Part shown: positions 1 through 64,000 of the stretch, one piece after another | Numbering within the stretch: the stretch's first letter is position 1 | Layout of the letters: every line of letters starts with the position of its first letter | Origin: Escherichia coli 042 | GTDB taxonomy: Bacteria; Pseudomonadota; Gammaproteobacteria; Enterobacterales; Enterobacteriaceae | Length of the DNA stretch: 64,000 nucleotides | Strand: one strand, 5' to 3' | Assembly: GCF_000027125.1 (NCBI RefSeq) | Contig: NC_017626.1 | The notes under the pieces: generated by a model | The model's input: only the letters and a program-made list of their open reading frames with translations | Database searches by the model: none | Told to the model about the DNA's origin: nothing | Translations under genes and position numbers: made by a program

Positions 1-15004: not shown

Positions 15005-15402
15005 CGCTTCAGTTCCTGTATCAGCAGAGTCAGGAGCTTTTCGCTGACATTGCCATTGAAGCGGAGCGTCCCGTGCCGGAACGTTACCTCACAGCTGATA
15101 CTGAGGGTTTCCGGGTCCTCTGCGAGCGATTCTGGCTGTTCGGCAGCTGCATCGAGAGTCACAGGAAGTAGCTGGGGGCTCTCTGAAGAAGGTAATAGCA
15201 GCTTTCCCTCGCGCCATTGTTGTCGCCATTTGAACAACAGATTGGCGTTAATGCCATTTTCAAGAGCAAGTTTTGAGATGGATATCCCGGGTTCACAGGA
15301 GGCAGCAACGAGCAGCTGTTTAAATTCGGGAGGATAATTAGGGAAGCCTTTTCGCCTGCCGGGAGTCACATTTTTCTGCATATCTGACACTTTGGTTCCC
15401 AC
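15001..15402 (-). CDS. IS66 Orf1 (TnpA-like, helix-turn-helix)
   Basis: 133-aa ORF overlapping orf2 start by 4 nt; ...RRKGFPNYPPEFKQLLVAASCEPGISISKLALENGINANLLFKWRQQ... Confidence 0.85.
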   Translation of the reverse strand: MGTKVSDMQKNVTPGRRKGFPNYPPEFKQLLVAASCEPGISISKLALENGINANLLFKWRQQWREGKLLLPSSESPQLLPVTLDAAAEQPESLAEDPETLSISCEVTFRHGTLRFNGNVSEKLLTLLIQELKR

Positions 15403-15735
15403 TACTTATTTGGTGGACACCACTTTGTCTAATTCGTCAGATTCTGACCAGACGGTTCAGGCTGTACGCTTACCACTATTTTATCCCTGTTGAATTTGGT
15501 TAAGCCGGTGCAGACGCGCCGGGAAACGCACACCTGAACCGGCACAATAAAATACAATACAACCCCCTGTTACTGGAGATACGAATGGAATGACGAGGCA
15601 GCCTGTCAGTCACAGGGGGCTGTTGGCATAAAATCAACGGAAAGGCCACCAACACCGGAATTAAGCTCCACAGTCCCCGCACTGGCAATCCATTCCCGGG
15701 AAAGGCATCACCGCAAACTGCTCCGGAGGCAACCA

Positions 15736-16170
15736 TTACAGCCTCTGTAACGGATTATCAGCCCTGGCATCTTCCGACGGCACCTCCTGCCGCCCCCACG
15801 CCCTGCTGTATACCCCGGTACCGCAGCGTGGGCAGCACTTTTCCCCCTCATAATCTTCGTCACACATCACACAAAACCACTTTCTCACCTTCACCGTATA
15901 ATCCGGAACCGTCATGCCCTGCAGATGCAAACGACGGGCCTCTTTCTCTGCCGGGTCAAGCCAGGTACATCGCAGCAGGATTTTTTCAGCGACAGTCATC
16001 TGGTCATGTTCAAACCACGGTGGTTGTCCGTCATTGCCCCGCTGAAGTGTTAACGGGCATCCACAGGACACACAGCACAAAACGTCCTGTCGGTTGTGCT
16101 TCGCAGCTTCTTTCGCCGTAACAAAATGGCCTTTGCTGTCATTCGCCATATAACAGTTCAGAATTCGCAT
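15736..16170 (-). CDS. hypothetical cysteine-rich (zinc-ribbon-like) protein, paralog A
   Basis: Start set at MRILNCYMANDSKG, preceded by AGGAGG; CxxC clusters (CCVSCGC, CVMCDEDYEGEKCCPRCG) and PWFEH motif. Confidence 0.5.
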   Translation of the reverse strand: MRILNCYMANDSKGHFVTAKEAAKHNRQDVLCCVSCGCPLTLQRGNDGQPPWFEHDQMTVAEKILLRCTWLDPAEKEARRLHLQGMTVPDYTVKVRKWFCVMCDEDYEGEKCCPRCGTGVYSRAWGRQEVPSEDARADNPLQRL

Positions 16171-16565
16171 ATTTCCTCCTGAGTTGTCCGGGGAATACTG
16201 AATCCTCCGGTCTGGCAGTGTGTGCAGTACTGCTCCCCATAATAATCGTGGTGACATTGTCTGCAGTGCCAGCTGGCTTTACGCACCACGGGTAAGGCAT
16301 CCGGTACGAATTGCTGCAGACGTTTAATCAACTGTATTTCTCTGCGCTCCGGCCTGACATAAGGGCACTGTTGACCGTGCTCTGTCAGCCTGTCGTCAGT
16401 GTGTTCAAACCAGGGAAGTTCAGTTTCGTATTGCGGATGGTATCTGAGTGCACTGCCACACAAGTGGCAGGTGTAGTTAGCATAAGGTGCGGCCTGTGCA
16501 GTACGGGCGCCCGTCAGACGTCCGTTGCCATCAAGAGCGATAAAGGATTTTGCGTACATAGTCAT
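16158..16565 (-). CDS. hypothetical cysteine-rich (zinc-ribbon-like) protein, paralog B
   Basis: 135-aa; CHLCGS, CRQCHHDYYGEQYCTHCQ and LPWFEH motifs; 3-prime end overlaps start of paralog A by 13 nt. Confidence 0.5.
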   Translation of the reverse strand: MTMYAKSFIALDGNGRLTGARTAQAAPYANYTCHLCGSALRYHPQYETELPWFEHTDDRLTEHGQQCPYVRPERREIQLIKRLQQFVPDALPVVRKASWHCRQCHHDYYGEQYCTHCQTGGFSIPRTTQEEICEF

Positions 16566-16818
16566 ATACCTCAGCCGCCAGACGACACGCAGGCAACAGC
16601 CGTCCCGGTACGGGCAGCGTGGTCAGGGTGTGAATGGCGGTTCAGTTAAAATCTGGACTGGAGTTTGGGTAAAGCAGGCTGGTTGCTGTTACAGCACTGT
16701 GGTTGTCACACAATGGAACACTGACGTAAAAAACAGTCAGTGGGCGAGTGGATACATCGTTGCTGCCAGACAACAACCCATACTTTTGGTTTGCCGGATA
16801 TTGGCGCGCCAGTCGTGC

Positions 16819-17424
16819 TCAACTCCGGCTACAGCCAAAATTGCGCTCACCGGTGCAGTGAGCTTTGGTATGCTCCTTCGCCAGATAGTCAGCACGTTCC
16901 AGCACTTGCTGAAAGCCGGTGTCATCATTACGCGCCAGCCACACCGCCGGCCAGGCCGGAAAATGCACCAGCGTGGCATGGCACCCGACATCCACTCCCA
17001 GGGCACTGCACCACGCCTGTTTAATCATCCCGGCCAGAGACTCCGGAGCGCGGTAATCACCGGCACGACACCAGGTATCCCGGTTGACCAGCAGCATCAG
17101 GTGATAGTGTTTTTTACCTTTGCACTCCCCAAACTCCCGGGCCCAGACGTAATGCAGGGTTGTGGGATGCACGCGTTTACCTTCCCGATGCTTACGTTTC
17201 TGGTAAGCGTCGATTCGGGCTTTCAGGGCATTGATGAAGCGGGATATCACAGCTGCGTCCGTTGCTGCCGGTACATCCGGGAGACGCAGGTCAACCCGCA
17301 ATGCCGTCAGGCGGGGATGAACATTCAGTGCGTGCCGCACCGTCTCACGAATACGTTGCTGCCAGAAGGGGTTGTATTTGTAGGTCATGGTTAAATCTCC
17401 GTATGGTTCATACGGAATAGCCAC
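16819..17424 (-). CDS. inovirus Gp2-like / YfjJ-YagK family protein (prophage-associated)
   Basis: 201-aa translation ...MTYKYNPFWQQRIRETVRHALNVHPRLTALRVDLRLP... recalled as the YagK/YfjJ family; true start may be the internal Met at 17388. Confidence 0.6.
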   Translation of the reverse strand: MAIPYEPYGDLTMTYKYNPFWQQRIRETVRHALNVHPRLTALRVDLRLPDVPAATDAAVISRFINALKARIDAYQKRKHREGKRVHPTTLHYVWAREFGECKGKKHYHLMLLVNRDTWCRAGDYRAPESLAGMIKQAWCSALGVDVGCHATLVHFPAWPAVWLARNDDTGFQQVLERADYLAKEHTKAHCTGERNFGCSRS

Positions 17425-17583
17425 GTCGTAAAAAATACGCAGAGTCCCTGAAGTGACCTCCGGCAGGACACTGTCTCAGGCACTCTGTGATAACCCGAAC
17501 GGTCGTCTCCGGACTGACGGTTGAATTTTCAGCGTCGTTTTTTAATGTAAAAAACCGGTTACGGGTAAGGCTGTGAGGAGGGA

Positions 17584-17787
17584 GTGATGGTGATACGCAA
17601 AAAGAAGTGCAGGGACTGTGGAAACGCGATTACTCATAATACAGTGTGTTGCCCGTATTGTGGTTCTGTCGACCCCTTCGGCTACTACCGGAATACAGAC
17701 CGTATCGTTACCATACTGCTGGCGCTGATTATTGTGGTCCTGCTGACTACTGTCAGCGTCAGTGTGTGTATACTGTGTAGCTGGTGA
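17584..17787 (+). CDS. hypothetical small zinc-ribbon membrane protein
   Basis: 67-aa; CRDCGN...CCPYCGS followed by a hydrophobic segment. Confidence 0.35.
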   Translation: MMVIRKKKCRDCGNAITHNTVCCPYCGSVDPFGYYRNTDRIVTILLALIIVVLLTTVSVSVCILCSW

Positions 17788-19016
17788 GATAACGGTTCAT
17801 GTATCCCCTGAGCTGACAGTGTACCGTGTATATTAAGCGTAACCGACAGGTTCTCCTTCATACCATATTAAATTTTCCAGGGATTGCCGCTGCCTTATTT
17901 CGTCCCATACAGGAAAACTCATCTGGGTTTCTGACAAATACGCGAAACTCACAGCCCCTCAATATCAACCACACGTTGTAAGCCGGTAATACCTGAAAAT
18001 CAGCCTATTACCGCCCACGCCTCCGGCACCATTCCCTTTTGATTTCGAATTCTTTGTTGTCGCTATACCGCTTAATGTTCCCGGTCCTCCGGTGCAGATA
18101 ACACCGGAGTCATCGTAGCGCTGCTTCAATATTCAGGTGACATATTTCCAGACGGAAGCCGGCGCGCGATCGTAAAGTTTGTTCATTGTCAGTTCTGCCA
18201 GCCGGTTGTCAACGGCAGAGTTAAAGGCTTCCAGCTCCGCAAGGGTAAGTTTATAACGCGTGTGGGAATTCACTTTTCCCGCGTCTCCTGACGTATTACG
18301 GGCTGCCACTTACCAGGTGTCCCGCAATACAGCCTTAGTGTTCCGTTATCGGGGATCCGGACGCACCGCAACAACCGGGGAAGTATTTCTGGTTTAGAGC
18401 AGTGTCAAGAGGGATTTCTCAGCCCCTCACTCACCGGCTCAGTCTCAGGGCAGGAGCATTAATACGCTCAGTTCATGTCTTATACAGGAATGGGCACAGG
18501 GGGAGCTGGCGTGTCACTGCTGATTTTACGCATCAGCGTTCATGTATCTGCACTCTGATACATGAACGATTCACAGCGCTCTGTTACCGGAGAGATTTAC
18601 TCTCTTAGCTTACTCTGGCAAATCCTTTACGTTACTCTCTGATGACTTCTTATATTTATAATACCAATCAGACAGCCTTATCCCATCGGTGATATCAGTC
18701 TCCTCCTCGCCAGGAACGGGCTGACTCACTGTAACCACCTCCGAAAACAACTCTGCAATTATCAGAACGCCTGCTTCTCTCCCTGTCCTCACGAAAACTA
18801 TCCCCTCTTTATCGCGCGTGCGTGCGGAAGCATCTTTTCGCAACAACCACCCGGTATACCGGTACGGCTCAGCCACCGCAACCTCCCCGTTTATCTCCTG
18901 GCGGTCACATTCCCGATTATTTTTTACGTTTCTCCCCGGTTGTTATGCCGGTGAAGGTGGCGCGCTGTTTTCATGACCACACCGGCTGGTTTAACAACAT
19001 CCGGAGGAACATTCTC

Positions 19017-19223
19017 ATGGCTACCCCAGTTTCACTGATGGATGACCAGATGGTCGACATGGCATTTATCACTCAACTGACCGGCCTGACAGATAAGTGG
19101 TTTTACAGGCTCATCAGGGATGGGGCCTTTCCGGCTCCCATCAAGCTGGGCCGCAGCTCCCGCTGGCTGAAAAGTGAAGTGGAAGCCTGGCTGCAGGCGC
19201 GTATTGCACAGCCCCGCCCGTAA
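19017..19223 (+). CDS. AlpA-family prophage transcriptional regulator (tentative)
   Basis: 68 codons from MATPVSLMDD...; ...FYRLIRDGAFPAPIKLGRSSRWLKSEVEAWLQ... resembles AlpA-type regulators. Track ORF 18822..19223 is over-extended. Confidence 0.55.
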   Translation: MATPVSLMDDQMVDMAFITQLTGLTDKWFYRLIRDGAFPAPIKLGRSSRWLKSEVEAWLQARIAQPRP

Positions 19224-19302
19224 TTTCTGACCGTTATCCGTTCACCCGCAGCAGACGTAATCCCCGGCCTGCCGGCGGCATTCTGCTGCCTGTTATATCC
19301 CC

Positions 19303-19920
19303 GTGAGGAATATGAAAATGAAACAACAGTATCAGACCCGCTACGAATGGCTCCACGAAAGCTACCAGAAATGGCTGACCGGCTTCACCCGGCACGCCGT
19401 ATCCTGGGGCGTGTGTCATCCGAATATCTACTACTTCCATAATCTGACGCCCGGTTGGGTGTCATTCAATGGTGAAAAACCGGAGATTGCCATCGTACCC
19501 CAGAGCCTGCACCGGCTGATTTATGGCCCTGACAAACGGGCCACGCCGCCCCTGGATGATGATCTGATTGTGAATTTATGCACCAGTGAACATCTGCTGG
19601 TTCATCATCCGATGCTGGAAGGCATTCTCCTGTCTGAATGTGAACGTCTGAGGCAGCGTTCTCTGGCAAATAAACTGATCAGCCTCTTCCGTCAGTTTGG
19701 TGGCACGGAGTTGCGCCTCAAACTGGTCTGGCTTTGCTGGCTTGATTTAATGACCGGAAACAGCCTTGAAGACTGGAAAGAGAACCTGAAACGGAAATCA
19801 GAAAAAGAGCTGGAGGAATGGATCATCAACCGTCAGAGGCAGAGCGCAGCACTGACGGATCTGATGGATCAGTACGTGCTCCTGGCATACCGCACAACGG
19901 TTGACGATAGCCGCAACTGA
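19303..19920 (+). CDS. hypothetical protein
   Basis: 205-aa ORF downstream of the AlpA-like gene; no family recognised. Confidence 0.4.
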   Translation: MRNMKMKQQYQTRYEWLHESYQKWLTGFTRHAVSWGVCHPNIYYFHNLTPGWVSFNGEKPEIAIVPQSLHRLIYGPDKRATPPLDDDLIVNLCTSEHLLVHHPMLEGILLSECERLRQRSLANKLISLFRQFGGTELRLKLVWLCWLDLMTGNSLEDWKENLKRKSEKELEEWIINRQRQSAALTDLMDQYVLLAYRTTVDDSRN

Positions 19921-21122
19921 TGCCGGTTGCTTCCGGAAGGTGTGACAAAATACGGAAATGATGATGCTCCCGGCCCTGCATGCTCACCTGCAGAGCGTGT
20001 TCGTCGTCATCATACTGAGCCATGACGGGCGTCTTAAGGGCATCCTGTCATTGCTGAGCAGGCAACACCACCAGAGGAGCCACGGACAGGGATGTTCTTT
20101 ACAGCCCGATACACGCCAGGTTCTCAGCAGACTGAATGTGCAGGTGCGGTTATTCACCAGAAATGGCATGCTGCGGTACATACCCATCCTGGTGACAATA
20201 TGTACGTGGCGACAGCGATCCCGGCACTGTGGAAGAGACTCACTCAGCCTGCAGGATATTCTTTCCGGCATCCGGGAATGTCCGCCTGAATGCAAACAGG
20301 ATGATATTTGAATCCGTAATACTGTTCTTTCATCATAAATAATTTATGCAGATACAGTTAACCGTTACAGTAGCCGGTTTGTTTTACCGGGAAATAATAT
20401 CCGTCAGACTGATGCCGGAACATATCTGAAACACGTTATGATGTTTTGTTATCAGAAATGTTGTATATTCTTATCCGTGGCGACAGTTTAATGCCCTCTG
20501 GTATCACCTTGGATAATGCATATCCTGCGATGATTCGTTATATTTACGGGACACGCCTCTTTTCATTGTGCTCCTTTTCAGACTTCATTTTCCGTAAGTG
20601 TTCCCCGGCATAAAGGAGGTACCTTTCTGGCGTTTATAACTCTCTTTATCGGTGACGCCGGTAATACAGGGAATACCACACCGACAAACGAGGTATTAAC
20701 AGACGATATTTCAGTGTCCATAATTTTTCTGTCCGGTTAAATAACGTCAGTCTGCTGCCCTCTGACTGTAATCATCAAAGCCGGAATGCATACCGGGTTA
20801 CAACGTAAAAAAAGTGATGCTGGCCCCCGGTGCAGCTGGCGGGCGAAACATGTTTACCTTTCAATACCCCCTGTCTGCAGTCTCCACTCTTCCATCCTCT
20901 TAAGCTACGTCGGCCACATGAGTGCACTTCCATGATAACAGGTATTCCTGTCAGCATAACGAAGCTGGTTACCTTCCCTTCCTCCTGCATTTCCTGTCAG
21001 AATGACTGTACAGCGCGCAGATTGCCTTTTTATTGACCACCTTAATATACCATTATAAACTTCTTTTTATCATGTTATTATCACCTTATTATGTTTAATT
21101 TTTAAGCAGCCGGAGAAAGGGG

Positions 21123-22001
21123 ATGGTTCAGAAAATTTTGTCGGATAAGGTTATGAATGAAAGAACAAATGCGTATTACTCTTATTATCTTGGAGGGCGT
21201 AATATCTCCGTACTGCCCCTTAATGTTTATGATCCCCCGGAACGTTTTATCGCTTACATAAAAAAAAACAGAGAAAATCTGAACATCACACTTTCAGATT
21301 TTGAACTTGAACAAATAATTTCTGGTATGCGTCTGAAGGCCCTGGCCTTCCTGGTCCCCCTGGAAAAAATATCCTGGATCGCGGGCAGTGAACGCGCATG
21401 CTTATTTTCCTGGTATCTGTTGATGCAGTTTATCCAGAATAACAGGGCAAAAATAAGCGCAGACTTGCTTCAAAAGAATAAACTGTATCTTAAAGAAGAG
21501 TATCTGGAAGGGAATGCCTTCCCGTCGGACTCATCGACACAGTTCAGACAAATACTCAGAGTTCTCGATATTCTTTCTGATAAGAATTTGCGGGATGAGT
21601 GGATAATCCAGACCAAAGACAGATGGATGCGGGCATTTAAATCAAAGAGTCCTTTCAGTTACCTCCTCCCGGAGAACGAACATGAATGCATATGGACATG
21701 GAATTATTTGAAGGGAAAAAATATTGCACTGGAAAAACTGGCCAGTTTTCCTGGTTCTGCTGATATTTACCACGCAATTCACCTTTCATTTGACATATGG
21801 GTTACCTGTCCACTCACCTCACCTGACGATATAAAAAATTTCAGAAACAGTTTCAATAAGGCCAAGGCGCAGCGCAAGTACAAAAAATGCAGGAAGATAA
21901 AGTCAATGTACAGTTTTTTCTTGACGCAGAAACCAGGGCGCAGCTCAAAGAATTATCGAGGGTCAGAAGACTCAGTACCGGCGAAATGCTGCATGACCTG
22001 A
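21123..22001 (+). CDS. hypothetical protein (AT-rich; 3-prime end uncertain)
   Basis: 292-aa ORF; low-complexity tail, with an alternative frame carrying a conserved-looking peptide (see finding at 21887-22039). Confidence 0.4.
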   Translation: MVQKILSDKVMNERTNAYYSYYLGGRNISVLPLNVYDPPERFIAYIKKNRENLNITLSDFELEQIISGMRLKALAFLVPLEKISWIAGSERACLFSWYLLMQFIQNNRAKISADLLQKNKLYLKEEYLEGNAFPSDSSTQFRQILRVLDILSDKNLRDEWIIQTKDRWMRAFKSKSPFSYLLPENEHECIWTWNYLKGKNIALEKLASFPGSADIYHAIHLSFDIWVTCPLTSPDDIKNFRNSFNKAKAQRKYKKCRKIKSMYSFFLTQKPGRSSKNYRGSEDSVPAKCCMT

Positions 22002-22123
22002 TTGTTGAAGAGTATAAAAGGTACCGACATTCCAGATAATTTCAGACATATATTATCTCTGTGAGTCCCCCGCCACCTTTCCGGTGTGCGGGGGTTTTGT
22101 CTTTTTTCACCGGGAATACATGT

Positions 22124-22996
22124 ATGAATCCGTCTGATGCCATTGAGGCAATTGAAAAACCGCTCTCCTCCCTGCCTTACTCACTTTCCCGTCACATCCA
22201 GGAACATCTGCGCAAACTCACCAGTCACGAACCCGTGATTGGCATTATGGGTAAAAGCGGGGCCGGTAAATCCTCACTCTGTAATGCACTGTTTCAGGGG
22301 GAGGTCACCCCGGTCAGTGATGTTCACGCCGGCACCCGGGAAGTGCGGCGCTTCCGTCTGAGTGGCCACGGTCACAGCATGATTATCACTGACCTGCCCG
22401 GGGTGGGCGAGAGCCGGGACAGGGATGCAGAGTATGAAGCCCTGTACCGTGACATTCTGCCTGAACTTGACCTGGTACTGTGGCTGATTAAAGCCGATGA
22501 CCGTGCCCTGTCTGTGGATGAGTATTTCTGGCGACACATACTGCACCGGGGACATCAGCAGGTGCTGTTTGTGGTGACGCAGGCCGACAAAACGGAGCCC
22601 TGCCATGAATGGGATATGGCCGGCATTCAGCCTTCTCCCGCACAGGCACAGAACATTCGTGAGAAAACAGATGCGGTATTCCGGCTGTTCCGGCCCGTAC
22701 ATCCGGTTGTGGCCGTATCGGCCTGCACCGGCTGGGAACTGGATACGCTGGTCAGTGCGCTCATGACAGCGCTTCCCGACCATGCCGCCAGTCCCCTGAT
22801 GACCCGCCTGCAGGACGAGCTGCGCACGGAATCTGTCCGGTCTCAGGCCCGTGAACAGTTTACCGGTGCGGTGGACCGGATATTTGACACGGCGGAGAGC
22901 GTCTGTATTGCCTCTGTTGCACGCACGGTTCTGCGTGCCGTCCGTGACTCGGTGGTCTCTGTTGCCCGCGCTGTATGGAACTGGATTTTCTTCTGA
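22124..22996 (+). CDS. YfjP/YeeP-family GTPase (CP4-type prophage)
   Basis: Start at MNPSDAIEAIEK; P-loop GKSGAGKSS, DLPG; near-identical to recalled K-12 YfjP. Confidence 0.85.
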   Translation: MNPSDAIEAIEKPLSSLPYSLSRHIQEHLRKLTSHEPVIGIMGKSGAGKSSLCNALFQGEVTPVSDVHAGTREVRRFRLSGHGHSMIITDLPGVGESRDRDAEYEALYRDILPELDLVLWLIKADDRALSVDEYFWRHILHRGHQQVLFVVTQADKTEPCHEWDMAGIQPSPAQAQNIREKTDAVFRLFRPVHPVVAVSACTGWELDTLVSALMTALPDHAASPLMTRLQDELRTESVRSQAREQFTGAVDRIFDTAESVCIASVARTVLRAVRDSVVSVARAVWNWIFF

Positions 22997-23368
22997 ACAG
23001 TCTGCCAGGGGAAATGCCTGATTACATTGCGTTAACCAACTGAAAACATGACACAAACACCTCATGCTCCTCCTGTTTCTCTTGCGTGACCGCCTTGCAA
23101 TCAATAGAATAAAACGATCGATAAAACAGGTATCGATCGTTACTATCGATCGTTTATAGTGGTTAATGGTCTGCGAAAAGGCAGCTGAATCTCTTCATCA
23201 TGCAGAACGGAATTGCACACAACGGACTGATACTTCTCTGGCGGATGAGAGAGGGGAAGCATTTATGCCCGGGAAAAACCACTTTATCTGACCATGCTGT
23301 TTTGTACCTGCCGGTATCCACATTTGTGGGTACCGGCTTTTTTATTCACCCTCTGTAAGGAAAAGCTG

Positions 23369-26215
23369 ATGAAACGACATCTGAACACCAGCTACAGGCT
23401 GGTATGGAATCACATTACGGGCACCCTGGTGGTGGCTTCCGAACTGGCGCGCTCACGGGGAAAACGCACCGGTGTGGCGGTTGCGCTGTCTCTTGCTGCT
23501 GTCACGTCAGTCCCGGTACTGGCTGCTGACACGGTCGTACAGGCGGGAGAAACCGTGAGCGGCGGAACACTGACAAATCATGACAACCAGATTGTCTTCG
23601 GTACGGCCAACGGAATGACCATCAGTACCGGTCTGGAGTATGGGCCGGATAACGAGGCCAATACCGGCGGACAATGGATACAAAATGGCGGTATCGCCAA
23701 CAACACTACTGTCACCGGTGGTGGTCTTCAGAGAGTGAATGCCGGAGGAAGCGTTTCAGACACGGTTATCAGTGCCGGAGGCGGACAGAGCCTTCAGGGG
23801 CAGGCAGTGAACACCACTCTGAACGGCGGTGAGCAGTGGGTACATGAAGGCGGGATTGCAACGGGTACCGTCATTAATGAGAAGGGCTGGCAGGCCGTCA
23901 AATCCGGCGCAATGGCAACCGACACGGTTGTGAATACCGGCGCGGAAGGGGGACCGGATGCAGAAAATGGTGATACCGGGCAGTTTGTTCGCGGAAATGC
24001 CGTACGTACCACTATCAATGAAAATGGTCGTCAGATTGTGGCTGCTGAAGGAACAGCAAATACCACTGTGGTTTATGCCGGCGGCGACCAGACGGTACAC
24101 GGGCATGCGCTGGATACCACACTGAATGGCGGTTACCAGTATGTGCACAACGGAGGCACAGCCTCTGACACGGTTGTAAACAGTGACGGCTGGCAGATTG
24201 TCAAGGAAGGTGGTCTGGCGGATTTCACCACCGTTAACCAGAAAGGCAAACTGCAGGTGAACGCCGGTGGTACAGCCACGAATGTCACCCTGAAGCAGGG
24301 AGGCGCACTGGTCACCAGTACGGCGGCAACCGTCACCGGCAGCAACCGTCTGGGCAATTTCACTGTGGAAAACGGTAATGCTGACGGTGTTGTTCTGGAG
24401 TCCGGTGGTCGCCTGGATGTACTGGAGGGCCATTCAGCCTGGAAAACACTGGTGGATGACGGCGGAACCCTGGCAGTGTCTGCCGGTGGTAAGGCAACAG
24501 ATGTCACCATGACATCCGGTAGTGCCCTGATTGCAGACAGTGGTGCCACTGTTGAGGGGACCAATGCCAGCGGTAAGTTCAGTATTGATGGCACATCCGG
24601 TCAGGCCAGCGGACTGCTGCTGGAAAATGGCGGCAGCTTTACGGTTAATGCCGGAGGACTGGCCAGCAACACCACTGTCGGACATCGTGGAACACTGACG
24701 CTGGCTGCCGGGGGAAGTCTGAGTGGCAGAACACAGCTCAGTAAAGGTGCCAGCATGGTACTGAATGGCGATGTGGTCAGTACCGGCGATATTGTTAACG
24801 CAGGGGAGATTCGCTTTGATAATCAGACGACACCGGATGCCGCGCTGAGCCGTGCTGTTGCAAAAGGCGACTCCCCGGTAACGTTCCATAAACTGACCAC
24901 CAGTAACCTCACCGGTCAGGGTGGCACCATCAATATGCGTGTTCGCCTTGATGGCAGCAATACCTCTGACCAGCTGGTGATTAATGGTGGTCAGGCAACC
25001 GGCAAAACCTGGCTTGCGTTTACAAATGTCGGAAACAGTAACCTCGGGGTGGCAACCTCCGGACAGGGTATCCGGGTTGTGGATGCACAGAATGGCGCCA
25101 CCACAGAAGAAGGTGCGTTTGCCCTGAGTCGCCCGCTTCAGGCCGGCGCCTTTAACTACACCCTGAACCGTGACAGCGATGAAGACTGGTACCTGCGCAG
25201 TGAAAATGCTTATCGTGCTGAAGTCCCCCTGTATACATCCATGCTGACACAGGCAATGGACTATGACCGGATTCTGGCAGGCTCCCGCAGCCATCAGACC
25301 GGTGTAAACGGTGAAAATAACAGCGTCCGTCTCAGCATTCAGGGCGGTCATCTCGGTCACGATAACAACGGCGGTATTGCCCGTGGAGCCACGCCGGAAA
25401 GCAGCGGCAGCTATGGCTTCGTCCGTCTGGAGGGTGACCTGCTCAGAACAGAGGTTGCCGGTATGTCTCTGACGACAGGGGTGCATGGTGCCGCAGGCCA
25501 TTCTTCCGTTGATGTTAAGGATGATGACGGTTCCCGCGCCGGCACGGTCCGGGATGATGCCGGCAGCCTGGGCGGATACCTGAATCTGACACACACGTCC
25601 TCCGGCCTGTGGGCTGACATTGTGGCACAGGGAACCCGCCACAGCATGAAAGCGTCATCGGACAATAACGACTTCCGCGCCCGCGGCTGGGGCTGGCTGG
25701 GCTCACTGGAAACCGGTCTGCCCTTCAGTATCACTGACAACCTGATGCTGGAGCCACAACTGCAGTATACCTGGCAGGGACTTTCCCTGGATGACGGCCA
25801 GGATAACGCCGGTTATGTGAAGTTCGGGCATGGCAGTGCACAACATGTGCGTGCCGGTTTCCGTCTGGGCAGCCACAACGATATGAGCTTTGGTGAAGGC
25901 ACCTCATCCCGTGACACCCTGCGCGACAGTGCAAAACACCGTGTGCGTGAACTGCCGGTGAACTGGTGGGTACAGCCTTCTGTTATCCGCACCTTCAGTT
26001 CCCGGGGTGACATGAGCATGGGGACAGCCGCCGCCGGCAGTAACATGACGTTCTCACCGTCCCGGAATGGCACGTCACTGGACCTGCAGGCCGGACTGGA
26101 AGCCCGTGTCCGGGAAAATATCACCCTGGGCGTTCAGGCCGGTTATGCCCACAGTGTCAGCGGCAGCAGCGCTGAAGGTTATAACGGTCAGGCCACGCTG
26201 AATGTGACTTTCTGA
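23369..26215 (+). CDS. flu: antigen 43 (Ag43) self-associating autotransporter adhesin
   Basis: Start at [25 protein letters not shown]; repetitive beta-helix passenger; C-terminal beta-barrel ending ...GQATLNVTF. 948 aa here. Confidence 0.9.
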
Positions 26216-26249
26216 TAATCAGGTCACTCTCCTTCAGGCCCCGGTCATC

Positions 26250-26444
26250 ATGACCGGGGCTTTTTACTTTCAGGGAGCAACAGATATGCCGGGTTGTACA
26301 TCACGTTTATTGCCCGAAGGCCCTTTCTCACGCGAACAGGCTGTTGCCGTCAAAACAGCTTACCGCAATGTGTTTACTGAAGATGACCAGGGAACATATT
26401 CCCGGCTGGTTATCCGTAATGCTGAAGGTCAGTTGCGCTGGTGA
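26250..26444 (+). CDS. small conserved prophage protein (DUF905-like, tentative)
   Basis: 64-aa ORF between flu and the DUF932 gene, position typical of CP4-like islands. Confidence 0.4.
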
Positions 26445-26598
26445 TGCCGGAACACAGCTTAATACTCAGCTCGCCAGTTAAGGGCTTCTCAGACAATAAA
26501 CGTCATTCATTTCATCTGTCAGGCCGCGTCTTCTCCGGGAGACGCAGCTTTTTCATTTATTACACCAGTAAATCGTAACCACCGATAAGGAGCAAATT

Positions 26599-27417
26599 AT
26601 GCGACTAGCCAGTCGTTTTGGTTATGCGAACCAGATACGCCGTGACCGTCCGCTGACACACGAAGAACTGATGCACTATGTTCCCAGTATTTTCGGTGAA
26701 GACCGGCATACTTCCCGCAGTAAACGATATGCGTACATTCCCACCATCACCGTACTGGAAAGCCTGCAGCAGGAAGGTTTTCAGCCATTCTTCGCCTGCC
26801 AGACCCGCGTGCGCGACCCGGGCCGCCGGGGATACACAAAACACATGCTGCGTCTGCGGCGGGCCGGAGAGATAAACGGAGAACATGTCCCTGAAATTAT
26901 TCTGCTCAACTCTCATGACGGTACCTCCAGCTACCAGATGCTGCCGGGTTACTTCAGATTCGTCTGCCAGAATGGCTGCGTCTGCGGTCAGTCTCTGGGG
27001 GAAGTGCGTGTTCCACACCGGGGAAATGTGGTGGAGAAAGTTATCGAAGGGGCTTACGAAGTGGTGGGGGTTTTTGACCGGATTGAGGAAAAGCGTGATG
27101 CCATGCAGTCGCTGGTCCTGCCGCCACCGGCACGCCAGGCGCTGGCACAGGCGGCACTGACTTACCGTTATGGTGACGAACATCAGCCAGTCACCACCGC
27201 TGACATTCTGACGCCACGACGCCGGGAGGATTACGGTAAGGACCTGTGGAGTACTTATCAGACCATCCAGGAGAATATGCTGAAAGGCGGGATTTCCGGC
27301 CGCAGTGCAAAAGGAAAACGTATCCACACCCGTGCCATTCACAACATCGACACCGATATTAAGCTCAACCGCGCATTGTGGGTAATGGCAGAAACGCTGC
27401 TGGAGAGCCTGCGCTGA
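26599..27417 (+). CDS. DUF932 / YfjQ-like protein
   Basis: 272-aa MRLASRFGYANQIRRDRPLTHEELMHYVPSIFGEDRH...; recalled as the YfjQ family. Confidence 0.75.
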   Translation: MRLASRFGYANQIRRDRPLTHEELMHYVPSIFGEDRHTSRSKRYAYIPTITVLESLQQEGFQPFFACQTRVRDPGRRGYTKHMLRLRRAGEINGEHVPEIILLNSHDGTSSYQMLPGYFRFVCQNGCVCGQSLGEVRVPHRGNVVEKVIEGAYEVVGVFDRIEEKRDAMQSLVLPPPARQALAQAALTYRYGDEHQPVTTADILTPRRREDYGKDLWSTYQTIQENMLKGGISGRSAKGKRIHTRAIHNIDTDIKLNRALWVMAETLLESLR

Positions 27418-27758
27418 TGCAGCATGTCCCTGAAGGCGTGATTCAGGCACCAGAATCACCCGACGCCCCGGAGGCGCTGCCGGGGTGTCGTTCCATTTCT
27501 GATGATGACCTGTGCGCCTGGTGTACCCGTCTGCTTTACCGTCCCGGAGAAATCAGTCTGTGCAGACTGAGTATACAGGCAATGGCATCTGGCCATCCGT
27601 CTGTGACCGGAACGGTTACGCGTACGGCTGTCCGGAATTTCAGCCGAATATCATTCATCCCTGATATTACCGGGTCATCACGGTCAGTGATGAACGTGAT
27701 GTTGCCAGGTCCCGACCTTTACTCCCTCTCATTTATTCACATTACAAGGATTTCATAC

Positions 27759-28232
27759 ATGAAAACATTGTCTCAGAACACCACCTCTTCGGCCTGTGCA
27801 CCGGAGACTGACCTGCAACAACTGGTTGCCACCCTCGTCCCTGATGAACAGCGCATCAGCTTCTGGCCGCAGCACTTTGGCCTCATTCCACAGTGGGTGA
27901 CCCTGGAGCCCCGTGTCTTCGGCTGGATGGACCGTCTGTGCGAAGACTACTGCGGTGGTATCTGGAATCTGTACACCCTGAACAACGGCGGGGCATTTAT
28001 GGCACCCGAACCGGATGACGATGATGACGAAACATGGGTACTGTTCAATGCCATGAACGGTAACCGCGCTGAAATGAGTCCGGAAGCTGCCGGCATTGCT
28101 GCCTGTCTGATGACGTACAGTCATCATGCCTGTCGTACGGAGTGTTATGCCATGACGGTCCATTATTACCGGCTGCGGGATTACGCCCTGCAGCATCCGG
28201 AATGCAGCGCCATTATGCGCATCATCGACTGA
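27759..28232 (+). CDS. antirestriction protein (KlcA/ArdB-like, YfjX family)
   Basis: Start at MKTLSQNTTSS; 157 aa with acidic stretch EPDDDDDE. Track ORF 27378..28232 is over-extended. Confidence 0.75.
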   Translation: MKTLSQNTTSSACAPETDLQQLVATLVPDEQRISFWPQHFGLIPQWVTLEPRVFGWMDRLCEDYCGGIWNLYTLNNGGAFMAPEPDDDDDETWVLFNAMNGNRAEMSPEAAGIAACLMTYSHHACRTECYAMTVHYYRLRDYALQHPECSAIMRIID

Positions 28233-28724
28233 ATGGAGAGAAGTACAATGCAACAGCTTTCCTTTCTGCCCGGAGAGATGACGCCCGGCGAGCGCAGCCT
28301 CATTCAACGGGCCCTGAAAACCCTGGACCGCCATCTTCATGAACCCGGCGTGGCCTTCACCTCCACCCGTGCGGCACGAGAATGGCTGATTCTGAACATG
28401 GCGGGACTGGAGCGTGAAGAGTTCCGGGTGCTGTATCTGAACAACCAGAATCAGCTGATTGCCGGTGAAACCCTCTTCACCGGCACCATCAACCGCACGG
28501 AAGTCCATCCCCGTGAAGTGATTAAACGCGCCCTGTATCACAATGCCGCTGCTGTGGTGCTGGCACACAATCACCCGTCCGGTGAAGTCACACCCAGCAA
28601 GGCAGACCGCCTTATCACGGAACGTCTGGTACAGGCACTGGGCCTGGTGGATATCCGGGTGCCGGACCATCTGATAGTCGGTGGCAGCCAGGTTTTCTCC
28701 TTTGCCGAACATGGTCTGCTTTAA
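28233..28724 (+). CDS. RadC-like JAB-domain protein (YeeS/YfjY family)
   Basis: JAMM motif HNHPSGEVTPSKADRLIT. Confidence 0.8.
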   Translation: MERSTMQQLSFLPGEMTPGERSLIQRALKTLDRHLHEPGVAFTSTRAAREWLILNMAGLEREEFRVLYLNNQNQLIAGETLFTGTINRTEVHPREVIKRALYHNAAAVVLAHNHPSGEVTPSKADRLITERLVQALGLVDIRVPDHLIVGGSQVFSFAEHGLL

Positions 28725-28786
28725 CCCGTCACAACCACATCACACCTGTTTTCACTTTTATCTTCTGTCTTCAGAGGTATCCCACC

Positions 28787-29008
28787 ATGAAAATCATCAC
28801 CCGTGGCGAAGCCATGCATATTCACCGTCAGCATCCGGCATCCCGTCTTTTTCCGTTCTGTACCGGCAAATACCGCTGGCACGGCAGTGCTGAAGCGTAT
28901 ACCGGTCGTGAAGTGCAGGATATTCCCGGTGTGCTGGCCGTGTTTGCAGAACGCCGTAAGGACAGTTTTGGTCCGTATGTCCGGCTGATGAGCGTCACCC
29001 TGAACTGA
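28787..29008 (+). CDS. DUF987 small protein (YeeT-like)
   Basis: 73-aa MKIITRGEAMHIHRQHPASRLFPFCTGKYRWHG... Confidence 0.6.
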   Translation: MKIITRGEAMHIHRQHPASRLFPFCTGKYRWHGSAEAYTGREVQDIPGVLAVFAERRKDSFGPYVRLMSVTLN

Positions 29009-29170
29009 TGTTCCGTCACCCGGAAAACGAGTACGACTGGCTGAGCTCAGACGCCGCTGTGGATGAGGTCCTGCTCATCAACGAATACACCTTTACCGAA
29101 GCCGGTCTGCGCGCCGGCTGACCCGTCATCGTTAAACTATCATTCACCGATTTTCTGTGAGGATTTTATC

Positions 29171-29539
29171 GTGTCAGACACACTTTCCGGGACAACGCAT
29201 CCCGATGACAATGACGACCATCCCTGGTGGGGACTACCCTGCACAGTGACGCCCTGTTTCGGCGCCCGTCTGGTGCAGGAGGGTAACCGGTTGCATTACC
29301 TTGCCGACCGTGCCGGTATCAGAGGCCGGTTCAGAGATGCGGATGCGTACCCTCTGGACCAGGCCTTTCCGCTGCTGATGAAACAACTGGAATTAATGCT
29401 CACCAGTGGTGAACTGAATCCCCGCCATCAGCATACCGTGACACTGTATGCGAAGGGGCTGACCTGTGAAGCCGACACCCTCGGCTCCTGTGGTTACGTT
29501 TATCTGGCTGTTTATCCGACACCTGAAACGAAAAAGTAA
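29171..29539 (+). CDS. cbeA: CbeA/YeeU-family type IV antitoxin
   Basis: GTG start; [52 protein letters not shown]... close to K-12 YeeU. Confidence 0.8.
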
Positions 29540-29628
29540 ACCACCGGAATAACCTTCTGCTCCGGCCTGGTGTTTTCACCACGCCACTGTCCCATTTTTT
29601 ATCTCTGCATATCAGGAAAATCTTCAGT

Positions 29629-30003
29629 ATGAAAACATTACCCGACACGCATGTACGGGAGGTATCGTGCTGCCCGTCTCCCGTCACCATCTGGCAGACA
29701 CAGCTCACCCGACTGCTGGACCAGCACTACGGCCTTACGCTGAATGACACACCGTTCGTGGATGAACGTGTGATTGAGCAGCATATTGAGGCAGGCATTT
29801 CACTGTGTGACGCGGTGAACTTTCTCGTTGAAAAATACGCGCTGGTACGTACCGACCAGTCGGGATTCAGCGCAGGAGCCTCGTCGCAGTTAATCAACAG
29901 CATTGATATTCTCCGGGCTCGCCGGGCAACAGGCCTGATGACCCGCCACAACTACAGAACGGTGAACAATATCACCCTGGGTAAGTATCCGGAGGCGAAA
30001 TGA
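29629..30003 (+). CDS. cbtA: CbtA/YeeV-family type IV toxin (cytoskeleton-binding)
   Basis: 124-aa [43 protein letters not shown]...; immediately downstream of antitoxin. Confidence 0.8.
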
Positions 30004-30142
30004 TGAAACTGGCCCTGACACTGGAAGCCGACAGTGTTAACGTACAGGCACTGAATATGGGGCGAATTGTCGTTGACATTGATGGTGTTAATCTCGCTGA
30101 ACTGATTAACATGGTCTGCGATAACGGCTACTGGATTTGCCC

Positions 30143-31048
30143 CTATATTTCCAGACACCTGTTATCACTTAACCCATTACTGGCTTGCTGCCGTAGATAT
30201 TCCCGTGGCGAGCGATAACCCAGTGCACTATGCGGATGCCATTCGTTATAATGCTCGAACGCCTCTGCAAGGTTCTTTGCTGCCGTTAACCCGTCTGGTT
30301 TGGGCATGACACTGATGTAGTCACGCTTTATCGTTTTCACGAAGCTCTCTGCTATGCCGTTACTCTCCGGACTCCGCACCGCCGTGTTCTTCGGTTCAGG
30401 CCCCAACATCCGGGCAAACTGCCGTGTTTCATTAGCCCGGTAGCATGAACCATTATCCGTCAGCCACTCTACTGGAGACGCCGGAAGCTCGTTGCCGAAA
30501 CGGCGTTCCACCGCTCCCAGCATGACGTCCTGTACTGTTTCACTGTTGAAGCCGCCCGTAGTGACCGCCCAGTGCAGTGCCTCACGGTCACAGCAGTCCA
30601 GCGCGAACGTGACTCGCAGTTTTTCTCCGTTATCACAGCGGAACTCGAACCCGTCAGAGCACCATCGCTGATTACTTTCTTTCACAGCCACTCTGCCGGT
30701 ATGTGCCCGTTTCGATGGCGGTACAGCGGGTTTTCGCTCAAGCAACAGCGCATTCTGGCGCATGATCCGGTAAATACGTTTGGCATTGATCGCAGGCATA
30801 CCATCAAGTTCGGCCTGTCTACGAAGCAGCGCCCATACCCGACGATAACCATATGTGGGCAGCTCTCCGATAACATGGTGTATACGGAGAAGCACATCCG
30901 TATCATCTGAGTGACGGCTGCGGCGACCATCTTTCCAGTCATCGGTTCGTCTGAGAATGACGTGCAACTGCGCACGCGACACCCGGAGACAACGGCTGAC
31001 TAAGCTTACTCCCCATCCCCGGGCAATAAGGGCGCGTGCGCTATCCAC
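30143..31048 (-). CDS. insD: IS2 transposase OrfB (InsD)
   Basis: 301-aa integrase-core transposase. Confidence 0.9.
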
Positions 31049-31416
31049 TTTTTTGCACGCCCATATTCAACGGCTTCTTTAAGGAGTTCATTTTCCATCG
31101 TTTTTTTGCCGAGCAGGCGCTGGAGTTCTTTAATCTGCTTCATGGCGGCAGCAAGTTCAGAGGCAGGAACGACCTGTTCTCCTGCGGCCACAGCAGTAAG
31201 ACTTCCCTCCTGGTATTGCTTGCGCCAGAGAAATAACTGGCTGGCTGCCACACCGTGTTGCCGGGCAACAAGGGAGACTGTCATTCCCGGTTCAAAACTC
31301 TGCTGAACAATAGCGATCTTTTCCTGTGTAGTACGCCGTCTGCGTTTCTCCGGTCCTAAGACATCAATCATCTGCTCTCCAATGACTAGTCTAAAAACTA
31401 GTATTAAGACTATCAC
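31006..31416 (-). CDS. insC: IS2 OrfA (InsC)
   Basis: Helix-turn-helix ...[47 protein letters not shown]... Confidence 0.9.
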
Positions 31417-31854
31417 TTAAATAAGTGATATTGGTTGTTTGGAGATTCAGGGGGCCAGTCTAGCTACTCCCTTCGTGTTGTTGATGAATCTGACCGGACC
31501 TCAGCAGACTGCACGCCACCATTTGTTGCCCTTACCGGCATACGCTGCAGTACCGCACATATCACGGAAACGGACAACGCCTGGCTGTACTCGCTGTCAC
31601 ACCAGACCAGTGACTTCGGTGAATCAGAATGGATTCATTTTACCGGTACCGGTTATCTGTTACGTACCGATGCGTGGTCATACCCGGTTCTGCGGCTTAA
31701 GCGCCTGGGGCTGTCAAAAACGTTCCGTCGTCTGGTCGTCACACTCATCCGGCGTTATGGTGTCAGTCTCATTCATCTGGATGCCAGTGCCGGATATCTG
31801 CCGGGTTTACCCACTTTCGACTGGTAATCCGGAAATTCACAACATGAAATCATT

Positions 31855-32020
31855 AACCACGGAAACAGCGCTGGATATTCTGATTACGTGGCTGCAGGAC
31901 AATATCGACTGCGAATCGGGAATTATCTTCGACAACGATGAGGATAAAACAGGTTCGGCAGCACTGTTGCGCTGTATCGAACAGGCCAGGGAGGGTATCC
32001 GTACCCTGCGCCAACAGTAA
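31855..32020 (+). CDS. hypothetical small protein (55 aa)
   Basis: MKSLTTETALDILITWLQDNIDCESGIIFDNDEDKTGSAALLRCIEQAREGIRTLRQQ; start chosen within track ORF 31439..32020. Confidence 0.35.
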
Positions 32021-32929
32021 CTTTTGCACCAGAACCAGTGAAGATCACTCACCCGATTTCACTTCCCTGACGTCAGCCTGAACACGGCTGGCGTTTTCAT
32101 TTATAAACAGAAAGGAAAAATGATGATGTCAGATACCACACTCTCCCGCCCGGAGGTGGTCAGCGGGCATACGGACGTTATCTATTCCACCTCAGTCTGC
32201 CACATTCTGGCTGTACGAAAGAGTACACTGTTGCCAATCGACACAATTATCCGGCATCAAGTAAGCGATATCAGTTAACCGATATAGATGGGGAAGATGC
32301 TTTTATCCGGATTGGTTCTATCGCGATGGTGCGAGTACCACTTGATGCAATGGCGCCTGTCGAGGAAGATGACGAGTAACAGAGCTCGGTATCTCAATCA
32401 GGACCTGATTGTCCTGGTTCGATGCCGAAAACCAGTGATTTTTCGTGTTGGTATCTGTGTTGGTATAGGATGGTGTTGTTTATTATTAACAATTTTAAAT
32501 CATGAGGTTAAATCGCATGTTTGAGTCCGGCCTTCGCACCACATCGTATGCAAATCGAGTCGCTCAAGGGCGGCTTTTTTTGTACCTGTGTTTTCACTAC
32601 TTTGTTTGCATGTAACGCTGATAATCTAAGAACTTCGGAAGCCCCATTTCCATCAATGATGTTCATTCATCATCCTGAAAATTAAGTAGATATAAAACTT
32701 CATTGCCTTGGTCTAATGGCACAGAAATAGATTGCATTTGGCGAGTGGCATTCTTAGTGCGTCGTTGTTTAGTCATGAAACGATGCGTAAAATTGCTGAT
32801 TTTATGTGTCAAAGTCCCGCAACCGGAGATGGCCTTACTTCAATGATCAACCACTATTGACGTATCCTTTTAATATCTTGATTCAATTCAGCAGGTTATC
32901 GTCCAAAGTACAGCGAAGAGAGAGAAAAG

Positions 32930-35821
32930 ATGATTGGTACAACACCTTATCATGCGAAATATTTTGCGCATGAACTTTCCATTCTTCATTCAAACAATGG
33001 GGTGGACCGTCTGTCTCAATCGCTGTTTGATGCAAGCGTAGATCTAAACCCTCATCAAATTGAGGCGGCTCTTTTTGCTATCGAAAATCCGCTAAGCAAA
33101 GGTGTTGTGCTTGCCGATGAAGTTGGTTTGGGTAAAACCATTGAAGCTGGACTAGTGCTTTGCCAGTTGTGGGCTGAAAGAAAACGTAAACTGTTGATCA
33201 TTTGTCCTGCTTCACTGCGTCGCCAATGGGCGAGCGAGTTACAGGAAAAGTTCAATCTACCTTCTCAGGTGTTGGACGCGAAAATGTATAGCCAGCTTCA
33301 AAAAGAAGGGATCCATAATCCCTTAAATAATAAATCGATCACTATCATGTCATACCACTATGCTGCTCGGTTAGAAGAGAAATTGGTGGCTGAAATGTGG
33401 GATCTGGTTGTTATCGACGAAGCCCATAAACTGCGTAATGCTCATCGAGAAAGCAACAAAATGGGGCAAGCGTTAAAGCGTGCGCTTGATGGGCGGAAGA
33501 AATTACTACTGACCGCAACGCCTTTACAGAACTCGTTGATGGAACTGTATGGCATGTCGACGCTTATAGATGAACATACCTTCGGCGAAGTTAAAGCGTT
33601 CAGAAAGCAATATATGCAGGCAGATAGCGATATTGCGGAGTTGAAGGGGCGATTGTCGCGTTTTATCAAACGAACTCTACGCAAGAATGTGCTGGAGTAT
33701 ATCAAGTATACAGAACGTAAAGCGATCACTATTCCTTTCTATCCGAGCGAACAGGAGCAGGATCTTTATGAACGCGTACAAAAATTGCTTGAACGTGAGG
33801 ATAGCTATGCCTTACCAAAACGACACCGGCATCTGACGGGGCTTATACTCAGAAAACTACTTTCCTCAAGTACGAAAGCCGTATTGAATAACTTGCAGAT
33901 CCTTAAGACTCGTTTAGAAAGGTTAAAGCTGGAAGGTATCGTTGAAGATGATATGGACATCATCCAACAGATCATAATGGATGATGATCTTGAAGATGAC
34001 ATCGTTGAAGATGCCGAATCAGTAGCGCCAGATACAGAGTGCAAATCTGTGGATTCAGATGCGCTTCAGGCAGAAATCAATGAGCTGGAATCACTCATTG
34101 TCAAAGCAGAACAGATTGGCACTGATACCAAATCAAAAGAGTTGCTTTCTGGCCTGGAGCAAGGTTTTGCACAGCTTGCCGAAATGGGGGCTGCAAAAAA
34201 AGTCATCATCTTCACGGAGTCGATGCGAACTCAACAGTACCTTGCACATTTTCTGGAAAACAATGGCTACCAGGGAAAAGTAGTAACCTTTAGTGGCACA
34301 AACAATACACCGCAGGCAAACAAGATCTACCAGCAATGGCGCGAGGAATATCAGGGATCTTCTCGTATTACCGGGTCGGCGCAAATTGATAAACGCTCGG
34401 CTTTGATCGACCACTTCAAAGATCATGCTGAAATCATGATAGCTACAGAAGCTGCAGCTGAAGGGGTGAACCTGCAATTTTGTTCGCTACTGATCAATTA
34501 CGATTTCCCCTGGAACCCACAACGCATTGAACAGCGTATTGGACGTTGTCACCGATACGGGCAAAAATTTGATGTGGTTGTTATTAACTTCCTCAATCAG
34601 CGAAACCAGGCCGATCAACGCGTTCTTGAACTCTTAACTGAAAAGTTCAGCCTGTTTGATGGCGTGTTTGGCGCATCGGATAGTGTGCTTGGCAGCATAG
34701 AAAATGGTGTGGATTTTGAAAAAAGGATCCAGTCAATTTATGAGTCATGCCGTACCCCCGAGGAGATAGAGCTGGCTTTTGAAAGGTTGCAGAAAGAGCT
34801 GGAAGATGAAATCAATCTCAAGATGCAGAAGACGCAAGAACAGTTGCTTGAGCATTTTGATGAAGATATTCACGATATCCTTAAAATAAGGCTTGATGAA
34901 GCTCGGGAGCGCCTGGATAAAGTCGGTCGTTGGTTTTGGGCCGTGACCTGTCAGCAGCTCAAACAATATGCTGATTTTGATCATGAGCATCATCGTTTCA
35001 CTTTACGTGAATCAGTCAATGAACTGCCTGTCGGGCAGTACCAGCTGTTGCGCAAAGATGGCAGGCAAAATAGTGCGTTACAAATGCAGGATCACCACAG
35101 TTTTGCATATCGGATCAATCATCCGCTGGGTGAGTACGTCATTGAGGGAGCCAAAGCCCAGGAGACGAAAACAGCTGAAGTCATCTTCGATTACAGTAAC
35201 CACACAACGAAAGTTTCGGTGGCTGAGCAGCTGAAAGGGCAATCAGGATGGTTAACACTAAATTTGCTTACTGTTGATGCGTTTAACAGGCAGCAATTTT
35301 TAGTCTTTACCGCGAAAACTGACAACGGACGTGTGGTAGATGGTGAAGCTTGTAAACGTCTGTTCAACTTGTCTGCAATAACCAACGAAAAGCTGGATAA
35401 TTCGGCAAGTTTAGATGCATTACCTGATGACTTGATCTTACTCAAGAACAGGCAAATTGACGCCAGGCTTGCAGAAGTTTTGGAGCAGAACTATGTCCTT
35501 TTTGAAGCGGAAAGAGATAAGCTGGAAAAATGGGCTGAAGACATGATCTTTGCGGCGGAAGAAGCATTACGCGATACCAAAATGCAAATCAAGTCGTTGA
35601 AGCGAGAAGCCAGGCTGGCGCAATCGATCGAAGAACAAAAGCAAAACCAGGAAAAGCTTAAGCTACTGGAACGGCAGCAGAAGCGTCAACGTATGGAAAT
35701 TTTTGACATTGAAGATGAGATCGCCGACAAGAGGGATGAACTCATCAGTGCCCTTGAAGAGCGGATGAAGCAAAAGACGGATATCACCGAGCTGTTTACC
35801 ATCCGCTGGAAAGTTATTTAA
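32930..35821 (+). CDS. SNF2-family ATPase, RapA/HepA-like, short N-terminus
   Basis: 963 aa. Motif I LADEVGLGKTIEAG, motif II VVIDEAHKLRN, motif III LLLTATPLQN, motif VI QRIGRCHRYGQ; C-terminal coiled-coil-like region. Several blocks resemble RapA; RapA N-terminal domains absent. Confidence 0.85.
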   Translation: MIGTTPYHAKYFAHELSILHSNNGVDRLSQSLFDASVDLNPHQIEAALFAIENPLSKGVVLADEVGLGKTIEAGLVLCQLWAERKRKLLIICPASLRRQWASELQEKFNLPSQVLDAKMYSQLQKEGIHNPLNNKSITIMSYHYAARLEEKLVAEMWDLVVIDEAHKLRNAHRESNKMGQALKRALDGRKKLLLTATPLQNSLMELYGMSTLIDEHTFGEVKAFRKQYMQADSDIAELKGRLSRFIKRTLRKNVLEYIKYTERKAITIPFYPSEQEQDLYERVQKLLEREDSYALPKRHRHLTGLILRKLLSSSTKAVLNNLQILKTRLERLKLEGIVEDDMDIIQQIIMDDDLEDDIVEDAESVAPDTECKSVDSDALQAEINELESLIVKAEQIGTDTKSKELLSGLEQGFAQLAEMGAAKKVIIFTESMRTQQYLAHFLENNGYQGKVVTFSGTNNTPQANKIYQQWREEYQGSSRITGSAQIDKRSALIDHFKDHAEIMIATEAAAEGVNLQFCSLLINYDFPWNPQRIEQRIGRCHRYGQKFDVVVINFLNQRNQADQRVLELLTEKFSLFDGVFGASDSVLGSIENGVDFEKRIQSIYESCRTPEEIELAFERLQKELEDEINLKMQKTQEQLLEHFDEDIHDILKIRLDEARERLDKVGRWFWAVTCQQLKQYADFDHEHHRFTLRESVNELPVGQYQLLRKDGRQNSALQMQDHHSFAYRINHPLGEYVIEGAKAQETKTAEVIFDYSNHTTKVSVAEQLKGQSGWLTLNLLTVDAFNRQQFLVFTAKTDNGRVVDGEACKRLFNLSAITNEKLDNSASLDALPDDLILLKNRQIDARLAEVLEQNYVLFEAERDKLEKWAEDMIFAAEEALRDTKMQIKSLKREARLAQSIEEQKQNQEKLKLLERQQKRQRMEIFDIEDEIADKRDELISALEERMKQKTDITELFTIRWKVI

Positions 35822-35826
35822 TTGAT

Positions 35827-38800
35827 TTGAAAGAGAAAATAATGAGTAAGTACAACGAATTAGTTAAGAAGTTAAAAGAAATTTTTCAGATTGATCGACC
35901 AGAACTGGATTTCGGTATTTATCGTATTTTAAATGCACGTGCTGATGAAATTAACGACTATCTGGATAATAAGCTGAAGGCCAAAATCCAGTCTGCGCTG
36001 GCGGATGCAGGAAATGCCAATAAATCAGAATTAGAACATCAGTTGCAACTGACAATAAAAGCGGCAACTGATGCGGGTGTAGACCCTGCTGATAGCCCAA
36101 AAGTACAGGAGCTTAAAAAGCAACTGGCGGCTATGGCATCCGGAGCAAATGAGCATGAAAATGCAGTATTTTCCCATCTGCTCACTTTCTTTTCGCGTTA
36201 TTATGACAACGGCGATTTTATCAGCAAACGCCGTTATAAAGGTAATACCTACGCCATCCCCTATTCTGGCGAAGAAGTGATGTTGCACTGGGCAAATAAG
36301 GACCAGTACTACATTAAAAGCGGTGAAAACTTCGCTAATTATTCGTTCAAATTAGAAGACGGTCGTAAAGTTAGCTTTAAATTGCTCGCAGCGGACACAG
36401 CAAAAGATAACCGTAAAGATAATGAATTAGATCGCTGCTTTGTACTTATTGAGCCGCATGTTCGTACCAAAATTGATGAAGAAGGCGATGAGTACGAACA
36501 AGAATATAAGCCAGTAGAAGTGGTGAAAACTTCATCTGTGGTTGACGGTAAACTCGTTGAAACAGAAGAGTTAGTTATTCATTTCGAATATAAGGCAATG
36601 AAAAAGGGCACTAAGCAGGATGCTTTAGTGCAGTCCGCTATTTCAAAAATTCTGGCTGATAAAACAGTACAACAGCATTGGGTTGATCTTGCTAAACGTG
36701 CGCCAACCGAAAAAAATCCGTCACGTACAGAGTTGGAGCGTCATTTAACAACATATACCCAACGTAATACGGCTGACTACTTTATTCATAAAGATCTCGG
36801 TGGCTTTTTAACGAACGAACTGGATTTTTATATTAAAAATGAAGTAATGAATCTCGATAATGTGCAAAATGCAGAAGTGTTTGCTAATATTGAGAAACAA
36901 CTGCGCATGATTCAATGTTTGCGTGCTGTTGCGCTGGAACTCATCACTTTTTTGGCACAGATTGAGAATTTCCAAAAGAAACTTTGGACTAAGAAAAAGT
37001 TTGTTGTAGAGACAAACTATATATTTACCGTAGATAAGTTACCAGAGGAATTATATTCAATTGTCATTAAGAATGATGCCCAATGGGAACAATGGAAGCA
37101 ATTAGGTTTCCTCAGCGATTTTTCGGGAGATAGAGAGAAAACTCTGAAAGAAAAACAAGGGTTAATTGTTGATACTTCATTATTTGATTCCAAGTTCAAA
37201 GAGAAATTTATCAACAATATCGCTGATGTTGACACAAATGTTTCCGCTTATTTATATAGTGGAGATAATTATCAAGTGTTAAATCTTATTAAAATAAAAT
37301 ATAATAATAAAGTTGATGGTATATATATAGATCCACCTTATAATACCAATGCGTCTGAGATTTTATACAAAAACGGTTATAAGGATAGCTCATGGTGTTC
37401 TTTAATGAGTTCTCGTTTAGAGATAAGTAAATCCTTATTAAAAGAAAATGCAGCTACTTGTACAACTATTGATGAGTATGAAGTTGCTAATTTGGAATTA
37501 TTGCTAAAAGAAACGTTTACAGGATATCAAATCAGACCTGTTGTTATTGAATATAACCATCGAGGACGAGTTAAAAGTAATTTCGCTATTACCCATGAAT
37601 ATGCTTTATGGACCTTACCAGAAAATAAAGATGTAATATCGAGACAAGTTGAAATATCAGAAGAAATTAGGCGTAACTTGCGTAGAACTGGTTCAGGTTC
37701 TACTCGTGCCGAATCTGAAAGTCAATTTTATGGCATCGAAGTTGACAATAATACCCTCGAGATTGTCAATGTAACCGAAGCTTTACCAAGTTTAGATTCA
37801 GCAATTCCTACGCATCTAAATAAAGATACAACAATGGTATGGCCAGTAGATGACCAAGGGGTTGAGCGGCGCTGGTACTATGGGCGAGATCGTGTTATTC
37901 GCGAAGCTAAAGAAGGTACTGTTTGGGCGAAAAGAATAAAAGGTGAGATACAAATACATTACAGACAAGCAGGAAAACCTAAAATGCGTAAATCTGTATG
38001 GATTGGTCCAAAGCTTGACGCAAGTACCTATGGTTCGGAACTATTAAATAGTTTGTTTAACGTGACTCAGATTAATTTTTCTTTTCCAAAAAGTATTTAT
38101 GCGGTTAAGGAATGTTTAGAGTCGCTTAGTAATTCGAAGTATGCTCATTTCTTAGACTATTTTGCTGGCTCTGGTACTACAGGGCATGCAGTGGTAGATA
38201 TGAATAGGGATGATAATGGTTTTCGAAAATTTAGCTTGGTCGAACAAGGTGAATATTTTTATTCTGTTACCTTGCCTAGAGTAAAAAAAGCTATTTTTAC
38301 AACTGATTGGAAGTATGGAAAAGCACTAAGCTGTAATCCAGTTGAGCAGACATTAATAAAATATATTAAAATTGAGAGTTTTGAGGATACTCTTAACAAT
38401 ATAGCACTGAAACGTACTGAAACAACAAAGGATCTTTTCGACGATCTTAAAGAAATTCGAGAGGATTATGTTCTTAACTATATGCTTGAAACAGAAAGCA
38501 AAGGCTCACTACTCAATACTGATAATTTCAAAAAACCATTTAACTACGAAATGGATGTTACAACGGATTCCGCAGGTGCTACTGAGCGTAAGAACATCGA
38601 TTTAGTTGAAACTTTCAACTATCTCATTGGCTTACATGTGAAATCCATCGAATCCAATATCGAACGTGGCTATGTGCGTGTTGAAGGAACGCTACCAACT
38701 GGCGAGCGTACCCTTATTCTGTGGCGCGATTGCGACAAGATCGGCTATGAAGAATTGAATAAATATGCCAACAGATTCGATTTATATGCAAAAGAAAATA

Positions 38801-38946
38801 CGTTCGACGTTATCTATATCAATGGCGATCATAACTTACCTACCGCCTTTACCGTTGATGAAGAAGACGGCGAGATTGTTCGTAGCCTGAAAATCCGCCA
38901 GATCGAACCTGAATTCTTGAACCTGATGTTTGCGGAGGAGGTTTAA
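35827..38946 (+). CDS. DNA methyltransferase, N6-adenine/N4-cytosine (beta-class order), Type III Mod-like with N-terminal extension
   Basis: 1039 aa. Motif IV DPPY (IYIDPPYNT, about 37330) precedes motif I FxGxG (DYFAGSGTTG, about 38160), with a roughly 290-aa variable region between; about 500 aa of unrecognised N-terminal sequence. 6-nt gap after SNF2 gene. Confidence 0.8.
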   Translation: MKEKIMSKYNELVKKLKEIFQIDRPELDFGIYRILNARADEINDYLDNKLKAKIQSALADAGNANKSELEHQLQLTIKAATDAGVDPADSPKVQELKKQLAAMASGANEHENAVFSHLLTFFSRYYDNGDFISKRRYKGNTYAIPYSGEEVMLHWANKDQYYIKSGENFANYSFKLEDGRKVSFKLLAADTAKDNRKDNELDRCFVLIEPHVRTKIDEEGDEYEQEYKPVEVVKTSSVVDGKLVETEELVIHFEYKAMKKGTKQDALVQSAISKILADKTVQQHWVDLAKRAPTEKNPSRTELERHLTTYTQRNTADYFIHKDLGGFLTNELDFYIKNEVMNLDNVQNAEVFANIEKQLRMIQCLRAVALELITFLAQIENFQKKLWTKKKFVVETNYIFTVDKLPEELYSIVIKNDAQWEQWKQLGFLSDFSGDREKTLKEKQGLIVDTSLFDSKFKEKFINNIADVDTNVSAYLYSGDNYQVLNLIKIKYNNKVDGIYIDPPYNTNASEILYKNGYKDSSWCSLMSSRLEISKSLLKENAATCTTIDEYEVANLELLLKETFTGYQIRPVVIEYNHRGRVKSNFAITHEYALWTLPENKDVISRQVEISEEIRRNLRRTGSGSTRAESESQFYGIEVDNNTLEIVNVTEALPSLDSAIPTHLNKDTTMVWPVDDQGVERRWYYGRDRVIREAKEGTVWAKRIKGEIQIHYRQAGKPKMRKSVWIGPKLDASTYGSELLNSLFNVTQINFSFPKSIYAVKECLESLSNSKYAHFLDYFAGSGTTGHAVVDMNRDDNGFRKFSLVEQGEYFYSVTLPRVKKAIFTTDWKYGKALSCNPVEQTLIKYIKIESFEDTLNNIALKRTETTKDLFDDLKEIREDYVLNYMLETESKGSLLNTDNFKKPFNYEMDVTTDSAGATERKNIDLVETFNYLIGLHVKSIESNIERGYVRVEGTLPTGERTLILWRDCDKIGYEELNKYANRFDLYAKENTFDVIYINGDHNLPTAFTVDEEDGEIVRSLKIRQIEPEFLNLMFAEEV

Positions 38947-38948
38947 GA

Positions 38949-41900
38949 ATGGCTAAAAAACCGACCACCGGTAAAGCAGTTAAAAAAGAGACTAACAGCA
39001 AGCTGAGCTTTCATAAGCAGTTGGTTTTAAACCGCTTTATGTTCCATTTTTTTAAAGATGGCACATTGCAAGGTTTGAAGAATCGGTTAGGCGAGGATCG
39101 CTTTGAAGGCATCCATGAAGATGGCCAAAGCTTATTCTTCCATGAGCTGAGTAACTATTTATTCGAGGTCGATCTTATCGATCTCGATGAACTGCGTCGT
39201 TACGATCTCAATATCGTGCAGCACTGGCAGCAGATAACCGAGCACCGTAATCGTAAAGAAGACACAGTGCTGAACATGAAATATTTTCAGTACTTGTCGC
39301 TTCTGTTTACCGAGATCTACCTGGACTGGTACTTCAACCGTAAACAGCAATTACTCGATGGGCTAAATAACGAGCTGGCAGCATACAATGCTGAAAATGA
39401 TAAAACAGCAAAAGACCGGGCTAATCAGTTCAAATCATACGTTCTGGATGATTTGAATAAACTGGCATACTGGAACGCTACTGGTTCTGGTAAGACACTG
39501 CTATTACATGTCAATATTTTGCAATATTTACATTATTTCCAGAACGGTAATAGCCATCATTACCCGGATAAAATCATCCTGCTTACGCCGGATGAACGCC
39601 TATCGAAGCAACATTTAGATGAACTGGAAAACTCAGGATTTACCCAATACCAGTTATTCGATAAGAGTAAATCCGCGCCATTTAAAGGCACGATTGAAGT
39701 TATTGATATCAATAAACTTGCCGATGAAATGGGTGACAAAACTGTTGCCGTTGAGGCATTTGAAGGCAACAATCTGGTCTTGATTGATGAAGGGCATAAA
39801 GGCACAGGAAGTGCTGCTGGTGCCTGGATGCGCCGTCGTGACAAATTAACGCGTGACGGATTTGCGTTTGAATATTCAGCAACTTTTGGCCAGGCAGTGG
39901 CCGGTGGCAATAATGTTGAGGCAGTTGAAACAGAAATTCAGAAGAAAAAAGCAAAGCTGCTTTTTGAAACAACTGCCTTAGGTAAACTGAGCGAAGAACA
40001 GTTAGCGCAAATAGCATTAACCAGCGAAGAACAACGTGATGCGCGTATTCAGGCGACACGAGAAGTCTATGGGAAATCGATTCTGTTCGATTACTCCTAT
40101 AAATTCTTCTATGAGGATGGTTATGGTAAAGAATCACTGATTCTTAACCTTAATCCTGAAGAGGATAAAAAAGATGAGCGTCGGTATGAGTATTTTACCG
40201 CGTGTTTGCTCAGCTTTTATCAGCAACAATATTTATTCAATAAGAATAAAGAAAAATTAAATGAATTTAATATCGAAAAACCGCTATGGGTTTTTGTCGG
40301 TAACACCGTAAGTGGTGAAGATTCAGACATTCACGCAGTACTGCGTTTTTTAGCATGGTTTTTAAATCATGAATCGCAGGCAAAATCGTGGATTAAAGAT
40401 CTCATTGAAAATAAAGCGCGAATTCTTGATACCAAAGAGCGTAACATTTTTGAAAATCGCTTTACCGCACTAATGAACGGCCCGGAAGATATCTACGCAG
40501 ATATTCTTTCTCGTTTGTTTAACACCACTCACTCAGGTCAGAGACTGCGAGTTCTGAATTTAATAGGCAGTAAAGGTGAACTGGCATTACAGGTTGGTGA
40601 GGCCGAACCGTTTGGTCTTATCAATATTGGTGATGCACCGTCTCTTTACAAAATGTGTGAAGAGGATACGACATTTGATTATCAGAGAGATGATTTTGCG
40701 AAGTCACTCTTTCATACGTTAAATGACAAAGACTCGCAACTACATATTTTGATCGGCTCGCGAAAATTTACTGAAGGCTGGAGCAGTTGGCGCGTCTCAA
40801 CGATGGGATTGCTCAATATGGGCCGTGGAGAAGGTTCACAGATCATTCAGTTATTTGGTCGTGGCGTTCGCCTTAAAGGTCGCAATTATTCTTTGAAACG
40901 CAGTACACCCGGTGAGCGTCCGAAAGGGTTGCATCTGGAAAAATTAGAGACACTGAATGTATTCGGTGTACGTGCCGATTACATGGCAACCTTTAAACAA
41001 TACCTGGAAGATGAAGGGATTACGCCAAGTGACGAGATCCTTGAGCTGAATTTTGAAACTCGGCCAAATATGCCAGCAACCAGGCTTAAAACACTTAAGC
41101 TTAAAGATGGTTATAAAGATAATCAAAGACTCGGCTTTAAACGTGTCTATTTTCCCGAATTGTATGAAGTTCCTGCTGATTTTCAGGGGAAAATTAAGCA
41201 GCCGCATATTAAGCTGGACCTATACCCGAAACTTGAGTCGATTGATACCAGCAGAAAAGGGGACAATACTCCGGTTAACGTGCGTAATGAAGCGAAGTTA
41301 GATTATAAAATCATTAGTGCGTTTGATTTTGATCGGCTTTATCTCGCCATTCAGAATTATAAACTACAACGCGGCTGGTCAAATTTACGTGTGGATAAAC
41401 AACGTTTGATCGACTTTTGTACCGGTAAGACAAAGATCGGAAATAGTTGGTATACCCTTTTGATTCCAGCTTCAGAGCTTGAGATTAAGCAATATGCAGA
41501 TATTGCTAAGCAGGAAGATATTATGCTTCGTCTGCTGACTGATTATACTGATCGCTTTTACAACACATTGAAAAATGCTTATGAAGGTCAGTTTTATGAA
41601 GTCACGCAGGTGAAAGAAGATGATCCTGGTATGATCAAAATGTACCATTTCGAGATCGAAGAAACTGATGATGGGTTGGCATATGCCAGTCGGCTGGAAC
41701 AATTACAACAATTGGTCATCGACGGCGAAATCGGTAAAGCAAAATCCTGGAGTGCATCCGGGATGGTTGCTATTACCTTTGATAAACATCTCTATTATCC
41801 ACTTCTTTCGATTGAAAAAAATGCCAACATACCGCTAAAAATGCGACCGGCAGCACTGGGTGCATCAAGTGAGATTACTTTTGTCCATGATCTTCAGTCT

Positions 41901-42329
41901 TTTGTTGATTCGACAAAAGGGCAGAAAATTATTGGTGATAAAAGTTTATATCTGCTAAGAAATGCGGATTCTAAAAATAGAGGCCTGGGCTTTGCTACTG
42001 CGGGTAATTTTTATCCGGATTTCTTATTGTGGTTAGTCGATGATAAAAGTGGTAAACAATGGTTAAGTCTTATTGATCCAAAAGGCATCCGCAATCTTAA
42101 TCTTGATGATCCAAAGTTCGGATTATATAAAGAAATCAAGAATCTTGAACATAAATTATCGGATGATAACTTATCATTAAGTGCATTTATTGTTTCTGAA
42201 ACTTGTTATGTTGACTTAGTAAACGTACCTGATTCAAAAGAGAATCTGGAAGCCAGAAATGTGCTTTTTATTGAGGATACTGGCTCATTGTATCTGGAGA
42301 AATTATTCAGTAAGATGGTTAGCGAGTAA
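38949..42329 (+). CDS. SF2 helicase with C-terminal PD-(D/E)xK-like motif, Type III Res-like
   Basis: 1126 aa. Walker A NATGSGKT, DExH LIDEGHKG, SAT, QLFGRGVRLKG; C-terminal YPDFLLWLVDDKSGKQWLSLIDPKG. Start 2 nt after methyltransferase stop. Confidence 0.8.
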   Translation: MAKKPTTGKAVKKETNSKLSFHKQLVLNRFMFHFFKDGTLQGLKNRLGEDRFEGIHEDGQSLFFHELSNYLFEVDLIDLDELRRYDLNIVQHWQQITEHRNRKEDTVLNMKYFQYLSLLFTEIYLDWYFNRKQQLLDGLNNELAAYNAENDKTAKDRANQFKSYVLDDLNKLAYWNATGSGKTLLLHVNILQYLHYFQNGNSHHYPDKIILLTPDERLSKQHLDELENSGFTQYQLFDKSKSAPFKGTIEVIDINKLADEMGDKTVAVEAFEGNNLVLIDEGHKGTGSAAGAWMRRRDKLTRDGFAFEYSATFGQAVAGGNNVEAVETEIQKKKAKLLFETTALGKLSEEQLAQIALTSEEQRDARIQATREVYGKSILFDYSYKFFYEDGYGKESLILNLNPEEDKKDERRYEYFTACLLSFYQQQYLFNKNKEKLNEFNIEKPLWVFVGNTVSGEDSDIHAVLRFLAWFLNHESQAKSWIKDLIENKARILDTKERNIFENRFTALMNGPEDIYADILSRLFNTTHSGQRLRVLNLIGSKGELALQVGEAEPFGLINIGDAPSLYKMCEEDTTFDYQRDDFAKSLFHTLNDKDSQLHILIGSRKFTEGWSSWRVSTMGLLNMGRGEGSQIIQLFGRGVRLKGRNYSLKRSTPGERPKGLHLEKLETLNVFGVRADYMATFKQYLEDEGITPSDEILELNFETRPNMPATRLKTLKLKDGYKDNQRLGFKRVYFPELYEVPADFQGKIKQPHIKLDLYPKLESIDTSRKGDNTPVNVRNEAKLDYKIISAFDFDRLYLAIQNYKLQRGWSNLRVDKQRLIDFCTGKTKIGNSWYTLLIPASELEIKQYADIAKQEDIMLRLLTDYTDRFYNTLKNAYEGQFYEVTQVKEDDPGMIKMYHFEIEETDDGLAYASRLEQLQQLVIDGEIGKAKSWSASGMVAITFDKHLYYPLLSIEKNANIPLKMRPAALGASSEITFVHDLQSFVDSTKGQKIIGDKSLYLLRNADSKNRGLGFATAGNFYPDFLLWLVDDKSGKQWLSLIDPKGIRNLNLDDPKFGLYKEIKNLEHKLSDDNLSLSAFIVSETCYVDLVNVPDSKENLEARNVLFIEDTGSLYLEKLFSKMVSE

Positions 42330-42341
42330 ATAAATATGATT

Positions 42342-42374
42342 CTGCTCCATATCTCTGTGAGATATGGAGCAGAT
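42342..42374. terminator. hairpin between convergent genes (candidate bidirectional terminator)
   Basis: Inverted repeat CTGCTCCATATCTC / GAGATATGGAGCAG at 42342-42374, between stop of 38949..42329 (+) and stop of 42376..42678 (-). Confidence 0.55.
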
Positions 42375-42375
42375 A

Positions 42376-42678
42376 TTATCGCCAATGTGCAGGAATAATT
42401 AAGTCAAACGATTTTGCTGCATATTCAAGCATTTTTATTATTTCCCGGTGTCGTTCCTGGTCGAAAGACTGTCCATTTTTTCTACACTCTATAATCCCTT
42501 GTAATTCTTTTAGGTTAAACATATCAAGAAGATATAAATTTTTCCAGGTTGGTTGCCCGAAGAGGTTATAGACTGTTTCCGTAGCATCTCGTTCACTTGC
42601 TAATCTTTTCTCTCCTTCTATTCTTTCAAAAAATATTTCAGCTGTTTCTTTATCATCATAAGTATTTAATAATTCCAT
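42376..42678 (-). CDS. hypothetical protein (100 aa)
   Basis: AT-rich ORF convergent with the helicase gene; no family recognised. Confidence 0.4.
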   Translation of the reverse strand: MELLNTYDDKETAEIFFERIEGEKRLASERDATETVYNLFGQPTWKNLYLLDMFNLKELQGIIECRKNGQSFDQERHREIIKMLEYAAKSFDLIIPAHWR

Positions 42679-42990
42679 TATGATTTTCCTGATTAATGAA
42701 TTGATATCACGATAATTATATCATGAATAGATGTAAATTTACTATGTATATAAATTAATGTACAGTTCAACATGCTAATTATTTTTTAATTTGTAATGTC
42801 GATTGGTTAATAATTGGATTCTCTTATAATGAATATATATTTACTCTGACTAGAATATTTGTAAACGTGTTTTATATTGAGATTTTAAAATTGATTTATG
42901 GCTATGTACTCATAAATAATACTTTCGGTGTCAGAAAATACTTTATCTATTACATTTAAAATTCTAGGTGAAAGATATATAATGGTTACC

Positions 42991-43484
42991 TCACCCCCTA
43001 AAAAACTCTTTCCGATACCACTCTACAACCCCCTCAAAAGGGTAATTTTTACGCACCTGTGGCAACGCAATAATTTTTCCGTCAAAATCCCAGAATGACC
43101 TCTCAATGATCTCTCCGCCGTTTACCGCATCCAATACCAGTACCCGCATATTTTCATCCAGGCCAATCGTTCCTTTATCAAAGGCTTTATGATGTATCGC
43201 GCAAAGCGCCAGGCCATTGGGAATTTCACAAGGGCCACCATGTTGTTTCCATTTTATATGTGTCGCTTCCAGTGAGACGGTGGAGTTGCCGTAACAAATA
43301 TTAAAGCTACATATTGCGCACTGGTAGTTATAAGCGCGTAATACATGTTTGCGAAATAATGGGTCACGCTGCTTACGGATTTGCTGGAGAGCAAAAAAAG
43401 GCTCGTCAGCGATTTACTGGAAGCCATTGATATCCCTGGCAGTGAAATAATTGCGATCATGCTCGCAAATTTTCTGCGGTTCAA
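42991..43484 (-). pseudogene. HNH-nuclease-like gene, frameshifted
   Basis: Minus-strand frame ending at 42991 reads ...YNYQCAICSFNICYGNSTVSLEATHIKWKQHGGPCEIPNGLALCAIHHKAFDKGTIGL... but has no start; the ATG at 43484 is in another frame. Frames meet near the A7 run at about 43391-43399. Confidence 0.5.
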
Positions 43485-43638
43485 GCCTGCAAGCGAAGAT
43501 ATATTACCTTGATCTCATATGTTTTTTTACTTCCTGTGTGCCCTAATTGCCATGCGATGTTGCACCGACGCAAACCACCGTTTACGCCGGAGGAGTTAAA
43601 AGCGCTGATGGATGCGAATAAATCAAATTAATGAACGC

Positions 43639-44619
43639 TCACCTTTCGCGCCAAAACTGCAAAATTGCTTCTACAAACCTGTCAGAAATAATCCCTCGAC
43701 GGGCTGCCGCGCTGAAATGACTGCTTCGCAGTGCCGTCGTCCAGTTCTCCGGTGACCGGTACGCTGAACCGTAATATCCCGTGCTTAAATCGTCCGGATC
43801 TTCATCAGGCGCGTTCGTCAGTCCTCTTGCACCTTGTTGCTGGAAGTCGACGAAAATAATATTGGCTAGAACATTATTTTGATAATTGCCATAAATAGCT
43901 TCATACGCATGAGGGAAATTTTCTTTCCAGTACCAGGTGGTATCGCCGCAAAACCACGGCGCGTCAGTAATTTTATTAAGCTGAGAATGGTATTGTTTTA
44001 GATCCCTACGAAAGGCGTCAACCATATGATTAAAGTGTTGAGGGTGTGACGCGTAGTCACTGGTCATTAAGTCAAATTCGCCTTGCATCCAGCATACGCC
44101 GAGGAATTTGTTCTGCGGATTTTTTGCCAGTGCGGCTCGCGTTCTGCTGACTAAATCCTGGTATAGCGGAGTATCCGTTCCCCAACGACAAGCATCATGG
44201 CTGGCTCCGTGCCGTTCTGAATATGTCCCTTCGCTGCCCGCGGTAAAAGCCGATCCGCCACGGCAACACGGAACGATGAGAACCCCTGCATTATCAGGAA
44301 TAAAGGGCAGTAATTTCCGTGCTATATGTAGTGCCTGGCCAACGGTGCCGTACTGTGTTTGATGATTCGTTGCCAGAGGATGGTGATAACCCTGCATATC
44401 CTGAACATCGTGTGGGCAGTGAGTCAGTGGAATAATGTCGTTAAAGTGACATGACGGGCCTCCGGGATGTGTATGCGCAAATCTCGCTAATTGTTTAATT
44501 CTGGGATGAGGCGCATCTTCCTTGTCCGGTAATGGTAGTCCTTCGCCATACGCCATGGCATTAGACTGACCAGCAACGGTAAGAACATAGTAATAATCGG
44601 GCGATATTATTGCGTTCAT
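43639..44619 (-). CDS. nanS: N-acetyl-9-O-acetylneuraminate esterase NanS
   Basis: MNAIISPDYYYVLTVAGQSNAMAYGEGLPLP..., recalled as K-12 NanS (YjhS). Confidence 0.85.
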   Translation of the reverse strand: MNAIISPDYYYVLTVAGQSNAMAYGEGLPLPDKEDAPHPRIKQLARFAHTHPGGPSCHFNDIIPLTHCPHDVQDMQGYHHPLATNHQTQYGTVGQALHIARKLLPFIPDNAGVLIVPCCRGGSAFTAGSEGTYSERHGASHDACRWGTDTPLYQDLVSRTRAALAKNPQNKFLGVCWMQGEFDLMTSDYASHPQHFNHMVDAFRRDLKQYHSQLNKITDAPWFCGDTTWYWKENFPHAYEAIYGNYQNNVLANIIFVDFQQQGARGLTNAPDEDPDDLSTGYYGSAYRSPENWTTALRSSHFSAAARRGIISDRFVEAILQFWRER

Positions 44620-44683
44620 ATAATTTTCGCGTAATACAAATGACAAATTGATAGCAAGGCCCCTTTACCGGGGCCCTGAAGTG

Positions 44684-45790
44684 TTAGTTTTGTACTGTGA
44701 CTTTATTATCCTTCACAGAAATTAAAACTGAATCCGTCACCGCTTTGCCGCCTGCAGTTTCACCGCCAATAATTAATAAACTATTATTCCAGGGCAATGA
44801 TACTCCGTAGGCCCGACCTTGCGATAATTCGCCCGATTTATCCCATTTCCCGTTATGCCAAAGATGAATATCAGCGCTATATGATTTTTTCAGGCCTTCA
44901 TGCGCATAGTTCTTACCGTTCTGGTAATTTTCTCGTGAACCTTTGAATCCGGCCCCTCCGGCAAATATAAGTGAGTCATTGCTCATGCCTGCAAAACCGC
45001 CAGCGACGCCATCTGGTGATGCGACGGGAGCAAGCTTATTCCATTTTAAATTATTACCGGTGAAATCAAGTTCAAATACGGCATCCGTTCGCAATCCTGG
45101 TTTGGCTTCGCCATTAATAAGCCAGGTTTTATCACCTTTATTCACAACCGCCGCACCAGCCGTTCCGTACCAGGGAGATTCGCCAGCGTAACTCCATTGC
45201 TGTGTAGAGGGATCAAAAGACAACAGAAACTTATTGAAGAAATAATCTTCTGCTTTTTTGTCAAAATAGTGGGCGTTGATTTTATCTATAGTGGTTGAAT
45301 CTTTTCCAGCTTCGTTGAGATCTTCAAAATAGCCATTGAAGATATTCTGGTTAACACCGCCAGTAACATAAGCCTTGCCGTTGTGTACAAAAGTCACATG
45401 GCCCGCCATGCCCATCGGCGCGTGCGACATCAATTTAACCCAGCTATTGGTTTTGGGGTTGTATTTGTGTACGTCATTAAATACCTGAGTCAAGCCCTCG
45501 CTGTTTTTGCCAATGCCGCCAAACACATACAGATTACCATCAATAAATGCAGAGGTTGCTTGATCTCTCGGTCCACCAGGGAATGCAGCTAACGCTGTCC
45601 ATTTTTTATCTTTGGCCTGTGTATCCAGCTTGTACCATGCTGTACCTGCGCTACCTAAACCAATGTAGACAGTGTCGTTATCAATTGCTCCGGTACCACT
45701 TTTAAATGGCACAGGAGTTTCCGGTAATACAGACGCGTTTGCGGCAAATGAAGCCATTATGATAGCAAGCGCCGTTATTGTTTTATTCAT
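44684..45790 (-). CDS. nanM: N-acetylneuraminate epimerase (mutarotase) NanM
   Basis: Start at MNKTITALAIIMASFAANA; Kelch-repeat protein recalled as NanM (YjhT). Confidence 0.9.
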   Translation of the reverse strand: MNKTITALAIIMASFAANASVLPETPVPFKSGTGAIDNDTVYIGLGSAGTAWYKLDTQAKDKKWTALAAFPGGPRDQATSAFIDGNLYVFGGIGKNSEGLTQVFNDVHKYNPKTNSWVKLMSHAPMGMAGHVTFVHNGKAYVTGGVNQNIFNGYFEDLNEAGKDSTTIDKINAHYFDKKAEDYFFNKFLLSFDPSTQQWSYAGESPWYGTAGAAVVNKGDKTWLINGEAKPGLRTDAVFELDFTGNNLKWNKLAPVASPDGVAGGFAGMSNDSLIFAGGAGFKGSRENYQNGKNYAHEGLKKSYSADIHLWHNGKWDKSGELSQGRAYGVSLPWNNSLLIIGGETAGGKAVTDSVLISVKDNKVTVQN

Positions 45791-45809
45791 TGTGACTGTC
45801 TCCTGTCTA

Positions 45810-64000: not shown

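Follow-up and report, generated by a model that had tools for sequence, protein, structure and literature searches.

What might two small, overlapping, cysteine-rich genes do beside an inovirus Gp2-like gene in an Escherichia coli genomic island? The genes lie in a stretch of 64 000 nucleotides of E. coli 042 (contig NC_017626.1), referred to here as the window, and a sequence-only reading of that stretch had described them as a tandem of minus-strand paralogs that could be translationally coupled and whose function could not be named. The pair occurs intact in more than half of the complete E. coli genomes (2982 of 5426), often in several copies, the median being two places per genome, but no gene name has been given to it. 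Its host islands carry virulence, iron-uptake, resistance and anti-phage cargo. We call the upstream gene ZR-A and the downstream gene ZR-B. Neither gene is present in the K-12 islands CP4-57, CP4-6 and CP4-44, the ones examined, which contain yfjJ/yagK and alpA; this absence may explain why the pair is unnamed and without data. The positions of all features discussed are given in Table 1.

Table 1. Features of the ZR locus, numbered from the first nucleotide of the window
Feature	Position	Strand	Length	Description
ZR-B	15736..16170	minus	144 aa	B-type DUF7828 and Zn_ribbon_11 domains
ZR-A/ZR-B junction	16158..16180	minus		AGGAGG at 16175-16180, ZR-B ATG at 16168-16170, ZR-A TGA at 16158-16160
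ZR-A	16158..16559	minus	133 aa	A-type DUF7828 and Zn_ribbon_11 domains
Leader	16560..16647	minus	88 nt	Conserved, non-coding, directly upstream of ZR-A
Gp2-like gene	16819..17388	minus	189 aa	YagK/YfjJ-type 'inovirus Gp2 family' protein, WP_000221544.1 (PGAP)
alpA	19017..19223	plus	68 aa	AlpA-family helix-turn-helix regulator; matched by a profile built from the AlpA-like proteins of the window and of locus L004

The two ZR proteins are indeed paralogs, with 30% identity over 125 residues in BLASTP (E = 3e-15). In each, an N-terminal CxxC precedes the motif PWFEH and a further Cys, and the C-terminal part contains CxxC-x9-CxxC. The cysteine clusters and the PWFEH motif reported earlier are therefore real, but the description as two CxxC-type clusters must be amended: there are three CxxC knuckles, a His and a lone Cys, which make up one CCHC set and one C4 set. 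The predicted ligands are C31, C34, H53 and C65 (CCHC) and C99, C102, C112 and C115 (C4) in ZR-A, and C33, C36, H55 and C68 (CCHC) and C100, C103, C113 and C116 (C4) in ZR-B.

ZR-A is identical to the RefSeq entry WP_000270978.1, a 'putative zinc ribbon protein', and ZR-B to WP_001221615.1, a 'zinc-ribbon domain-containing protein'. Both belong to the Pfam family DUF7828 (PF25165), which they match over the full model length at E of about 1e-31, with scores of 106.5 bits for ZR-A (positions 1-87 of the 87-position model) and 105.8 bits for ZR-B (positions 2-86) against a gathering cut-off of 25.7 bits. Both also belong to Zn_ribbon_11 (PF11682, formerly DUF3279), for which we required more than 24 bits and a W-x-C-x2-C-x9-C-x2-C ribbon; the scores are 35.3 bits (E = 9e-9) for ZR-A and 66.4 bits (E = 2e-18) for ZR-B. 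Thus, the pair is not a new kind of system, since its proteins are already catalogued and very common. The family to which they belong is nevertheless uncharacterized, and the earlier statement that no function could be named holds: NCBIfam, PADLOC and PHROG contain no function match for the ZR proteins, and a literature search on the Pfam names of the family and the RefSeq accessions retrieved nothing relevant.

A profile search of 1.84 billion representative proteins yielded only 251 matches at E ≤0.001, nearly all of them 110-165 aa long. We aligned 35 diverse full-length members (22-47% identity to ZR-B), all 35 of which contain both domains. In ZR-B numbering, C33, C36, F53, H55 and C100 are invariant among them, and C68, W98, C103, G109, C113, C116 and G119 are at least 90% conserved, so that all eight ligand positions are retained across the family. 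Neither of the two outcomes named beforehand as refuting the earlier reading, a characterized family or unconserved Cys clusters, was thus observed. An AlphaFold2 model of ZR-B based on this alignment has a mean pLDDT of 89 and supersedes a shallower run with five sequences (pLDDT 67.5); it predicts short beta-hairpins, a single helix in the linker (residues 73-85) and the ribbon, and nothing in it looks like a catalytic domain. Conservation and model are consistent with the zinc-ribbon fold that had been proposed as a check on the pair, and the ZR proteins are predicted zinc binders with an N-terminal CCHC finger and a C-terminal C4 ribbon. A search for a DNA-binding fold in the ZR proteins recovered none, and a PDB sequence search with ZR-B gave nothing significant. 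Net charge varies across the family between -6 and +7, and the median pI is 7.6; such values do not suggest general nucleic-acid binding. An HNH or beta-beta-alpha-metal nuclease, an idea that came from the WFEH strand, was rejected, there being neither a fold match nor a conserved Asn/His helix.

More distant relatives were sought by running each of the 35 family members separately against Pfam. Matches to CoiA_N were obtained with 12 of the 35 (best E = 6.9e-5), to DUF7830 with 13 (best E = 1.4e-3) and to the YfgJ-type Zn_ribbon_6 with 20 (best E = 2e-5). All matches to CoiA_N and DUF7830 are below the Pfam gathering score; for CoiA_N (PF25164), ZR-B itself reaches 12.7 bits (E = 0.092) against a cut-off of 26.3 bits. 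The CoiA_N matches indicate a remote homology of the N-terminal finger, not membership of that family. A phage 'competence protein' is among the weak structural matches of the ZR family.

Are the two genes a recent tandem duplication, or two established lineages? In a neighbor-joining tree of the proteins from 13 loci, the upstream copies form one clade (A) and the downstream copies another (B), and the gene order is always A then B. The N terminus of A-type proteins, MYAKSFIALDGNGRLTGARTAQ, is nearly invariant, and that of B-type proteins begins MR.LKCYLAND..GHFVTA. Judging from these sequences, the A/B duplication is ancient and A and B are distinct subfamilies. The dN/dS ratios of 0.12-0.22 for A and 0.13-0.32 for B show that both genes are maintained by purifying selection. 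Some island lineages have one ZR gene only, and these single-copy versions cluster on the B side of the tree; a heterodimer is therefore not obligatory.

The start of ZR-A used by PGAP is the ATG at 16559-16557. A second in-frame ATG at 16565 would add two residues and give a 135-aa form; we prefer the start at 16559 because only this ATG, with a GAGG nine bases upstream, is conserved across other genera. The ZR-B start codon lies inside ZR-A, and the overlap is exactly the 13 nt that had been reported, with the AGGAGG site 4 nt upstream of the ATG. This geometry recurs outside E. coli: an overlap reading ATGnnnnnnnTGA, preceded at 5-7 nt by a GGAGG-type site, is found in seven other loci (Salmonella diarizonae, Siccibacter, Hafnia, Mixta, Tenebrionibacter, Serratia oryzae and an unassigned Enterobacteriaceae metagenome-assembled genome), and for the pair on a Klebsiella plasmid the annotation likewise gives an overlap of 13 nt. 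One divergent lineage has a 51-nt gap in place of the overlap; another has a 10-nt overlap and an A copy without its ribbon. The conserved overlap and ribosome-binding site match what would be predicted for translational coupling. In one database protein, P0076, an A-like finger and a full B-like protein are fused in a single chain; this is one case, which could be a gene-calling artefact. The fusion was counted for A-B pairing.

Directly upstream of ZR-A is the conserved leader, with the invariant blocks CCGCCATTC, CTGCCC.TACCGGGACGGCT and GCCTGCGTGT.GTCTGG. It is present once per locus, always ahead of an A-type gene. Ten other loci were aligned with it, and nucleotide identity is 76-88% for nine of them and 50% for that of Serratia oryzae. 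The next 30 nt upstream retain only 17-37% identity, and in comparisons of E. coli with other genera the coding dS is greater than 1.5. Three interpretations of the leader were tried and set aside. As a structured RNA, it has no Rfam match, a fold z-score of -1.3 and almost no covariation; as an N-terminal extension of ZR-A, it is put out of frame in E. coli by a 1-nt indel; and a nick or origin site for the neighboring HUH-type protein described below was judged unlikely, since the leader is present only with an A-type ZR gene and is absent beside yfjJ of K-12. The leader may instead be a cis-regulatory site for expression of the ZR pair itself.

The gene upstream of the pair is, as reported, of the YfjJ/inovirus Gp2-like type: its product matches YagK_YfjJ_C (PF11726) at E = 5e-48. 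Its open reading frame extends to a GTG start at 17424, whereas the PGAP gene reaches only to 17388. The protein also has a weak match to REP_ORF2-G2P (PF23343; 3.8e-5) and contains HUH-like motifs, namely RVDL, HYH followed by hydrophobic residues, and YLAK. Among nine diverse homologs, R31, D33, E85, H94, H96, Y168, L169 and K171 are invariant, and the motifs are present even in homologs that are not flagged by Pfam. Assignment to the HUH class was taken to need two elements, the HUH motif itself and a YxxK motif with the catalytic Tyr, and H94-Y-H96 and Y168-L-x-K171 supply both. The Gp2-like protein is thus a predicted HUH-type protein with nuclease hallmarks in its motifs. A PDB search with its profile found no relative at all.

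The most constant neighbor of the ZR genes is AlpA. In E. coli, alpA is divergent from the pair and about 2.5 kb away; in other genera it is directly upstream of ZR-A on the same strand. A locus search with a narrower alignment as query recovered 10 loci. Elsewhere in the Enterobacterales, and in metagenomic contigs, a Gp2-like gene comes first, then alpA, ZR-A and ZR-B, followed by variable cargo. After ZR-B there is often a second Gp2-like paralog, without the HYH and Tyr motifs, and a DUF2913 protein. Beyond the module, the cargo includes arsenic resistance, methylase/helicase systems and conflict-system genes, with a tyrosine integrase past it where the contig extends far enough. The E. 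coli version is a rearranged one, in which the second Gp2-like copy is absent and alpA is displaced. Conservation of the pair with Gp2-like genes, which had been proposed as a check, was found at every sufficiently flanked locus except L003, L009 and L011, which have a degenerate downstream Gp2-like copy only, or none. An unannotated 44-aa zinc-ribbon microprotein is an optional further component in related islands.

The RefSeq and Pfam entries, the constancy of AlpA and the age of the A and B subfamilies had escaped the sequence-only reading. What is added here is the A and B subfamilies, the conserved junction, the link to the CoiA finger, the module of HUH-motif Gp2-like protein and AlpA, the conserved leader and the 44-aa microprotein.

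The DNA of the locus matches many E. coli chromosomes at 100% identity; in these, an 'inovirus Gp2 family protein' is annotated alongside. An IS66 element directly follows ZR-B in the window, and the island has a layout like that of the Shigella SRL island (fec genes, IS66). In the table of the SRL island, a single open reading frame, orf38, separates the IS66 genes from the YfjJ-like orf39, and it is listed as 'no similarity / hypothetical protein' (PMC6980539). By its position, orf38 probably corresponds to the ZR pair. The ZR family is absent from the 50,697 phage genomes searched. Among 72,556 plasmid records only 33 contain it; these are mainly large plasmids of Klebsiella with the whole module, but also E. 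coli records, some of them chromosome-sized.

What, then, could the pair do? Our best explanation, advanced tentatively, is that ZR-A and ZR-B are two subunit types of a small, non-enzymatic, zinc-binding pair in the core of Enterobacterales islands of the P4-integrase type, with an accessory or regulatory role. The overlap and the internal ribosome-binding site would couple translation, so that A and B would be made in matched amounts, and the two would act together as a hetero-oligomer. Since the paralogs have been retained together from before the divergence of the sampled island lineages, with overlapping start and stop codons, a fixed-ratio hetero-oligomer is the simplest reading. The target of the complex would be a nucleic acid (DNA or RNA) or a partner protein, for example the Gp2-like nuclease, AlpA or RNA polymerase; a finger akin to that of a DNA-structure nuclease, joined to a ribbon in the absence of a catalytic domain, suggests that the proteins act by binding or as adaptors. 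Once the island is activated, it would assist or regulate the steps under AlpA control, whether replication, mobilization or gene switching; the constant place of the pair between an HUH-type protein and AlpA suggests that it belongs to the machinery of island activation, replication or mobilization. The complex would not be required for excision itself. CP4-57 of K-12, which still excises, has alpA and yfjJ without ZR genes, so that neither excision nor the role of YfjJ in that island depends on the pair. Islands at the tmRNA gene of Pseudomonas share the layout of integrase, cargo, Gp2-like gene, AlpA and RadC and were recently shown to be transduced by a jumbo phage; there, genes of this kind are treated as likely core functions, which favors the explanation, and replication or movement after excision has been raised as a question (PMC12595487). 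Counted against this explanation are the near-neutral and variable charge, the lack of a DNA-binding fold, the dispensability in CP4-57, the island lineages with a single ZR gene, and the orientation of alpA in E. coli, which is not that of the pair. If the pair proved to confer specificity on the Gp2-like HUH protein, or to regulate it, as one of its subunits, it would give a handle on island mobility.

A wider proposal, which we regard as rather unlikely as a whole, joins the Gp2-like HUH protein, AlpA, the optional 44-aa microprotein, the leader, ZR-A/ZR-B and the degenerate second Gp2-like copy into a single undescribed unit, controlling post-excision replication or mobilization, or phage hitch-hiking, for a very large class of cargo islands at tRNA/tmRNA genes. 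The A-B complex would then recognize, for the HUH enzyme, a particular structure in DNA or RNA, which might be the leader of the pair itself.

The pair could alternatively be a phage-sensing, defense or anti-defense factor, which triggers or protects adjacent defense cargo or interferes with a helper phage. ZR-B, or a single ZR gene, often borders defense-like cargo in different islands, such as SMEK/CTD10/MC6/DUF2326 genes in one and a methylase, an SNF2 helicase and an MmeI-like gene in another; AbpAB occupies the equivalent position in K-12, and the B-type proteins are mosaic and faster-evolving. However, the ZR genes are part of the conserved core rather than of the variable cargo, their dN/dS is well below 1, and no effector domain is present in a family that is missing from phage genomes. 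Neither protein can be assigned to a defense system, PADLOC-DB 2.0 giving nothing for ZR-A and, for ZR-B, one match at E = 0.063. We therefore consider a defense role unlikely.

Small zinc-finger proteins are also known as late-gene activators of P4-type elements, namely P2 Ogr and P4 Delta, the latter a tandem duplication of an Ogr-like zinc finger, and the duplicated Delta parallels the tandem ZR paralogs in a P4-integrase island. The ZR proteins might be transcription factors that dock on RNA polymerase, in the manner of Ogr/Delta, TraR/DksA or RPB9/TFS. The family profile has a weak match to RPB9 (E = 0.0025) over residues 30-106, spanning both zinc modules and the linker, which we treat as a lead only, and one family member matches Pfam Zn_ribbon_RPB9 at 4e-4. 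The Ogr/Delta family is absent from the Pfam matches of ZR-A, ZR-B and the 35 relatives, no sequence relationship to it was detected, and both cysteine spacing and genomic context differ. We regard docking on the polymerase as quite improbable. A toxin-antitoxin or addiction module that stabilizes the island is very improbable, for although two small overlapping genes on a mobile element would fit, and such islands hold other pairs (cbtA/cbeA in the island of the window), the ZR proteins are paralogs of one fold, unlike known toxin-antitoxin pairs, single-gene versions exist, a toxin domain is absent, and PADLOC and NCBIfam contain no match.

The tentatively preferred reading, a non-enzymatic zinc-binding pair of two subunit types, can be set against the known systems that its parts resemble. 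In RPB9/TFS subunits, as in the ZR proteins, a linker of some 40 residues connects two zinc modules; membership of the RPB9/TFIIS/TFS group, defined by two C4 ribbons, of which the C-terminal one is of the TFIIS type and bears an acidic hairpin, and by a significant family match, does not apply to the ZR proteins. The likeness to YfgJ (Zn_ribbon_6, PF07191) is confined to the C4 ribbon; YfgJ has no DUF7828 finger and is not an island gene. With the competence nuclease CoiA, the likeness is at the opposite end of the protein. CoiA has a PD-(D/E)XK nuclease behind its finger and resolves transformation D-loops (bioRxiv 10.1101/2024.02.06.579203). The corresponding nuclease domain (PF06054) has no match in ZR-A, ZR-B or the 35 relatives, which places them outside the CoiA family. 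The finger of CoiA and the first 55 residues of the ZR proteins have in common a beta-hairpin with A.D..G, a CxxC and a (W/H)F.H strand; beyond it, CoiA continues into its nuclease, whereas the ZR proteins end in a Cys4 ribbon.

Immediately 5' of ZR-A, the A-type member of the overlapping zinc-ribbon gene pair, lies a non-coding leader that is present once per locus and is always followed by the A-type gene. The E. coli leader shares 76–88% identity with those of nine of the ten other aligned loci and 50% with that of Serratia oryzae, and this identity is high despite the saturation of synonymous sites in the adjoining genes. An Rfam search with the leader gave no match, and no convincing RNA structure was found in it; it may serve as an operator or as an element within a 5' UTR. 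Both the leader and the Gp2-like gene (YagK/YfjJ type) are overlapped on the opposite strand by a long antisense ORF, which most likely arises as a side effect of sense-gene composition. The antisense peptide looks conserved, since the leader, itself conserved, overlaps the stretch coding for the peptide's C-terminal part. Leader variation sorted by codon phase (20, 51 and 44 differences) shows no clear three-periodicity.

Features of the window and of related loci carrying zinc-ribbon (ZR) genes
Feature	Location	Coordinates	Strand
Non-coding leader, 88 nt	window	16560-16647	-
Antisense ORF, 289 aa	window	16525-17394	+
67-aa ORF, WP_001297219.1 'hypothetical protein'	window	17584-17787	+
IS66-family element (tnpA, tnpB, tnpC)	window	13222-15402	-
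Three consecutive large ORFs (963, 1039, 1126 aa)	window	32930-42329	+
44-aa Zn_ribbon_11 microprotein	L004	5318-5451	
44-aa Zn_ribbon_11 microprotein	L007	5318-5449	
44-aa Zn_ribbon_11 microprotein	L008, L005		
44-aa Zn_ribbon_11 microprotein	L019	4891-5034	
44-aa Zn_ribbon_11 microprotein	L025	7729-7860	
Second YagK/YfjJ (Gp2-like) paralogue	L003-L009	about 6400-7060	
Second YagK/YfjJ (Gp2-like) paralogue	L025	8900-9466	

Between alpA, the AlpA-family regulator gene, and the leader, related islands carry a gene for a stand-alone Zn_ribbon_11 microprotein (MEKQRRTKPQNIPARWKCPRCRRQYCGARPCPVCFRTSVASAQP; pI ~10.9), which PGAP left unannotated in the Klebsiella plasmid; the E. coli version of the island lacks it, and it is absent from the window. 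Directly 3' of the B-type gene ZR-B, other genera have a second Gp2-like paralogue from which the HUH-nuclease-like motifs HYH and YLxK have disappeared, and which is therefore likely to be catalytically dead; a DUF2913 gene comes next after it in the Klebsiella plasmid. The site at which related islands have this paralogue, or begin their variable cargo, is occupied in the window by the IS66-family element, inserted ~330 bp downstream of ZR-B.

Near-identical copies (97–99% to the E. coli ZR proteins) are filed in public records under unrelated taxa, namely a Collinsella MAG contig (L002), a Veillonella MAG (P0004) and Pseudomonas aeruginosa (P0034). Contaminating or mis-binned E. coli contigs, rather than a true host range, most likely account for all three.

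Divergent from the Gp2-like gene, and kept in the same position in other E. coli islands, is the ORF for WP_001297219.1, with an N-terminal CxxC-x11-CxxC ribbon and then a hydrophobic tail that is probably membrane-spanning. Within the same island region, the three large ORFs look like a defence-type system: across the corresponding stretch as a whole, the genes annotated in matching genomes include those for an SNF2-related protein, a DNA methyltransferase and a DEAD/DEAH helicase.

Follow-up and report, generated by a model that had tools for sequence, protein, structure and literature searches.

The locus considered here raises the question of whether a short open reading frame (ORF) lying across the 3′ end of a longer one is a small gene in its own right or a detached part of its neighbor. 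The window, i.e. the whole stretch of DNA that was analyzed, comprises 64,000 nt of Escherichia coli 042 (contig NC_017626.1), and all coordinates refer to it. The longer ORF (21123–22001, + strand) encodes 292 residues, and its last 115 nt are overlapped by a 50-codon ORF (21887–22039, + strand) encoding the peptide MQEDKVNVQFFLDAETRAQLKELSRVRRLSTGEMLHDLIVEEYKRYRHSR. The two frames meet at an A6 homopolymer (21882–21887, + strand), whose last A is also the A of the ATG of the short ORF. Codons 1–255 of the longer ORF occupy 21123–21887 and codons 256–292, which end in the tail KYKKCRKIKSMYSFFLTQKPGRSSKNYRGSEDSVPAKCCMT, occupy 21888–21998 and are followed by a stop codon (both on the + strand). 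Directly after the stop codon of the 50-codon ORF is a terminator-like GC hairpin followed by a T-run (22067–22107, + strand), seen in the sequence and in a scan, and the downstream neighbor is an intact 290-residue YeeP/YkfA/YfjP-type GTPase gene with its own start (22124–22996, + strand). The sequence-only reading of this stretch had reported the 50-codon ORF, its peptide and its overlap with the 292-residue ORF, all of which agree with the ORF listing and coordinates; it had also called the ORF unannotated, which does not hold for GenBank, where the exact 50-residue ORF is listed as a hypothetical protein in AWZ79475.1 and CDL44588.1. Two explanations had been offered: a frameshift of the long ORF at the A-run, or a small regulator gene preceding the GTPase gene.

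Of 5,426 complete E. coli genomes searched by megablast with 21100–22130, 1,348 contain the full-length locus, and the best matches are one base longer than the query. Strains BL21(DE3), 50579417, CB6886 and MARGA_4 each have A7 in the alignment (TAC AAA AAA ATG) at the position of the A6 run of the window, and each carries a single 918-bp CDS at the locus, annotated as a 305-residue "hypothetical protein" (WP_000250228.1 or WP_001536286.1; UniRef name Ybl124). The translated intact CDS consists of residues 1–255 of the 292-residue ORF followed by the 50-residue peptide (junction ...AQRKYKK/MQEDKVNVQF...), such that the short ORF equals residues 256–305 of the intact protein. Alleles were counted with 76/77-nt probes centered on the A-run in 1388 locus-bearing complete E. 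coli genomes: the A7 version, which is the ancestral and majority state, was matched exactly in 1280 of these and the A6 version in at most two. PGAP labels the A6 configuration "frameshifted" in strain OXA-181. Thus, with A7 in the relatives and one CDS joining both ORFs, the first explanation was borne out, and the 50-codon ORF is very probably the C-terminal ribbon-helix-helix (RHH) domain of a 305-residue island protein, severed by an A7 to A6 frameshift. The whole gene spans 21123–22039 (+ strand, 917 bp), is the orthologue of the 918-bp CDS of WP_000250228.1, and is to be annotated as one frameshifted pseudogene, rather than as a 292-residue gene and a new 50-residue regulator gene. A one-base deletion in a coding A7 that splits a CDS is also what is seen in island pseudogenes labeled "frameshifted" by PGAP at short E. 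coli homopolymers; there is no substantive difference from these, and the finding belongs to that category. As such, it is an ordinary pseudogenizing frameshift in an island gene, which is not surprising biology in itself.

The reading frame that is conserved across the family is the fused one. Homologues of 304–306 residues occur in Salmonella enterica, Serratia fonticola, Enterobacter mori, Edwardsiella tarda and E. piscicida, with sequence identities of 48–78%; they are collinear with the 305-residue protein to its last residue, with conservation highest over the C-terminal ~60 residues. When 1.84 billion representatives were scanned exhaustively with HMMER, about 168 clusters (50% identity clustering) were obtained, most of which are ~300 residues in length and share 20–30% identity, with alignments that reach residue ~300 of the query. 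In all seven homologous genes compared, the frame of the RHH segment is the only open frame in this region, and the frame of the 37-residue tail is closed by stops in Serratia, Salmonella and all distant homologues. The test set beforehand was whether homologues keep the annotated frame and not the alternative peptide; the opposite was found, with the 50-residue peptide conserved, at the C-terminus of homologues with as little as ~20% identity, and the 37-residue tail not. The 50-codon frame therefore goes well beyond a chance occurrence. Comparison of these homologous sequences indicates that the fused 305-residue frame is ancestral.

The RHH-like character that had been proposed for the 50-residue peptide agrees with both profile searches and structure prediction. 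The predicted segments are the strand KVNVQFFL, helix A (ETRAQLKELSRVRR) and helix B (GEMLHDLIVEEYKRY). The peptide alone matches Pfam RHH_1 (PF01402) with an E-value of 0.03 and 14.7 bits, below the 20.5-bit cut-off of that family. Recurrent matches were obtained with members of the family at E≤1: 24 of 58 matched RepB-RCR_reg (PF10723) and 12 of 58 RHH_1 (best E-values 1.5e-4 and 5e-4, respectively), and there were occasional matches to MatP_C (2 of 58), HicB, CopG_antitoxin and RHH_7. Against the PDB, the family profile matched SvtR (2kel, E 0.024), MatP (7nyw and 4d8j, E 0.025–0.05) and CopG (2cpg, E 0.9), and hhalign aligned the RHH part with that of MatP over 35 residues with a probability of 83%. 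Since RHH domains fold only as dimers, residues 238–305 were modeled with AF2 as a single-chain dimer, in which the segment was placed twice in tandem with an artificial linker, using a 39-sequence alignment. The model, which is of moderate confidence (mean pLDDT 69.6, core 75–89), displays strand-helix-helix twice (DSSP E23–30, H32–44 and H49–68; E107–114, H115–128 and H132–150), and the two modeled chains are intertwined, with their strands forming an antiparallel ribbon as in the RHH dimer fold. The RHH assignment is therefore well supported in silico by the recurrent profile matches and the predicted model. Proteins of the RHH superfamily (Arc/MetJ/CopG) share with the 305-residue protein the ~45-residue strand-helix-helix unit and a strand of alternating polar and hydrophobic residues (K-V-N-V-Q-F). 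Most characterized RHH proteins are small and stand-alone, or have the RHH at the N-terminus; here, in contrast, the RHH closes the chain, after an all-helical domain of ~240 residues.

Indels in homopolymers are the most frequent type of error in long reads, and the missing A could in principle have arisen during sequencing or assembly, with the gene intact in the organism. The other complete genome with A6, OXA-181, lends this some weight: in the fetched locus (NZ_CM150779.1, 1777–5076), three consecutive genes, those for the 305-residue protein, the GTPase and Ag43, are labeled "frameshifted" by PGAP, and codon 25 encodes Glu, as opposed to Gly in the window. The A6 of OXA-181 is probably a homopolymer error in that assembly or an independent event, and it is not counted as an independent A6 allele because the neighboring genes are also frameshifted. 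For the window itself, however, an error is very improbable. Alignment of positions 7000–33000 with MARGA_4, the closest genome to the window, covers 26,002 bases with 28 substitutions, and the only gap is the missing A. Moreover, the exact 292-residue product is indexed in 71 blocks of a public assembly collection, and A6 with the linked GGG (Gly25) codon was found in all 10 of the loci read from these, which come from independent assemblies, including several NCBI isolate assemblies and ENA (gut) metagenome assemblies; some of the ten have a diverged allele of the downstream GTPase. That the missing A is the sole indel in 26 kb and that the same A6/Gly25 haplotype recurs in independent assemblies shows A6 to be an allele inherited within a sub-lineage, rather than an artifact of one sequence. 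The intact 305-residue sequence is present on at least 1,000 contigs of the public collection. In a protein collection, the 90%-identity cluster with the 305-residue protein has 8,076 members, which is not a measure of the abundance of this protein because the cluster includes many unrelated 220-residue YtfE iron-sulfur repair proteins, a co-clustering that looks like a clustering or index artifact.

The second explanation offered at the outset would have the 50-codon ORF as a genuine stand-alone RHH regulator gene of the CopG/Arc type, located upstream of the GTPase gene and overlapping a separate 292-residue gene. The ATG, a complete sequence of RHH length, the stop codon and the terminator-like hairpin are all present, and the ORF is entered as a CDS in the two GenBank records cited above. 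Against this, the same codons are the C-terminus of the 305-residue CDS in the 1280 genomes with exact A7. Met256 is confined to the E. coli clade and is replaced by K, N, S or R elsewhere, and pairing with the anti-Shine-Dalgarno sequence is negligible at the ATG at 21887 (−0.2 kcal/mol), as compared with −6.6 kcal/mol at the true start at 21123. No separate small RHH gene is present at the homologous loci in E. coli relatives or in five loci fetched from outside E. coli, and the 37-residue tail, which this explanation would make the C-terminus of a separate protein, is unconserved and closed by stops elsewhere. This second explanation is thus largely refuted, and we assign it only a slim probability.

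The least probable of the alternatives is a functional switch at the A-run, whether by a phase-variable A7/A6 tract or by programmed −1 ribosomal or transcriptional slippage that yields both 292- and 305-residue products: A7 tracts are mutable, the run is A8 at the same place in Serratia, A6 is found on both Gly25 and Glu25 backgrounds, and Lys-AAA codons are slippery in E. coli (e.g. A AAA AAG in dnaX), but the population is almost monomorphic, the run encodes lysine and every homologue is in frame, the in-frame heptamer is C AAA AAA (zero-frame context C AAA AAA T) rather than X XXY YYZ, and six A's are too few for efficient slippage of RNA polymerase. Programmed frameshifting was rejected, as no stimulatory RNA structure was found in the 100 nt downstream (z = 0.19; 109 of 200 shuffles fold as well) and the configuration is unconserved among homologues. 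Phase-variable polymorphism of the tract is not frequent, with A6 in at most two of the complete genomes and, in the draft data, tied to Gly25 in every locus read. Some full-length protein could nonetheless be produced if −1 slippage occurs on AAA AAA at a low level.

The preferred reading remains a frameshift that severed the C-terminal RHH domain of the 305-residue protein, and the gene in the window is a genuine pseudogene, or split gene, that is inherited. One A of the A7 tract was lost by strand slippage, which shifted the frame after Lys255. The gene is now read as a 292-residue product consisting of the authentic 255-residue helical N-terminal domain and 37 out-of-frame nonsense residues, and the RHH segment is left as an orphan ORF that starts by chance at the E. 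coli-specific Met256 codon. Because the RHH is detached from the 292-residue product and no ribosome-binding site precedes the orphan ORF, loss of function is the most economical reading, and the DNA-binding function has most likely been lost in the A6 lineage, which provides a naturally occurring truncation allele.

Residues 1–240 of the intact protein are confidently predicted to be all-helical (full-length pLDDT 81.5). Searches with this region gave no Pfam, NCBIfam or PADLOC family, no informative PHROGs family, no sequence match in the PDB and no PDB fold above noise; for the 305-residue protein as a whole, the only signals in the family libraries and in the PDB sequence search are weak Arc-like/RHH matches at the C-terminus. 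The family thus combines a new-looking N-terminal domain with a C-terminal RHH.

Two known proteins are informative for comparison. MatP (3vea, 4d8j and 7nyw) has the same order of elements, with a helical region, a basic stretch and then the RHH, and the family profile matches it over positions 187–297 at the E-values given above. The match includes a motif at residues 187–200 of the intact protein (window ~21681–21722), HECIWTWNYLKGK, which in an HMM alignment (E 0.025) is similar to the beginning of MatP (ECGWKWAYLIRKH), with ECIWTWNYL corresponding to ECGWKWAYL in MatP. In that alignment, the motif and the basic helix after it look like the N-terminal bundle of MatP. In contrast to this profile match, hhalign aligns only the 35-residue RHH part, and the Pfam family of the MatP N-terminal domain has no match. 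The 305-residue family also ends 5–10 residues after helix B of the RHH, without the C-terminal coiled coil of MatP, and its gene is borne on islands, whereas MatP is core chromosomal. A relation of the helical region to MatP is therefore suggested by the sequence as a lead, rather than as membership. TraY, a relaxosome accessory protein of the F plasmid with a tandem RHH (9f0x), is like the 305-residue protein encoded on a mobile element; it differs in having two RHH repeats per chain and no large N-terminal domain, and shares 16% sequence identity. The island in the window also carries inovirus-Gp2-like (HUH-type) genes, whose products could nick DNA. Because its N-terminal domain has no recognizable function, the 305-residue protein could have a role other than that of a transcription factor, e.g. 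as an accessory factor of a relaxosome, as is TraY, or of partition, as is MatP.

The position of the gene is conserved. In E. coli, Salmonella and Serratia, the 305-residue gene is followed after ~85 nt by the YeeP/YkfA/YfjP-type GTPase gene, with the terminator-like hairpin in between; the Serratia homologue has a similar GC-rich inverted repeat and T-run 3′ of the gene. DUF932, antirestriction, RadC and CbeA/CbtA genes are found further downstream. Because the GTPase and the 305-residue gene are paired in these three genera, a two-gene functional unit is possible; the YeeP-type GTPase of the window has weak PADLOC matches to the dynamin-like LeoBC (E 1e-8) and LeoA (E 3e-5). In the five fetched loci from outside E. 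coli (a metagenome contig, an NCBI assembly, Serratia, Salmonella and a Klebsiella plasmid), the family gene is the first of the rightward module and is divergent from an AlpA/inovirus-Gp2-like module. The distant members among these, with ~23–27% identity and including the one on the Klebsiella plasmid (IncFIB/HI1B), head a rightward block that is divergent from an AlpA/inovirus-Gp2-like (YagK_YfjJ) block or adjoins a P4-type integrase. The annotated genes immediately upstream are, however, on the same strand in the window and in closely related E. coli. A member with 27% identity is found in GCA_003575165.1 (fetched locus 1–1907), in a P4-integrase island beside guaA that has BREX cargo (BrxA/B/C); P4-integrase islands with family members carry defense cargo. 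A phage origin was considered and rejected, as a tblastn search of 50,697 phage records gave no match.

Immediately upstream of the gene is a conserved block (21038–21122, + strand) that is a candidate promoter/operator, as judged from the cross-genus comparison, which covered the last ~400 nt, with the promoter read by inspection. The part between 21038 and 21105 is more conserved than the coding sequence of the 305-residue gene, and 32 nt within it (21065–21096) are 100% identical in E. coli, Salmonella and Serratia, whose proteins are 68–78% identical. By inspection, the block contains −35/−10-like elements (TTATCA-17-TATGTT) and a Shine-Dalgarno sequence (GGAG). The sequence CCTTAWWAT occurs at 21040 and is repeated at 21084, 44 nt apart, a type of candidate operator repeat that is weakly above chance, with 5 matches in the window versus 1.9 expected. 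The ~1.2 kb that precede the gene (19921–21122) contain nothing that is convincing as an ORF, and the equivalent interval measures ~1.7 kb on the Klebsiella plasmid island and ~0.4 kb in both Salmonella and Serratia.

From the gene position, the domain content and the conserved control region, we infer that the intact protein is a regulator or autoregulator. It most likely works as a dimer, in which the two RHH strands would form an antiparallel ribbon that reads the major groove, with a basic helix, FRNSFNKAKAQRKYKK, preceding each RHH strand. The 305-residue protein probably regulates the rightward module of the island (GTPase through DUF932, antirestriction, RadC and CbeA/CbtA) at the level of transcription, in islands of the CP4-44/CP4-57 type with a P4-type integrase. 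Its target is probably the candidate operator, i.e. the strongly conserved block immediately 5′ of the start of its gene. A broader proposal, which we regard as tentative and rather unlikely, is that the family represents an unrecognized master DNA-binding regulator of CP4-44/CP4-57-type islands with a P4-type integrase, which would act at the conserved control region between the divergent modules, or a MatP/TraY-like DNA-organizing factor for them. If this were true, the A6 lineage would amount to a naturally occurring knockout with altered expression of the rightward module (GTPase, Ag43, antirestriction and CbtA/CbeA).

Of the complete E. coli genomes, 26% carry a member of the family, Nissle 1917, BL21 and HS among them. 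Literature searches for the 305-residue protein (WP_000250228, Ybl124), or for yeeP together with ribbon-helix-helix, found nothing, and those for the YeeP/YkfA/YfjP GTPase found nothing about the 305-residue protein. The present analysis assigns an RHH, and hence DNA-binding, domain to a common "hypothetical protein" whose gene comes first in the rightward module of islands that carry Ag43 and CbtA, in the position expected of an island regulator; this gives a cheap and testable entry into the control of cryptic islands.

Two other elements were observed in the window. A full-length Rfam IS102 RNA (RF00124; 23114–23350, + strand; 74.6 bits versus a gathering threshold of 46, E 1.5e-11) lies in the spacer that separates the GTPase and Ag43 genes, which is the position of IsrC in E. 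coli K-12. Additionally, a ~770-bp segment (47717–48483) is an IS1-family element, 91% identical to an IS1F copy of MARGA_4.

Follow-up and report, generated by a model that had tools for sequence, protein, structure and literature searches.

The segment from position 22124 to 30003 of the 64,000-nt stretch of Escherichia coli 042 DNA analysed here (GCF_000027125.1, NC_017626.1; hereafter the window) reads, with high confidence, as the conserved distal arm of a genomic island of the P4-integrase ('CP4-like') type, predicted from its genes to carry a phase-variable adhesin, a group of establishment genes and a type IV toxin–antitoxin pair (Table 1). The module is an intact and common genomic-island block of E. 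coli that has already been described, and 'prophage' is for this block merely a historical label, because it holds no phage structural gene and its PHROGs matches are to families of anti-restriction, excisionase or unknown function.

Table 1. Features of the module and its flanks, in window coordinates.
Feature	Position	Strand	Evidence
YagK/YfjJ (inovirus Gp2 family) backbone gene	16819..17388	-	Pfam YagK_YfjJ_C, E 5e-48
Hha/YmoA-like gene	18133-18309	-	Pfam HHA, E 1.5e-17
AlpA-like excisionase/regulator	19017-19223	+	Pfam Phage_AlpA, E 2e-8; PHROGs excisionase
YeeP/YkfA/YfjP-family GTPase, 290 aa, intact	22124..22996	+	Pfam MMR_HSR1, E 1e-14
IsrC/IS102-RNA-like flu leader	23114..23350	+	Rfam RF00124
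Three GATC (Dam) sites, agn43 phase-variation switch	23116..23151	.	GATC at 23116, 23135, 23148
Leader terminator hairpin and T-run	23310..23337	+	12-pair stem, then TTTTTTATT
Ag43/Cah-family autotransporter adhesin, 948 aa, class C4 (UTI89 type)	23369..26215	+	NCBIfam NF033177, Pfam
Terminator-like hairpin after flu	26236..26262	+	12-pair stem, 8 GC pairs, then T-run
DUF905 (YkfF-like) pseudogene, frameshifted	26286..26481 (originally predicted gene 26250-26444)	+	Pfam DUF905, E 1e-14
DUF932 protein (YfjQ/YafZ-like), 272 aa	26599..27417	+	Pfam DUF932, E 3e-52
ArdB/KlcA-type antirestriction protein, 157 aa	27759..28232	+	Pfam Antirestrict PF03230, E 8e-37
RadC-like JAB/JAMM protein (YeeS), 158 aa	28248..28724	+	Pfam RadC, E 2e-44
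DUF987 protein (YeeT), 73 aa	28787..29008	+	Pfam DUF987, E 3e-40
CbeA/YeeU type IV antitoxin, 122 aa, GTG start	29171..29539	+	Pfam CbeA_antitoxin, E 1e-53
CbtA/YeeV toxin, 124 aa	29629..30003	+	Pfam CbtA_toxin, E 4e-60
DUF5983 (YeeW-like) gene, 5' part, IS-cut	30000..30131	+	Pfam DUF5983_N
IS2-like insertion sequence, 1331 bp	30132..31462	-	95.5% identical to K-12 IS2F, full length
DUF5983 gene, 3' part	31463..31827	+	Pfam DUF5983 C-terminal domain
Small gene named DUF957 in MARGA_4	31844..32020	+	Position corresponds to SRL PAI orf55

Gene order and known relatives

The original prediction placed nine gene families within this segment, in the order GTPase, flu, DUF905, DUF932, antirestriction, radC-like, DUF987, cbeA and cbtA. 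Pfam profiles, with E-values far beyond chance, bore out both families and order, with all nine genes on the plus strand, and the boundaries fit the genes, the first position being the ATG of the GTPase gene and the last the end of the CbtA stop codon. Every gene matched its proposed family as well as a homologue in a K-12 cryptic prophage. Gene coordinates are identical in the NCBI annotation of MARGA_4, a 99.9% identical genome. Of 5426 complete E. coli genomes, 3565 carry the 8.3-kb block at ≥ 80% coverage, and it is 98–99.9% conserved over many lineages.

The likeness to K-12 elements, also part of that prediction, holds for gene content, every gene having a CP4 homologue, but not for gene order, as no single K-12 prophage has exactly this arrangement. 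Aligned with K-12 yeeP-flu-yeeRSTUVW, the module is collinear with CP4-44 (yeeP-isrC-flu-yeeR-yeeS-yeeT-cbeA-cbtA-yeeW) except in the yeeR slot, which is occupied here by DUF905, DUF932 and ardB. CP4-44 is the closest K-12 relative (protein identities: YeeP 98%, Flu 74%, YeeS 99%, YeeT 96%, CbeA 90%, CbtA 85%, YeeW 73%), with DNA matching at 86–97% over yeeP, the flu ends, yeeS-yeeT and cbeA-cbtA-yeeW, and it shares the three-GATC switch and the IsrC leader. It differs in that its yeeP is a truncated pseudogene, whereas the GTPase gene here is intact, and in that its Flu belongs to class C1 (1039 aa) rather than C4 (948 aa). K-12 homologues of DUF932 and the antirestriction gene occur just in CP4-6 and CP4-57; unlike the order here, DUF932 precedes DUF905 in CP4-6, which is without flu.

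The same block is found in a pathogenicity island, the SRL PAI (Table 2 of PMC6980539), where orf46–orf55 are listed in the order of the module here, a comparison of published gene lists and not of DNA. The shared order runs from the Fec system, a phytase-like esterase, IS66 (L0013-15) and a hypothetical gene through YfjJ/inovirus Gp2, Hha, AlpA and four hypotheticals to the YeeP-like GTPase, Ag43, YfjQ (DUF932), YfjX/KlcA, YeeS, YeeT, YeeU, YeeV, YeeW and DUF957. The backbone order YfjJ, Hha, AlpA, …, GTPase, …, DUF932, ArdB, RadC, DUF987, toxin–antitoxin pair, DUF5983, DUF957, compared with K-12 as well as with the SRL PAI list, is present in the window; its YagK/YfjJ gene corresponds to orf39, and the Hha-like gene followed by the AlpA-like gene repeats orf40–41, as the upstream backbone of the same element. 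Upstream, MARGA_4 also carries shf/capU/virK/lpxM, as does the SRL PAI at orf23–24. The two differ in cargo: the SRL multi-resistance locus is absent from the window, which in turn holds an IS1F, a YmgB/AriR-like gene, the DUF905 pseudogene and the IS2-like insertion, and downstream an SNF2 and type III restriction–modification cluster lies here vs. L0010–L0012 in the SRL PAI.

It might still be argued that the segment is what remains of a true prophage (a CP4-type 'cryptic prophage'), with its phage genes decayed and with the adhesin as a lysogenic-conversion moron. The K-12 counterparts are indeed annotated as cryptic prophages (CP4-44, CP4-6 and CP4-57), PHROGs families exist for DUF932, ArdB, RadC, DUF987, YfjJ and AlpA, and an AlpA-type excisionase combined with P4-type integrase logic is phage- or satellite-like. 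We nevertheless regard this origin as improbable: neither the annotation of window positions 2001–49048 nor the PHROGs matches include a capsid, tail, terminase, portal or lysis gene, and the block recurs in a pathogenicity island. ArdB, RadC, DUF932 and toxin–antitoxin genes belong, moreover, to the typical gene content of plasmids and of integrative and conjugative or mobilisable elements, which likewise counts against a prophage.

Antigen 43 and its upstream switch

Lengths of 948 aa for the Ag43 encoded here and 1039 aa for K-12 Flu, both given in the original prediction, are correct, and its view of the former as a distinct allele agrees with the alignment: the two proteins share 74% identity, with ∼90% in the N-terminal part to roughly residue 340 and divergence thereafter, and Ag43 here is ∼91 residues shorter. 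This is not a truncation. The protein is full length, equal to the NCBIfam model, with residues 1–948 of 948 matching the NF033177 equivalog at 1991 bits (cut-off 1200). Pfam domains comprise ESPR (residues 31–73 of the 973-aa ORF), AIDA in six stretches, AC_1 and Autotransporter, and the sequence shows an extended signal peptide followed by a beta-helical passenger, then an autochaperone domain and a C-terminal beta-barrel (type Va secretion). Nor is the 948-aa form unusual, since it equals the model in length and its diagnostic segment occurs in 2946 of 5426 complete E. coli genomes.

A self-association interface and phenotype data have been reported for Ag43 of the uropathogenic strain UTI89 (PMC8993888), a class C4 protein (SL1-EJ2-BL2; PDB 7KO9) to which residues 52–613 here, spanning the passenger and the autochaperone region, are ∼98% identical. 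The crystal construct boundaries (53–613) fit the present protein; 11 of 562 positions differ, as counted from the printed alignment, and all lie outside the interface, whose nine residues (G13, G30, T32, N60, D79, T80, T98, N100 and N137) are all kept at an offset of +52. UTI89 Ag43 aggregates more slowly than Ag43a and Ag43 EDL933 (PMC8993888). Given 98% identity, the protein here would also self-associate head-to-tail, with 13 hydrogen bonds in a single interface, and its aggregation may be comparatively slow and loose.

Upstream of flu, the three GATC sites are spaced 19 and 13 nt apart, exactly as in K-12 flu (chance would supply ∼1.5 GATC in 373 nt), and the −10-like TAGAAT directly 5' of them is conserved. 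A scan with the OxyR consensus gave 10–11 of 16 matches in several registers, here and in K-12 alike, and so does not discriminate. The flu leader matches RF00124 over the full model length (74.6 bits, gathering score 46; E 1.6e-10), K-12 isrC likewise begins at the first GATC, and the leader terminator, ∼30 nt 5' of the flu start, is nearly identical to its K-12 counterpart. By analogy with the family, the first ∼35 bases transcribed from the agn43 promoter would contain all three GATC sites; Dam methylation of these would block OxyR binding and leave agn43 ON, and OxyR on the unmethylated sites would turn it OFF. An IsrC-like leader with a terminator hairpin at its end precedes the flu coding sequence.

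Putative establishment genes and toxin–antitoxin pair

The GTPase shares 98% identity with the pseudogene fragment of K-12 yeeP and ∼50% with YfjP and YkfA, and retains G1, G3 and G4-like motifs, including the P-loop GKSGAGKS and DLPG. Among the genes between flu and cbeA, the DUF932 protein shares 75% identity with both YfjQ and YafZ, and the antirestriction protein 75% with LfgA and 67% with YafX; over all 157 residues the antirestriction protein is near-identical to an island-borne E. coli ArdB (PDB 2WJ9, E 2.7e-110), with no difference detected by sequence, and it also matches KlcA (PDB 2KMG, E 3e-21). The RadC-like protein (99% identity to YeeS, 78% to LfgB) has an intact JAMM motif, H-x-H-x7-S-x2-D (HNHPSGEVTPSKAD, residues 107–120), and the DUF987 protein is 96% identical to YeeT. 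Judging by homologues, the ArdB protein may block type I restriction in vivo and would, with the RadC-like JAMM metalloprotease, DUF932, DUF987 and the GTPase, make up a set of establishment genes. The DUF905 gene covers just profile positions 2–46 of 70, its homology to YkfF (57% identity) stops at a stop codon at 26442–26444, and it is annotated as frameshifted in MARGA_4. The original prediction overlooked this frameshift, as it did the continuation of the module past 30003.

The cbeA and cbtA genes lie on one strand, 89 nt apart, and CbeA matches PDB 2INW and 2H28 at E ∼1e-75. Both proteins equal their K-12 counterparts in length (124 aa for CbtA, 122 aa for CbeA), with 85% and 90% identity, respectively; the toxin is nearly identical over residues 28–124 and divergent over residues 6–27, and the GTG start of the antitoxin is a difference from K-12 CbtA/CbeA and the paralogues YpjF/YfjZ and YkfI/YafW. 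The FtsZ-interaction determinant of CbtA toxins, F65 (PMC5624674), is invariant in an alignment of this toxin with CbtA, YpjF and YkfI. R15, the MreB-interaction determinant of K-12 CbtA, is absent, residue 15 being Cys as in YpjF and YkfI. Because an R15C change in K-12 CbtA abolishes MreB binding, yet YpjF binds MreB with its native Cys15 and the reverse change, C15R, is without effect (PMC5624674), MreB targeting by this allele is uncertain; R15 is not family-wide, and Cys15 does not exclude CbtA membership. If the pair acts as its identity to the K-12 proteins (85% and 90%) suggests, CbtA would bind MreB and, by way of the conserved F65, FtsZ, blocking division and elongation, and CbeA would counter it not by binding the toxin but by stabilising FtsZ/MreB filaments. 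The net effect is likely to be stabilisation of the island.

State of the element

Across window positions 2001–49048 no integrase is annotated in MARGA_4, and neither a tRNA gene nor an attachment site was found within the window. In MARGA_4, which is collinear with the window, a tRNA-Leu gene and an integrase lie ∼22 kb upstream of window position 1, the integrase belonging either to this module or to another mosaic layer. We take the SRL PAI to sit at serX and this island, in the closest genome, at leuX. The element may be immobile, because DUF905 and DUF5983 are disrupted and the window has no integrase or attachment site. That it is altogether a decaying, non-functional relic, with Ag43 and the toxin–antitoxin pair no longer expressed or active, is very unlikely, more so even than a prophage origin: the DUF905 frameshift, the split DUF5983 gene, a 305-aa upstream gene frameshifted at a poly-A run and the lack of an integrase in the window would fit such decay, but 9 of the 11 module genes (22124–31827) remain full length and keep their catalytic or interaction motifs, the switch, leader and terminators are conserved, the block is maintained in many lineages, and the IS2-like element is bounded by a perfect 5-bp target duplication (GCTAC), which suggests a recent insertion.

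The island arm itself continues beyond 30003 with the DUF5983 gene that this element splits, followed by the DUF957-named gene, which has no match in current Pfam. The 5' part of the DUF5983 gene overlaps the cbtA stop codon by 4 nt, and once the IS2-like element is taken out together with one of the two target-duplication copies, a 163-aa ORF is re-formed in which both DUF5983 domains are matched.

Gene content of the module and its K-12 relatives

Nine co-directional plus-strand genes occupy 22124-30003, and the ORF list and Pfam matches gave them in exactly the order of the original prediction, from a GTPase gene through flu, which encodes antigen 43 (Ag43), to the CbeA and CbtA genes (see table). 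The NCBI annotation of MARGA_4, an E. coli strain with a 99.9% identical stretch, lists identical genes at identical coordinates. No second copy of the module was found within the window. Among 5426 complete E. coli genomes, 3565 carry the 8.3-kb block at a coverage of at least 80%; the median number of related places is six per genome. The exact order has already been published (Table 2 of PMC6980539, updating Luck et al.) and the content of the module is known; the feature is real, its earlier reading is correct in essentials, and all of the findings have been described previously.

Positions in the window of the module, its regulatory elements and the neighbouring features
Feature	Coordinates	Strand	Evidence or remark
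fec operon to IS66	1339-15402		SRL PAI orf26-37 order
YmgB/AriR-like gene	10635-10892		
Phytase-like esterase	11610-12983		
Two zinc-ribbon genes	15736-16565	−	DUF7828 + zinc ribbon in each
YfjJ-like	16819-17388		
Hha	18133-18309		
AlpA-like	19017-19223		
305-aa orphan gene	21123-22040		~40% GC
GTPase	22124-22996	+	Pfam MMR_HSR1
IS102/IsrC RNA	23114-23350		Rfam, 74.6 bits (gathering score 46)
GATC sites	23116, 23135, 23148		Spacing 19 and 13 nt
Leader terminator	23310-23337		Hairpin, then T-run
Ag43, 948 aa	23369-26215	+	Pfam ESPR, AIDA, AC_1, Autotransporter
Second terminator	26236-26262		3' of flu
DUF905	26250-26444	+	Pfam DUF905, partial
DUF932	26599-27417	+	Pfam, E 3e-52
DUF932-ardB gap	27418-27758		340 nt, unannotated
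GC-rich hairpin in gap	27461-27490		No Rfam match
Antirestriction	27759-28232	+	Pfam, E 8e-37
RadC-like JAB	28248-28724	+	Pfam, E 2e-44
DUF987	28787-29008	+	Pfam, E 3e-40
CbeA	29171-29539	+	Pfam, E 1e-53
CbtA	29629-30003	+	Pfam, E 4e-60
IS2-like element	30132-31462	−	95.5% identity to K-12 IS2F
SNF2 and type III cluster	32930-42329		Low GC (30-45%)
Nuclease remnants to gntP	~42990-50171		MARGA_4-transferred coordinates

Comparison by BLASTP with the cryptic prophages CP4-44, CP4-6 and CP4-57 of K-12 MG1655 bore out the predicted kinship, CP4-44 being clearly the nearest of the three (YeeP 98%, Flu 74%, YeeS 99%, YeeT 96%, CbeA 90%, CbtA 85% and YeeW 73% identity), although yeeP is a truncated pseudogene in CP4-44 whereas the GTPase gene of the window is intact. 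The DNA of the window runs collinear with CP4-44 apart from 26258-28272, where it carries DUF905, DUF932 and ardB and CP4-44 carries yeeR; the K-12 homologues of the DUF932, antirestriction and DUF905 proteins are confined to CP4-6 and CP4-57 (57-75% identity). The proposed match in gene order to K-12 therefore holds as a composite of the three elements, but not for any single one of them. No stop codon interrupts the ardB frame across the gap between DUF932 and ardB, giving a 284-aa ORF with a GTG start.

The antirestriction protein corresponds in essence to the island ArdB of known crystal structure (PDB 2WJ9, E 2.7e-110), with KlcA as a relative; CbeA matches the YeeU structures 2INW and 2H28. 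The CbtA/CbeA pair of the strain is apparently intact, and an ArdB antirestriction gene is present as well. CbtA retains F65, the FtsZ determinant, and has a cysteine at residue 15. In K-12 CbtA the R15C substitution abolishes MreB binding (PMC5624674), and C15 was considered as a natural loss of that activity. This reading was rejected: YpjF and YkfI natively carry C15, YpjF binds MreB, and the C15R change makes no difference, so that residue 15 of CbtA is uninformative on MreB.

Antigen 43 and its predicted phase switch

The Ag43 protein aligns with the NCBIfam equivalog NF033177 over positions 1-948 of 948 (1991 bits). Judged by this alignment it is full length, with the 948 aa that are canonical for the family, and truncation is ruled out since the model is covered end to end. 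A PDB search showed residues 52-613, comprising passenger and autochaperone, to be nearly identical to 7KO9 (11 differences in 562 positions, counted from the printed alignment), the Ag43 of uropathogenic E. coli UTI89 and a member of class C4 (PMC8993888). The UTI89 protein has a single interface with 13 hydrogen bonds, formed by G13, G30, T32, N60, D79, T80, T98, N100 and N137, and its sedimentation is slower than that of Ag43a and Ag43 EDL933 (PMC8993888); all nine of these residues are kept in the window protein, at an offset of +52. The original prediction was right in expecting a distinct allele whose autoaggregation may be different, and for C4-type Ag43 the question is already answered in the literature.

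Against K-12 Flu, of class C1, identity is ~90% to roughly residue 340, after which the sequences diverge with a net deficit of 91 residues in the elbow and lower passenger; the translocators are nearly identical. This divergence fits the SL1-EJ2-BL2 domain shuffle described for Ag43 (PMC6668479). The class-specific segment at 24400-25000 occurs in 2946 of the 5426 complete genomes, and the short Ag43 form is therefore common.

Upstream of flu lie three GATC sites whose spacing is exactly that of K-12, with a conserved TAGAAT 5' of them. A simple scan for the OxyR consensus did not discriminate, and the switch call rests on this conserved GATC geometry rather than on an OxyR box; the Dam/OxyR mechanism itself is established (Wallecha et al. 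2002; Correnti et al. 2002; both cited by PMC11741368). Since K-12 isrC begins at the first GATC, the IsrC-like RNA effectively constitutes the leader of flu, and its conserved, strong terminator ends ~30 nt before the flu start codon. A permissive Rfam scan of 15-33 kb found no other structured RNA. The UTI89-type Ag43 of this strain is predicted to be phase-variable and to confer comparatively loose autoaggregation.

A mosaic island and its damage

From ~1.3 kb to 32 kb, the window has the same gene series as the SRL PAI, a Shigella pathogenicity island, when gene lists rather than DNA are compared: fecEDCBARI, IS1F, a YmgB-like gene, a phytase-like esterase, IS66, two zinc-ribbon genes, a YfjJ-like gene, Hha, an AlpA-like gene and hypotheticals, followed by the module. 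The two zinc-ribbon genes are tandem, overlapping paralogues. The window is collinear with MARGA_4. In that genome, shf-like, capU, virK and lpxM genes are found farther out on the upstream side, and a tyrosine recombinase adjoins a tRNA-Leu ~22 kb ahead of window position 1, with ahr and yjgR beside it; the opposite end of the island is marked by nanS', nanM and nanC. Taken together, the gene order and these two flanks indicate that the module belongs to a mosaic island at leuX/KpLE2, similar to the SRL PAI but lacking its resistance locus. Phage structural genes are absent, the PHROGs matches being to anti-restriction, excisionase, 'DNA repair' and unknown function.

Several genes in and around the module are damaged. 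DUF905 has a premature stop and is frameshifted in annotation, and just past the CbtA gene the IS2-like element, flanked by a perfect 5-bp target duplication (GCTAC), splits a DUF5983 (YeeW-like) gene; its excision in silico restores a 163-aa ORF matching both DUF5983 domains. The DUF957 gene is so named from the MARGA_4 annotation only, with no match in the current Pfam library. Directly upstream of the GTPase gene, the 305-aa orphan gene had no family match in Pfam, NCBIfam, PADLOC or PHROGs. A one-base deletion in its poly-A run (A6, against A7 in MARGA_4) shifts the reading frame of roughly the last 50 residues; to the eye, these resemble a ribbon-helix-helix domain. The same slot holds rnlAB and abpAB in CP4-57.

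Backbone genes and neighbouring loci

On another reading, which we think unlikely, the genes from the GTPase to DUF957 form a coherent operon that serves establishment and anti-defence on a mobilisable island, rather than prophage leftovers. ArdB would then disarm type I restriction, host antitoxins or defence regulators would be cleaved by the JAMM protease, anti-defence roles would fall to the GTPase, DUF932 and DUF987 proteins, CbtA/CbeA would supply island addiction, and the position immediately upstream of the GTPase would act as a hotspot for cargo. The RadC-like protein has an intact JAMM motif and is 78% identical to its K-12 paralogue LfgB, reportedly a protease that cleaves the antitoxin MqsA. 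The G motifs of the GTPase are present; among the backbone proteins, PADLOC returned no matches beyond a weak LeoA/LeoBC-type GTPase similarity (E 1e-8), read as generic P-loop or dynamin-like. The locus can serve to type Ag43 alleles and islands, carries little weight beyond annotation and raises no fresh question; what scientific interest it has lies in the roles of the conserved backbone genes (GTPase, DUF932, DUF987, DUF5983 and DUF957), which are no more tractable in this copy of the module than in any other.

Beyond the module lies a three-gene cluster encoding an SNF2/DrmD-like helicase of 963 aa, a long type III methyltransferase of 1039 aa and a type III restriction enzyme of 1126 aa. 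Each matches PADLOC models strongly, the methyltransferase and the restriction enzyme from end to end. No insertion interrupts the cluster in the window, whereas in MARGA_4 ISEc52 (L001 34062-35311) lies between the SNF2 and methyltransferase genes, immediately upstream of the latter; window positions 1-449 match ISEc52 at 98.7%. The next region begins with two nuclease gene remnants, one for a phosphorothioate-dependent restriction endonuclease and one for an HNH nuclease, followed by a truncated nanS and then nanM, nanC, IS1A, a fimbrial-gene remnant and gntP. In K-12 the type 1 fimbrial (fim) operon lies between nanC and gntP; most or all of it therefore appears to have been deleted here, next to the IS1.

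Follow-up and report, generated by a model that had tools for sequence, protein, structure and literature searches.

The window analysed here is a stretch of 64,000 nt from Escherichia coli 042 (NC_017626.1), and it carries a CP4-44-like module, part of a chromosomal island flanked by the fec operon on one side and gntP/uxuAB on the other. Pfam matches in the upstream part of the module follow the order DUF932, antirestriction gene, RadC/JAB, DUF987 (YeeT-like), CbeA and CbtA. A DUF5983 gene is located directly 3´ of the CbtA-family toxin gene in this yeeS-yeeT-cbeA-cbtA module, a layout that is the same in K-12, and in the window this gene is split by an IS2-type element. The features of the split segment, with positions counted from the first letter of the window, are as follows.

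29171-29539, plus strand: cbeA/yeeU-family type IV antitoxin gene, intact (Pfam CbeA_antitoxin, 1.3e-53)
29629-30003, plus strand: cbtA-family toxin gene, 124 aa, intact (Pfam CbtA_toxin, 4.1e-60)
30000-30131, plus strand: 5´ fragment of the DUF5983 gene, codons 1-44 (PGAP 'DUF5983 family protein, incomplete, missing C-terminus')
30127-30131, no strand: left copy of the target-site duplication, GCTAC; the intact allele has a single GCTAC here
30132-31462, minus strand: IS2 isoform, 1,331 bp, with 59 mismatches and no gaps relative to canonical IS2 and with matching ends
30143-31048, minus strand: IS2 orfB, InsD-type DDE transposase domain, 301 aa, intact (NCBIfam TnpB; Pfam rve/rve_3/HTH_21)
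31006-31371, minus strand: IS2 orfA, InsC-type, 121 aa, intact (NCBIfam TnpA; Pfam HTH_Tnp_1)
31463-31467, no strand: right copy of the target-site duplication, GCTAC (script comparison)
31468-31827, plus strand: 3´ fragment of the DUF5983 gene, codons 45-163 and the stop codon, native start lost (PGAP 'incomplete, missing N-terminus')
31844-32020, plus strand: small downstream gene, 58 aa, 'DUF957 domain-containing protein' (PGAP), the last gene of the operon

The stop codon of cbtA and the start codon of the interrupted gene overlap (ATGA; the DUF5983 reading frame runs from 30000), and a terminator-like hairpin at 32069-32095 follows the DUF957 gene. The antitoxin equivalent in strain STN0717-20 is annotated as WP_001360327.1, and the toxin is PGAP WP_001514886.1 in the genomes that carry the same insertion (referred to below as carriers). 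In one of these carriers, ECZP248, a tRNA-Leu adjoins the same locus; a tRNA scan of the window itself returned no tRNA gene. The 58-aa frame annotated as DUF957 had no Pfam match at E<=1e-3, and the NCBIfam models provided no family for the reconstructed DUF5983 protein, the toxin, the antitoxin or the DUF957 gene. DUF5983 proteins also appear under the name 'Aec77'. They are found consistently downstream of CbtA toxins (PMC10790755; bioRxiv 10.64898/2026.06.09.728211). Published mentions of yeeW or DUF5983 consist of such statements of genomic association, with no function reported.

The boundaries of the element were read from the window sequence and checked by script. The left junction reads ...GATAACGGCTAC / TGGATTTGCCCC... 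and the right junction reads ...GGGGCCAGTCTA / GCTACTCCCTT..., such that the left flank terminates in ...TGCGATAACGGCTAC at 30131, the element opens with TGGATTTGCCCCTATATTTCCAGACACC at 30132 and closes with ...GGGGGCCAGTCTA at 31462, and the right flank opens with GCTACTCCCTTCGTG at 31463. A perfect 5-bp direct repeat, GCTAC, abuts both ends of the element, with no sixth matching base. The first-pass annotation had placed an IS2 with a 5-bp GCTAC duplication at 30132-31462, and these coordinates are right to the base. The ends were set independently of the repeat by aligning the element over its full length, without gaps, to further IS2 copies; therefore, the chance of an exactly abutting 5-bp repeat is approximately 1/1024. 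Insertion of IS2 generates a 5-bp target duplication. A search for a literature statement of this length returned nothing directly useful, and 5-bp repeats were observed at three further independent canonical IS2 insertions, which gives four 5-bp repeats in total with the copy in the window. The transposase genes are antisense to the operon, and the IRR terminus lies at 30132 and the IRL terminus at 31462.

Both transposase frames score above the cutoffs of the IS2-specific NCBIfam models: orfB reaches 706.1 bits against NF006918 'IS2 transposase TnpB' (cutoff 597), and orfA reaches 276.4 bits against NF006928 'IS2 repressor TnpA' (cutoff 229). The two frames overlap around an A6G programmed -1 frameshift motif (31048-31054), which lies at IS position 409 in both the window element and canonical IS2, and PGAP annotates a 'programmed frameshift' for the transposase at the carrier locus. 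The imperfect terminal inverted repeats of approximately 41/42 bp start with TGGATTTGCCCC and TAGACTGGCCCCC, as in IS2. Compared with three canonical copies, whose transposase is 'IS3-like element IS2 family transposase' in PGAP, the element has the same length and termini, 59-60 substitutions and zero indels (95.5-95.6% identity). OrfA is 100% identical to the canonical protein at the amino acid level, although its gene carries approximately 20 silent changes, and OrfB is 96% identical (290/301). By the ISfinder convention, more than 90% DNA identity or more than 95% protein identity marks a copy as the same element or an isoform. The values obtained against the PGAP-named IS2 copies (95.6% for DNA, 100% for OrfA and 96% for OrfB) lie within this range. 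The length, termini, A6G site, model scores and 95.6% DNA identity thus identify the element as an IS2 isoform. It shares with IS2 (IS3 family, IS2 group) the 1,331-bp length, the termini, the two-ORF layout, the A6G position and the 5-bp duplication, and differs from the canonical sequence by 59 substitutions (4.4%). The name IS2 given in the first-pass annotation is accordingly borne out by the models, ends and length, with the qualification that the copy is an isoform (95.6% at the DNA level) and not the canonical sequence. PGAP names the window-type transposase only 'IS3 family transposase' (WP_155105063.1), whereas the canonical one is named 'IS3-like element IS2'. Isoform copies at least 99% identical to this one occur in 361 records, and about two dozen of the best 60 matches listed are located at other chromosomal and plasmid sites; the isoform is thus in circulation and is no private variant.

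Excision in silico of the element together with one GCTAC joins 30000-30131 to 31468-31827 in one continuous reading frame (163 codons and a stop codon), close to the approximately 165 codons claimed earlier. The proposed check against intact homologues was run, and the reconstructed gene matches its intact DUF5983 counterpart in E24377A and WP8-S18-ESBL-07 at 492 of 492 nt. In these two strains, the intact allele reads ...AACGGCTACTCCCTT... with one GCTAC, and its protein (WP_000976842.1) is 100% identical to the reconstructed protein. Pfam detects DUF5983_N (PF25638) at residues 5-59 (profile positions 1-55 of 56; 108.2 bits, gathering threshold 27) and DUF5983 (PF19419) at residues 70-163 (76.8 bits, gathering threshold 27). 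The DUF5983_N match is continuous through the excision point between residues 44 and 45. The description of the gene as yeeW-like also agrees with these data: K-12 YeeW of the CP4-44 prophage is 71% identical over the N-terminal 55 aa, an alignment that crosses the junction, and its gene likewise follows cbtA immediately, with an identical 4-nt overlap between stop and start. The K-12 protein is a natural truncation of 64 aa that comprises the N-terminal domain alone, whereas the window gene has the full 163 codons and is split by the IS. The reconstructed protein retrieved 1,061 homologues at E<=1e-5, mostly of 162-163 aa. The best 120 of the 1,061 are all at least 85% identical, with the exception of one partial match, and an alignment of these listed homologues would therefore be shallow.

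The reconstructed toxin-DUF5983-DUF957 segment (1,056 nt) aligns colinearly and in one piece in 3,717 of 5,426 complete E. coli genomes. Its best intact match is 98.7% identical, with 14 differences that all fall inside cbtA. In the same set of complete genomes, no IS-free genome combines the exact cbtA allele with the exact DUF5983 allele, so the precise pre-insertion haplotype was not observed. Exact excision restores a known intact allele, which supports the single-step insertion proposed in the first-pass annotation.

The distribution of the insertion was determined with junction-spanning 80-mers against the 5,426 complete E. coli genomes. The left junction was found in 47 genomes, the right junction in 54, both in 42 and either in 59. 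The carriers come from humans, cattle, dogs, pigs, a dolphin, river water and wastewater, and the carrier records that were opened are from Japan, China, Korea, Spain and Mali. Many E. coli genomes contain IS2 in several copies (with a median of 3 places), and repeats of this type can misassemble, which raises the question of whether a repeat-induced misjoin placed an IS copy into the gene. The chance of such an artefact is practically negligible: the perfect 5-bp duplication and the restoration of a known allele upon excision form a transposition signature, and identical junctions recur in 42-59 independently assembled complete genomes.

The carriers share more than the junction. In all 10 carrier loci for which annotation was retrieved, the same island module and the same SNF2 neighbour gene were observed, and in all four carriers retrieved with long flanks the right side runs on to gntP-uxuAB. 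Five carriers (STN0717-20, FORC_031, ST648, ECZP248 and JE86-ST05) were aligned base by base over the 2 kb that comprises the gene, the IS and DUF957; they show the same IS orientation and target-site duplication, with 0-1 SNP relative to the window outside a recombined patch. The RefSeq carriers STN0717-20 (NZ_AP022482.1), ECZP248, ST648, FORC_031 and MARGA_4 have the same IS, site, duplication and neighbours as the window, whereas individual carriers possess extra ISs that are absent from it (ISEc23 in radC, IS100 and ISEc43 in cbtA). The chromosomes of STN0717-20, ECZP248, MARGA_4 and JE86 contain no IS2-like sequence besides this copy, and a resident element was therefore not its donor in these four chromosomes. 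Over the 22 kb upstream, IS-bearing genomes are 99.6-99.9% identical to the window, compared with at most 99.3% for IS-free genomes. The best match is MARGA_4 (99.9% over 22 kb), and no complete genome of the collection is 100% identical to the window. At least 80% of this upstream 22 kb is covered in 1,092 genomes; the island is thus much commoner than the insertion.

A shared junction could also arise if the site in DUF5983 were an IS2 hotspot that was struck independently in several lineages, the junction being shared by target preference. Other IS2 insertions do occur in the module, close to the DUF5983 3´ end in 3359, mid-gene in CE-O153H30 and in cbtA in LC-1302-2020, and a separate 5-bp repeat flanks each of them. 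These insertions are at different positions and consist of canonical IS2, not the window isoform, whereas the five aligned carriers agree in isoform, orientation and duplication, and the neighbour in the 10 annotated loci is the same SNF2 gene. The 59 junction genomes include no case of the opposite orientation, another IS2 variant or another locus. FORC_031 has the same junction, but 2 kb of its left flank are only 92.5% identical to the window. Its IS is identical to that of the window, however, its 2 kb right flank is 100% identical, and the last approximately 85 bp before the IS are also identical, with the divergence starting upstream of them; this pattern indicates recombination after the shared insertion, with a breakpoint approximately 85 bp to the left. 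The ETEC-type E-strains are 97.8% identical to the query, a value equal to that of FORC_031, and these sequences point to an upstream recombination that is probably common to both. Repeated independent insertion is thus extremely unlikely. All IS2 insertions found in the module appeared to share one orientation; this pattern was discounted as a search artefact because the search joins pieces only on one strand.

We conclude that one insertion took place in the ancestor of one island sub-lineage and was inherited by approximately 1% of complete E. coli genomes. The insertion is young: the gene halves, the repeat and the IS are all undecayed in the window. The word 'recent' in the first-pass annotation holds in this sense of no decay since insertion. 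It would be wrong if read as an event in the strain of the window, because the insertion is inherited and not private to that strain (junctions in 42-59 of 5,426 genomes).

The gene is split at codon 44/45, and its tail lacks the native start, in line with the earlier claim of insertional inactivation downstream of the toxin gene. The 5´ head reads on into the IS and ends at 30218, forming a 72-aa chimera (30000-30218), while the cbeA and cbtA reading frames are untouched. From this gene structure, we infer that full-length DUF5983 protein is lost; the same structure suggests that transcription into the DUF957 gene, the last of the operon, is probably lowered by polarity. A consensus scan of 28700-32200 for promoters and terminators found nothing above expectation, with 3 promoters versus 2.9 in shuffled sequence and 4 terminators versus 3.1, an outcome that counts neither for nor against outward transcription driven by the IS. 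The phenotypic cost of the knockout may be nil, because DUF5983 has no known function and K-12 has only a truncated yeeW.

The split gene may do more than lose its product. IS3-family ends can bear outward-facing promoter elements, and a start codon or outward transcription supplied by the IS would express the DUF5983 C-terminal domain together with DUF957, or the IRR end would give rise to an antisense RNA to cbtA. A TTG at 31435 opens a 130-aa frame (31435-31827) that leaves the IRL end in frame with the 3´ fragment, and neither fragment shows decay in the carriers aligned base by base. In the consensus scan, however, neither end of the IS showed a sigma-70-like site, and the TTG lacks an obvious Shine-Dalgarno sequence upstream. 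The undecayed state of the fragments is equally explained by youth (0-1 SNP in 2 kb), and one or the other fragment is deleted in several descendants, which argues against selection to keep them. Expression driven by the IS is accordingly very unlikely to be the better description of this locus than plain inactivation.

The locus is thus almost certainly the product of a single transposition of an IS2 isoform into DUF5983 codon 44/45, followed by inheritance with the island. In this sequence of events, an IS2 isoform of the IS3 family transposed once into codon 44/45 of the gene just downstream of the cbeA-cbtA pair, and staggered cutting of the target produced the 5-bp GCTAC duplication. What is left of the gene is a head of 44 codons, which is fused to the IS and encodes the 72-aa chimeric peptide, and a tail of 119 codons that has no start of its own. 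The full-length DUF5983 product would be lost, and DUF957 transcription would probably fall through polarity. The interrupted island sub-lineage was subsequently passed on, with further IS-driven erosion in other carriers.

The finding is an ordinary gene knockout that is already known, since RefSeq (PGAP) shows two DUF5983 pseudogene halves around an IS3 family transposase in dozens of genomes. It is a standard case of an IS landing in a gene without a known function, here within a degenerate prophage-like island, and matters little in itself. Among complete E. coli genomes, approximately 1% carry the junction, which provides a clean marker of one island sub-lineage. The intact and IS-split alleles also constitute matched natural material for testing a role of DUF5983 in CbtA/CbeA, as they differ only by the IS and the 14 cbtA substitutions in the compared segment of approximately 1 kb. 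It is very improbable that the IS2-split allele persists and spreads because of altered CbtA/CbeA behaviour, beyond hitch-hiking. If this were nevertheless true, DUF5983 would be a third component of the type IV toxin-antitoxin system, and the IS-split allele would be a ready-made test. Possible routes to altered CbtA/CbeA behaviour are loss of DUF5983, loss of the downstream genes whose translation is coupled to it, and antisense or outward transcription from the IS ends.

The carriers constitute a natural erosion series for the island, with this insertion as its starting point and, in some of them, as the first step toward further IS-driven erosion. A second IS is nested in the first in four genomes, and in JE86 an ISEc43 lies inside cbtA. 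PC6 shows an internal deletion that extends from the IS into the 3´ DUF5983 fragment. The left side of NCCP12480 is heavily rearranged, with an IS-adjacent deletion. In E200086, a deletion takes the module from Ag43 through cbtA, and a truncated IS66 transposase gene abuts the right end of IS2.

The cbeA-cbtA toxin module, which also contains the DUF5983 and DUF957 genes, is a recurrent IS target. Apart from the IS2 isoform that splits the DUF5983 gene of the window, canonical IS2 has entered this module independently in other E. coli genomes; the three loci seen, each with its own 5-bp duplication, are listed below (coordinates of the respective locus).

L003 (strain 3359), 2316-3646: canonical IS2 at the 3´ end of DUF5983, duplication ATCTG
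L004 (strain CE-O153H30), 2182-3512: canonical IS2 in the middle of DUF5983, duplication CACAG
L005 (strain LC-1302-2020), 1654-2984: canonical IS2 inside cbtA, duplication AGCAG

No single insertion hotspot within the module was seen among the IS2 insertions compared.

The toxin gene of the window carries a distinct allele. Over 1,056 nt, all 14 differences from E24377A, the closest IS-free allele, fall within nt 74-232 of cbtA (window 29702-29860) and result in the substitutions Q25L, G35S and S78P, and no differences were observed in the adjacent DUF5983 and DUF957 genes. Judged from this clustering, the segment looks like a gene-conversion patch with a paralogous module as its putative source. 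The combination of this cbtA allele with the DUF5983 allele of the window was found in no IS-free genome of the collection. The 58-aa ORF located 3´ of DUF5983 (31844-32020) is named 'DUF957 domain-containing protein' by PGAP; a Pfam search of this ORF returned no match at E<=1e-3. A small ORF adjoining DUF5983 (AntiFam ANF00264), possibly this one, may be misclassed as spurious (2026 preprint, bioRxiv 10.64898/2026.06.09.728211).

Some genomes retain only one of the two junctions of the window's IS2 (NCCP12480, E200086 and PC6; loci L012, L013 and L014), with deletions or nested ISs that begin at IS2; in E200086 the whole Ag43-to-cbtA block is gone. There, the transposase gene of the island's IS66-family element is truncated and immediately adjoins the right end of IS2, the intervening DNA being deleted. 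These genomes are a natural series of island erosion subsequent to this IS2 insertion. The remaining features of the window, on both sides of the module, are as follows.

1339-8884: fecIRABCDE ferric-citrate operon, followed at ~9100-11400 by remnants of IS1, IS3 and IS5 together with a gene of the YmgB/AriR family (identified by reference to the annotation of MARGA_4)
13222-15402, minus strand: complete IS66-family element (tnpA, tnpB, tnpC) in the island
32120-32400: two short pseudogene fragments between the DUF957 and SNF2 genes
32930-42329, plus strand: three large genes immediately 3´ of the toxin module
47732-48654: IS1 copy in the nanC-gntP interval, next to a fimbrial-protein gene that is truncated

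A scan of the 64,000-nt window detected no tRNA gene; in ECZP248, tRNA-Leu adjoins the same locus. The two fragments, annotated by PGAP in related genomes as 'hypothetical protein, missing C-terminus' and 'HTH transcriptional regulator, missing N-terminus', suggest an earlier deletion at this position. Taken together, the three large genes resemble a type III R-M system (a 1,039-aa methyltransferase and a 1,126-aa restriction enzyme) with an attached SNF2/DrmD-like helicase, the top PADLOC match of which is DrmD (4.9e-198). The methyltransferase is broken in some relatives, as two ORFs in ST648 and by ISEc52 in MARGA_4. Because IS1 adjoins the truncated fimbrial-protein gene, the arrangement implies that most of the fim region was lost by an IS1-associated deletion, and it is common to the carriers of the same IS2 junctions examined (STN0717-20, ST648, ECZP248 and JE86).

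Follow-up and report, generated by a model that had tools for sequence, protein, structure and literature searches.

A DrmD-like SNF2 ATPase gene heads a probable Type III-like restriction-modification operon in Escherichia coli 042

Classical Type III restriction-modification enzymes, such as EcoP15I and EcoPI (Mod2Res1-2), are encoded by adjacent genes, mod then res. Their Mod is a beta-class methyltransferase in which motif IV is followed by the TRD and then by motif I, and their Res combines an SF2 ATPase at the N-terminus (ResIII in Pfam) with a PD-(D/E)xK-type motif at the C-terminus. In class 1 DISARM (DrmD, DrmMI, DrmA, DrmB, DrmC), drmD is the first gene and an adenine methyltransferase gene the second, and in Serratia protection against phage Nami was almost completely lost once drmD and drmMI were deleted (bioRxiv 10.1101/2021.12.28.474362). 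Hma, DUF499-centred in BREX-related (BR) systems, has three genes, with an SNF2 helicase, an m5C methyltransferase and a separate ATPase (PMC8565338; PMC12839542). ARMADA type II and BREX type 3, found in E. coli defence islands, pair an SNF2/RapA-like helicase (BrxHII-like) with a large methyltransferase (PMC12458937). In CglI/NgoAVII-type enzymes, a separately encoded SF2 ATPase (the H subunit) supplies the dsDNA translocation needed for cleavage (PMC5861437). Here, we describe an operon that is likely to encode a Type III-like restriction-modification system acting in defence, with three components: a Mod, a Res and a DrmD-like SNF2 accessory motor. Our search of the literature found no paper naming or describing this trio as a unit, nor any experiment showing methylation, restriction or phage protection for the family.

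We analysed a window of 64,000 nucleotides from E. coli 042 (NC_017626.1). The preliminary description was right that three co-directional genes lie here, all on the + strand: gene 1 (32930-35821, 963 aa, ATG start), gene 2 (35842-38946, 1034 aa) and gene 3 (38949-42329, 1126 aa, ATG start). The ATG at 35842 is a likelier start for gene 2 than the TTG at 35827 (1039 aa, the length given before), since it has an AAGAG Shine-Dalgarno-like sequence and is also the RefSeq start. With this ATG the intergenic gaps are 20 and 2 nt. Gaps of 6 and 2 nt had been claimed; the second is correct and the first measures 5 nt even with the TTG start. The operon is indeed more AT-rich than its surroundings (GC 0.34-0.45 at 33-42 kb versus about 0.50-0.58 in the flanks) and is accessory, at least 80% of its length being present in 150 of 5426 complete E. 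coli genomes.

The operon had also been placed inside an IS-bounded segment. An IS3 (30143-31416) and an IS1 (47732-48429) do flank the region, but the operon lies just outside the large island upstream, and the boundary that matters is a remnant of leuX rather than the IS elements. This degenerate 3' end of the tRNA-Leu gene (32519..32542, + strand), recognised by comparison with E. coli XH990, in which the leuX region is intact (locus L087), is the apparent attR, or right end, of this integrative island and bounds the operon's own segment on the left. From the remnant to gene 1 the two sequences correspond. The site is a variable hot-spot beside leuX, adjoined by remnants of a phosphorothioate-dependent nuclease. 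A terminator-like hairpin with a T-run (32557..32576, +) occupies the same position as the hairpin directly 3' of leuX in XH990, and the non-coding region that follows (32577..32929, +) is 95.5% identical to the XH990 spacer between leuX and the SNF2 gene. This region presumably holds the operon promoter; it gave no strong sigma-70 match and no clear promoter. A WYL/BrxR-like regulator lies upstream in some homologous loci. In the E. coli operon no regulator gene could be recognised, and a tblastn search of 32577..32929 with WYL proteins found none. At the other end, a terminator-like inverted repeat with a 15-bp stem (42341..42373, no strand assigned) separates gene 3 from a convergent and conserved 100-aa ORF (42376..42678, - strand). 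The latter has no match among PADLOC or NCBIfam models, but its homologues directly follow Res in four other loci (L002, L009, L019, L071), and it is possibly part of the cassette in this operon's subfamily.

Genes 2 and 3 form a Type III Mod/Res pair in mod-then-res order, as had been proposed. Gene 2 is a Type III Mod methyltransferase. It matches the PADLOC model MTase_III (PDLC03646) over its full length with 1624 bits, carries the Pfam domain N6_N4_Mtase (PF01555), and matches the PDB sequences of Mbo45V, H. pylori Mod and EcoP15I Mod (7dsu, 6k0w, 4zcf_A), the last being also its best Foldseek match (E 2.4e-16, 622 columns). The anticipated motif order, DPPY before FxGxG, is found in its methyltransferase/TRD module (aa about 400-900, 37039..38541, +), with DPPY at aa 497-500 (37330-37341) and FxGSGTT at aa 774-780 (38161-38181); in alignments, the variable region of Mod lies between motifs IV and I. 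The protein is a beta-class, DPPY-type DNA methyltransferase that probably acts on N6-adenine. Unlike classical Mod, it has a conserved C-terminal tail and an extra conserved N-terminal domain. This extension, put at roughly 500 aa in the preliminary description, is real, though closer to 385-440 aa, and is present in all long-type homologues. In gene 2 it spans aa 1-385 (35842..36996, +); in the AF2 model, residues 3-123 form long helices, 167-254 a beta domain and 259-383 a helical domain. It has no match in Pfam or among PDB sequences. We propose that it is a Res-coupling module.

Gene 3 is far more divergent. It matches the PADLOC model REase_III (PDLC03654) over its full length with 2318 bits. 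Yet, ResIII of Pfam covers aa 167-293 only, no PDB sequence matches it, fold searches return generic SF2 matches only, and it is about 160 aa longer than classical Res. Strong divergence explains why it aligns with canonical Res, including that of EcoP15I, over the first RecA domain only (hhalign, 93%). The SF2 helicase core and the C-terminal PD-(D/E)xK-like motif reported earlier are nevertheless both present in the expected order: ATGSGKT (177-183, 39477-39497), DEGH (280-283, 39786-39797), SAT (310-312), QLFGRGVRLKG (634-644), and then PD (1023-1024) followed by IDPKG (1042-1046). Motifs I, II, III and VI and the PD...(D/E)xK are conserved across 18 homologues. Within the nuclease motif (aa 1019-1056, 42003..42116, +; FYPDF ... 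(I/V)(D/E)P(K/H)G ... K1056), P1023, D1024, P1044, G1046 and K1056 are invariant in these 18 proteins, whereas the (D/E)xK lysine is replaced by histidine in five, a point against the explanation proposed here. Gene 3 is a very divergent Res-like SF2 DExH ATPase with a putative C-terminal PD-(D/E)xK-like nuclease.

The gene that sets this operon apart from classical Type III systems is the one at its head. Gene 1 has a helicase core at about aa 30-650 (SNF2-rel_dom and Helicase_C in Pfam), with GLGKT (66-70), DEAH (163-166) and QRIGRCHRYGQ (535-545), and its SNF2 catalytic motifs are invariant across 17 homologues (61-86% identity). Its initial description as RapA-like holds for generic SNF2 similarity and fails for the RapA family itself (163 bits against a cut-off of 576). 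It is an SNF2 ATPase whose nearest named family is DrmD of DISARM. The DrmD models are its best HMM matches (658 bits in PADLOC; 664 bits for NCBIfam DISARM_DrmD_b, NF038318), the latter score being below the curated cut-off of 950 and both matches being confined to residues 31-671, i.e. the helicase core. The C-terminal third (aa 655-963, 34892..35818, +) departs from the DrmD profile: about 200 family-specific residues precede a charged helical tail resembling a coiled coil, with no Pfam match and no PDB sequence match by profile. Searching 1.84 billion representative proteins with this domain gave 2377 matches at E<=1e-3. Among the best 150 it is mostly C-terminal in proteins of about 920-995 aa or in fragments, the exceptions being a single protein that is extended at its C-terminus and three that carry additional N-terminal domains.

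Could the operon then be a reduced or variant class 1 DISARM, having kept DrmD and the adenine methyltransferase, with gene 3 in place of the DrmABC core? The order of the first two genes is the same, those two genes matter for protection by Serratia DISARM, and both DISARM and this operon are found in defence islands and can have other genes inserted in them. But gene 2 is a Type III Mod with PF01555 and without a DrmMI match, pfam13659 being reported for DrmMI, gene 3 matches no DrmA model, and DUF1998 (DrmB) and PLD (DrmC) genes are absent from the window and from homologous loci. PADLOC models of DrmA/B/C, PglZ, BrxL, BrxC and DrmMI have no match in the three proteins, save that gene 1 matches DrmA more weakly, through generic SF2-helicase similarity, and the RefSeq annotation within 20 kb has none of these genes, in line with the original remark that DISARM and BREX genes are missing. 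Since PADLOC's DISARM type I definition requires all five genes (PMC9252829), and given the evidence above, we regard a DISARM variant as very improbable. Hma core genes are absent from the operon; no Hma model matches gene 2 or gene 3, and for gene 1 the match to HmaA reaches 192 bits only. In ARMADA type II and BREX type 3, the methyltransferases are of the PglX/YeeA type and are accompanied by YprA-like and UvrD helicases, or by PglZ and BrxC; the operon has none of these. No single characterised system accounts for all three genes.

The comparison of genomes showed that the SNF2 gene is a regular neighbour of Type III genes. Among 55 informative loci, i.e. those with enough DNA downstream of the SNF2 gene, SNF2, Mod and Res are colinear in about 50, spanning many phyla (Proteobacteria, Planctomycetes, Firmicutes, Acidobacteria and Synergistetes among them). 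The SNF2 gene then lies immediately upstream on the same strand, usually no more than tens of nucleotides away. It is followed by long Mod and long Res in 39 loci and by canonical Type III genes in 11 (Mod and Res confirmed in 8; Res by BLAST only in 3), including genuine EcoP15I-like pairs, one with a clear EcoP15I Res homologue (E 7e-55). Reciprocally, the SNF2 gene lies upstream of six out of seven Res homologues that were sampled independently. The linkage, and the position of SNF2 at the operon head, which had been singled out as atypical, are thus conserved. Homologous loci often carry cassettes of known or candidate defence genes between the three genes (HEC-01, HEC-04, PDC-S02, PDC-S05, PDC-M30, SoFic, AbiD, AbiU, OLD/AriA-like, PD-T4-4). 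Embedded cassettes are also frequent in Hma/BR systems, which share HEC-01 and HEC-04 with these loci.

We compared three E. coli alleles. Most 50-residue windows of SNF2, of the N-terminal domain of Mod and of Res show 96-100% identity, the lowest value being 90%, and the Mod N-terminal domain itself is 98-100% identical between alleles with different methyltransferase modules. In contrast, the methyltransferase/TRD module has 16-58% identity per 50-aa window. The alleles thus exchange the whole module, beyond the TRD alone as in classical systems, and it behaves as a swappable specificity cassette. The Mod N-terminal domain co-evolves with Res, the pairwise identities of the two being strongly correlated (rho 0.83), whereas Res correlates weakly with SNF2 (rho 0.28) and with the methyltransferase/TRD module (rho 0.29). 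The operon consists of three separate evolutionary modules.

These results bear on whether the SNF2 protein belongs to the system at all. It might be an independent single-gene defence or DNA-transaction factor, a neighbour of Type III systems functionally uncoupled from Mod/Res. The weak correlation of its identities with those of Mod or Res (rho about 0.28) would be expected from a partnership mediated by DNA, but just as well from a looser association without physical contact. The gene has also changed partner type several times, one long Mod/Res pair lacks it (L090), so that it is not strictly needed for the pair to persist, and a lone copy sits between IS1 copies on an E. coli plasmid. 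Still, this copy is a remnant flanked by IS elements, a Type III Mod/Res pair is the partner in every case even if the pairs come from at least three families, and other defence genes interrupt the stretch from SNF2 to Mod, as also happens inside single multi-gene systems (Payne et al., bioRxiv 10.1101/2024.01.29.577857). Together with the tight upstream position in about 50 of 55 loci, this makes an uncoupled SNF2 unlikely.

Type III mod genes act as phase-variable regulators in some pathogens. Together with the exchange of the methyltransferase/TRD module, this could point to a mainly epigenetic methyltransferase (a phasevarion-like Mod) or to a selfish addiction module, instead of an anti-phage function. 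Yet, no simple-sequence or homopolymer tract fit for phase variation occurs in or before the genes, the Res catalytic motifs are intact and conserved, the surroundings are consistently defence genes and WYL regulators, and the location is the leuX hot-spot with its nuclease remnants. Hence, such a role is barely credible.

In a three-component Type III-like defence system, the variable central TRD of Mod would read a short sequence and Mod would mark the host DNA. Res would bind Mod at the conserved N-terminal domain of the latter. Following ATP-dependent long-range communication, as EcoP15I does, it would cleave incoming DNA that lacks methylation; self and non-self would be discriminated in this way. 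Gene 1, co-transcribed from the operon head, would be a DrmD-like dsDNA translocase. Its most likely role, we infer, would be to clear DNA-bound obstacles by stripping or pushing them, or to deliver Mod/Res complexes actively along DNA, so that restriction succeeds even on protected or unfavourably oriented targets. The H subunit of CglI/NgoAVII-type enzymes is a functional precedent for such a subunit. SNF2 may be a portable accessory motor for Type III enzymes of several families. The arrangement of SNF2, long Mod and divergent Res is a recurrent one across many bacterial phyla.

The operon (32930-42329, plus strand) comprises three co-directional genes, which an ORF check found where the preliminary description had put them: gene 1, coding for an SNF2 ATPase, at 32930-35821 (963 aa); gene 2, a long Type III Mod methyltransferase, at 35827-38946 (1039 aa when read from a TTG); and gene 3, a divergent Res-like helicase-nuclease, at 38949-42329 (1126 aa). 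That description also gave gaps of 6 and 2 nt between the genes. The 2-nt gap stands, whereas the first is likely 20 nt, because gene 2 would start at the RefSeq ATG at 35842 (1034 aa), which is preceded by a Shine-Dalgarno-like sequence, AAGAG. The ATG of gene 3 is preceded by GGAGG, and gaps of 20 and 2 nt are compatible with a single transcript. The operon is AT-rich, as had been noticed, with a GC fraction of 0.34-0.45 against about 0.50-0.58 on either side. Gene 3 is separated from a convergent 100-aa ORF on the minus strand (42376-42678) by a hairpin whose stem is 15 bp long (42341-42373). This ORF matched no family; its homologues stand directly 3' of Res in four genomes of the closest subfamily (loci L002, L009, L019 and L071), and it may belong to the cassette.

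Gene 1 is an SNF2 ATPase, predicted to be catalytically intact, with the Pfam domains SNF2-rel_dom and Helicase_C. Its helicase-core match starts near residue 30, leaving little space for an extra N-terminal domain. The top family matches are to DrmD of DISARM systems, at 658 bits with the PADLOC model and 664 bits with NCBIfam DISARM_DrmD_b (NF038318). They are confined to residues 31-671 and miss the curated cut-offs (664 against 950 for NF038318, 291 against 610 for NF038317). The label "RapA-like" initially given to this gene has to be dropped at the equivalog level, since NF003426 scores 163 bits, far under its cut-off of 576. Residues 655-963 have no match in Pfam or among PDB sequences, and a PDB profile search with this C-terminal domain returned chance-level matches only. 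The same domain has 2377 matches in 1.84 billion representative proteins, 367 of them at E<=1e-30; in the best 150 of the 2377 it is C-terminal in proteins of about 920-995 aa or in fragments, a few longer fusions excepted. Four family members are fused to further domains: in P0355 the N-terminal region by eye includes a helix-turn-helix-like and an ATPase-like part, P0303 and P0408 have other N-terminal regions, and P0283 is extended by about 500 aa at its C-terminus.

Gene 2 had been described as a Mod with DPPY preceding FxGxG, and this holds. DPPY occupies residues 497-500 and FxGSGTT residues 774-780, with a variable region between them. The protein matches PADLOC MTase_III end to end (1624 bits) as well as PF01555, and its residues ~442-839 are homologous to the Mod subunits of Mbo45V, H. 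pylori and EcoP15I (PDB sequences 7dsu, 6k0w and 4zcf_A). An AF2 model (pLDDT 74, pTM 0.63) is nearest EcoP15I Mod in Foldseek (4zcf_A, E 2.4e-16, 622 columns for a 616-residue target). The layout is that of a Type III Mod, motif IV before motif I with the target recognition domain (TRD) between, and the form of DPPY suggests N6-adenine methylation. Residues 1 to ~440 are highly conserved and match neither Pfam nor PDB sequences. Pfam scans of this N-terminal domain in all 18 homologues also returned nothing, and the Foldseek matches, which come with no query ranges, are dominated by the methyltransferase core.

The architecture proposed for gene 3, an SF2 core followed by a C-terminal PD-(D/E)xK-like motif, was recovered in both motifs and domain order. 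Motifs I, II (DEGH), III and VI and a C-terminal PD...(I/V)(D/E)P(K/H)G are kept in 18 homologues. PADLOC REase_III matches the protein end to end (2318 bits), and Pfam recognizes the N-terminal ResIII domain only. When aligned with canonical Res by hhalign, RecA1 alone aligns (93%). No PDB sequence matches gene 3, even by profile search, and fold searches return generic SF2 helicases only. Since the alignment is restricted to RecA1 and PDB matches are lacking, we regard gene 3 as a putative separate and very divergent family with a Res-like architecture.

Is the SNF2 gene a genuine partner of this pair? We used N-terminal peptide patterns of the gene 1 family to scan 100,044 species, each represented by a single genome, and confirmed at least 583 loci. 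The gene is present in Salmonella, Vibrio cholerae and Legionella pneumophila as well. The neighbourhoods of the best 80 of these loci (52-81% identity) were read; they span Gamma-, Beta-, Alpha- and Deltaproteobacteria, Planctomycetes, Firmicutes, Acidobacteria, Synergistetes and others, and 79 have a gene 1 ORF. In 39 of the 79 a long Mod, i.e. one with the extra N-terminal domain, and then its long-type Res follow downstream on the same strand. Canonical-size Type III genes are found downstream in another 11 (Mod and Res both confirmed in 8; in the other 3, Res by BLAST only), the contig is too short downstream in 23, and about 5 loci are degraded or otherwise different. The canonical partners are recognized by the PADLOC models MTase_III PDLC03634/03636 and REase_III PDLC03647/03648, and for one of them the homology to EcoP15I Res is clear (E 7e-55). 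The linkage of gene 1 to a Mod/Res pair, proposed from a single genome, is thus conserved: the order SNF2, Mod, Res is kept in about 50 of the 55 informative loci within the best 80 of at least 583, and reciprocally a SNF2 gene of 953-985 aa stands upstream of Res in six of seven gene 3 homologues picked for their long contigs. One locus (L090, 5579-12225) has a long Mod and a long Res with no SNF2 gene, directly 3' of a CBASS operon (CD-NTase and Cap15), and provides a natural SNF2-less control. No fourth universal gene was found in the homologous loci.

The operon was compared with the known systems. It shows the Mod features and the mod-then-res order of Type III restriction-modification systems; yet these are two-gene systems, mod and res, and here a third gene is conserved upstream, so that their definition does not cover the trio. 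Type III systems are further characterized by an asymmetric target site, hemi-methylation and ATP-dependent cleavage that requires two sites in inverse orientation. Class 1 DISARM would account for the DrmD-like ATPase, but the DrmD equivalog cut-offs are missed and the core genes are absent. The DrmA model has no match in gene 3 and only a generic helicase match in gene 1 (151 bits against 658 for DrmD); DrmB (DUF1998) and DrmC (PLD) match none of the three proteins and are not annotated within 20 kb; and no DrmA/B/C-type family recurs in the 80 homologous loci. Moreover, the DISARM adenine methyltransferase DrmMI is pfam13659 (bioRxiv 10.1101/2021.12.28.474362), whereas gene 2 matches the MTase_III and MTase_II models only, and PF01555. 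BREX was rejected likewise: no BREX model, that of the PglX-type methyltransferase included, matches gene 2 or gene 3, gene 1 scores 159-251 bits with the BrxHI and BrxHII helicase models, well under its DrmD score, and PglZ, BrxC and BrxL are not annotated near the operon. The absence of DISARM and BREX gene sets, already remarked upon in the preliminary description, is therefore borne out by models and annotation alike. Hma/BR was discarded as HmaB and HmaC have no match and HmaA reaches just 192 bits on gene 1 (definitions in PMC8565338 and PMC12839542), and ARMADA because its core genes are absent (PMC12458937). Genes 2 and 3 are already recognized by REBASE-derived PADLOC models, so the Mod/Res pair is catalogued, though apparently uncharacterized. 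All three genes bear only generic names in PGAP, and none has a dedicated NCBIfam model. We found no description of the SNF2 and Type III trio as a system in the searchable literature, a body mostly without subscription journals and with REBASE outside its scope; a Cronobacter paper merely lists the three genes as cargo of an element or island.

How the three genes evolve together is informative on their likely contacts. Between the three E. coli alleles (window, WS0115A and XH990), identity per 50-aa window is 96-100% in gene 1, 90-100% in gene 3 and 94-100% in residues 1 to ~350 and the last ~100 of gene 2. It drops to 16-58% in residues ~400-900 of gene 2, against 90-100% elsewhere, and for this reason the entire methyltransferase/TRD module is held to be swapped among these E. 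coli alleles, as expected of specificity switching. Phase variation was considered and rejected, no repeat tracts having been found. Among 33 complete long-type loci, pairwise identities of the Mod N-terminal domain correlate with those of Res (Spearman rho 0.83) much more than do those of the methyltransferase/TRD module (0.29) or of gene 1 (0.28), and gene 1 correlates no better with the Mod N-terminal domain (0.28). The gene 1 proteins with canonical partners form one main clade of a neighbour-joining tree and recur at least three more times within clades of long partners. We read these patterns as pointing to three modules: the SNF2 protein, the Mod N-terminal domain together with Res, and a replaceable methyltransferase/TRD cassette. 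If so, the Mod N-terminal domain and Res are probably in physical contact, and the three-module structure predicts both the positions of subunit interfaces and the route by which specificity is reprogrammed.

The genomic setting is in part different from what had been thought. The operon had been placed in an IS-bounded accessory segment, and IS3 and IS1 do flank the region; both are incidental, and the operon lies just outside an island delimited by leuX. In XH990 (L087), the operon is 390 bp past an intact tRNA-Leu gene (leuX). In the window the same flank starts at a degenerate leuX 3' end (32519-32542), and hence the upstream island stops there. Followed by a terminator-like hairpin (together 32519-32576), this leuX copy apparently represents attR of that large island, whose cargo includes Ag43, an antirestriction protein, RadC, YeeU/CbtA and the fecIRABCDE ferric-citrate operon (~1330-8875), the latter with IS remnants on both flanks. 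Where GC falls, at 10-11 kb and again at 21-22 kb, this mosaic island holds IS and small-ORF junk. A group II intron is present in the record immediately before the window starts. A tRNA gene search of the 64-kb window found no intact tRNA gene. Downstream of the operon (~42991-43730), two nucleases survive as pseudogenes only, a phosphorothioated-DNA-binding restriction endonuclease and an HNH endonuclease; the former is whole in XH990, so that the leuX flank constitutes a small defence island. The window is E. coli chromosomal DNA, and its 9.4-kb operon stretch is 100% identical in many RefSeq genomes. At >=80% of its length it occurs in 150 of 5426 complete E. coli genomes (about 3%), nearly always on the chromosome, and no close DNA match to it was found in the plasmid collection. 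In some E. coli genomes IS1 has split gene 3 (H14, H15 and H23), and in H23 gene 2 as well, which suggests recurrent inactivation of the system. A lone SNF2 gene of the family, with ~75% nucleotide identity, is found on the E. coli plasmid NZ_CP100967 (L088, 11723-15044), caught between two IS1 copies and with a truncated WYL gene upstream; it looks like what is left of a second version of the system, one under WYL regulation. A WYL/BrxR-type regulator stands directly upstream in some homologous loci; the E. coli locus has none, and no remnant of one precedes the operon in the window.

Other defence genes are found inside the trio itself. In 11 loci (L007, L009, L011, L025, L028, L030, L041, L042, L044, L051 and L068) inserts separate SNF2 from Mod or Mod from Res; they match HEC-01A/B, HEC-04, PDC-S02, PDC-S05 and PDC-M30, as well as SoFic, AbiD, AbiU, OLD/AriA-like ATPases and PD-T4-4. 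Embedded cassettes have been described in the multi-gene systems Hma, BREX, DISARM and Type I restriction-modification (bioRxiv 10.1101/2024.01.29.577857). Other ORFs inserted among the three genes could be new defence candidates, and the locus could serve as a scaffold to mine for such genes.

What would the SNF2 protein do? Mod would methylate a short asymmetric site, probably to m6A, and Res would dock on the N-terminal domain of Mod and cleave unmodified DNA after ATP-dependent long-range communication, as described for EcoP15I (PMC4490356). SNF2 would then act as an accessory translocase on DNA. Because its partner pairs include some that lack the Mod extension as well as some that have it, and because it co-evolves only weakly with them, one might speculate that its role is mediated by DNA, such as clearance of roadblocks or anti-restriction proteins or active delivery of the complex, rather than that of a tight stoichiometric subunit. 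There are precedents: in CglI a separate H subunit provides translocation (PMC5861437), and in class 1 DISARM of Serratia deletion of drmD plus drmMI leads to near-total loss of protection against phage Nami (bioRxiv 10.1101/2021.12.28.474362). We put forward, tentatively and with doubt slightly outweighing belief, that SNF2 proteins of this family are dedicated and horizontally portable accessory motors for Type III enzymes in general, serving at least three unrelated Mod/Res families. If this is true, SNF2 would alter how targets are found or cut, e.g. by active translocation or by clearing roadblocks or anti-restriction proteins, and could relax the two-site head-to-head rule. The trio would then represent an unrecognized three-subunit subclass of Type III systems and an evolutionary bridge from Type III restriction-modification to the DrmD/DrmMI half of class 1 DISARM.

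DISARM, BREX, Dpd, Zorya, Hma and ARMADA all include SNF2 motors, whose role in these systems is to our knowledge not clear. A three-gene system of E. coli is small enough for direct study of this role in defence. In textbooks, Type III enzymes stand for restriction by ATP-triggered one-dimensional diffusion, achieved with two subunits only. Since the SNF2 gene is so widespread, a whole branch of Type III systems may work differently from EcoP15I.

Follow-up and report, generated by a model that had tools for sequence, protein, structure and literature searches.

Type III restriction enzymes are textbook two-subunit machines, in which the helicase domain serves as an ATP-triggered switch for one-dimensional diffusion on DNA, and the canonical ones work without a third subunit. 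They recognize asymmetric sites, leave them hemimethylated and, in an ATP-dependent reaction, cleave DNA that carries two sites in inverse orientation. RapA, an SNF2 ATPase, recycles RNA polymerase by releasing the stalled enzyme from DNA. Slow dissociation from DNA has been described for Type III enzymes as well (PMC3413136). In several defense systems a RapA-like SNF2 motor is encoded beside a methyltransferase. DrmMI of class 1 DISARM is of the PF13659/PglX-like type, joint deletion of drmD and drmMI almost abolishes protection against phage Nami, and in Serratia the whole class 1 DISARM system methylates more completely than its methylases by themselves (10.1101/2021.12.28.474362). Walker A and Walker B mutants of ArmA abolish ARMADA defense (PMC12458937), and Walker A or DEAH-box mutants of ietH, the DrmD-like helicase of ietHAS, abrogate protection (PMC13069673). 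Single-protein SNF2 defenses, HmaA for instance, are also known (PMC11232893). The window analyzed here, a stretch of 64,000 nucleotides of Escherichia coli 042 (contig NC_017626.1), holds an operon in which an SNF2 ATPase gene is followed by Type III-like mod and res genes, an arrangement for which we found no description in the literature, the coverage of the search being incomplete.

The leading gene (32930–35821, plus strand) is an open reading frame of 963 amino acids with an ATG start, entered in RefSeq as WP_001395333.1, "SNF2-related protein"; no consensus promoter was found upstream of it. Pfam places SNF2-rel_dom at residues 42–289 and Helicase_C at residues 437–544, and in the AlphaFold2 model (pLDDT 85, pTM 0.81) only three short helices precede the ATPase core. 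Lobe 1 (residues ∼36–290; 33035–33799) carries the Walker A motif GLGKT at 66–70, with lysine K69, inside the block LADEVGLGKTIEAG (residues 61–74; nucleotides 33110–33151), followed by the block LLIICPASLRRQW (residues 88–100), DEAH at 163–166 and TATP at 195–198, and K69, T70, D163, E164, H166, T197 and P198 are invariant across 62 homologues. An acidic insertion (residues ∼291–419; 33800–34186), 22% of which is Asp plus Glu, separates the lobes and is modeled as all-helical, with low confidence at about 340–370. Lobe 2 (residues ∼420–590; 34187–34699) carries motif VI, QRIGRCHRYGQ at 535–545 (QRIGR at 535–539), of which Q535, R536, R539, H541, R542 and Q545 are invariant in the same 62 homologues. 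Judged by these motifs the ATPase is catalytically intact and belongs to the RapA/DrmD/BrxHII clade, its placement relative to DrmD, ArmA and BrxHII being given by family-model scores that stand in for a phylogeny.

Among solved structures RapA (HepA; PDB 6BOG, 4S20, 8T0L, 8SO8) is nearest. No PDB sequence matches better than RapA (E 1e-35), and in fold it is the top Foldseek match of the whole-chain model (TM-score up to 0.57), with about 1060 aligned columns compared to about 560–640 for eukaryotic remodelers. In the motif blocks, LADEVGLGKTIEAG and the stretch around helicase motif VI, the SNF2 protein and RapA are almost the same; they are also of comparable length, and both have a long C-terminal region with paired long helices. 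In contrast, identity amounts to about 35% and is confined to the ATPase lobes (BLASTP against K-12 RapA: 35% across 208 amino acids, E 2e-25, in lobe 1 and 34% across 76 amino acids, E 2e-12, in lobe 2), and the Tudor-like domain with which the N-terminus of RapA binds RNA polymerase is absent: residue 39 pairs with RapA residue 154, and K69 with RapA K183, leaving ∼114 N-terminal residues of RapA without a counterpart. The top fold match, 8so8, is itself an N-terminally truncated RapA. The NCBIfam RapA model NF003426 scores 163.1 bits over two partial stretches, well short of its 576-bit cut-off. The rapA gene belongs to the core genome and occupies its own locus, rluA-rapA-polB, in 5424 of 5426 complete E. 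coli genomes. The SNF2 gene, in contrast, is accessory and mobile and lies in a restriction–modification operon present in 145 of the same 5426. The possibility that the gene is rapA was therefore ruled out, on the grounds of the subthreshold score, the missing N-terminus and the accessory status. An earlier sequence-only reading, which had noticed RapA-like motif blocks, about 60 residues ahead of motif I and a lack of the RapA N-terminal domains, and which had doubted that this was an ordinary chromosomal rapA orthologue, was correct in all four respects. Some pipelines annotate homologues of the SNF2 protein as RapA.

Beyond lobe 2 lies a family-specific C-terminal module (34706–35818), modeled by AlphaFold2 within the whole chain and as a fragment (fragment pLDDT 89.6). 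It is composed of a helical bundle (residues 593–676), a beta-rich domain (681–830), a long antiparallel helical hairpin (833–946; nucleotides 35426–35767) built from helices 833–895 and 900–946, and a terminal strand (949–962). Pfam, PADLOC and NCBIfam provide no coverage of the protein past about residue 704. The tail (35440–35821) had been described as charged and heptad-like: its charge is evident, residues 838–963 being 44% charged with neither proline nor glycine, and the modeled helices and terminal strand agree with the span given. The heptad-like stretch is predicted to be an intramolecular hairpin that packs on the beta domain and is not necessarily an oligomerizing coiled coil. Foldseek with the C-terminal fragment ranks RapA first at an E value of 0.11, and hhalign of a 67-sequence C-terminal profile against RapA residues 600–968 returns a probability of 0.3%; we therefore dropped the claim that the module is homologous to the C-terminal region of RapA and regard the resemblance as topological only.

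The two genes that follow, after gaps of 20 nt (SNF2 to Mod) and 2 nt (Mod to Res), match PADLOC Type III methyltransferase and restriction enzyme models over their full length, in agreement with the restriction-like operon proposed earlier. Mod (35842–38946, plus strand; 1034 amino acids) is a Type III-like adenine methyltransferase with matches to Pfam N6_N4_Mtase (PF01555), PADLOC MTase_III PDLC03646 (1624 bits) and the Type III Mod structures 7dsu, 6k0w and 4zcf. Its DPPY motif at 497 lies upstream of FAGSG at 774, which is the beta-class motif order; a target-recognition region at about 601–740 is the most variable part (23–32% identity), and an N-terminal extension of 455 amino acids is conserved. 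Res (38949–42329, plus strand; 1126 amino acids) matches ResIII and DEAD in Pfam and REase_III PDLC03654 in PADLOC (2318 bits), and no other family in either. It combines SF2 helicase motifs (GSGKT 179, DEGH 280, SAT 310, GRGVR 637) with a C-terminal PD-(D/E)xK-like nuclease motif (PDF 1023 ... DPK 1043); these motifs are kept in four taxa, and in one taxon E-P-H replaces D-P-K. Mod and Res are thus predicted to form a Type III-like restriction–modification enzyme, a beta-class m6A methyltransferase with a helicase–nuclease. Like EcoP15I and EcoPI, the pair has Mod before Res, a central recognition region, and an SF2 helicase joined to PD-(D/E)xK. Unlike the classical two-gene Type III systems, the operon is led, here and in most related loci, by a conserved third gene, SNF2, and Mod bears the 455-residue conserved extension; both E. 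coli 042 subunits are also much larger than those of EcoP15I.

Linkage was counted over the 51 homologue genome loci whose sequence extends 7 kb or more downstream. Mod plus Res occur in at least 40 of them (families A or B in 35), and the association with methyltransferase and nuclease genes, whose absence would have counted against the sequence-only reading, is conserved across many phyla. In eleven other loci of the 51 a Mod-like or Res-like gene is present; five of the eleven were tested, and all five have a Res of PADLOC family 03647 or 03651; Mod was not detected by the models used in 5/51, two of which adjoin ZorA-like/IetA-like genes or Cas3. In all, four different Res families are linked to SNF2 homologues. 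One homologue (locus L086) precedes a Type IIG gene, and another, as a fusion protein, precedes a Type I system. The SNF2–Mod–Res order recurs in Legionella, Desulfurispira and Vibrio cholerae and on IncF plasmids. Of 61 loci, 59 have SNF2 ahead of Mod in the same direction, and in 26 of the 61 the two genes are separated, or overlap, by no more than a few nucleotides. Roughly half of the loci carry unrelated genes in this interval, and the coupling is therefore looser than in a strict complex-encoding operon. Two candidate additions to the core were rejected. The genes inserted at either junction of the operon, SNF2–Mod or Mod–Res, are heterogeneous, their largest families occupying only four loci, and do not amount to a recurrent fourth component. 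A small HTH gene that lies upstream in Legionella, Vibrio and plasmids abuts the SNF2 start in only about 7 of 76 loci, comes in two unrelated types and is missing from the window. On the SNF2 tree, Res families A, B and C have been exchanged for one another repeatedly, and between E. coli and Legionella the SNF2 proteins share 63% identity, compared to 42% for their partners. In Priestia and Athalassotoga the gene ahead of the family A Mod/Res pair, where SNF2 would otherwise stand, encodes a UvrD-like helicase, and in Haloprofundus an AAA ATPase precedes that pair; an NTPase ahead of Mod/Res therefore appears to be a functional requirement.

The reading we favor, and consider reasonably probable from sequence and analogy, is that the SNF2 protein serves ATP-dependent restriction–modification systems as an accessory DNA translocase. 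It would act as an ATP-dependent double-stranded-DNA translocase or remodeler working with the Mod/Res complex, most likely in restricting unmodified incoming DNA, and it could move, load or recycle DNA-bound Mod/Res complexes or clear obstacles on DNA. DrmD with DrmMI in class 1 DISARM, ArmA with ArmB in ARMADA and BrxHII with its methyltransferase in type 3 BREX would be its parallels. The analysis establishes what the protein is, its domain anatomy and intact motifs, the structure of the operon, a linkage that is conserved yet exchangeable, and mobility. The case for a defense translocase rests on gene context; physical partnership, translocase activity and a requirement for defense are inferred. 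Because canonical Type III enzymes need no third subunit, the SNF2 protein might also be regulatory, or an independent defense gene riding along.

Another reading takes the locus for a class 1 DISARM or ARMADA-type system in degenerate or minimal form, with the SNF2 protein as the DrmD/ArmA orthologue and the rest lost or replaced. The comparison with DrmD suggested in the sequence-only reading proved apt insofar as the family lies closer to DrmD_b than to RapA, yet every score with a stated cut-off falls below it: DISARM DrmD_b (NCBIfam NF038318), the best family model, gives 664.7 bits against 950, and NCBIfam DrmD 291 against 610; PADLOC DrmD (PDLC02619) gives 658 bits. The DrmD_b alignment begins near the start of both protein and profile (residue 31, profile position 22), neither having a long N-terminal extension, and here as in class 1 DISARM and ARMADA (PMC12458937) the SNF2 gene adjoins an m6A methyltransferase gene in a defense locus. 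The two NCBIfam models, however, cover residues 31–671 only, that is, the ATPase core, and leave the last 290 residues outside. The partners differ too, being a Type III Mod (PF01555) and Res instead of DrmMI (PF13659), DrmA, DrmB and DrmC: no DrmA, DrmB (DUF1998) or DrmC (phospholipase D), and no helicase other than the operon's own, is annotated within 12–20 kb, PADLOC and Pfam match the third protein to neither DrmA nor YprA, and a PADLOC call of DISARM needs all five genes (PMC9252829). ArmA and BrxHII resemble the SNF2 protein as RapA-like SNF2 motors beside a methyltransferase for asymmetric sites, with a further helicase or nuclease gene close by (PMC12458937, PMC12839542), but they are partnered by a PglX-like methyltransferase and a YprA helicase (with DUF1998 in ARMADA); BrxHII has an N-terminal Tudor domain that the SNF2 protein lacks (PMC12839542), and the counterpart of K69 in the Walker A motif of ArmA is K136 (PMC12458937). 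The three-gene operon is intact across phyla and is therefore not a remnant; we consider this alternative very unlikely. It is also unlikely, if less so, that the protein is a stand-alone defense or housekeeping helicase that merely shares islands with restriction genes, one version of which makes it a RapA paralogue acting on RNA polymerase. The nearness of RapA among solved structures, the RapA labels given to homologues, loci without restriction–modification genes and the frequent variable insertions between SNF2 and Mod fit this idea, as does the precedent of HmaA. The Hma operon likewise pairs an SNF2 helicase with a methyltransferase at a locus that doubles as an insertion hotspot for other defense genes (PMC11232893). 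HmaA, however, has a C-terminal NOV_C/DUF3883 nuclease and DUF1156 and DUF499 partners, whereas Pfam and AlphaFold2 reveal no effector or nuclease domain in the SNF2 protein, the PADLOC HmaA model matches its core only (192 bits), and PADLOC finds no HmaB or HmaC in the operon. A stand-alone role also sits poorly with the missing RapA N-terminal domain, with the near-constant order and orientation and the tight junctions, with a linkage that survives changes of Mod/Res family, and with a different helicase at the same operon position in two distant phyla.

A further alternative concerns the step that the motor serves: as a modification-side or self-protection factor, it would help Mod to locate and methylate host sites, or evict Res/Mod from host DNA and so guard against self-restriction, rather than be needed for restriction. 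The SNF2 gene usually adjoins Mod and not Res, and the fuller methylation by the whole Serratia DISARM system, the slow dissociation of Type III enzymes and the release of stalled enzyme by RapA would all suit such a factor. Against it, ArmA ATPase mutants lose defense and not viability (PMC12458937). Its anatomy is the same as that of the favored accessory translocase, from which it differs in that step only, and we rate it as rather unlikely.

Extending the translocase reading, this SNF2 family, of the RapA clade but Tudor-less, may mark out a widespread and so far unnamed class of ATP-dependent restriction–modification systems with three components, in which the motor, a separate protein, is an obligate partner of Type III Mod/Res, a proposal that we regard as tentative and somewhat doubtful. 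The motor would usually be SNF2, its place being taken in some lineages by a UvrD-like helicase or an AAA ATPase. Its task might be to recycle or evict Mod2Res bound to DNA, as RapA does RNA polymerase, or to turn passive sliding into directed translocation. If this is true, the two-subunit picture of Type III enzymes would need revising for a large fraction of systems. The exchange of a conserved additional SNF2 motor across at least four Mod/Res families points to a need for a second ATPase in many natural systems. It also connects Type III restriction with a combination that recurs in DISARM class 1, ARMADA and BREX type 3, in which a RapA-like SNF2 protein goes together with an m6A methyltransferase. 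The E. coli operon, with its three genes, is small enough to be cloned into K-12, which makes it a convenient system for studying what the SNF2 partner contributes. There are consequences for annotation as well, the genes being sometimes labeled "RapA", and defense-system finders would report a Type III system and an orphan DrmD instead of one locus.

In E. coli the operon lies on a low-GC segment that ends a CP4-type integrative island, and relatives are found on conjugative plasmids and islands in many phyla; among 50,697 phage records there are essentially no homologues. Carriage on clinical IncF plasmids could affect plasmid and phage traffic. Downstream, between the Res stop codon and a convergent open reading frame, lies a hairpin with a 15-bp stem (42341–42373) that is probably a bidirectional terminator closing the operon. 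The convergent frame (42376–42678, minus strand) encodes 100 amino acids with 54% identity to its counterpart in locus L005; it occurs also in L010 and in no other locus, and is thus kept beside the three-gene operon in the closest lineages only (Vibrio cholerae, Shewanella).

The open reading frame at 32930-35821 (+), which starts with ATG and encodes 963 amino acids, has Walker A GLGKT at residues 66-70, DEAH at 163-166, TATP at 195-198 and QRIGR at 535-539, with Pfam domains SNF2-rel_dom (42-289) and Helicase_C (437-544). Its catalytic residues are invariant in the homologue alignment, and the ATPase is intact by sequence. A sequence-only reading had located this gene and described its product as RapA-like but lacking the RapA N-terminal domains, and that description is accurate: both RapA-resembling peptide blocks are present (residues 61-74 and 88-100), only about 65 residues precede motif I, and RapA is the nearest solved protein by sequence (E 1e-35). 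Against K-12 RapA, BLASTP aligns the two ATPase lobes only, lobe 1 with 35% identity across 208 aa and lobe 2 with 34% across 76 aa. RapA residue 154 pairs with SNF2 residue 39, and from the positions of the Walker A lysines (K183 in RapA, K69 here) it follows that some 114 residues at the RapA N-terminus are unmatched. No RNA-polymerase-binding N-terminal domain, and no nuclease or other effector domain, was found in the SNF2 protein.

The possibility that the gene is an ordinary rapA orthologue, which the same reading had argued against, was rejected. The genuine rapA, adjoining rluA and polB in K-12, was found separately in 5424 of 5426 complete E. coli genomes, and the SNF2 protein, with its missing N-terminus, scores 163 bits against the NCBIfam RapA model, for which the cut-off is 576. 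Some pipelines label the homologues on plasmid records OW968065.1, MH430881.1, MH430882.1 and CP036351.1 'RNA polymerase-associated protein RapA', which is probably a mis-annotation given their restriction-modification context.

An AlphaFold2 model computed from an alignment of 62 homologues (pLDDT 85, pTM 0.81) ends in two very long helices (833-895 and 900-946) and a beta strand (949-962), and a fragment model of residues 590-963 (pLDDT 89.6) has the same layout. The tail had been read as charged and heptad-like; the charge stands (44% of the last 126 residues, with zero Pro or Gly), while the heptad-like stretch is predicted to form an intramolecular antiparallel helical hairpin joined to a beta-rich domain (681-830). 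Foldseek places RapA entries in the top four positions, an N-terminally truncated RapA being ranked first, with about 1060 aligned columns and TM-scores up to 0.57; eukaryotic remodellers align over some 560-640 columns, in the core only. The predicted C-terminal topology bears a resemblance, and only that, to the C-terminal region of RapA.

The best profile matches are to DrmD of DISARM, at 658 bits for PADLOC PDLC02619 and 664.7 bits for NCBIfam DrmD_b, the latter below its cut-off of 950 and pairing SNF2 residues 31-671 with profile positions 22-658 of 868. Weaker PADLOC matches are to BrxHI/BrxHII (251 bits), other DrmD models, HmaA (192), DpdE and ZorD. All matches stop at about residue 704, and no profile covers the C-terminal ~260 residues. 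As an SNF2-plus-methyltransferase module the operon is like DISARM class 1, ARMADA and BREX type 3 and may work alike, but in membership tests the protein or operon falls outside all three, as well as outside RapA and Hma. Since PADLOC's stated DISARM rule needs all five genes (PMC9252829), automated tools would report a Type III system and an orphan DrmD here. A full-text literature search of incomplete coverage returned no description of this three-gene arrangement.

The SNF2 gene and a Type III-like Mod/Res pair lie together in a transcription-unit-like block, which is carried on mobile elements. Gaps of 20 nt (SNF2-Mod) and 2 nt (Mod-Res) separate the genes, and downstream of Res there is a hairpin whose stem is 15 bp long. 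Mod (from 35842, the RefSeq start, +; 1034 aa; Pfam N6_N4_Mtase) has the motif order of the beta class, with DPPY (497) ahead of FAGSG (774); sequence varies most in residues 601-740 (23-32% identity across taxa), where the target-recognition domain is expected, and a 455-aa N-terminal extension is kept at 39-53% identity between the E. coli protein and its Legionella and Desulfurispira homologues. Mod matches the solved Type III Mods Mbo45V (7dsu), 6k0w and EcoP15I (4zcf). Res (38949-42329, +; 1126 aa) combines helicase motifs GSGKT, DEGH, SAT and GRGVR with a C-terminal PDF...DPK of the PD-(D/E)xK type, motifs kept in four distant taxa, one of which has E-P-H for D-P-K; Pfam and PADLOC profile searches gave no DrmA or YprA signal in Res. 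The restriction-like operon foreseen from the sequence is borne out by end-to-end matches of Mod to PADLOC MTase_III PDLC03646 and of Res to REase_III PDLC03654. By these model and motif matches the pair is, at the level of sequence, an unusually large version of a Type III restriction-modification system; the operon departs from that type in not having the two-gene composition.

Full-length SNF2 homologues (35-87% identity, ~940-1000 aa) occur in many phyla. The SNF2-Mod-Res order recurs in Legionella pneumophila, Vibrio cholerae and Desulfurispira natronophila, where two nuclease genes are inserted; conjugative IncF plasmids from Klebsiella and E. coli have it too, as do Salmonella IncFIB plasmids. 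One genome per species was scanned, which yielded 80 loci, and linkage was counted in the 51 whose downstream sequence reaches at least 7 kb. Both Mod and Res are present in 35 of these, either of the E. coli type (family A) or of another type, family B, of canonical size (PADLOC MTase_III 03636 and REase_III 03648). A further 11 have a Mod-like or Res-like gene, and in nine of the 11 an ORF of ~880-1020 aa comes after a Mod-like gene; the five such ORFs examined (L007, L021, L035, L042, L073) all belong to REase_III family 03647, and a sixth examined locus, L058, has family 03651 and a Mod split in two ORFs. The models used detected no Mod in 5 of the 51. SNF2 and Mod are co-directional, in that order, in 59 of 61 loci having both; the genes abut or overlap in 26, are separated by 0.25-2.5 kb of heterogeneous inserted genes in 26 and lie more than 2.5 kb apart in seven. 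The linkage to methyltransferase and nuclease genes is thus conserved, and the sequence-only reading was essentially correct.

Exceptional SNF2 homologues have other neighbours: ZorA-like genes, IetA-like genes, Cas3, a Type IIG enzyme or, in the case of a fusion protein, a Type I system. The fusion (P0198; L094, 3736-9723) joins a UvrD-helicase/PDDEXK_1 module to a full-length family member in 1995 aa; a Type I hsdM-hsdS-hsdR operon follows it directly, and a separate PDDEXK_1 protein is encoded upstream of it. Three other members (P0153, P0177, P0156) have N- or C-terminal extensions of 380-530 aa. The operon also acts as an insertion hotspot, with unrelated genes inside about half of the related loci, between SNF2 and Mod or Mod and Res (L009, L011, L031, L037, L053, L063, L064, L072, L004); examples are an AbiU/AIPR-like gene of ~600 aa (four loci), PDDEXK_3 with DUF1016 (Desulfurispira) and IS256 with Abi (Salmonella plasmids). 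On IncF plasmids (pEC316_2, L088), a few kb with two IS elements separate HTH-SNF2-Mod-Res from psiB, psiA and a partition gene of the ParB/RepB/Spo0J family; a restriction system this near the psiB/psiA SOS-inhibition genes is unusual.

In a neighbour-joining tree of 69 SNF2 sequences, built without bootstrap, most members of one clade have a Res of family A as partner and most of another a Res of family B, with several switches to families B and C inside each. Between E. coli and Legionella, identity is ~64% for SNF2 and 42% for both Mod and Res, so that SNF2 is, at the level of sequence, better conserved than its partners. The motor gene is itself displaced by non-homologous proteins in some family A operons (L090, 3063-12198; L092, 2013-10874; L093, 2704-10880). 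In Priestia megaterium and Athalassotoga saccharophila the operon begins instead with the gene for a UvrD/GajB-like SF1 helicase of ~930-980 aa that has a Cys-rich tail in its C-terminal region; these two helicases are mutually homologous (E 9e-43) but not related to SNF2. An AAA ATPase stands immediately upstream of Mod in Haloprofundus. Non-homologous NTPases sharing one operon position argue that these systems functionally require a separate motor.

We infer that the SNF2 protein may be a double-stranded-DNA translocase or remodeller that would cooperate with Mod and Res to restrict unmodified incoming DNA, by analogy with three systems: ARMADA, where ArmA Walker A and B mutants abolish defence (PMC12458937); Serratia class 1 DISARM, where joint deletion of drmD and drmMI almost abolishes protection against one phage (10.1101/2021.12.28.474362); and ietHAS, where protection is abrogated by mutating the Walker A motif or the DEAH box of ietH, a DrmD-like helicase (PMC13069673). 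Candidate steps for such a motor would be loading, directed movement, recycling of DNA-bound complexes or host-DNA protection. That the motor would free a stalled enzyme from DNA, as RapA does, is an attractive speculation given how slowly Type III enzymes come off DNA (PMC3413136).

The window is E. coli DNA, positions 32000-43500 matching many RefSeq chromosomes at 100% identity. Of 5426 complete E. coli genomes, only 145 have at least 80% of this region. The operon is a low-GC block (37-44%, against 52-57% in its surroundings) at the end of a CP4-type island, on which Ag43, an antirestriction protein, RadC and YeeU/CbtA are also encoded. Next to the block are nanS, nanM and nanC; nanS (sialate O-acetylesterase) is truncated (44053-44619). 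Just past the Res stop codon lies a convergent 100-aa ORF (42376-42678, -; RefSeq hypothetical WP_000421876.1), 54% identical to the same-position ORF of Vibrio cholerae (L005) and also found in Shewanella (L010); it is missing from more distant operons and matches no PADLOC or NCBIfam family. RefSeq calls two stretches immediately downstream of the operon (42991-43413, -, and 43527-43631, +) pseudogene fragments, from a phosphorothioated-DNA-binding restriction endonuclease and from an HNH endonuclease, which suggests defence-gene turnover at this island end.

The ~550 nt ahead of the SNF2 start (32380-32930) contain no called gene and no consensus promoter; a terminator-like hairpin lies at 32557-32576 and an HTH-regulator pseudogene fragment at ~32266-32379, unlike in Legionella, Vibrio and the plasmids, where a small HTH gene overlaps the SNF2 start. 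An IS3-family element splits a DUF5983 gene (30143-31416, -) shortly before the operon's island segment begins, and farther upstream, in 1-12000, remnants of IS1, IS3, IS66 and IS5 flank the fecIRABCDE operon; the region is a mosaic of mobile-element scars.

Follow-up and report, generated by a model that had tools for sequence, protein, structure and literature searches.

The window analysed here, a stretch of 64,000 nucleotides from Escherichia coli 042, contains an operon of three co-oriented genes, after which the next ORF lies on the opposite strand. In order, the genes encode a RapA-like SNF2 ATPase, a long Mod-like DNA methyltransferase and a Res-like ATPase-nuclease (hereafter SNF2, Mod and Res; Table 1). 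The ORF at 35827–38946 on the plus strand, which encodes Mod, is a genuine gene. RefSeq and the homologues place its start at the ATG at 35842 (MSKYNEL...) and not at the TTG at 35827. In RefSeq the protein is labelled 'DNA methyltransferase' (WP_000049830.1), and the PADLOC MTase_III model PDLC03646 (1057 positions) covers it end to end (residues 1–1034). The only Pfam match was N6_N4_Mtase (residues 491–790, 8e-16). DPPY is followed by a variable target-recognition domain and by FAGSG (residues 774–778), which is the beta-class amino-methyltransferase order of Type III Mod proteins. Sequence searches against the PDB retrieved Mbo45V (6.6e-24), 6k0w (1e-19) and EcoP15I Mod (1e-12), and the AlphaFold2 model of full-length Mod reached a pLDDT of 84.3 and a pTM of 0.78.

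The start codon of Res lies 2 nt past the Mod stop codon, with an AGGAGG within the 3' end of the Mod gene. Besides ResIII (2.6e-7), Pfam detected only DEAD and SWI2_SNF2 in Res, and no sequence or profile similarity to any solved PDB chain, including EcoP15I Res, was found, which leaves specific homology to classical Res putative. SNF2 contains the Pfam domains SNF2-rel_dom and Helicase_C. Its best PADLOC match was DrmD PDLC02619 (4.9e-198), its score against NCBIfam DISARM_DrmD_b was 665 bits and thus under the cut-off of 950, and its closest PDB chain was RapA (1e-35). The operon contains no simple-sequence repeats, unlike phase-variable classical mod genes, and a phase-variable operon was therefore rejected.

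Table 1 Features of the operon. Positions refer to the whole window, residues to the respective protein.
Feature	Position	Strand	Description
RapA/DrmD/BrxHII-like SNF2 ATPase	32930..35821	+	963 aa; GLGKT at residue 66, DEAH at 163
Long Mod-like N6-adenine DNA methyltransferase	35842..38946	+	1034 aa; PADLOC, RefSeq WP_000049830.1, AlphaFold2 model
Constant N-terminal module (feature under study)	35842..37008	+	residues 1–389; no domain match; right edge is the recombination breakpoint at nt ~37009
Long antiparallel helical hairpin	35938..36201	+	residues 33–120; weakly conserved
Most conserved stretch of Mod	36202..36321	+	residues 121–160; 74% mean pairwise identity
Antiparallel beta-sheet region	36322..36603	+	residues 161–254; strands in predicted models
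Variable acidic insert	36442..36567	+	residues 201–242, within the beta-sheet region
Helical bundle	36604..37008	+	residues 255–389; conservation, model helices 319–336 and 347–383, breakpoint
Swappable cassette	37009..38478	+	residues 390–879; 40–60% DNA identity to operon L082; PDB Mods align here
Catalytic motif IV, DPPY	37330..37341	+	residues 497–500; D497, P498 and P499 invariant
SAM-binding motif I, DYFAGSG	38155..38175	+	residues 772–778; D772 and G776 invariant
Constant C-terminal domain	38479..38943	+	residues 880–1034, ~155 aa; absent from classical Mods
Res-like SF2 ATPase-nuclease	38949..42329	+	1126 aa; PADLOC REase_III PDLC03654, full length
Res Walker A, ATGSGKT	39477–39497	+	GSGKT at residues 179–183, invariant
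Res DEGH	39786–39797	+	residues 280–283, invariant
Res nuclease motif, PD...DxK	42015–42083	+	PD at 1023–1024, DPK at 1043–1045, invariant

A constant frame around a swappable cassette

In classical Mod proteins of ~600–700 aa, a short helical N-terminal domain of ~90 aa directly precedes motif IV, whereas 496 residues precede DPPY in the Mod of the window. A preliminary description of the sequence had placed DPPY about 500 residues into the protein, which is borne out by its position at residue 497, and the end it gave for the extension, nt 37330, corresponds exactly to motif IV, as DPPY occupies nt 37330–37341. The length of ~500 aa that it gave to the extension stands only in part. In the alignments with EcoP15I and Mbo45V, residue ~457–459 of the query pairs with residue ~85–90 of the solved proteins. 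Since the solved Mods start to align only there, the protein exceeds a classical Mod by ~370–390 aa and not by 500. Residues 390–465 are the counterpart of the helical domain with which Type III Mods ordinarily begin, so that the added region is real but comprises only ~390 aa. Residues 1–389 represent a family-specific module (the N-module in the following).

As described before, the extension is without a recognisable motif, and residues upstream of ~460 remained unmatched in Pfam, NCBIfam, PHROGs and the sequences and folds of the PDB. The 80 homologous N-terminal regions matched no Pfam family, residues 1–460 had no match in NCBIfam or PHROGs, and neither phmmer nor a profile built from the 80 sequences detected a PDB chain for this region. 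In a search of PDB folds, no solved fold resembled the N-module, including DNA-binding and modified-base reader folds, enzymes and classical Mod. Foldseek returned 296 matches in AFDB50 (E ≤ 0.001), and the 50 listed were all annotated as methyltransferases and spanned most of the module. Only 2 of the 13 matching PADLOC MTase_III models cover any of residues 1–389. The suggestion of an added, non-classical domain was thus supported, as neither the solved Type III Mods nor the other 11 models contain the module. The enrichment in lysine is mild (10.8% K), and the gene is AT-rich (GC 37–44%).

The N-module comprises several predicted parts of different conservation. The helical hairpin varies in length between 41 and 94 aa across the family. 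It is followed by the aromatic- and basic-rich residues 121–160 (YDxGDFISxRRYKxxTYAIPYxGEEVxLHWANxDQYYIK), of which residues 135–152 were predicted with low confidence (pLDDT <50). The acidic insert within the beta-sheet region ranges from 11 to 42 aa and is longest in E. coli, where its net charge is −7. The helical bundle carries the motifs DYFIHKDLxxFLxxELDFYIKNE (312–334) and ExFQKKLWxKKKF (375–387), the latter at the junction to the cassette. GEEVK and DYFIHK...ELDFYIK were each considered as a PD-(D/E)xK nuclease motif and rejected, since the former lacks a conserved K147 and the latter lies in helices. Mean pairwise identity was 74% for residues 126–160 and 60% for residues 311–400, compared to ~47% for the catalytic core and 20% for the target-recognition domain. 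The top stretches are thus more conserved than the catalytic core, and the region is no chance extension of the ORF.

The mosaic structure of Mod became visible in comparison with a near-identical E. coli-like operon (L082), which differs from the window solely in Mod residues 390–879. DNA identity was 94–100% over SNF2, Mod nt 35842–37009 and nt 38480 through Res, with values of at least 90% from nt 38480 onward, but just 40–60% over nt 37010–38479. Consequently, a cassette for catalysis and specificity, which can be swapped, is framed by two constant parts, the N-module and the C-terminal 155 aa. Within this cassette lie the short helices 390–465, the methyltransferase core, which is of the beta class, and the target-recognition domain (546–750), which is variable. 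The alignment with PDB Mods stops within it, at query residue 859. N-module DNA was present in 149 complete E. coli genomes (≥95.9% identity), the cassette of the window in just 85. The extra C-terminal domain of ~155 aa had been missing from the preliminary description.

A variable, recombining specificity segment between constant, partner-facing regions occurs in Type I hsdS target-recognition domains and in allelic mod genes. In contrast to this shuffling, the unit swapped here is ~490 aa long and includes the whole catalytic core together with the target-recognition domain, and the constant region on the N-terminal side is large, built of several parts and without a recognised fold.

Co-inheritance of the N-module with Res

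The first 80 homologous loci had been picked by motifs inside the N-module. As such a set is circular for the linkage between SNF2 and the extension, separate searches were started from Res and from SNF2. In the module-started search, this Res-like gene was present in 72 of 73 evaluable loci, and all 26 evaluable loci of the Res-started search encoded a module-bearing Mod.

We then compared pairwise distances across 41 loci from many phyla. The distances of the N-module correlated most closely with those of Res (r = 0.87, Mantel p = 0.0005), followed by the C-terminal domain (r 0.70–0.73), SNF2 (0.49) and its own cassette (0.19); the C-terminal domain and Res reached r 0.72. Given SNF2, the partial correlation of the N-module with Res was 0.83, while that with SNF2 given Res was −0.13. 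When the loci were divided into four clusters, agreement with the Res clusters (adjusted Rand index, ARI) was 1.00 for the N-module, 0.80 for the C-terminal domain, 0.10 for SNF2 and 0.05 for the cassette. The N-module hence tracks Res despite adjoining SNF2 and being parted from Res by a swapped cassette. In one of the two major clades, the correlation with SNF2 (0.88) was as high as that with Res (0.91). A profile-profile comparison of the N-module with Res gave a probability of 0.1.

These data bear on the suggestion that the extension is a docking module, which would recruit the linked RapA-like SNF2 ATPase to Mod. SNF2 lies directly upstream in 58 of 64 evaluable loci of the module-started search, and the within-clade correlation of 0.88 is in line with such a role. 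However, 15 loci without a SNF2 gene within 10 kb keep the module and every conserved motif, and the distances and clusters follow Res and not SNF2. Furthermore, the extension is not present wherever SNF2 is linked: 25 of 48 evaluable loci of the SNF2-started search combine a full-length SNF2 homologue with a beta-class methyltransferase that does not carry the module. In the two of them that were checked by profile (L143 and L148), SNF2 is followed by a short Mod of 526–568 aa and an ordinary Res. In DISARM and ARMADA, relatives of the SNF2 of the window are partnered by PglX-like, unrelated methyltransferases (bioRxiv 10.1101/2025.09.15.676423). SNF2 docking is therefore contradicted and largely refuted, and we regard it as very unlikely; within the operon, SNF2 is an accessory gene that may be present or absent, independent of the N-module.

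Possible function of the N-module

The data demonstrate where the N-module begins and ends, that it is conserved, that the cassette is exchanged, that the N-module clusters together with Res and that it does not depend on SNF2. As to its job, we infer with a probability of about 0.5 that the N-module serves as a scaffold for assembly and communication, through which Mod dimerises and is coupled to Res. Together with the C-terminal domain (880–1034), it would form the fixed frame of a modular methyltransferase. This frame would most likely hold the Mod dimer together, and it may couple Mod physically and allosterically to the unusually large and divergent Res-like helicase-nuclease. The cassette, with the catalytic core and the target-recognition domain, would be the exchangeable part that sets DNA specificity; its replacement would alter the recognised sequence and leave the Mod–Res interface intact. 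SNF2 would be an optional third component.

The N-module is more conserved than the core, and by far more so than the target-recognition domain, which fits a surface facing a conserved protein partner and not variable DNA. At the Mod2 dimer interface of EcoP15I, the helical N-terminal domain of each Mod subunit is entwined with that of the other, and Res is contacted extensively by the C-terminal domain of ModA (PMC4490356). Furthermore, the low predicted confidence of residues 135–152, in the best-conserved loop, is typical of segments that are disordered until they bind a partner. On the other hand, the co-inheritance can result from clonal linkage outside a cassette that is moved by gene conversion between conserved junction motifs, and the clade in which SNF2 (0.88) matches Res (0.91) also speaks against a scaffold. 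The same is true for the invariant lysine, arginine and aromatic residues and the KKLWxKKKF helix, which would equally suit DNA binding.

Accordingly, a DNA-handling module was considered, which would bind DNA non-specifically, as a backbone clamp or as a sensor of ends or structures, and thereby position or retain the complex or license Res, and would not act mainly as a protein scaffold. This reading draws on the invariant R28, R119, R130, K159, K192, R198, K317, K332 and K384–386, on Y, F and W in loop 121–160 and on the conserved basic helix end FQKKLWxKKKF; a sequence-independent contact would moreover be compatible with high conservation. Nevertheless, it appears less likely than the scaffold, as the module has no likeness to a known DNA-binding or modified-base reader fold and no Pfam match, its net charge is about neutral with a strongly acidic insert, and a DNA role alone leaves the exact co-clustering with Res unexplained. 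Several invariant residues (D23, D125, E144, E145, N152, D154, D312, H316, E326, D328 and E375) could also belong to a second enzyme fused to the methyltransferase, for instance a nuclease or a nucleotide-processing domain. We consider this very unlikely. No enzyme family or fold was matched, the ExK-like triplet E145-V-K147 is not conserved (M147 in E. coli), the module consists in the model largely of a coiled helical hairpin and long helices, and Res already has a conserved PD...DxK nuclease motif. Least probable is an ordinary, merely longer N-terminal domain of Mod. It is true that residues 390–465 behave like the classical helical domain and that the full-length protein is classed as Type III by PADLOC, but alignment with the solved Mods starts only at query residue ~457 (their ~85–90), just two of the 13 matching PADLOC models touch residues 1–389, and profile and fold searches revealed no classical Mod there. 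The idea of an ordinary domain shared with standalone Type III systems holds only insofar as the module is a standard, constant part of its own subfamily, including two-gene Mod-Res members without SNF2; from classical Mods it is absent.

Going beyond the scaffold, one may suggest with less confidence that residues 1–389 and 880–1034 form an undescribed fold which marks a separate, restriction-like class of defence systems, composed of a plug-in cassette, an adaptor, a Res-like motor-nuclease and an optional SNF2. The motor-nuclease could then be unrelated in sequence to classical Res, with the RapA-like SNF2 motor as an option. The mechanism could depart from the EcoP15I paradigm, for example in the way the nuclease is informed of non-self DNA, and loop 121–160 would be a switch that passes methylation status or DNA binding to Res.

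Relation to known systems and distribution

Type III restriction-modification systems form Mod2Res1/2 complexes, cleave DNA in an ATP-dependent manner that requires two inversely oriented unmethylated sites, and hemimethylate one strand. The operon shares with EcoP15I (Mod2Res1, PDB 4ZCF; PMC4490356) a beta-class N6-adenine methyltransferase with the order DPPY, target-recognition domain and motif I, as well as a Mod gene with a translationally coupled gene directly downstream, for Res in EcoP15I and for the Res-like protein here, each an SF2 ATPase whose C-terminal part bears a PD-(D/E)xK-type motif. For dimerisation and contact with Res, the candidates in either system are the terminal domains of Mod and not the core. 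In contrast, Mod comprises 1034 aa in the window and 644 aa in EcoP15I, with the ~390-aa N-module and the ~155-aa C-terminal domain as extra parts, the 1126-aa Res shows no detectable sequence or profile similarity to its counterpart, and a SNF2 gene is usually attached.

PADLOC-DB contains the same families as PDLC03646 and PDLC03654, with end-to-end matches to Mod and Res, and a compact version of the N-module occurs in PDLC03638 (816 positions; query residues 89–194 and 246–465). These are whole-protein models without domain annotation, in which the N-module is neither separated, named nor characterised, and the Type III definition of PADLOC does not include the SNF2 gene.

As in DISARM class 1, ARMADA and BREX type 3, a RapA-like SNF2 adjoins an adenine methyltransferase in a defence island. 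The methyltransferases of DISARM class 1 and ARMADA are PglX-like, whereas that of the window is a Mod-like N6_N4 enzyme without a PglX or PglXI match in PADLOC. The operon encodes no DrmA/DrmB/YprA-like helicase, DrmC, PglZ or BrxC. DISARM class 1, which is defined by DrmA, DrmB/DUF1998 and DrmC/PLD together with DrmD and a PglX-like DrmMI, was rejected: DrmA, DrmB and DrmC do not occur in the annotated neighbourhood, SNF2 scores under the DrmD_b cut-off and the methyltransferase is Mod-like. ARMADA is defined by a YprA-like ArmC helicase and a PglX-like ArmB methyltransferase (bioRxiv 10.1101/2025.09.15.676423) and was rejected, since Res matches only REase_III in PADLOC and the methyltransferase motif is DPPY and not NPPW. 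BREX type 3 has PglZ and BrxC, and BREX-related systems a DUF499 ATPase, beside a methyltransferase and SNF2 (PMC12839542); both were rejected, as neither PglZ, BrxC nor a DUF499 ATPase was found in the operon or its flanks.

Literature searches with the protein accessions and with combinations of SNF2 and Type III found no description of this family. The family is common, appears in databases as 'DNA methyltransferase' and is counted by PADLOC as Type III restriction-modification, while over half of Mod and nearly all of Res are without a characterised relative. The N-module, a domain family missing from Pfam, has matches in many phyla (2365 clusters at 50% identity), and at least 547 stretches in a collection of species-representative genomes encode a Mod relative. 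The analysis yields a domain map of a constant N-module, a swappable cassette (390–879) and a constant C-terminal domain. With this map, three questions become testable: how the connection between a methyltransferase and its nuclease-helicase partner is made, how specificity can be exchanged in cassette form, with uses in engineering and in the interpretation of methylomes, and what a RapA-like SNF2 contributes to Type III-like systems. Members of this SNF2 family also occur beside short Mod-Res pairs of the classical type. The full operon is present in 145 of 5426 complete E. coli genomes.

The methyltransferase as a constant frame with an exchangeable cassette

The 1034-aa Mod-like methyltransferase (Mod) is encoded between a 963-aa SNF2 ATPase and a 1126-aa SF2 ATPase-nuclease (Res-like protein). 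The genes are tightly packed, with gaps of 20 nt (SNF2/Mod) and 2 nt (Mod/Res-like), and an AGGAGG precedes the Res-like start codon within the 3' end of the Mod gene. Mod starts at ATG 35842 (MSKYNEL...); the TTG at 35827 is merely the mechanical start of the open reading frame. The long N-terminal region without recognisable motif noted in the preliminary description is real, as the sole Pfam match in Mod (N6_N4_Mtase) covers residues 491-790 and solved Type III Mods (Mbo45V, 6k0w, EcoP15I Mod) align only from query residue ~457-459 onward. As they match there with their residue ~85-90, Mod exceeds a classical Mod by ~370-390 residues and not by the ~500 originally estimated. The C-terminus also has ~155-175 residues beyond classical Mods.

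Features of the operon and of Mod
Feature	Mod residues	Window position (nt)	Strand	Basis or remark
SNF2 ATPase gene		32930-35821	+	first of three-gene operon
Methyltransferase (Mod) gene		35842-38946	+	second operon gene
Large helicase-like (Res-like) gene		38949-42329	+	third operon gene
Short N-terminal helix with LDFGIYRI	N-terminal			predicted, AlphaFold2
Antiparallel helical hairpin, ~88 residues	33-120			predicted, AlphaFold2
Invariant aromatic/basic loop	121-160	36202-36321	+	pLDDT < 50
Eight-stranded antiparallel sheet	155-254			predicted, AlphaFold2
Variable acidic insert in N-module sheet	201-242	36442-36567	+
Helical bundle ending in FQKKLWxKKKF	255-389			predicted, AlphaFold2
DPPY (motif IV)	497-500	37330-37341	+	Mod sequence
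Motif I FAGSG	774-778		+	Mod sequence
C-domain	880-1034	38479-38943

A nearly identical operon lies on an IMG/VR contig (L082). Compared with the window, its DNA identity amounts to 94-100% over the SNF2 gene and the Mod gene to nt ~37009 (residue 389), 40-60% over nt 37010-38479 (residues 390-879), at least 90% from nt 38480 and 92-100% across the Res-like gene. Among complete E. coli genomes, DNA of the N-module (residues 1-389) was present in 149 (≥95.9% identity), the window's central segment in only 85. This mosaic and these counts identify Mod as a constant frame, made of the N-module and the C-domain, around an exchangeable cassette (390-879), which comprises classical-type short N-terminal helices (390-465), the catalytic core and the target-recognition domain. 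In one genome, E. coli strain E54 (match H23, NZ_CM180513.1, 4708447-4710693), the cassette is broken by an IS1B element.

A phmmer search with residues 1-460 against 1.84 billion representative proteins matched 2365 clusters (E ≤ 0.001); in the best 150 of these the match was nearly always N-terminal, and full-length matches mostly had ~1000-1100 aa. Many database entries for the long Mod are N-terminal fragments of ~430-500 aa labelled 'partial'. Scanning species-representative genomes revealed at least 547 stretches encoding a Mod relative. The 80 loci kept for comparison stem from Proteobacteria, Bacteroidota, Chlorobi, Firmicutes, Planctomycetes, Verrucomicrobia, Actinomycetes, Spirochaetes and one candidate-phyla-radiation genome. 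Mean pairwise identity was 74% for residues 126-160 and 60% for 311-400, versus ~47% for the catalytic core and 20% for the target-recognition domain; the N-terminal region is not junk. In one homologous Mod (P0077, Methylovulum sp., 670 aa, partial), a DUF559 (Vsr-like) endonuclease domain lies in-frame in a variable loop at ~425-440, past which the normal sequence picks up again.

AlphaFold2 confidently modelled both full-length Mod, with a pLDDT of 84.3 (pTM 0.78), and the N-terminal region alone, with 82.3. Loop 121-160 is the most conserved stretch of Mod, with a mean pairwise identity of 74% and numerous invariant residues, both aromatic and charged, and also the worst predicted (pLDDT < 50 at 135-152 in both models); it may become ordered only within a complex. 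The strongly acidic insert is longest in E. coli within the family (42 aa vs a median of 19; net charge −7). No match was found for the N-terminal regions of all 80 homologues in Pfam, for the N-module in NCBIfam and PHROGs, or for the N-terminal region in the PDB, searched by sequence and by profile. Foldseek against AFDB50 returned, among the 50 matches listed, only methyltransferase-annotated proteins aligned over most of the N-module, and no recognised fold. Existing models cover the region only as PADLOC HMMs of whole proteins: PDLC03646 (MTase_III) fits Mod end to end, and a second Type III model, PDLC03638, includes a compact version of the N-module. The C-domain, a second non-classical Mod domain that is unchanged across the cassette swap, likewise gave no library match.

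Association of the N-module with Res and SNF2

Pairwise distances were compared across 41 loci with all three genes complete. For those of the N-module, r was 0.87 against the Res-like protein (Mantel p = 0.0005), 0.70-0.73 against the C-domain, 0.49 against SNF2 and 0.19 against its own cassette. Controlling for SNF2, the partial correlation between N-module and Res was 0.83; controlling for Res, that between N-module and SNF2 was −0.13. With four clusters per part, the adjusted Rand index against the Res clustering was 1.00 (N-module), 0.80 (C-domain), 0.10 (SNF2) and 0.05 (cassette). The N-module tracks Res despite adjoining SNF2 on the DNA and despite the shuffled cassette lying between N-module and Res. 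Within one major clade, however, the N-module-SNF2 correlation (0.88) is as high as that with Res (0.91), and part of this signal would also arise if all that lies outside the cassette were clonally linked. The C-domain itself co-varies with Res (r 0.72).

It had been suggested that the extension docks SNF2, and its presence whenever SNF2 is linked was to be checked. The first 80 loci were retrieved via motifs inside the N-module and do not test the latter. In this set, SNF2 was present in 58 of 64 evaluable loci and Res in 72 of 73, while six loci lacked SNF2 with 5-10 kb upstream and 10 kb downstream of Mod covered. Gene order was SNF2-Mod-Res in 48 of the 51 loci with SNF2 and Res and Mod-Res-SNF2 in three, all Pasteurellaceae. 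Searching from Res recovered a Mod with N-module in all 26 evaluable loci, with SNF2 missing in about 10 of 25. Fifteen SNF2-less loci retain every conserved N-module motif; a consistent upstream substitute gene for SNF2 was not found in the 11 of these loci that were examined.

Searching from SNF2 gave 48 loci with an evaluable full-length homologue: 15 contain a long Mod, 25 a beta-class methyltransferase without N-module, and eight no related methyltransferase within 5 kb. The extension does not accompany every linked SNF2. Two loci checked in detail (L143 10001-17259; L148 9998-17205) combine a full-length SNF2 homologue (39-46% identity), directly 5' of a short Mod (568 and 526 aa; PADLOC PDLC03636), with an ordinary Res (898 and 915 aa; PDLC03648). 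Because SNF2 homologues adjoin Mods of this kind, the SNF2 partnership does not need the N-module. SNF2-assisted Type III systems may recur in different Type III subfamilies. In DISARM and ARMADA, SNF2 relatives are also known to act alongside unrelated methyltransferases of PglX-like type (bioRxiv 10.1101/2025.09.15.676423). The 3' continuation encodes a 1629-aa PDC-M54A protein in L143 and an LmuB/PbeC-like ATPase in L148.

Proposed function and relation to known systems

At the EcoP15I dimer interface, the helical N-terminal domains of both Mod subunits are intertwined, and extensive Res contacts are made by the ModA C-terminal domain (PMC4490356). We give an even chance (roughly 0.5) to the reading that residues 1-389 and 880-1034 form an enlarged version of this terminal-domain frame, which would hold the Mod dimer together, dock to the large Res-like motor-nuclease and communicate with it. 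Reading and methylating DNA would fall to the cassette, whose exchange could bring new specificity without re-evolving the interface. Loop 121-160, invariant and predicted with low confidence, is the best candidate for a segment ordering on a partner.

The main rival, that the N-module serves non-specific DNA handling, is possible but clearly less probable. Docking of SNF2 could draw on the one major clade with an equally high N-module-SNF2 correlation, but it is unlikely given the SNF2-less loci that keep the motifs and the SNF2 homologues that partner Mods without N-module. That the module, which resembles no recognised fold, is a second enzyme seems quite unlikely as well, and that residues preceding the part shared with solved Mods are an ordinary Mod N-terminal domain is very improbable.

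SNF2 is RapA/DrmD/BrxHII-like. The Res-like protein has a weak Pfam match to ResIII and shares with Type III Res its architecture of invariant motifs (GSGKT, DEGH and a C-terminal PD...DPK), yet neither EcoP15I Res nor another solved chain was found in the PDB from its sequence or a 56-sequence profile. Judged on these grounds, the system is probably best described as Type III-like by architecture and PADLOC filing but far from the paradigm. About 1000 of the 1126 residues of the Res-like protein are unannotated. DISARM, ARMADA, BREX type 3 and DUF499 systems were ruled out, as their defining genes are absent. On present evidence this does not represent a new kind of system; it is Type III-like, and its Mod is long and modular, its Res divergent and its SNF2 optional. 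Whole-protein models of the family already exist, and its members bear a generic methyltransferase label in public records; no account of the N-module, of the cassette architecture or of the link to SNF2 was found in the literature searched. The N-module represents a widespread unannotated domain with a clear, testable structural hypothesis.

Genomic setting and insertions

The operon lies on an E. coli chromosomal island (GC 37-44% vs ~52% in the flanks) and is present as a whole in 145 of 5426 complete E. coli genomes. Its setting is a decayed integrative defence island. An antirestriction gene, radC, a yeeU/cbtA toxin-antitoxin pair, Ag43 and an IS3 element are located 5' of it; just 3' (window ~42991-43631; L001 22992-23632), the RefSeq annotation has fragments of two nucleases, a phosphorothioated-DNA-binding restriction endonuclease and an HNH endonuclease.

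Embedded defence cassettes appear to concentrate at the junction between Mod and Res, as at a hotspot. About 25 of 72 homologous loci have 1-3 kb of additional genes between the two (L004 13120-14217; L018 8491-9558; L022 4316-5395; L010 13081-14867; L046 7833-9600; L075 10312-11421; L052 13084-16317; also L012, L076, L073 and L077). Among these genes are one for a MAD3-like AAA ATPase, paired with a small ORF, others for an AIPR/MzaE-like protein and a Fic protein, and ORFs that by eye resemble DUF1016-type nucleases.

Follow-up and report, generated by a model that had tools for sequence, protein, structure and literature searches.

A predicted PD-(D/E)xK nuclease domain in the Res-like protein of a Type III-like operon with a conserved SNF2 partner in Escherichia coli 042

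Type III restriction enzymes of the EcoP1I/EcoP15I type act on a pair of unmethylated sites in inverse orientation and cut 25–27 bp from one of the two in an ATP-dependent manner; their Mod subunit is hemimethylating. Class 1 DISARM comprises DrmD, DrmMI, DrmA, DrmB (DUF1998) and DrmC (PLD). Another group of systems, ARMADA, combines a YprA-like helicase carrying DUF1998 with a BrxHII-like SNF2 protein and a PglX-like methyltransferase; in ARMADA type II (ArmA SNF2, ArmB methyltransferase, ArmC helicase-nuclease and ArmD) the helicase ends in a Vsr-type nuclease (10.1101/2025.09.15.676423).

Here we describe a three-gene operon found in a 64,000-nt stretch of E. coli 042 DNA (contig NC_017626.1; hereafter, the window), which shares features with each of these systems. 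Its third gene encodes a Res-like SF2 helicase-nuclease, and we consider it probable (roughly 80%) that residues ~940–1126 of this protein constitute a catalytically competent PD-(D/E)xK domain and that the protein is the Res-like subunit of a Type III-like operon acquired horizontally. Coordinates of all features are collected in Table 1.

Table 1. Features of the SNF2-mod-res operon and of the Res protein. Positions are those of the window; residue numbers in the motif and residue rows refer to Res. Fractions refer to full-length relatives (denominator 66), cluster representatives (142–145) and species loci (77–78).
Feature	Position	Strand	Evidence or conservation
Gene 1, SNF2-family helicase, DrmD/BrxHII-like, 963 aa	32930..35821	+	Pfam, PADLOC
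Gene 2, Mod-like N6-adenine DNA methyltransferase, 1034 aa from ATG	35842..38946	+	Pfam, PADLOC
Gene 3, Res-like SF2 helicase-nuclease, 1126 aa	38949..42329	+	start 2 nt past mod stop codon
Motif I (Walker A) GSGKT, aa 179–183	39483..39497	+	at least 97% conserved in 66 relatives
Motif II DEGH, aa 280–283	39786..39797	+	conserved in relatives
Motif III SAT, aa 310–312	39876..39884	+	sequence motif
Motif VI QLFGRGVR, aa 634–641	40848..40871	+	conserved in 66 relatives
Predicted PD-(D/E)xK nuclease domain, aa ~940–1126	41766..42326	+	AF2 models and conservation
E975, predicted motif-I glutamate, core helix α1	41871..41873	+	66/66, 145/145, 78/78
R1004-N1005, end of core strand β1	41958..41963	+	R 144/145, N 145/145; both 78/78
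P1023-D1024, "PD", N-terminus of β2	42015..42020	+	P 143/143; D 142/143, 77/77
Q1037, start of core strand β3	42057..42059	+	141/144, 76/77
D1043-P1044-K1045, "(D/E)xK", end of β3	42075..42083	+	P1044 143/143
K1056, N-terminus of second core helix	42114..42116	+	66/66, 141/142, 77/77
Hairpin, 15-bp stem	42341..42373		between res stop and convergent ORF 42376..42678

The operon and its distribution

The first gene of the operon encodes an SNF2-family protein with intact helicase motifs (GLGKT at residue 66, DEAH at 163, TAT at 195 and QRIGRCHR at 535). It matches the Pfam models SNF2-rel_dom (1.3e-36) and Helicase_C (2.9e-20) as well as the PADLOC model DrmD (PDLC02619; 4.9e-198), while its C-terminal ~290 residues have no Pfam match. 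The second gene, whose reading frame is open from a TTG at 35827, encodes a methyltransferase in which DPPY (residue 497) precedes FAGSGTT (residue 774), both motifs being intact and arranged in the order of the beta class. This Mod protein matches Pfam N6_N4_Mtase (2.2e-16), PADLOC MTase_III (PDLC03646; 1624 bits) and 13 further MTase_III models; PADLOC returned no PglX/DrmMI match, and the large N- and C-terminal extensions have no Pfam matches.

The Res protein carries a complete SF2 motor, with residues Q634, F636, G637, R638, V640 and R641 of motif VI invariant among 66 relatives. It matches Pfam ResIII (E = 4.5e-8), and its sole PADLOC match is REase_III (PDLC03654), which covers residues 3–1124, that is, end to end, with 2318 bits. 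A DUF1998/YprA signature was not found in the helicase with Pfam or PADLOC, and the only NCBIfam match was to the BPTD_3080 family (0.06). The first-pass annotation had placed a candidate nuclease motif C-terminal to an SF2 helicase core and had recognized a Type III Res architecture in this arrangement. Both statements are supported, the second at the level of architecture: the motor motifs GSGKT, DEGH, SAT and QLFGRGVR and the ResIII match all lie N-terminal to the nuclease domain, a Mod-like beta-class methyltransferase gene ends with its stop codon 2 nt ahead of the res start, and the protein matches REase_III.

The GC content of the operon (37–44%) is below that of the adjacent island DNA (52–55%). 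The operon is located on an E. coli CP4-type island beside nanS/nanM/nanC; no tRNA gene marking the island boundary is present in the window. A hairpin downstream of res, scored on the minus strand (one found versus 0.1 expected in shuffles), probably marks the end of the operon.

Of 5426 complete E. coli genomes, 190 (~3.5%) contain the system, which is abundant in Salmonella and was detected in no fewer than 498 species from many phyla. Gene neighbourhoods were surveyed at 80 loci from a genome scan, belonging to Proteobacteria, Chlorobi, Verrucomicrobia, Planctomycetes, Actinomycetota, Acidobacteria, Spirochaetes, Bacillota, Thermotogae, Bacteroidota and Campylobacterota; the following counts use evaluable loci only. 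A Mod homolog lies directly upstream of res on the same strand at 55 of 58 loci, and an SNF2 homolog adjoins the Mod-Res pair on the same strand at 45 of 50, again in many phyla. The prevailing gene order is SNF2-Mod-Res (39 loci); Mod-Res-SNF2 is found at five or six loci from Pasteurellaceae, Neisseria and Cardiobacterium, and four or five loci have no SNF2 neighbour. Metagenomic relatives follow the same three-gene pattern with exceptions: in one, SNF2 is replaced by a UvrD/PDDEXK_1 helicase, and another is a plain Mod-Res pair. A literature search returned neither experimental evidence for any member of the SNF2-Mod-Res family nor a description of the family.

The C-terminal domain: motif, conservation and predicted fold

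The peptide GNFYPDFLLWLVDDKSGKQWLSLIDPKG, in which the first-pass annotation had noticed a PD followed about 20 residues later by DPK, is an exact, in-frame match to residues 1019–1046 of the 1126-aa product of res (38949..42329, plus strand), encoded by nt 42003–42086 and thus within the annotated interval 41990–42100. The distance from D1024 to D1043 is 19 residues. A second DPK, at residues 1054–1056, had gone unmentioned. Taken by itself, the string is within chance, as 36% of 5000 shuffles of the Res residues contain one or more copies of the bare pattern PD.{10,30}[DE].K; when hydrophobic strand context is added to the pattern, the share drops to 0.9%. The motif is lifted above chance by its near-absolute conservation in relatives of down to 32% identity, together with its positions in the predicted secondary structure and the fold matches. 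With conservation, predicted topology and fold matches all opposing it, a coincidental string devoid of structural or functional meaning is vanishingly improbable.

Conservation was assessed in three sets of sequences: 65 full-length representatives with 32–59% identity to the query (66 sequences with the query included), a wider set of 143–145 cluster representatives covering the nuclease region, and, independently of these, 78 loci that each represent a different species and were drawn from 100,044 scanned genomes. The C-terminal 226 residues of Res retrieved hundreds of homologs, and a profile search of 1.84 billion cluster representatives yielded 1291 clusters (E ≤ 1e-3). Residues P951, E975, F978, N1005, P1023, D1024, W1028, P1044 and K1056, all within the last 190 of the protein, are invariant among the 66 sequences. 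Position 1043 is always acidic (D in 134 and E in nine of 143 clusters; D in 61 and E in five of the 66 sequences), and position 1045 is occupied by lysine or histidine and by no other residue (K118/H25 in the clusters, K56/H10 in the 66 sequences). The full E...PD...DPK...K pattern is present in 77 of the 78 species loci, the remaining locus being gapped there. Since mean column identity across the whole-protein alignment of the relatives is only 29%, conservation of the putative active site is selective.

Two AF2 models were built, one of residues 901–1126 (pLDDT 68) and one of the full-length protein based on 66 sequences (pLDDT 89.6, pTM 0.81). According to DSSP, both contain a helix at 973–987, strands at 999–1004, 1025–1030 and 1037–1043, a helix at 1055–1070 and a strand at 1075–1083. 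The modelled core is thus the α-β-β-β-α-β topology of restriction endonucleases, with the predicted catalytic residues in canonical places: superfamily members have an aspartate where strand 2 begins, the (D/E)xK motif on strand 3 and a glutamate on helix 1 (PMC3424549). In the models, E975 is on helix 973–987, R1004-N1005 close strand 999–1004, P1023-D1024 precede strand 1025–1030, D1043 ends strand 1037–1043 with K1045 two residues further on, and K1056 opens helix 1055–1070. Structure prediction, one of the checks suggested by the first-pass annotation, therefore agrees with a PD-(D/E)xK core in both runs, and the PD-(D/E)xK assignment itself is upheld by the modelled positions of D1024, D1043 and K1045 and by the invariant glutamate on the preceding helix. 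We propose that the active site consists of E975 (α1), D1024 (start of β2), D1043 and K1045 (β3) and K1056 (following helix); D1024 is the predicted metal-binding aspartate, and R1004-N1005 may contact a phosphate or DNA nearby.

The best Foldseek match of the domain is the restriction enzyme BstEII, a weak hit (E = 0.01) that is not significant on its own. Structural matches also include Cfr10I, BsaWI, Can2, SgrAI, Bse634I, AgeI, BsoBI, Vsr, PfoI and SdaI, the best structural neighbours being the Cfr10I group. Pfam searches of the nuclease domain at E ≤ 10, performed with the query and 32 relatives, returned noise only and no covering model. Sequence searches of the PDB with the complete protein and with profiles of the family and of the nuclease domain gave nothing meaningful and never found 4ZCF, the structure of EcoP15I. 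In the full-length fold search, generic Swi2/Snf2 and UvsW motors rank above EcoP15I Res. Type III Res is represented in the fold-search matches by 4ZCF alone, whose nuclease domain is disordered (PMC4490356) and so offers no template for the superposition on Res endonuclease domains that the first-pass annotation had suggested. Within the PD-(D/E)xK superfamily, the 042 domain represents a family that had not been modelled before.

Large defence helicases often contain inactivated nuclease domains (10.1101/2025.09.15.676423), and the canonical lysine of the 042 family varies between K and H. One may accordingly ask whether the fold is catalytically dead and serves as a DNA-binding or protein-docking module while another protein cuts. 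We regard this as highly improbable: in more than 140 clusters and many phyla, hardly any variation is seen at the three acidic positions and K1056, which is the opposite of what decayed sites look like, and none of the three operon proteins was found to contain a further nuclease domain.

If the domain is a competent nuclease on a Res-like subunit, as we favour, the upstream Mod-like beta-class adenine methyltransferase would mark self DNA and would most likely supply sequence recognition. The SF2 motor of Res would couple ATP to movement or communication along DNA, and the C-terminal domain would cut unmodified DNA using metal held by the acidic residues. The DrmD-like SNF2 translocase would act as a third conserved partner within the system, and its presence implies that the mechanism may differ from that of classical Type III enzymes.

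The catalytic lysine and targets for mutagenesis

Which of the two lysines takes part in catalysis is a separate matter. K1056 is more conserved than K1045 (141 of 142 clusters versus K118/H25). Sequences with histidine at position 1045 are scattered among K-bearing nearest neighbours, so that the replacement of K by H arose repeatedly, and all ten of those among the full-length relatives keep K1056. As position 1045 is histidine in ~17% of clusters, the canonical lysine is not strictly required, and K1056 is a candidate active-site lysine, whether in addition to K1045 or instead of it. A lysine that has moved to the second core helix has a precedent in the superfamily (1y0k), and in Cfr10I it is the glutamate that has migrated to that helix (PMC3424549).

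We also considered that the nuclease is active and has the same fold, but uses K1056 as its catalytic lysine (a "PD-(D/E)xx...K" variant), with K1045 having an auxiliary, His-replaceable role such as phosphate contact or pKa tuning. This would fit the retention of K1056 in the H variants, its modelled place at the N-terminus of helix 1055–1070, directly past β3, and the documented migration to the equivalent helix in 1y0k. Nevertheless, the restriction of position 1045 to K or H in all 143 clusters argues for a chemical role there too, and β3 is the canonical position of the lysine in the superfamily; we therefore consider this variant unlikely, and continue to list K1045 on β3 as part of the predicted active site.

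These observations modify the earlier proposal that the residues of the PD...DPK motif are the best mutagenesis targets. D1024 and D1043 remain good choices. K1045 is a less certain one in view of its histidine variants, and E975 and K1056 had been omitted; both belong among the targets, since they are conserved as strongly as D1024, D1043 and K1045 or more so. The residue list for a restriction knockout in this uncharacterised system thus becomes E975, D1024, D1043, K1045 and K1056.

Comparison with known systems

The Type IIP/IIF enzymes of the Cfr10I/NgoMIV/Bse634I/BsaWI/SgrAI/AgeI/BstEII group are stand-alone and sequence-specific and show 8–13% identity to the 042 domain, whereas the latter forms the tail of an ATP-dependent motor and keeps an acidic residue on β3. 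Type ISP enzymes (LlaBIII, LlaGI) differ in that their nuclease is N-terminal and their methyltransferase and target-recognition domains are fused in one chain.

Class 1 DISARM resembles the 042 operon in having a DrmD-like SNF2 gene ahead of one for an adenine methyltransferase; the nuclease there is of the PLD type, in contrast to the PD-(D/E)xK domain of 042 Res. Membership in DISARM class 1 was rejected, as no DrmA, DUF1998 or PLD match was obtained in the operon or its neighbours. ARMADA type II shares with the 042 operon the order SNF2 helicase, adenine methyltransferase and large SF2 helicase ending in a nuclease of the PD-(D/E)xK superfamily, the occurrence on E. coli defence islands and the DrmD/BrxHII-like character of the SNF2 protein. 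ARMADA membership was rejected as well, given the ResIII-like helicase lacking DUF1998, the Mod-like methyltransferase and the absence of ArmD.

These likenesses bear on the possibility that the operon is a DISARM/ARMADA-like defence rather than a classical Type III system, with an SNF2-plus-methyltransferase module and a helicase-nuclease effector that degrades unmethylated invading DNA without the two-site collision of EcoP15I. Consistent with this, the SNF2 gene is DrmD-like (the 4.9e-198 PADLOC match) and is kept beside Mod-Res across phyla; the gene order is the one seen in ARMADA type II, where the helicase likewise has a tail of the PD-(D/E)xK superfamily (10.1101/2025.09.15.676423), and the UvrD/PDDEXK_1 helicase found in one relative takes the place of SNF2. 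However, the helicase has no DUF1998/YprA signature and matches only REase_III in PADLOC, the methyltransferase is Mod-like (N6_N4_Mtase, beta class) and not PglX/DrmMI-like, no DrmA/B/C or PLD gene is adjacent, and a minority of loci consist of Mod-Res only. We find such a system rather doubtful, and the Type III-like reading is retained below.

In its favour, the 042 Res shares with EcoP1I and EcoP15I the succession of an SF2 DExH motor, a spacer and a C-terminal PD-(D/E)xK nuclease, and the operon shares with Type III systems a beta-class N6-adenine mod gene located directly upstream on the same strand, with no S subunit. The motifs are also alike: AGGYTYSPDF-x17-ETK in EcoP1I Res corresponds to ATAGNFYPDF-x18-DPK in 042 Res.

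Beyond such short motifs, sequence homology to EcoP1I and EcoP15I Res could not be demonstrated. The C-terminal nuclease domain of EcoP1I Res corresponds to Pfam PF19778 (RE_endonuc; 4.1e-26), yet this model matches neither the query nor any of 32 diverse members of the 042 Res family, even at E ≤ 10. Comparison with EcoP1I Res by hhalign (full length and, for the nuclease, profile to profile) gave probabilities of 2–5% and motif-level pairings only, aligning FYPDF with YSPDF of EcoP1I, and DExH...ATF with its DEPH...ATF. Relative to Type III Res, the AF2 model of 042 Res shows ~165 additional residues that form a helical domain at the N-terminus, as well as ~280 residues inserted between the RecA lobes; 042 Mod is ~400 aa longer than Type III Mod. 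Finally, the conserved third gene (SNF2) sets the operon apart from the two-gene mod-res system of Type III.

REBASE-derived PADLOC models and older NCBI names class this Res as Type III. Given the conserved SNF2 partner, a three-component system probably lies hidden behind the "Type III" annotations of the Res family. For a specialist, a PD-(D/E)xK motif is ordinary; the uncharacterised, conserved three-component architecture is of greater interest, and its mechanism could shed light on the workings of the SNF2-plus-methyltransferase modules in DISARM and ARMADA. As a tentative proposal, which we hold to be possible but far from assured, Mod-Res and SNF2 may constitute an obligate three-component restriction system, widespread and mechanistically distinct from the EcoP15I type, with the variant site E-PD-(D/E)x(K/H)...K in a PD-(D/E)xK family absent from the models of domain databases, and forming an evolutionary or functional bridge from Type III to DISARM and ARMADA.

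Predicted Res nuclease active site and unassigned segments

Position 1045 of Res, the Lys of the predicted D1043-P1044-K1045 motif, is occupied solely by Lys or His (118 versus 25 clusters), and His has arisen there several times independently. Eight of the nine sequences with Glu-1043 carry His-1045, and K1056 is retained in all. The pattern suggests an active-site pair that is coupled and tunable. Searching PDB sequences with a profile of the nuclease domain gave marginal, non-significant matches (E 0.03; aa 970–1050, window ~41856–42098) to 7w5z_6L, an 88-aa chain labelled "decapping nuclease" within ciliate respiratory complexes; in this non-significant alignment PEF lies opposite PDF and DPKG opposite DPKG.

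Five large segments of the operon proteins matched no Pfam family (see table). In several of them some residues are invariant, such as Res Q114, E122, D390, K394 and D460.

Features of the operon and its flanks
Feature	Window position	Remark
Ag43-like autotransporter	23294..26215	CP4-type island
YeeP-like GTPase, DUF932, antirestriction protein, JAB/RadC protein	within 22061-31050	
YeeU(CbeA)/CbtA toxin-antitoxin pair	within 22061-31050	
SNF2 C-terminus	34943-35818	no Pfam match
Mod N-terminus	35842-37221	no Pfam match
Mod C-terminus	38317-38943	no Pfam match
Res N-terminal helical domain	38949-39443	no Pfam match
Res inter-lobe insertion	39900-40700	no Pfam match
Res D1043-P1044-K1045 / K1056	42075-42083 and 42114-42116	
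Hairpin, perfect 15-bp stem	42341-42373	between res stop codon and convergent ORF 42376..42678 (100 aa)

Flanks and integrity of the operon

To the left, the operon is flanked by a CP4-type island (window 22061–31050), whose DUF5983 gene carries an inserted IS3 element. On the other side, the hairpin following res is probably a bidirectional terminator. In the near-identical E. coli ST648 locus, RefSeq annotates gene remnants in the region matching window ~42990–43630, namely a phosphorothioated-DNA-binding restriction endonuclease and an HNH endonuclease, both truncated, which suggests that this site held earlier defence cargo.

All three operon genes are intact in the window. Some E. coli copies are inactivated: a frameshift splits mod into two CDS in ST648 (L001, 8893–11998), and IS1 interrupts res in strain 11A20CPO008 (hit H1).

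Variant layouts and the mod-res junction

The SNF2 gene lies downstream, not upstream, of res in Pasteurellaceae, Neisseria and Cardiobacterium (loci L032, L035, L037, L038, L039, L062). At another related locus (L006, 4028–13777), its place is occupied by a helicase of the UvrD type that bears a PDDEXK_1 domain; the Res relative encoded there (P0302, 38% identity) carries an E-P-H variant of the motif and a Peptidase_S24 fused at its C-terminal end.

In about a quarter of the related loci, an insert of 1.1–3.7 kb that carries unrelated genes of defence type separates the mod homolog from the res homolog (L014, L019, L021, L022, L031, L034, L044, L053, L054, L060, L065, L071, L072, L079, L082). 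Among the inserted genes are those for YhcG/DUF1016 PDDEXK nuclease, AAA_21 ATPase, Fic, SLFN AlbA_2 together with HATPase_c_4, and AIPR. The mod-res junction appears to act as a hotspot at which defence genes hitch-hike, a behaviour known from Type I loci.

What the first reader, a model, noticed from the sequence alone, without database searches (positions are those of the whole stretch)
42376..42678. Orphan 100-aa gene tail-to-tail with the helicase gene
An AT-rich ORF with no recognisable family, separated from the operon by a 14-bp perfect inverted repeat (42342-42374). It may be an accessory component of the same acquired block.
Basis: inference. Interest (0 to 1): 0.3.

Follow-up and report, generated by a model that had tools for sequence, protein, structure and literature searches.

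The report
Small companion gene of restriction-type defence cassettes
The 100-codon ORF is a real, strongly conserved gene of an undescribed protein family that, in over 70 bacterial species, sits directly next to DNA-methyltransferase-based anti-phage systems of at least six kinds, so it is a generic companion of such cassettes, not a dedicated part of this helicase operon.

Summary
ORF 42376-42678 (-) is 100 aa, ATG to TAA, 33% GC, with an AGGA 8 nt upstream. It lies 46 nt tail-to-tail from the helicase gene. A perfect hairpin lies between them, at 42341-42355/42359-42373 (15-nt arms, not 14).

In 76 species-level loci the neighbour beyond its stop codon is convergent in 61 of 73 cases (median gap about 33 nt). 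In 62-66 of 73 the adjacent operon is methyltransferase-based:
- the same SNF2-MTase-helicase operon (13)
- a second type III-like system (6)
- Hma or Hma-like (17)
- BREX type 3 (11), type 1 (6), other BREX (2)
- type II RM (7)

Cassettes are swapped exactly at its stop codon, and gene plus cassette move between element backbones. Conversely, only 11 of 69 metagenomic copies of the three-gene operon carry it.

So the "accessory of the same block" reading is partly right. The gene is a facultative, cargo-agnostic companion of methylation-based defence cassettes on mobile elements. Its molecular mechanism is unresolved. The family appears undescribed.

The parts
42376..42678 (-). 100-aa protein-coding gene (WP_000421876.1). 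It founds an undescribed, roughly 100-aa alpha/beta family with the motif GEKRLASERD..T..IYNLFGQPTWGNFY ... H.EI ... IP.HWL.
   Evidence: ORF and translation. RefSeq CDS. 113 homologues. Alignment A1 with invariant S28 R30 Y37 L39 W45 L56 P96. dN/dS 0.11. AF2 pLDDT 97.
42687..42690 (-). Shine-Dalgarno-like AGGA, 8 nt upstream of the ATG.
   Evidence: Read directly from the sequence. Not tested.
42709..42737 (-). Weak sigma-70-like promoter match (TTTACA, 17-nt spacer, TATCGT; 9 of 12 positions) in the AT-rich region upstream of the ORF.
   Evidence: The region has no more such matches than shuffled sequence, so this is only a candidate.
42341..42373 (.). Perfect 15-bp stem with a 3-nt loop between the two convergent genes. 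It is an intrinsic terminator for the ORF transcript and probably acts in both directions.
   Evidence: The near-identical copy in L025 keeps the stem through a paired C>T / G>A change.
32930..42329 (+). The adjacent defence cassette: a DrmD-like SNF2 helicase (963 aa), a type III-like N6/N4 DNA methyltransferase (1039 aa) and a 1126-aa ResIII/DEAD helicase that matches PADLOC 'REase_III' over its full length.
42991..43413 (-). Upstream neighbour of the ORF: a pseudogene remnant of a phosphorothioate-DNA-binding (SBD-HNH, ScoMcrA-like) restriction endonuclease. It is context, not part of the unit.
   Evidence: RefSeq annotation. HNH_2 domain retained.

Best explanation
The ORF encodes a small, folded, soluble protein of an undescribed family. 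The family is carried by mobile elements (genomic islands, ICE-like elements, plasmids), mostly of Gammaproteobacteria. It acts as a facultative, cargo-agnostic companion of DNA-methyltransferase-based restriction-type defence cassettes.

Shown:
- The gene is under strong purifying selection.
- It is almost always the immediate neighbour of such a cassette. It usually lies tail-to-tail with the cassette's last gene, which is typically the effector or restriction-side gene.
- The cassette next to it can be exchanged for a different type, with the breakpoint at the ORF's stop codon.
- ORF plus cassette can move together between unrelated element backbones.
- The three-gene operon does not need it.

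Inferred:
- The adjacent proteins differ completely between cassette types (type III-like Res, HmaC, BrxL, BrxA, type II endonucleases). The protein therefore most likely acts in trans on something common to all of them. Candidates are the methylated or unmethylated state of DNA, the supply of S-adenosyl-methionine, phage anti-restriction factors, or a conserved host factor.
- My preferred version is that it moderates or safeguards the restriction side. It could ease establishment of the cassette in a naive host, or back the system up when it is inhibited.

In the E. coli window, the hairpin simply terminates the two convergent transcripts.
For: Real gene:
- 113 homologues of fixed length.
- Mean column identity 72%.
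- Median dN/dS 0.11 over 150 pairs, with synonymous sites near saturation.
- AF2 pLDDT 97, pTM 0.85.

Association:
- Of 76 species-level loci, the downstream neighbour is convergent in 61 and co-directional in 12. The median convergent gap is about 33 nt.
- Control: downstream neighbours of the helicase gene in general are convergent in 27 of 63 loci.
- The adjacent cassette is MTase-based in 62-66 of 73 loci.
- The same pattern holds on plasmids with XcyI/Pac25I and a BglII-like fragment.
- It also holds in an E. coli paralogue next to the leuX integrase.

Link to the cassette rather than the backbone:
- ORF GC correlates with cassette GC (r = 0.85) more than with the upstream side (r = 0.61).
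- Aeromonas (RadC-CbeA backbone) and Kosakonia (integrase backbone) share a contiguous ORF+hmaC stretch.
- In E. coli the ORF+operon unit is inverted relative to the DUF932-RadC-CbtA backbone, compared with Aeromonas and Pseudomonas.
- In some loci the ORF is translationally coupled to the cassette, with 1-2 nt gaps (L020, L024).
- Divergent family members sit head-to-head with an MmeI/Eco57I-type MTase plus helicase operon.

Cargo-agnostic:
- Near-identical ORFs flank a type III-like cassette, BREX-1 and BREX-3 (L032, L038, L048).
- L040 (type III-like) and L031 (BREX-3) share 93% nucleotide identity over the upstream region and the ORF. The identity stops at the stop codon.

Not a phage gene: no hits in 50,697 phage records and 2 hits in 2.9 million viral contigs.
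Against: - There is no direct functional evidence and no expression data.
- There is no homology or fold match that points to any activity.
- The family tree follows host clade more than cassette type, as a backbone gene's would.
- Most copies of the three-gene operon lack the gene (11 of 69 have it), and by inference from family size so do most BREX and Hma systems. Any role is therefore dispensable.
- A single protein acting on six mechanistically different systems needs a shared target that I could not identify.
- The enrichment for MTase-based cargo was not tested against a formal background of what these mobile elements carry in general.
- In E. coli the gene persists, or is cut by IS66, after the operon is lost. 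This shows linkage but not dependence.
Confidence: 0.45

Rival explanations
1. Boundary gene of a cargo slot. The protein serves the mobile element itself (maintenance, transfer or regulation of the element) and has nothing to do with defence. Defence cassettes accumulate and are exchanged next to it because it marks the edge of a recombination hotspot and provides the homologous anchor.
For: - The cassette swap has its breakpoint exactly at the ORF's stop codon, with a conserved upstream region (L040 vs L031; L053 vs L057).
- The tree follows host clade, with cassette types interleaved.
- The gene often lies next to a P4-type integrase or AlpA, or at the end of the DUF932-YqaJ-Gp3-RadC module.
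- Conserved-flank hotspots are a known pattern in P2/P4 elements, ICEs and Pseudomonas islands (PMC9122126, PMC12629846).
Against: - The gene occurs in many unrelated backbones, always beside an MTase-based cassette. These include integrase islands, RadC-type islands, a thyA-inserted three-integrase element, an ICE-like Salmonella element, and MobQ and IncP-like plasmids.
- L032, L038 and L048 share only the ORF itself; both flanks differ.
- ORF GC tracks the cassette better than the upstream side.
- Synonymous sites are saturated between lineages, so conservation is at the protein level, not the DNA level that an anchor would need.
- No conserved DNA motif follows the stop codon.
Confidence: 0.28
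2. Stand-alone counter-defence or guard gene. One version is an inhibitor of the host's methylation-dependent (type IV) restriction, which would let the element carry a foreign methyltransferase. Another is an anti-restriction protein that protects the element on entry. A third is a small back-up toxin or sensor that fires when the neighbouring restriction system is inhibited, as PrrC does with EcoprrI.
For: - The only common denominator of the neighbours is a DNA methyltransferase.
- The elements carry other anti-defence genes nearby, including an antirestriction protein and RadC/JAB.
- Defence and anti-defence genes co-localise in island hotspots (PMC12629846).
- In E. coli and Salmonella the gene lies beside a type IV-like SBD-HNH gene or its remnant.
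Against: - There is no similarity to ArdA, KlcA, Ocr, Arn or any toxin or antitoxin family.
- The net charge is only about -5 (counted from the sequence), unlike DNA mimics.
- Type IV enzymes differ between hosts, yet the protein is 50-68% identical from Pseudomonas to E. coli.
- The SBD-HNH neighbourhood is seen in only two genera.
Confidence: 0.17
3. Dedicated fourth subunit or regulator of the SNF2-MTase-helicase system.
For: - The arrangement is the same in 13 species and in all 8 close metagenomic relatives.
- The junction is contiguous in 183 E. coli genomes.
Against: - Only 3 of 61 operons in the 59-66% identity clade have the gene.
- Plasmid copies of the operon lack it.
- The same gene flanks at least five other system types.
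Confidence: 0.04
4. Spurious or decaying ORF in AT-rich junk at the island edge.
For: - AT-rich setting, with pseudogene neighbours.
- Truncated by IS66 in about 166 E. coli genomes.
- A few homologues are pseudogenised.
Against: - dN/dS is 0.11.
- Length is fixed at 100 aa across more than 70 species.
- The AF2 model is confident.
Confidence: 0.01

Closest known systems
Controller (C) proteins of restriction-modification systems
   Same: Both are small proteins (about 80-100 aa). Both are encoded beside RM systems of many specificities. C proteins are thought to make establishment in a new host safe.
   Different: C proteins are Xre-type helix-turn-helix dimers, encoded upstream of and co-transcribed with the endonuclease gene. 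This family has no detectable HTH, a beta-alpha-beta-beta plus three-helix fold, and usually lies convergent to the last gene of the cassette.
BrxR / CapW-type (wHTH-WYL) regulators found beside many different defence systems
   Same: Both are single families associated with several unrelated defence system types, and both are facultative.
   Different: Those regulators are about 290 aa, have recognisable domains, lie upstream of the operon and are repressors. This protein is 100 aa, has no known domain and lies at the 3' end. The weak complementary pattern I looked for with an HTH regulator did not hold.
Conserved flank genes of defence hotspots in mobile elements (P2/P4 hotspots, ICE hotspots, Pseudomonas GI-hotspots; PMC9122126, PMC12629846, PMC10121019)
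   Same: A constant gene lies next to a slot where different defence systems replace one another. The breakpoint is at the gene's end.
   Different: Known hotspot flanks belong to one backbone each and have a second conserved flank. This gene appears in many unrelated backbones and on plasmids, shares only itself between some loci, and is tied to one class of cargo.
RM-linked guard genes such as prrC within the EcoprrI hsd locus
   Same: Both are extra genes riding with a restriction system, dispensable for restriction itself.
   Different: PrrC is a 396-aa ATPase-anticodon nuclease embedded in one type I system. No enzymatic domain is detectable here.
Anti-restriction proteins of mobile elements (ArdA, KlcA/ArdB, Ocr, Arn)
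   Same: Both are small proteins of mobile elements, and such genes are encoded near this one in the same islands.
   Different: There is no sequence or fold similarity. The protein is not strongly acidic. It is linked to the element's own restriction cargo rather than to a leading region.

Membership tests
Component of the SNF2-MTase-helicase (type III-like / DISARM-like) system | Present with most instances of the system | tested here: not met
   It is present in 11 of 69 informative metagenomic loci. That is 8 of 8 in the clade at least 75% identical to E. coli, but only 3 of 61 in the 59-66% clade. It is absent from the plasmid copies.
Component of the SNF2-MTase-helicase (type III-like / DISARM-like) system | Found only with that system | tested here: not met
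   It also lies adjacent to Hma, BREX-1, BREX-3, a second type III-like system and type II RM.
RM controller (C) protein | Xre-type helix-turn-helix domain | tested here: not met
   No HTH family was found in Pfam for the query or for any of the 89 members. The AF2 topology is b-a-b-b-a-a-a.
RM controller (C) protein | Gene upstream of, and co-transcribed with, the endonuclease gene | tested here: not met
   It is convergent to the last gene in 61 of 73 loci.
BrxR/WYL defence regulators | wHTH plus WYL domains, about 290 aa | tested here: not met
   The protein is 100 aa with no Pfam or PADLOC hit.
Known anti-restriction proteins (ArdA, KlcA/ArdB, Ocr, Arn) | Sequence or fold similarity to a family member | tested here: not met
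Known anti-restriction proteins (ArdA, KlcA/ArdB, Ocr, Arn) | Inhibits restriction in vivo | not testable with these tools
   Needs a restriction-alleviation assay.
CbtA/CbeA-type toxin-antitoxin partner | Homology to CbtA toxin or CbeA antitoxin | tested here: not met
   No Pfam hit. It follows a CbeA antitoxin gene only in Aeromonas, with a 185-nt gap.
Intrinsic (rho-independent) terminator (the hairpin) | Stable G+C-containing stem-loop followed by a U-rich tract | tested here: met
   The stem has 15 bp, 7 of them G-C, with dG -26.5 and z about -6.3 to -7.0. The tail is AAUCAUAUUUAUUUA on the ORF strand. The U tract on the helicase strand (UAUUAUCG) is weaker.
Conserved flank of a mobile-element defence hotspot | Different cargo next to the same conserved flank, with the breakpoint at the flank's edge | tested here: met
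   L040 versus L031 share 93% nucleotide identity up to the stop codon, then carry a type III-like cassette and BREX-3 respectively.
Conserved flank of a mobile-element defence hotspot | Belongs to one backbone, with a second conserved flank on the far side | tested here: not met
   The upstream neighbours are heterogeneous. L032, L038 and L048 share only the ORF. No recurrent far-side family was found.

The most novel reading that the evidence does not exclude
A previously unrecognised protein module with a new fold rides with methylation-based immune systems of any type (type II and type III-like RM, Hma, BREX). It acts on a target they all share, for example by licensing safe establishment of a new methylation/restriction pair in a naive host, or by guarding these systems against phage anti-restriction. 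That would make it a cargo-agnostic 'fourth function' of restriction-type immunity, beside R, M and C.
Probability: 0.3. Interest if true: 0.75.

Novelty: new variant of a known kind. Interest (0 to 1): 0.55.

Why it matters
Accessory genes that travel with defence systems have repeatedly turned out to be regulators, sensors or counter-counter-defence factors. Examples are C proteins, BrxR/CapW and PrrC.

Here a single tiny family, with no detectable relatives and a confidently predicted fold that matches nothing solved, is tied to one mechanistic class of immunity. That class is systems that mark self DNA by methylation. The tie holds across at least six system types and across islands, ICE-like elements and plasmids.

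If the link is functional, it points to a requirement or vulnerability shared by BREX, Hma, type III-like and type II systems. That would be a handle on how such toxic cassettes are moved safely between hosts. If the gene is only a boundary marker, it is still a useful landmark for finding defence cargo slots in gammaproteobacterial mobile elements. Either way it is cheap to test in E. coli.

Tried and rejected
1. Homology to known families. Pfam, NCBIfam, PADLOC and PHROGs on the query, and Pfam on all 89 aligned members, gave nothing. Only COR-A appeared, at E >= 0.004 in 12 members, which I treat as chance.
3. A deep profile search of 1.84 billion cluster representatives found only 79 hits. 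Most are fragments, and there are no informative domain fusions.
4. A conserved DNA site (att-like site or repeat) after the stop codon that could explain precise cargo exchange: none found.
5. Antisense or read-through regulation as the reason for the tail-to-tail layout. I rejected this as a general mechanism. The family also occurs co-directional, operonic and head-to-head, and the E. coli locus has a strong terminator between the genes.
6. Complementary distribution with the small HTH regulator seen upstream of plasmid copies of the operon. This is not supported: the HTH is absent from 25 of 25 ORF-less metagenomic operons whose 5' end was visible.
7. HUH-type or other small recombinase. 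I considered this because of the beta-alpha-beta-beta topology and the conserved His and Tyr residues. No HUH motif lies on a strand and there is no structural match, so I dropped it.
8. DNA-mimic anti-restriction protein. The net charge is only about -5.
9. Phage origin. There were no hits in INPHARED and 2 in IMG/VR.
10. Literature. No paper mentions WP_000421876. Papers on E. coli and Pseudomonas defence hotspots and on Hma do not describe the gene.
11. Rfam found nothing in 41500-44000.

Full report
**1. What is in the window**

The window is E. coli chromosome; the stretch 42300-42950 is 100% identical to many complete genomes. The finding lies in a low-GC island at about 32-48 kb. On one side of the island is a CP4-57-like module of DUF932, antirestriction, RadC/JAB, YeeU-CbtA, DUF5983 and DUF957. 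On the other side is nanS-nanM-nanC.

The ORF at 42376-42678 (-) is 100 aa, ATG to TAA, and 33% GC. An AGGA lies 8 nt upstream of the ATG (read). RefSeq annotates it as hypothetical protein WP_000421876.1.

It is 46 nt tail-to-tail from the last gene of a three-gene operon at 32930-42329 (+). That operon encodes:
- a DrmD-like SNF2 helicase
- a type III-like N6/N4 methyltransferase
- a 1126-aa ResIII/DEAD helicase that matches PADLOC 'REase_III' end to end

The inverted repeat is real. Its arms are 42341-42355 and 42359-42373, 15 nt each and perfectly complementary, with a 3-nt loop. Folding gives dG -26.5 kcal/mol with z of -6.3 (+ strand) and -7.0 (- strand). The scan calls it a terminator for the ORF's strand. 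A near-identical copy in a metagenome-assembled genome keeps the stem through a paired C>T / G>A change. Upstream of the ORF lies a remnant of an SBD-HNH (phosphorothioate-dependent) restriction endonuclease, which still carries an HNH_2 domain. Rfam finds nothing in the region.

**2. It is a real gene of an undescribed family**

A search of 5.8 billion proteins returned 113 homologues. Seventy-eight are exactly 100 aa, and they are 50-68% identical to the query. They come from Aeromonas, Vibrio, Shewanella, Pseudoalteromonas, Marinomonas, Salmonella and other genera, and all are 'hypothetical'.

The alignment (A1, 89 sequences) has 72% mean column identity. Its signature is MKLLNTY ... GEKRLASERD.T..IYNLFGQPTWGNFY ... 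H.EI ... IP.HWL. Pairwise Nei-Gojobori estimates give a median dN/dS of 0.11 over 150 unsaturated pairs. Synonymous sites are near saturation overall.

AlphaFold2 with this alignment gives pLDDT 97 and pTM 0.85. The topology is b1-a1-b2-b3 followed by three helices.

No family or structure matches:
- Pfam, NCBIfam, PADLOC and PHROGs give nothing.
- A PDB profile search gives nothing.
- Foldseek against PDB and BFVD gives nothing.

A profile search of 1.84 billion cluster representatives found only 79 hits, mostly fragments, with no domain fusions. The family is therefore compact and narrow. It is essentially absent from phages: 0 of 50,697 records and 2 of 2.9 million viral contigs.

**3. Genomic association**

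A scan of one genome per species returned 76 loci. They come from Gammaproteobacteria, including many Pseudomonas, plus one Burkholderiales MAG.

I called ORFs, clustered the neighbours and annotated cluster representatives with PADLOC and Pfam. The gene just beyond the family gene's stop codon is convergent in 61 loci and co-directional in 12; 3 loci have no visible neighbour. As a control, the downstream neighbour of the helicase gene in 63 metagenomic operons is convergent in only 27.

The adjacent operon classes are:

| Adjacent cassette | Species loci |
|---|---|
| Same SNF2-MTase-helicase operon as in E. coli | 13 |
| Second type III-like Mod/Res pair | 6 |
| Hma (SNF2 HmaA, DUF1156 methylase HmaB, DUF499 ATPase HmaC) | 11 |
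| Hma-like / DUF1156 variants | 6 |
| BREX type 3 (ends in two brxA) | 11 |
| BREX type 1 (ends in brxL) | 6 |
| Other BREX | 2 |
| Type II RM | 7 |
| Another MTase close by (ambiguous) | 4 |
| Nothing recognisable | 7 |

So 62-66 of the 73 informative loci have a methyltransferase-based cassette next to the gene. Some cassettes carry embedded extras: PtuA (Septu), AAA_15+DUF4276, and SMODS+S_4TM.

Other contexts fit the same pattern:
- Plasmid pYKAM101 has the gene 16 nt tail-to-tail with XcyI endonuclease and Pac25I methylase.
- Plasmid pYTSY4-VIM has it 1 nt from a BglII-like endonuclease fragment.
- Plasmid pCh103 has it 33 nt from a truncated copy of the helicase gene.
- An E. coli paralogue lies between the leuX integrase and an AAA_5 / unknown / MTase set.
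- In Salmonella it precedes an MTase plus BglI/SfiI-like endonuclease.
- Two loci have it translationally coupled (1-2 nt gap) to the end of an MTase-containing operon.
- The most divergent members, in which the KRLASERD motif is replaced, sit head-to-head with an MmeI/Eco57I-type methylase plus T5orf172-ResIII helicase operon. The intergenic gap is 64 nt in L192.

**4. Is it tied to the backbone or to the cassette?**

The upstream side is heterogeneous. It can be a P4-type integrase with or without AlpA, a DUF932-YqaJ-Gp3-like-RadC module, an HTH gene, a NERD nuclease, or plasmid genes. Both kinds of rearrangement are visible at the nucleotide level.

*Cassette exchange beside a constant gene.* L040 (type III-like) and L031 (BREX-3) are 93% identical over 700 nt upstream plus the ORF, and the identity stops at the stop codon. 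L032, L038 and L048 carry a type III-like cassette, BREX-1 and BREX-3 respectively. They share 80-85% identity over the ORF alone.

*Movement of ORF plus cassette between backbones.* Aeromonas (after RadC-CbeA) and Kosakonia (after an integrase) share a contiguous ORF+hmaC segment. In E. coli the ORF+operon unit is inverted relative to the RadC-CbtA module, compared with Aeromonas and Pseudomonas.

Other evidence:
- ORF GC tracks the cassette (r = 0.85) better than the upstream side (r = 0.61).
- The neighbour-joining tree separates Pseudomonas from the other hosts, with cassette types interleaved.
- No conserved DNA motif follows the stop codon, and only some loci have a terminator hairpin there.

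**5. Reverse test**

I searched metagenomes with an alignment of the helicase protein (A2) and obtained 80 operon loci, of which 69 have enough downstream sequence to judge. The family gene is present in 11 of them. It is in all 8 loci where the helicase is at least 75% identical to E. coli's, but in only 3 of 61 loci in the 59-66% identity clade.

Copies of the operon on Klebsiella, E. coli, Aeromonas and Blastomonas plasmids also lack it.

Among 5,426 complete E. coli genomes:
- The ORF is full length in 198 genomes.
- It is contiguous with the operon in 183.
- It is truncated by IS66, with the operon lost, in about 166 more.
- It survives IS1-mediated loss of the operon in a few.
- A 60-80% identical paralogue is present in 11.

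**6. Interpretation**

The gene does belong with the acquired defence block and co-occurs with the same operon in other genera. But it is neither specific to that operon nor required by it.

The best-supported description is a facultative, cargo-agnostic companion of methyltransferase-based restriction-type cassettes on gammaproteobacterial mobile elements. The neighbouring proteins have nothing in common except that each system contains a DNA methyltransferase, and the gene usually abuts the effector end. I therefore infer a protein acting in trans on a shared target, most likely modulating or safeguarding restriction. This is inference (confidence 0.45); no activity is shown.

The main rival (0.28) is a slot-boundary gene whose function concerns the element, not defence. 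The clean breakpoints and host-tracking phylogeny favour this rival. The gene's promiscuity across backbones, its protein-level rather than DNA-level conservation, and its persistence next to MTase systems in every possible orientation count against it. A stand-alone counter-defence or guard role (0.17) is possible but has no positive evidence. A dedicated fourth subunit (0.04) and a spurious ORF (0.01) are contradicted by the data.

**7. Comparison with known systems**

In its behaviour the gene resembles three known things:
- C proteins: small and RM-linked.
- BrxR/CapW regulators: one family beside many system types.
- Conserved flanks of defence hotspots.

It fails the defining features of each. 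It has no HTH or WYL domain, it lies at the 3' end and usually convergent rather than upstream, and it has no single backbone or second conserved flank.

I found no paper describing it. The Hma study notes defence genes inserted within hmaABC but not this gene (PMC11232893). The Pseudomonas island study defines hotspots by other flanks (PMC12629846).

**8. Verdict**

This is a real and apparently undescribed defence-associated small protein family. It has a confidently predicted fold that matches no solved structure and a robust, unusual association pattern. Its mechanism is unresolved. Interest is moderate (0.55). The gene is cheap to test in E. coli, and it would be notable if a cargo-agnostic role in methylation-based immunity were shown.

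Noticed in passing
window 32930-42329 (+): This three-gene operon encodes a DrmD-like SNF2 helicase (below the NCBIfam DISARM cut-off), a 1039-aa type III-like methyltransferase and a 1126-aa helicase/'REase_III'. It is a widespread unit: 189 E. coli genomes, at least 25 plasmids and 233 confirmed metagenomic relatives of the helicase. It lacks DrmB and DrmC, so it is neither classical DISARM nor classical type III RM. It may deserve a study of its own.
   Followed up: partly
window 42991-43413 (-) and 43509-43631 (+): These are pseudogene remnants of a phosphorothioate-DNA-binding SBD-HNH (ScoMcrA-like) restriction endonuclease and of another HNH endonuclease, lying between the ORF and nanS. 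An intact SBD-HNH gene lies at the equivalent place next to the Salmonella homologue (L018, L019).
   Followed up: partly
E. coli genomes, e.g. L102 (NZ_CP086338.1) 8956-9123: In about 166 of 5,426 complete E. coli genomes, only codons 1-41 of the ORF remain (annotated WP_000421877.1). It is cut by an IS66 element and the whole defence operon is gone. This is a common scar of the island.
   Followed up: yes
L003-L008 (Aeromonas), L013 (Marinomonas), L028/L034/L044/L052/L087, L107 (pE31A): Other defence modules are embedded inside the Hma, type III-like or BREX operons that flank the gene. They include AAA_15+DUF4276, PtuA (Septu), and SMODS+S_4TM (CBASS-like). This matches the 'insertion within hmaABC' reported for Halomonas.
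   Followed up: partly
L192 7297-8026; L191 1466-2172: The divergent family members (P0144, P0152) replace the near-invariant KRLASERD strand with GQIMTEII or GHIVTEII. They are transcribed divergently from an MmeI/Eco57I-type methylase plus T5orf172-ResIII operon, in a region dense with small phage- or plasmid-like genes. The presumed functional surface may co-vary with the type of partner system.
   Followed up: partly
L024 9561-9998: In Pseudoalteromonas pernae, the gene immediately upstream of the family gene (2-nt gap) encodes a 145-aa protein with a weak EVE (modified-base-binding, PUA-like) match. The match has E = 8e-4, below the Pfam cut-off.
   Followed up: no
window 28300-32400: This is a CP4-57-like island module: DUF932, antirestriction (KlcA-like), RadC/JAB, DUF987, YeeU-CbtA toxin-antitoxin, DUF5983 and DUF957. 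It lies directly upstream of the defence operon. The same DUF932-YqaJ-Gp3-like-RadC module precedes the family gene in Aeromonas and Pseudomonas, but there the gene plus cassette are in the opposite orientation.
   Followed up: partly
window 47732-48235 (-): An IS1 transposase lies next to a truncated fimbrial gene. The fim region between nanC and gntP appears to be deleted in this strain background (RefSeq annotation of the identical locus L001).
   Followed up: no
L106 611-856 (pEC316_2); L013 7516-7737: An 81-aa Xre/HTH_26-type regulator overlaps the start of the SNF2 gene in plasmid copies of the operon. It is absent from the chromosomal and metagenomic copies examined. Its only relative among the loci fetched lies just upstream of the family gene in Marinomonas.
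   Followed up: yes
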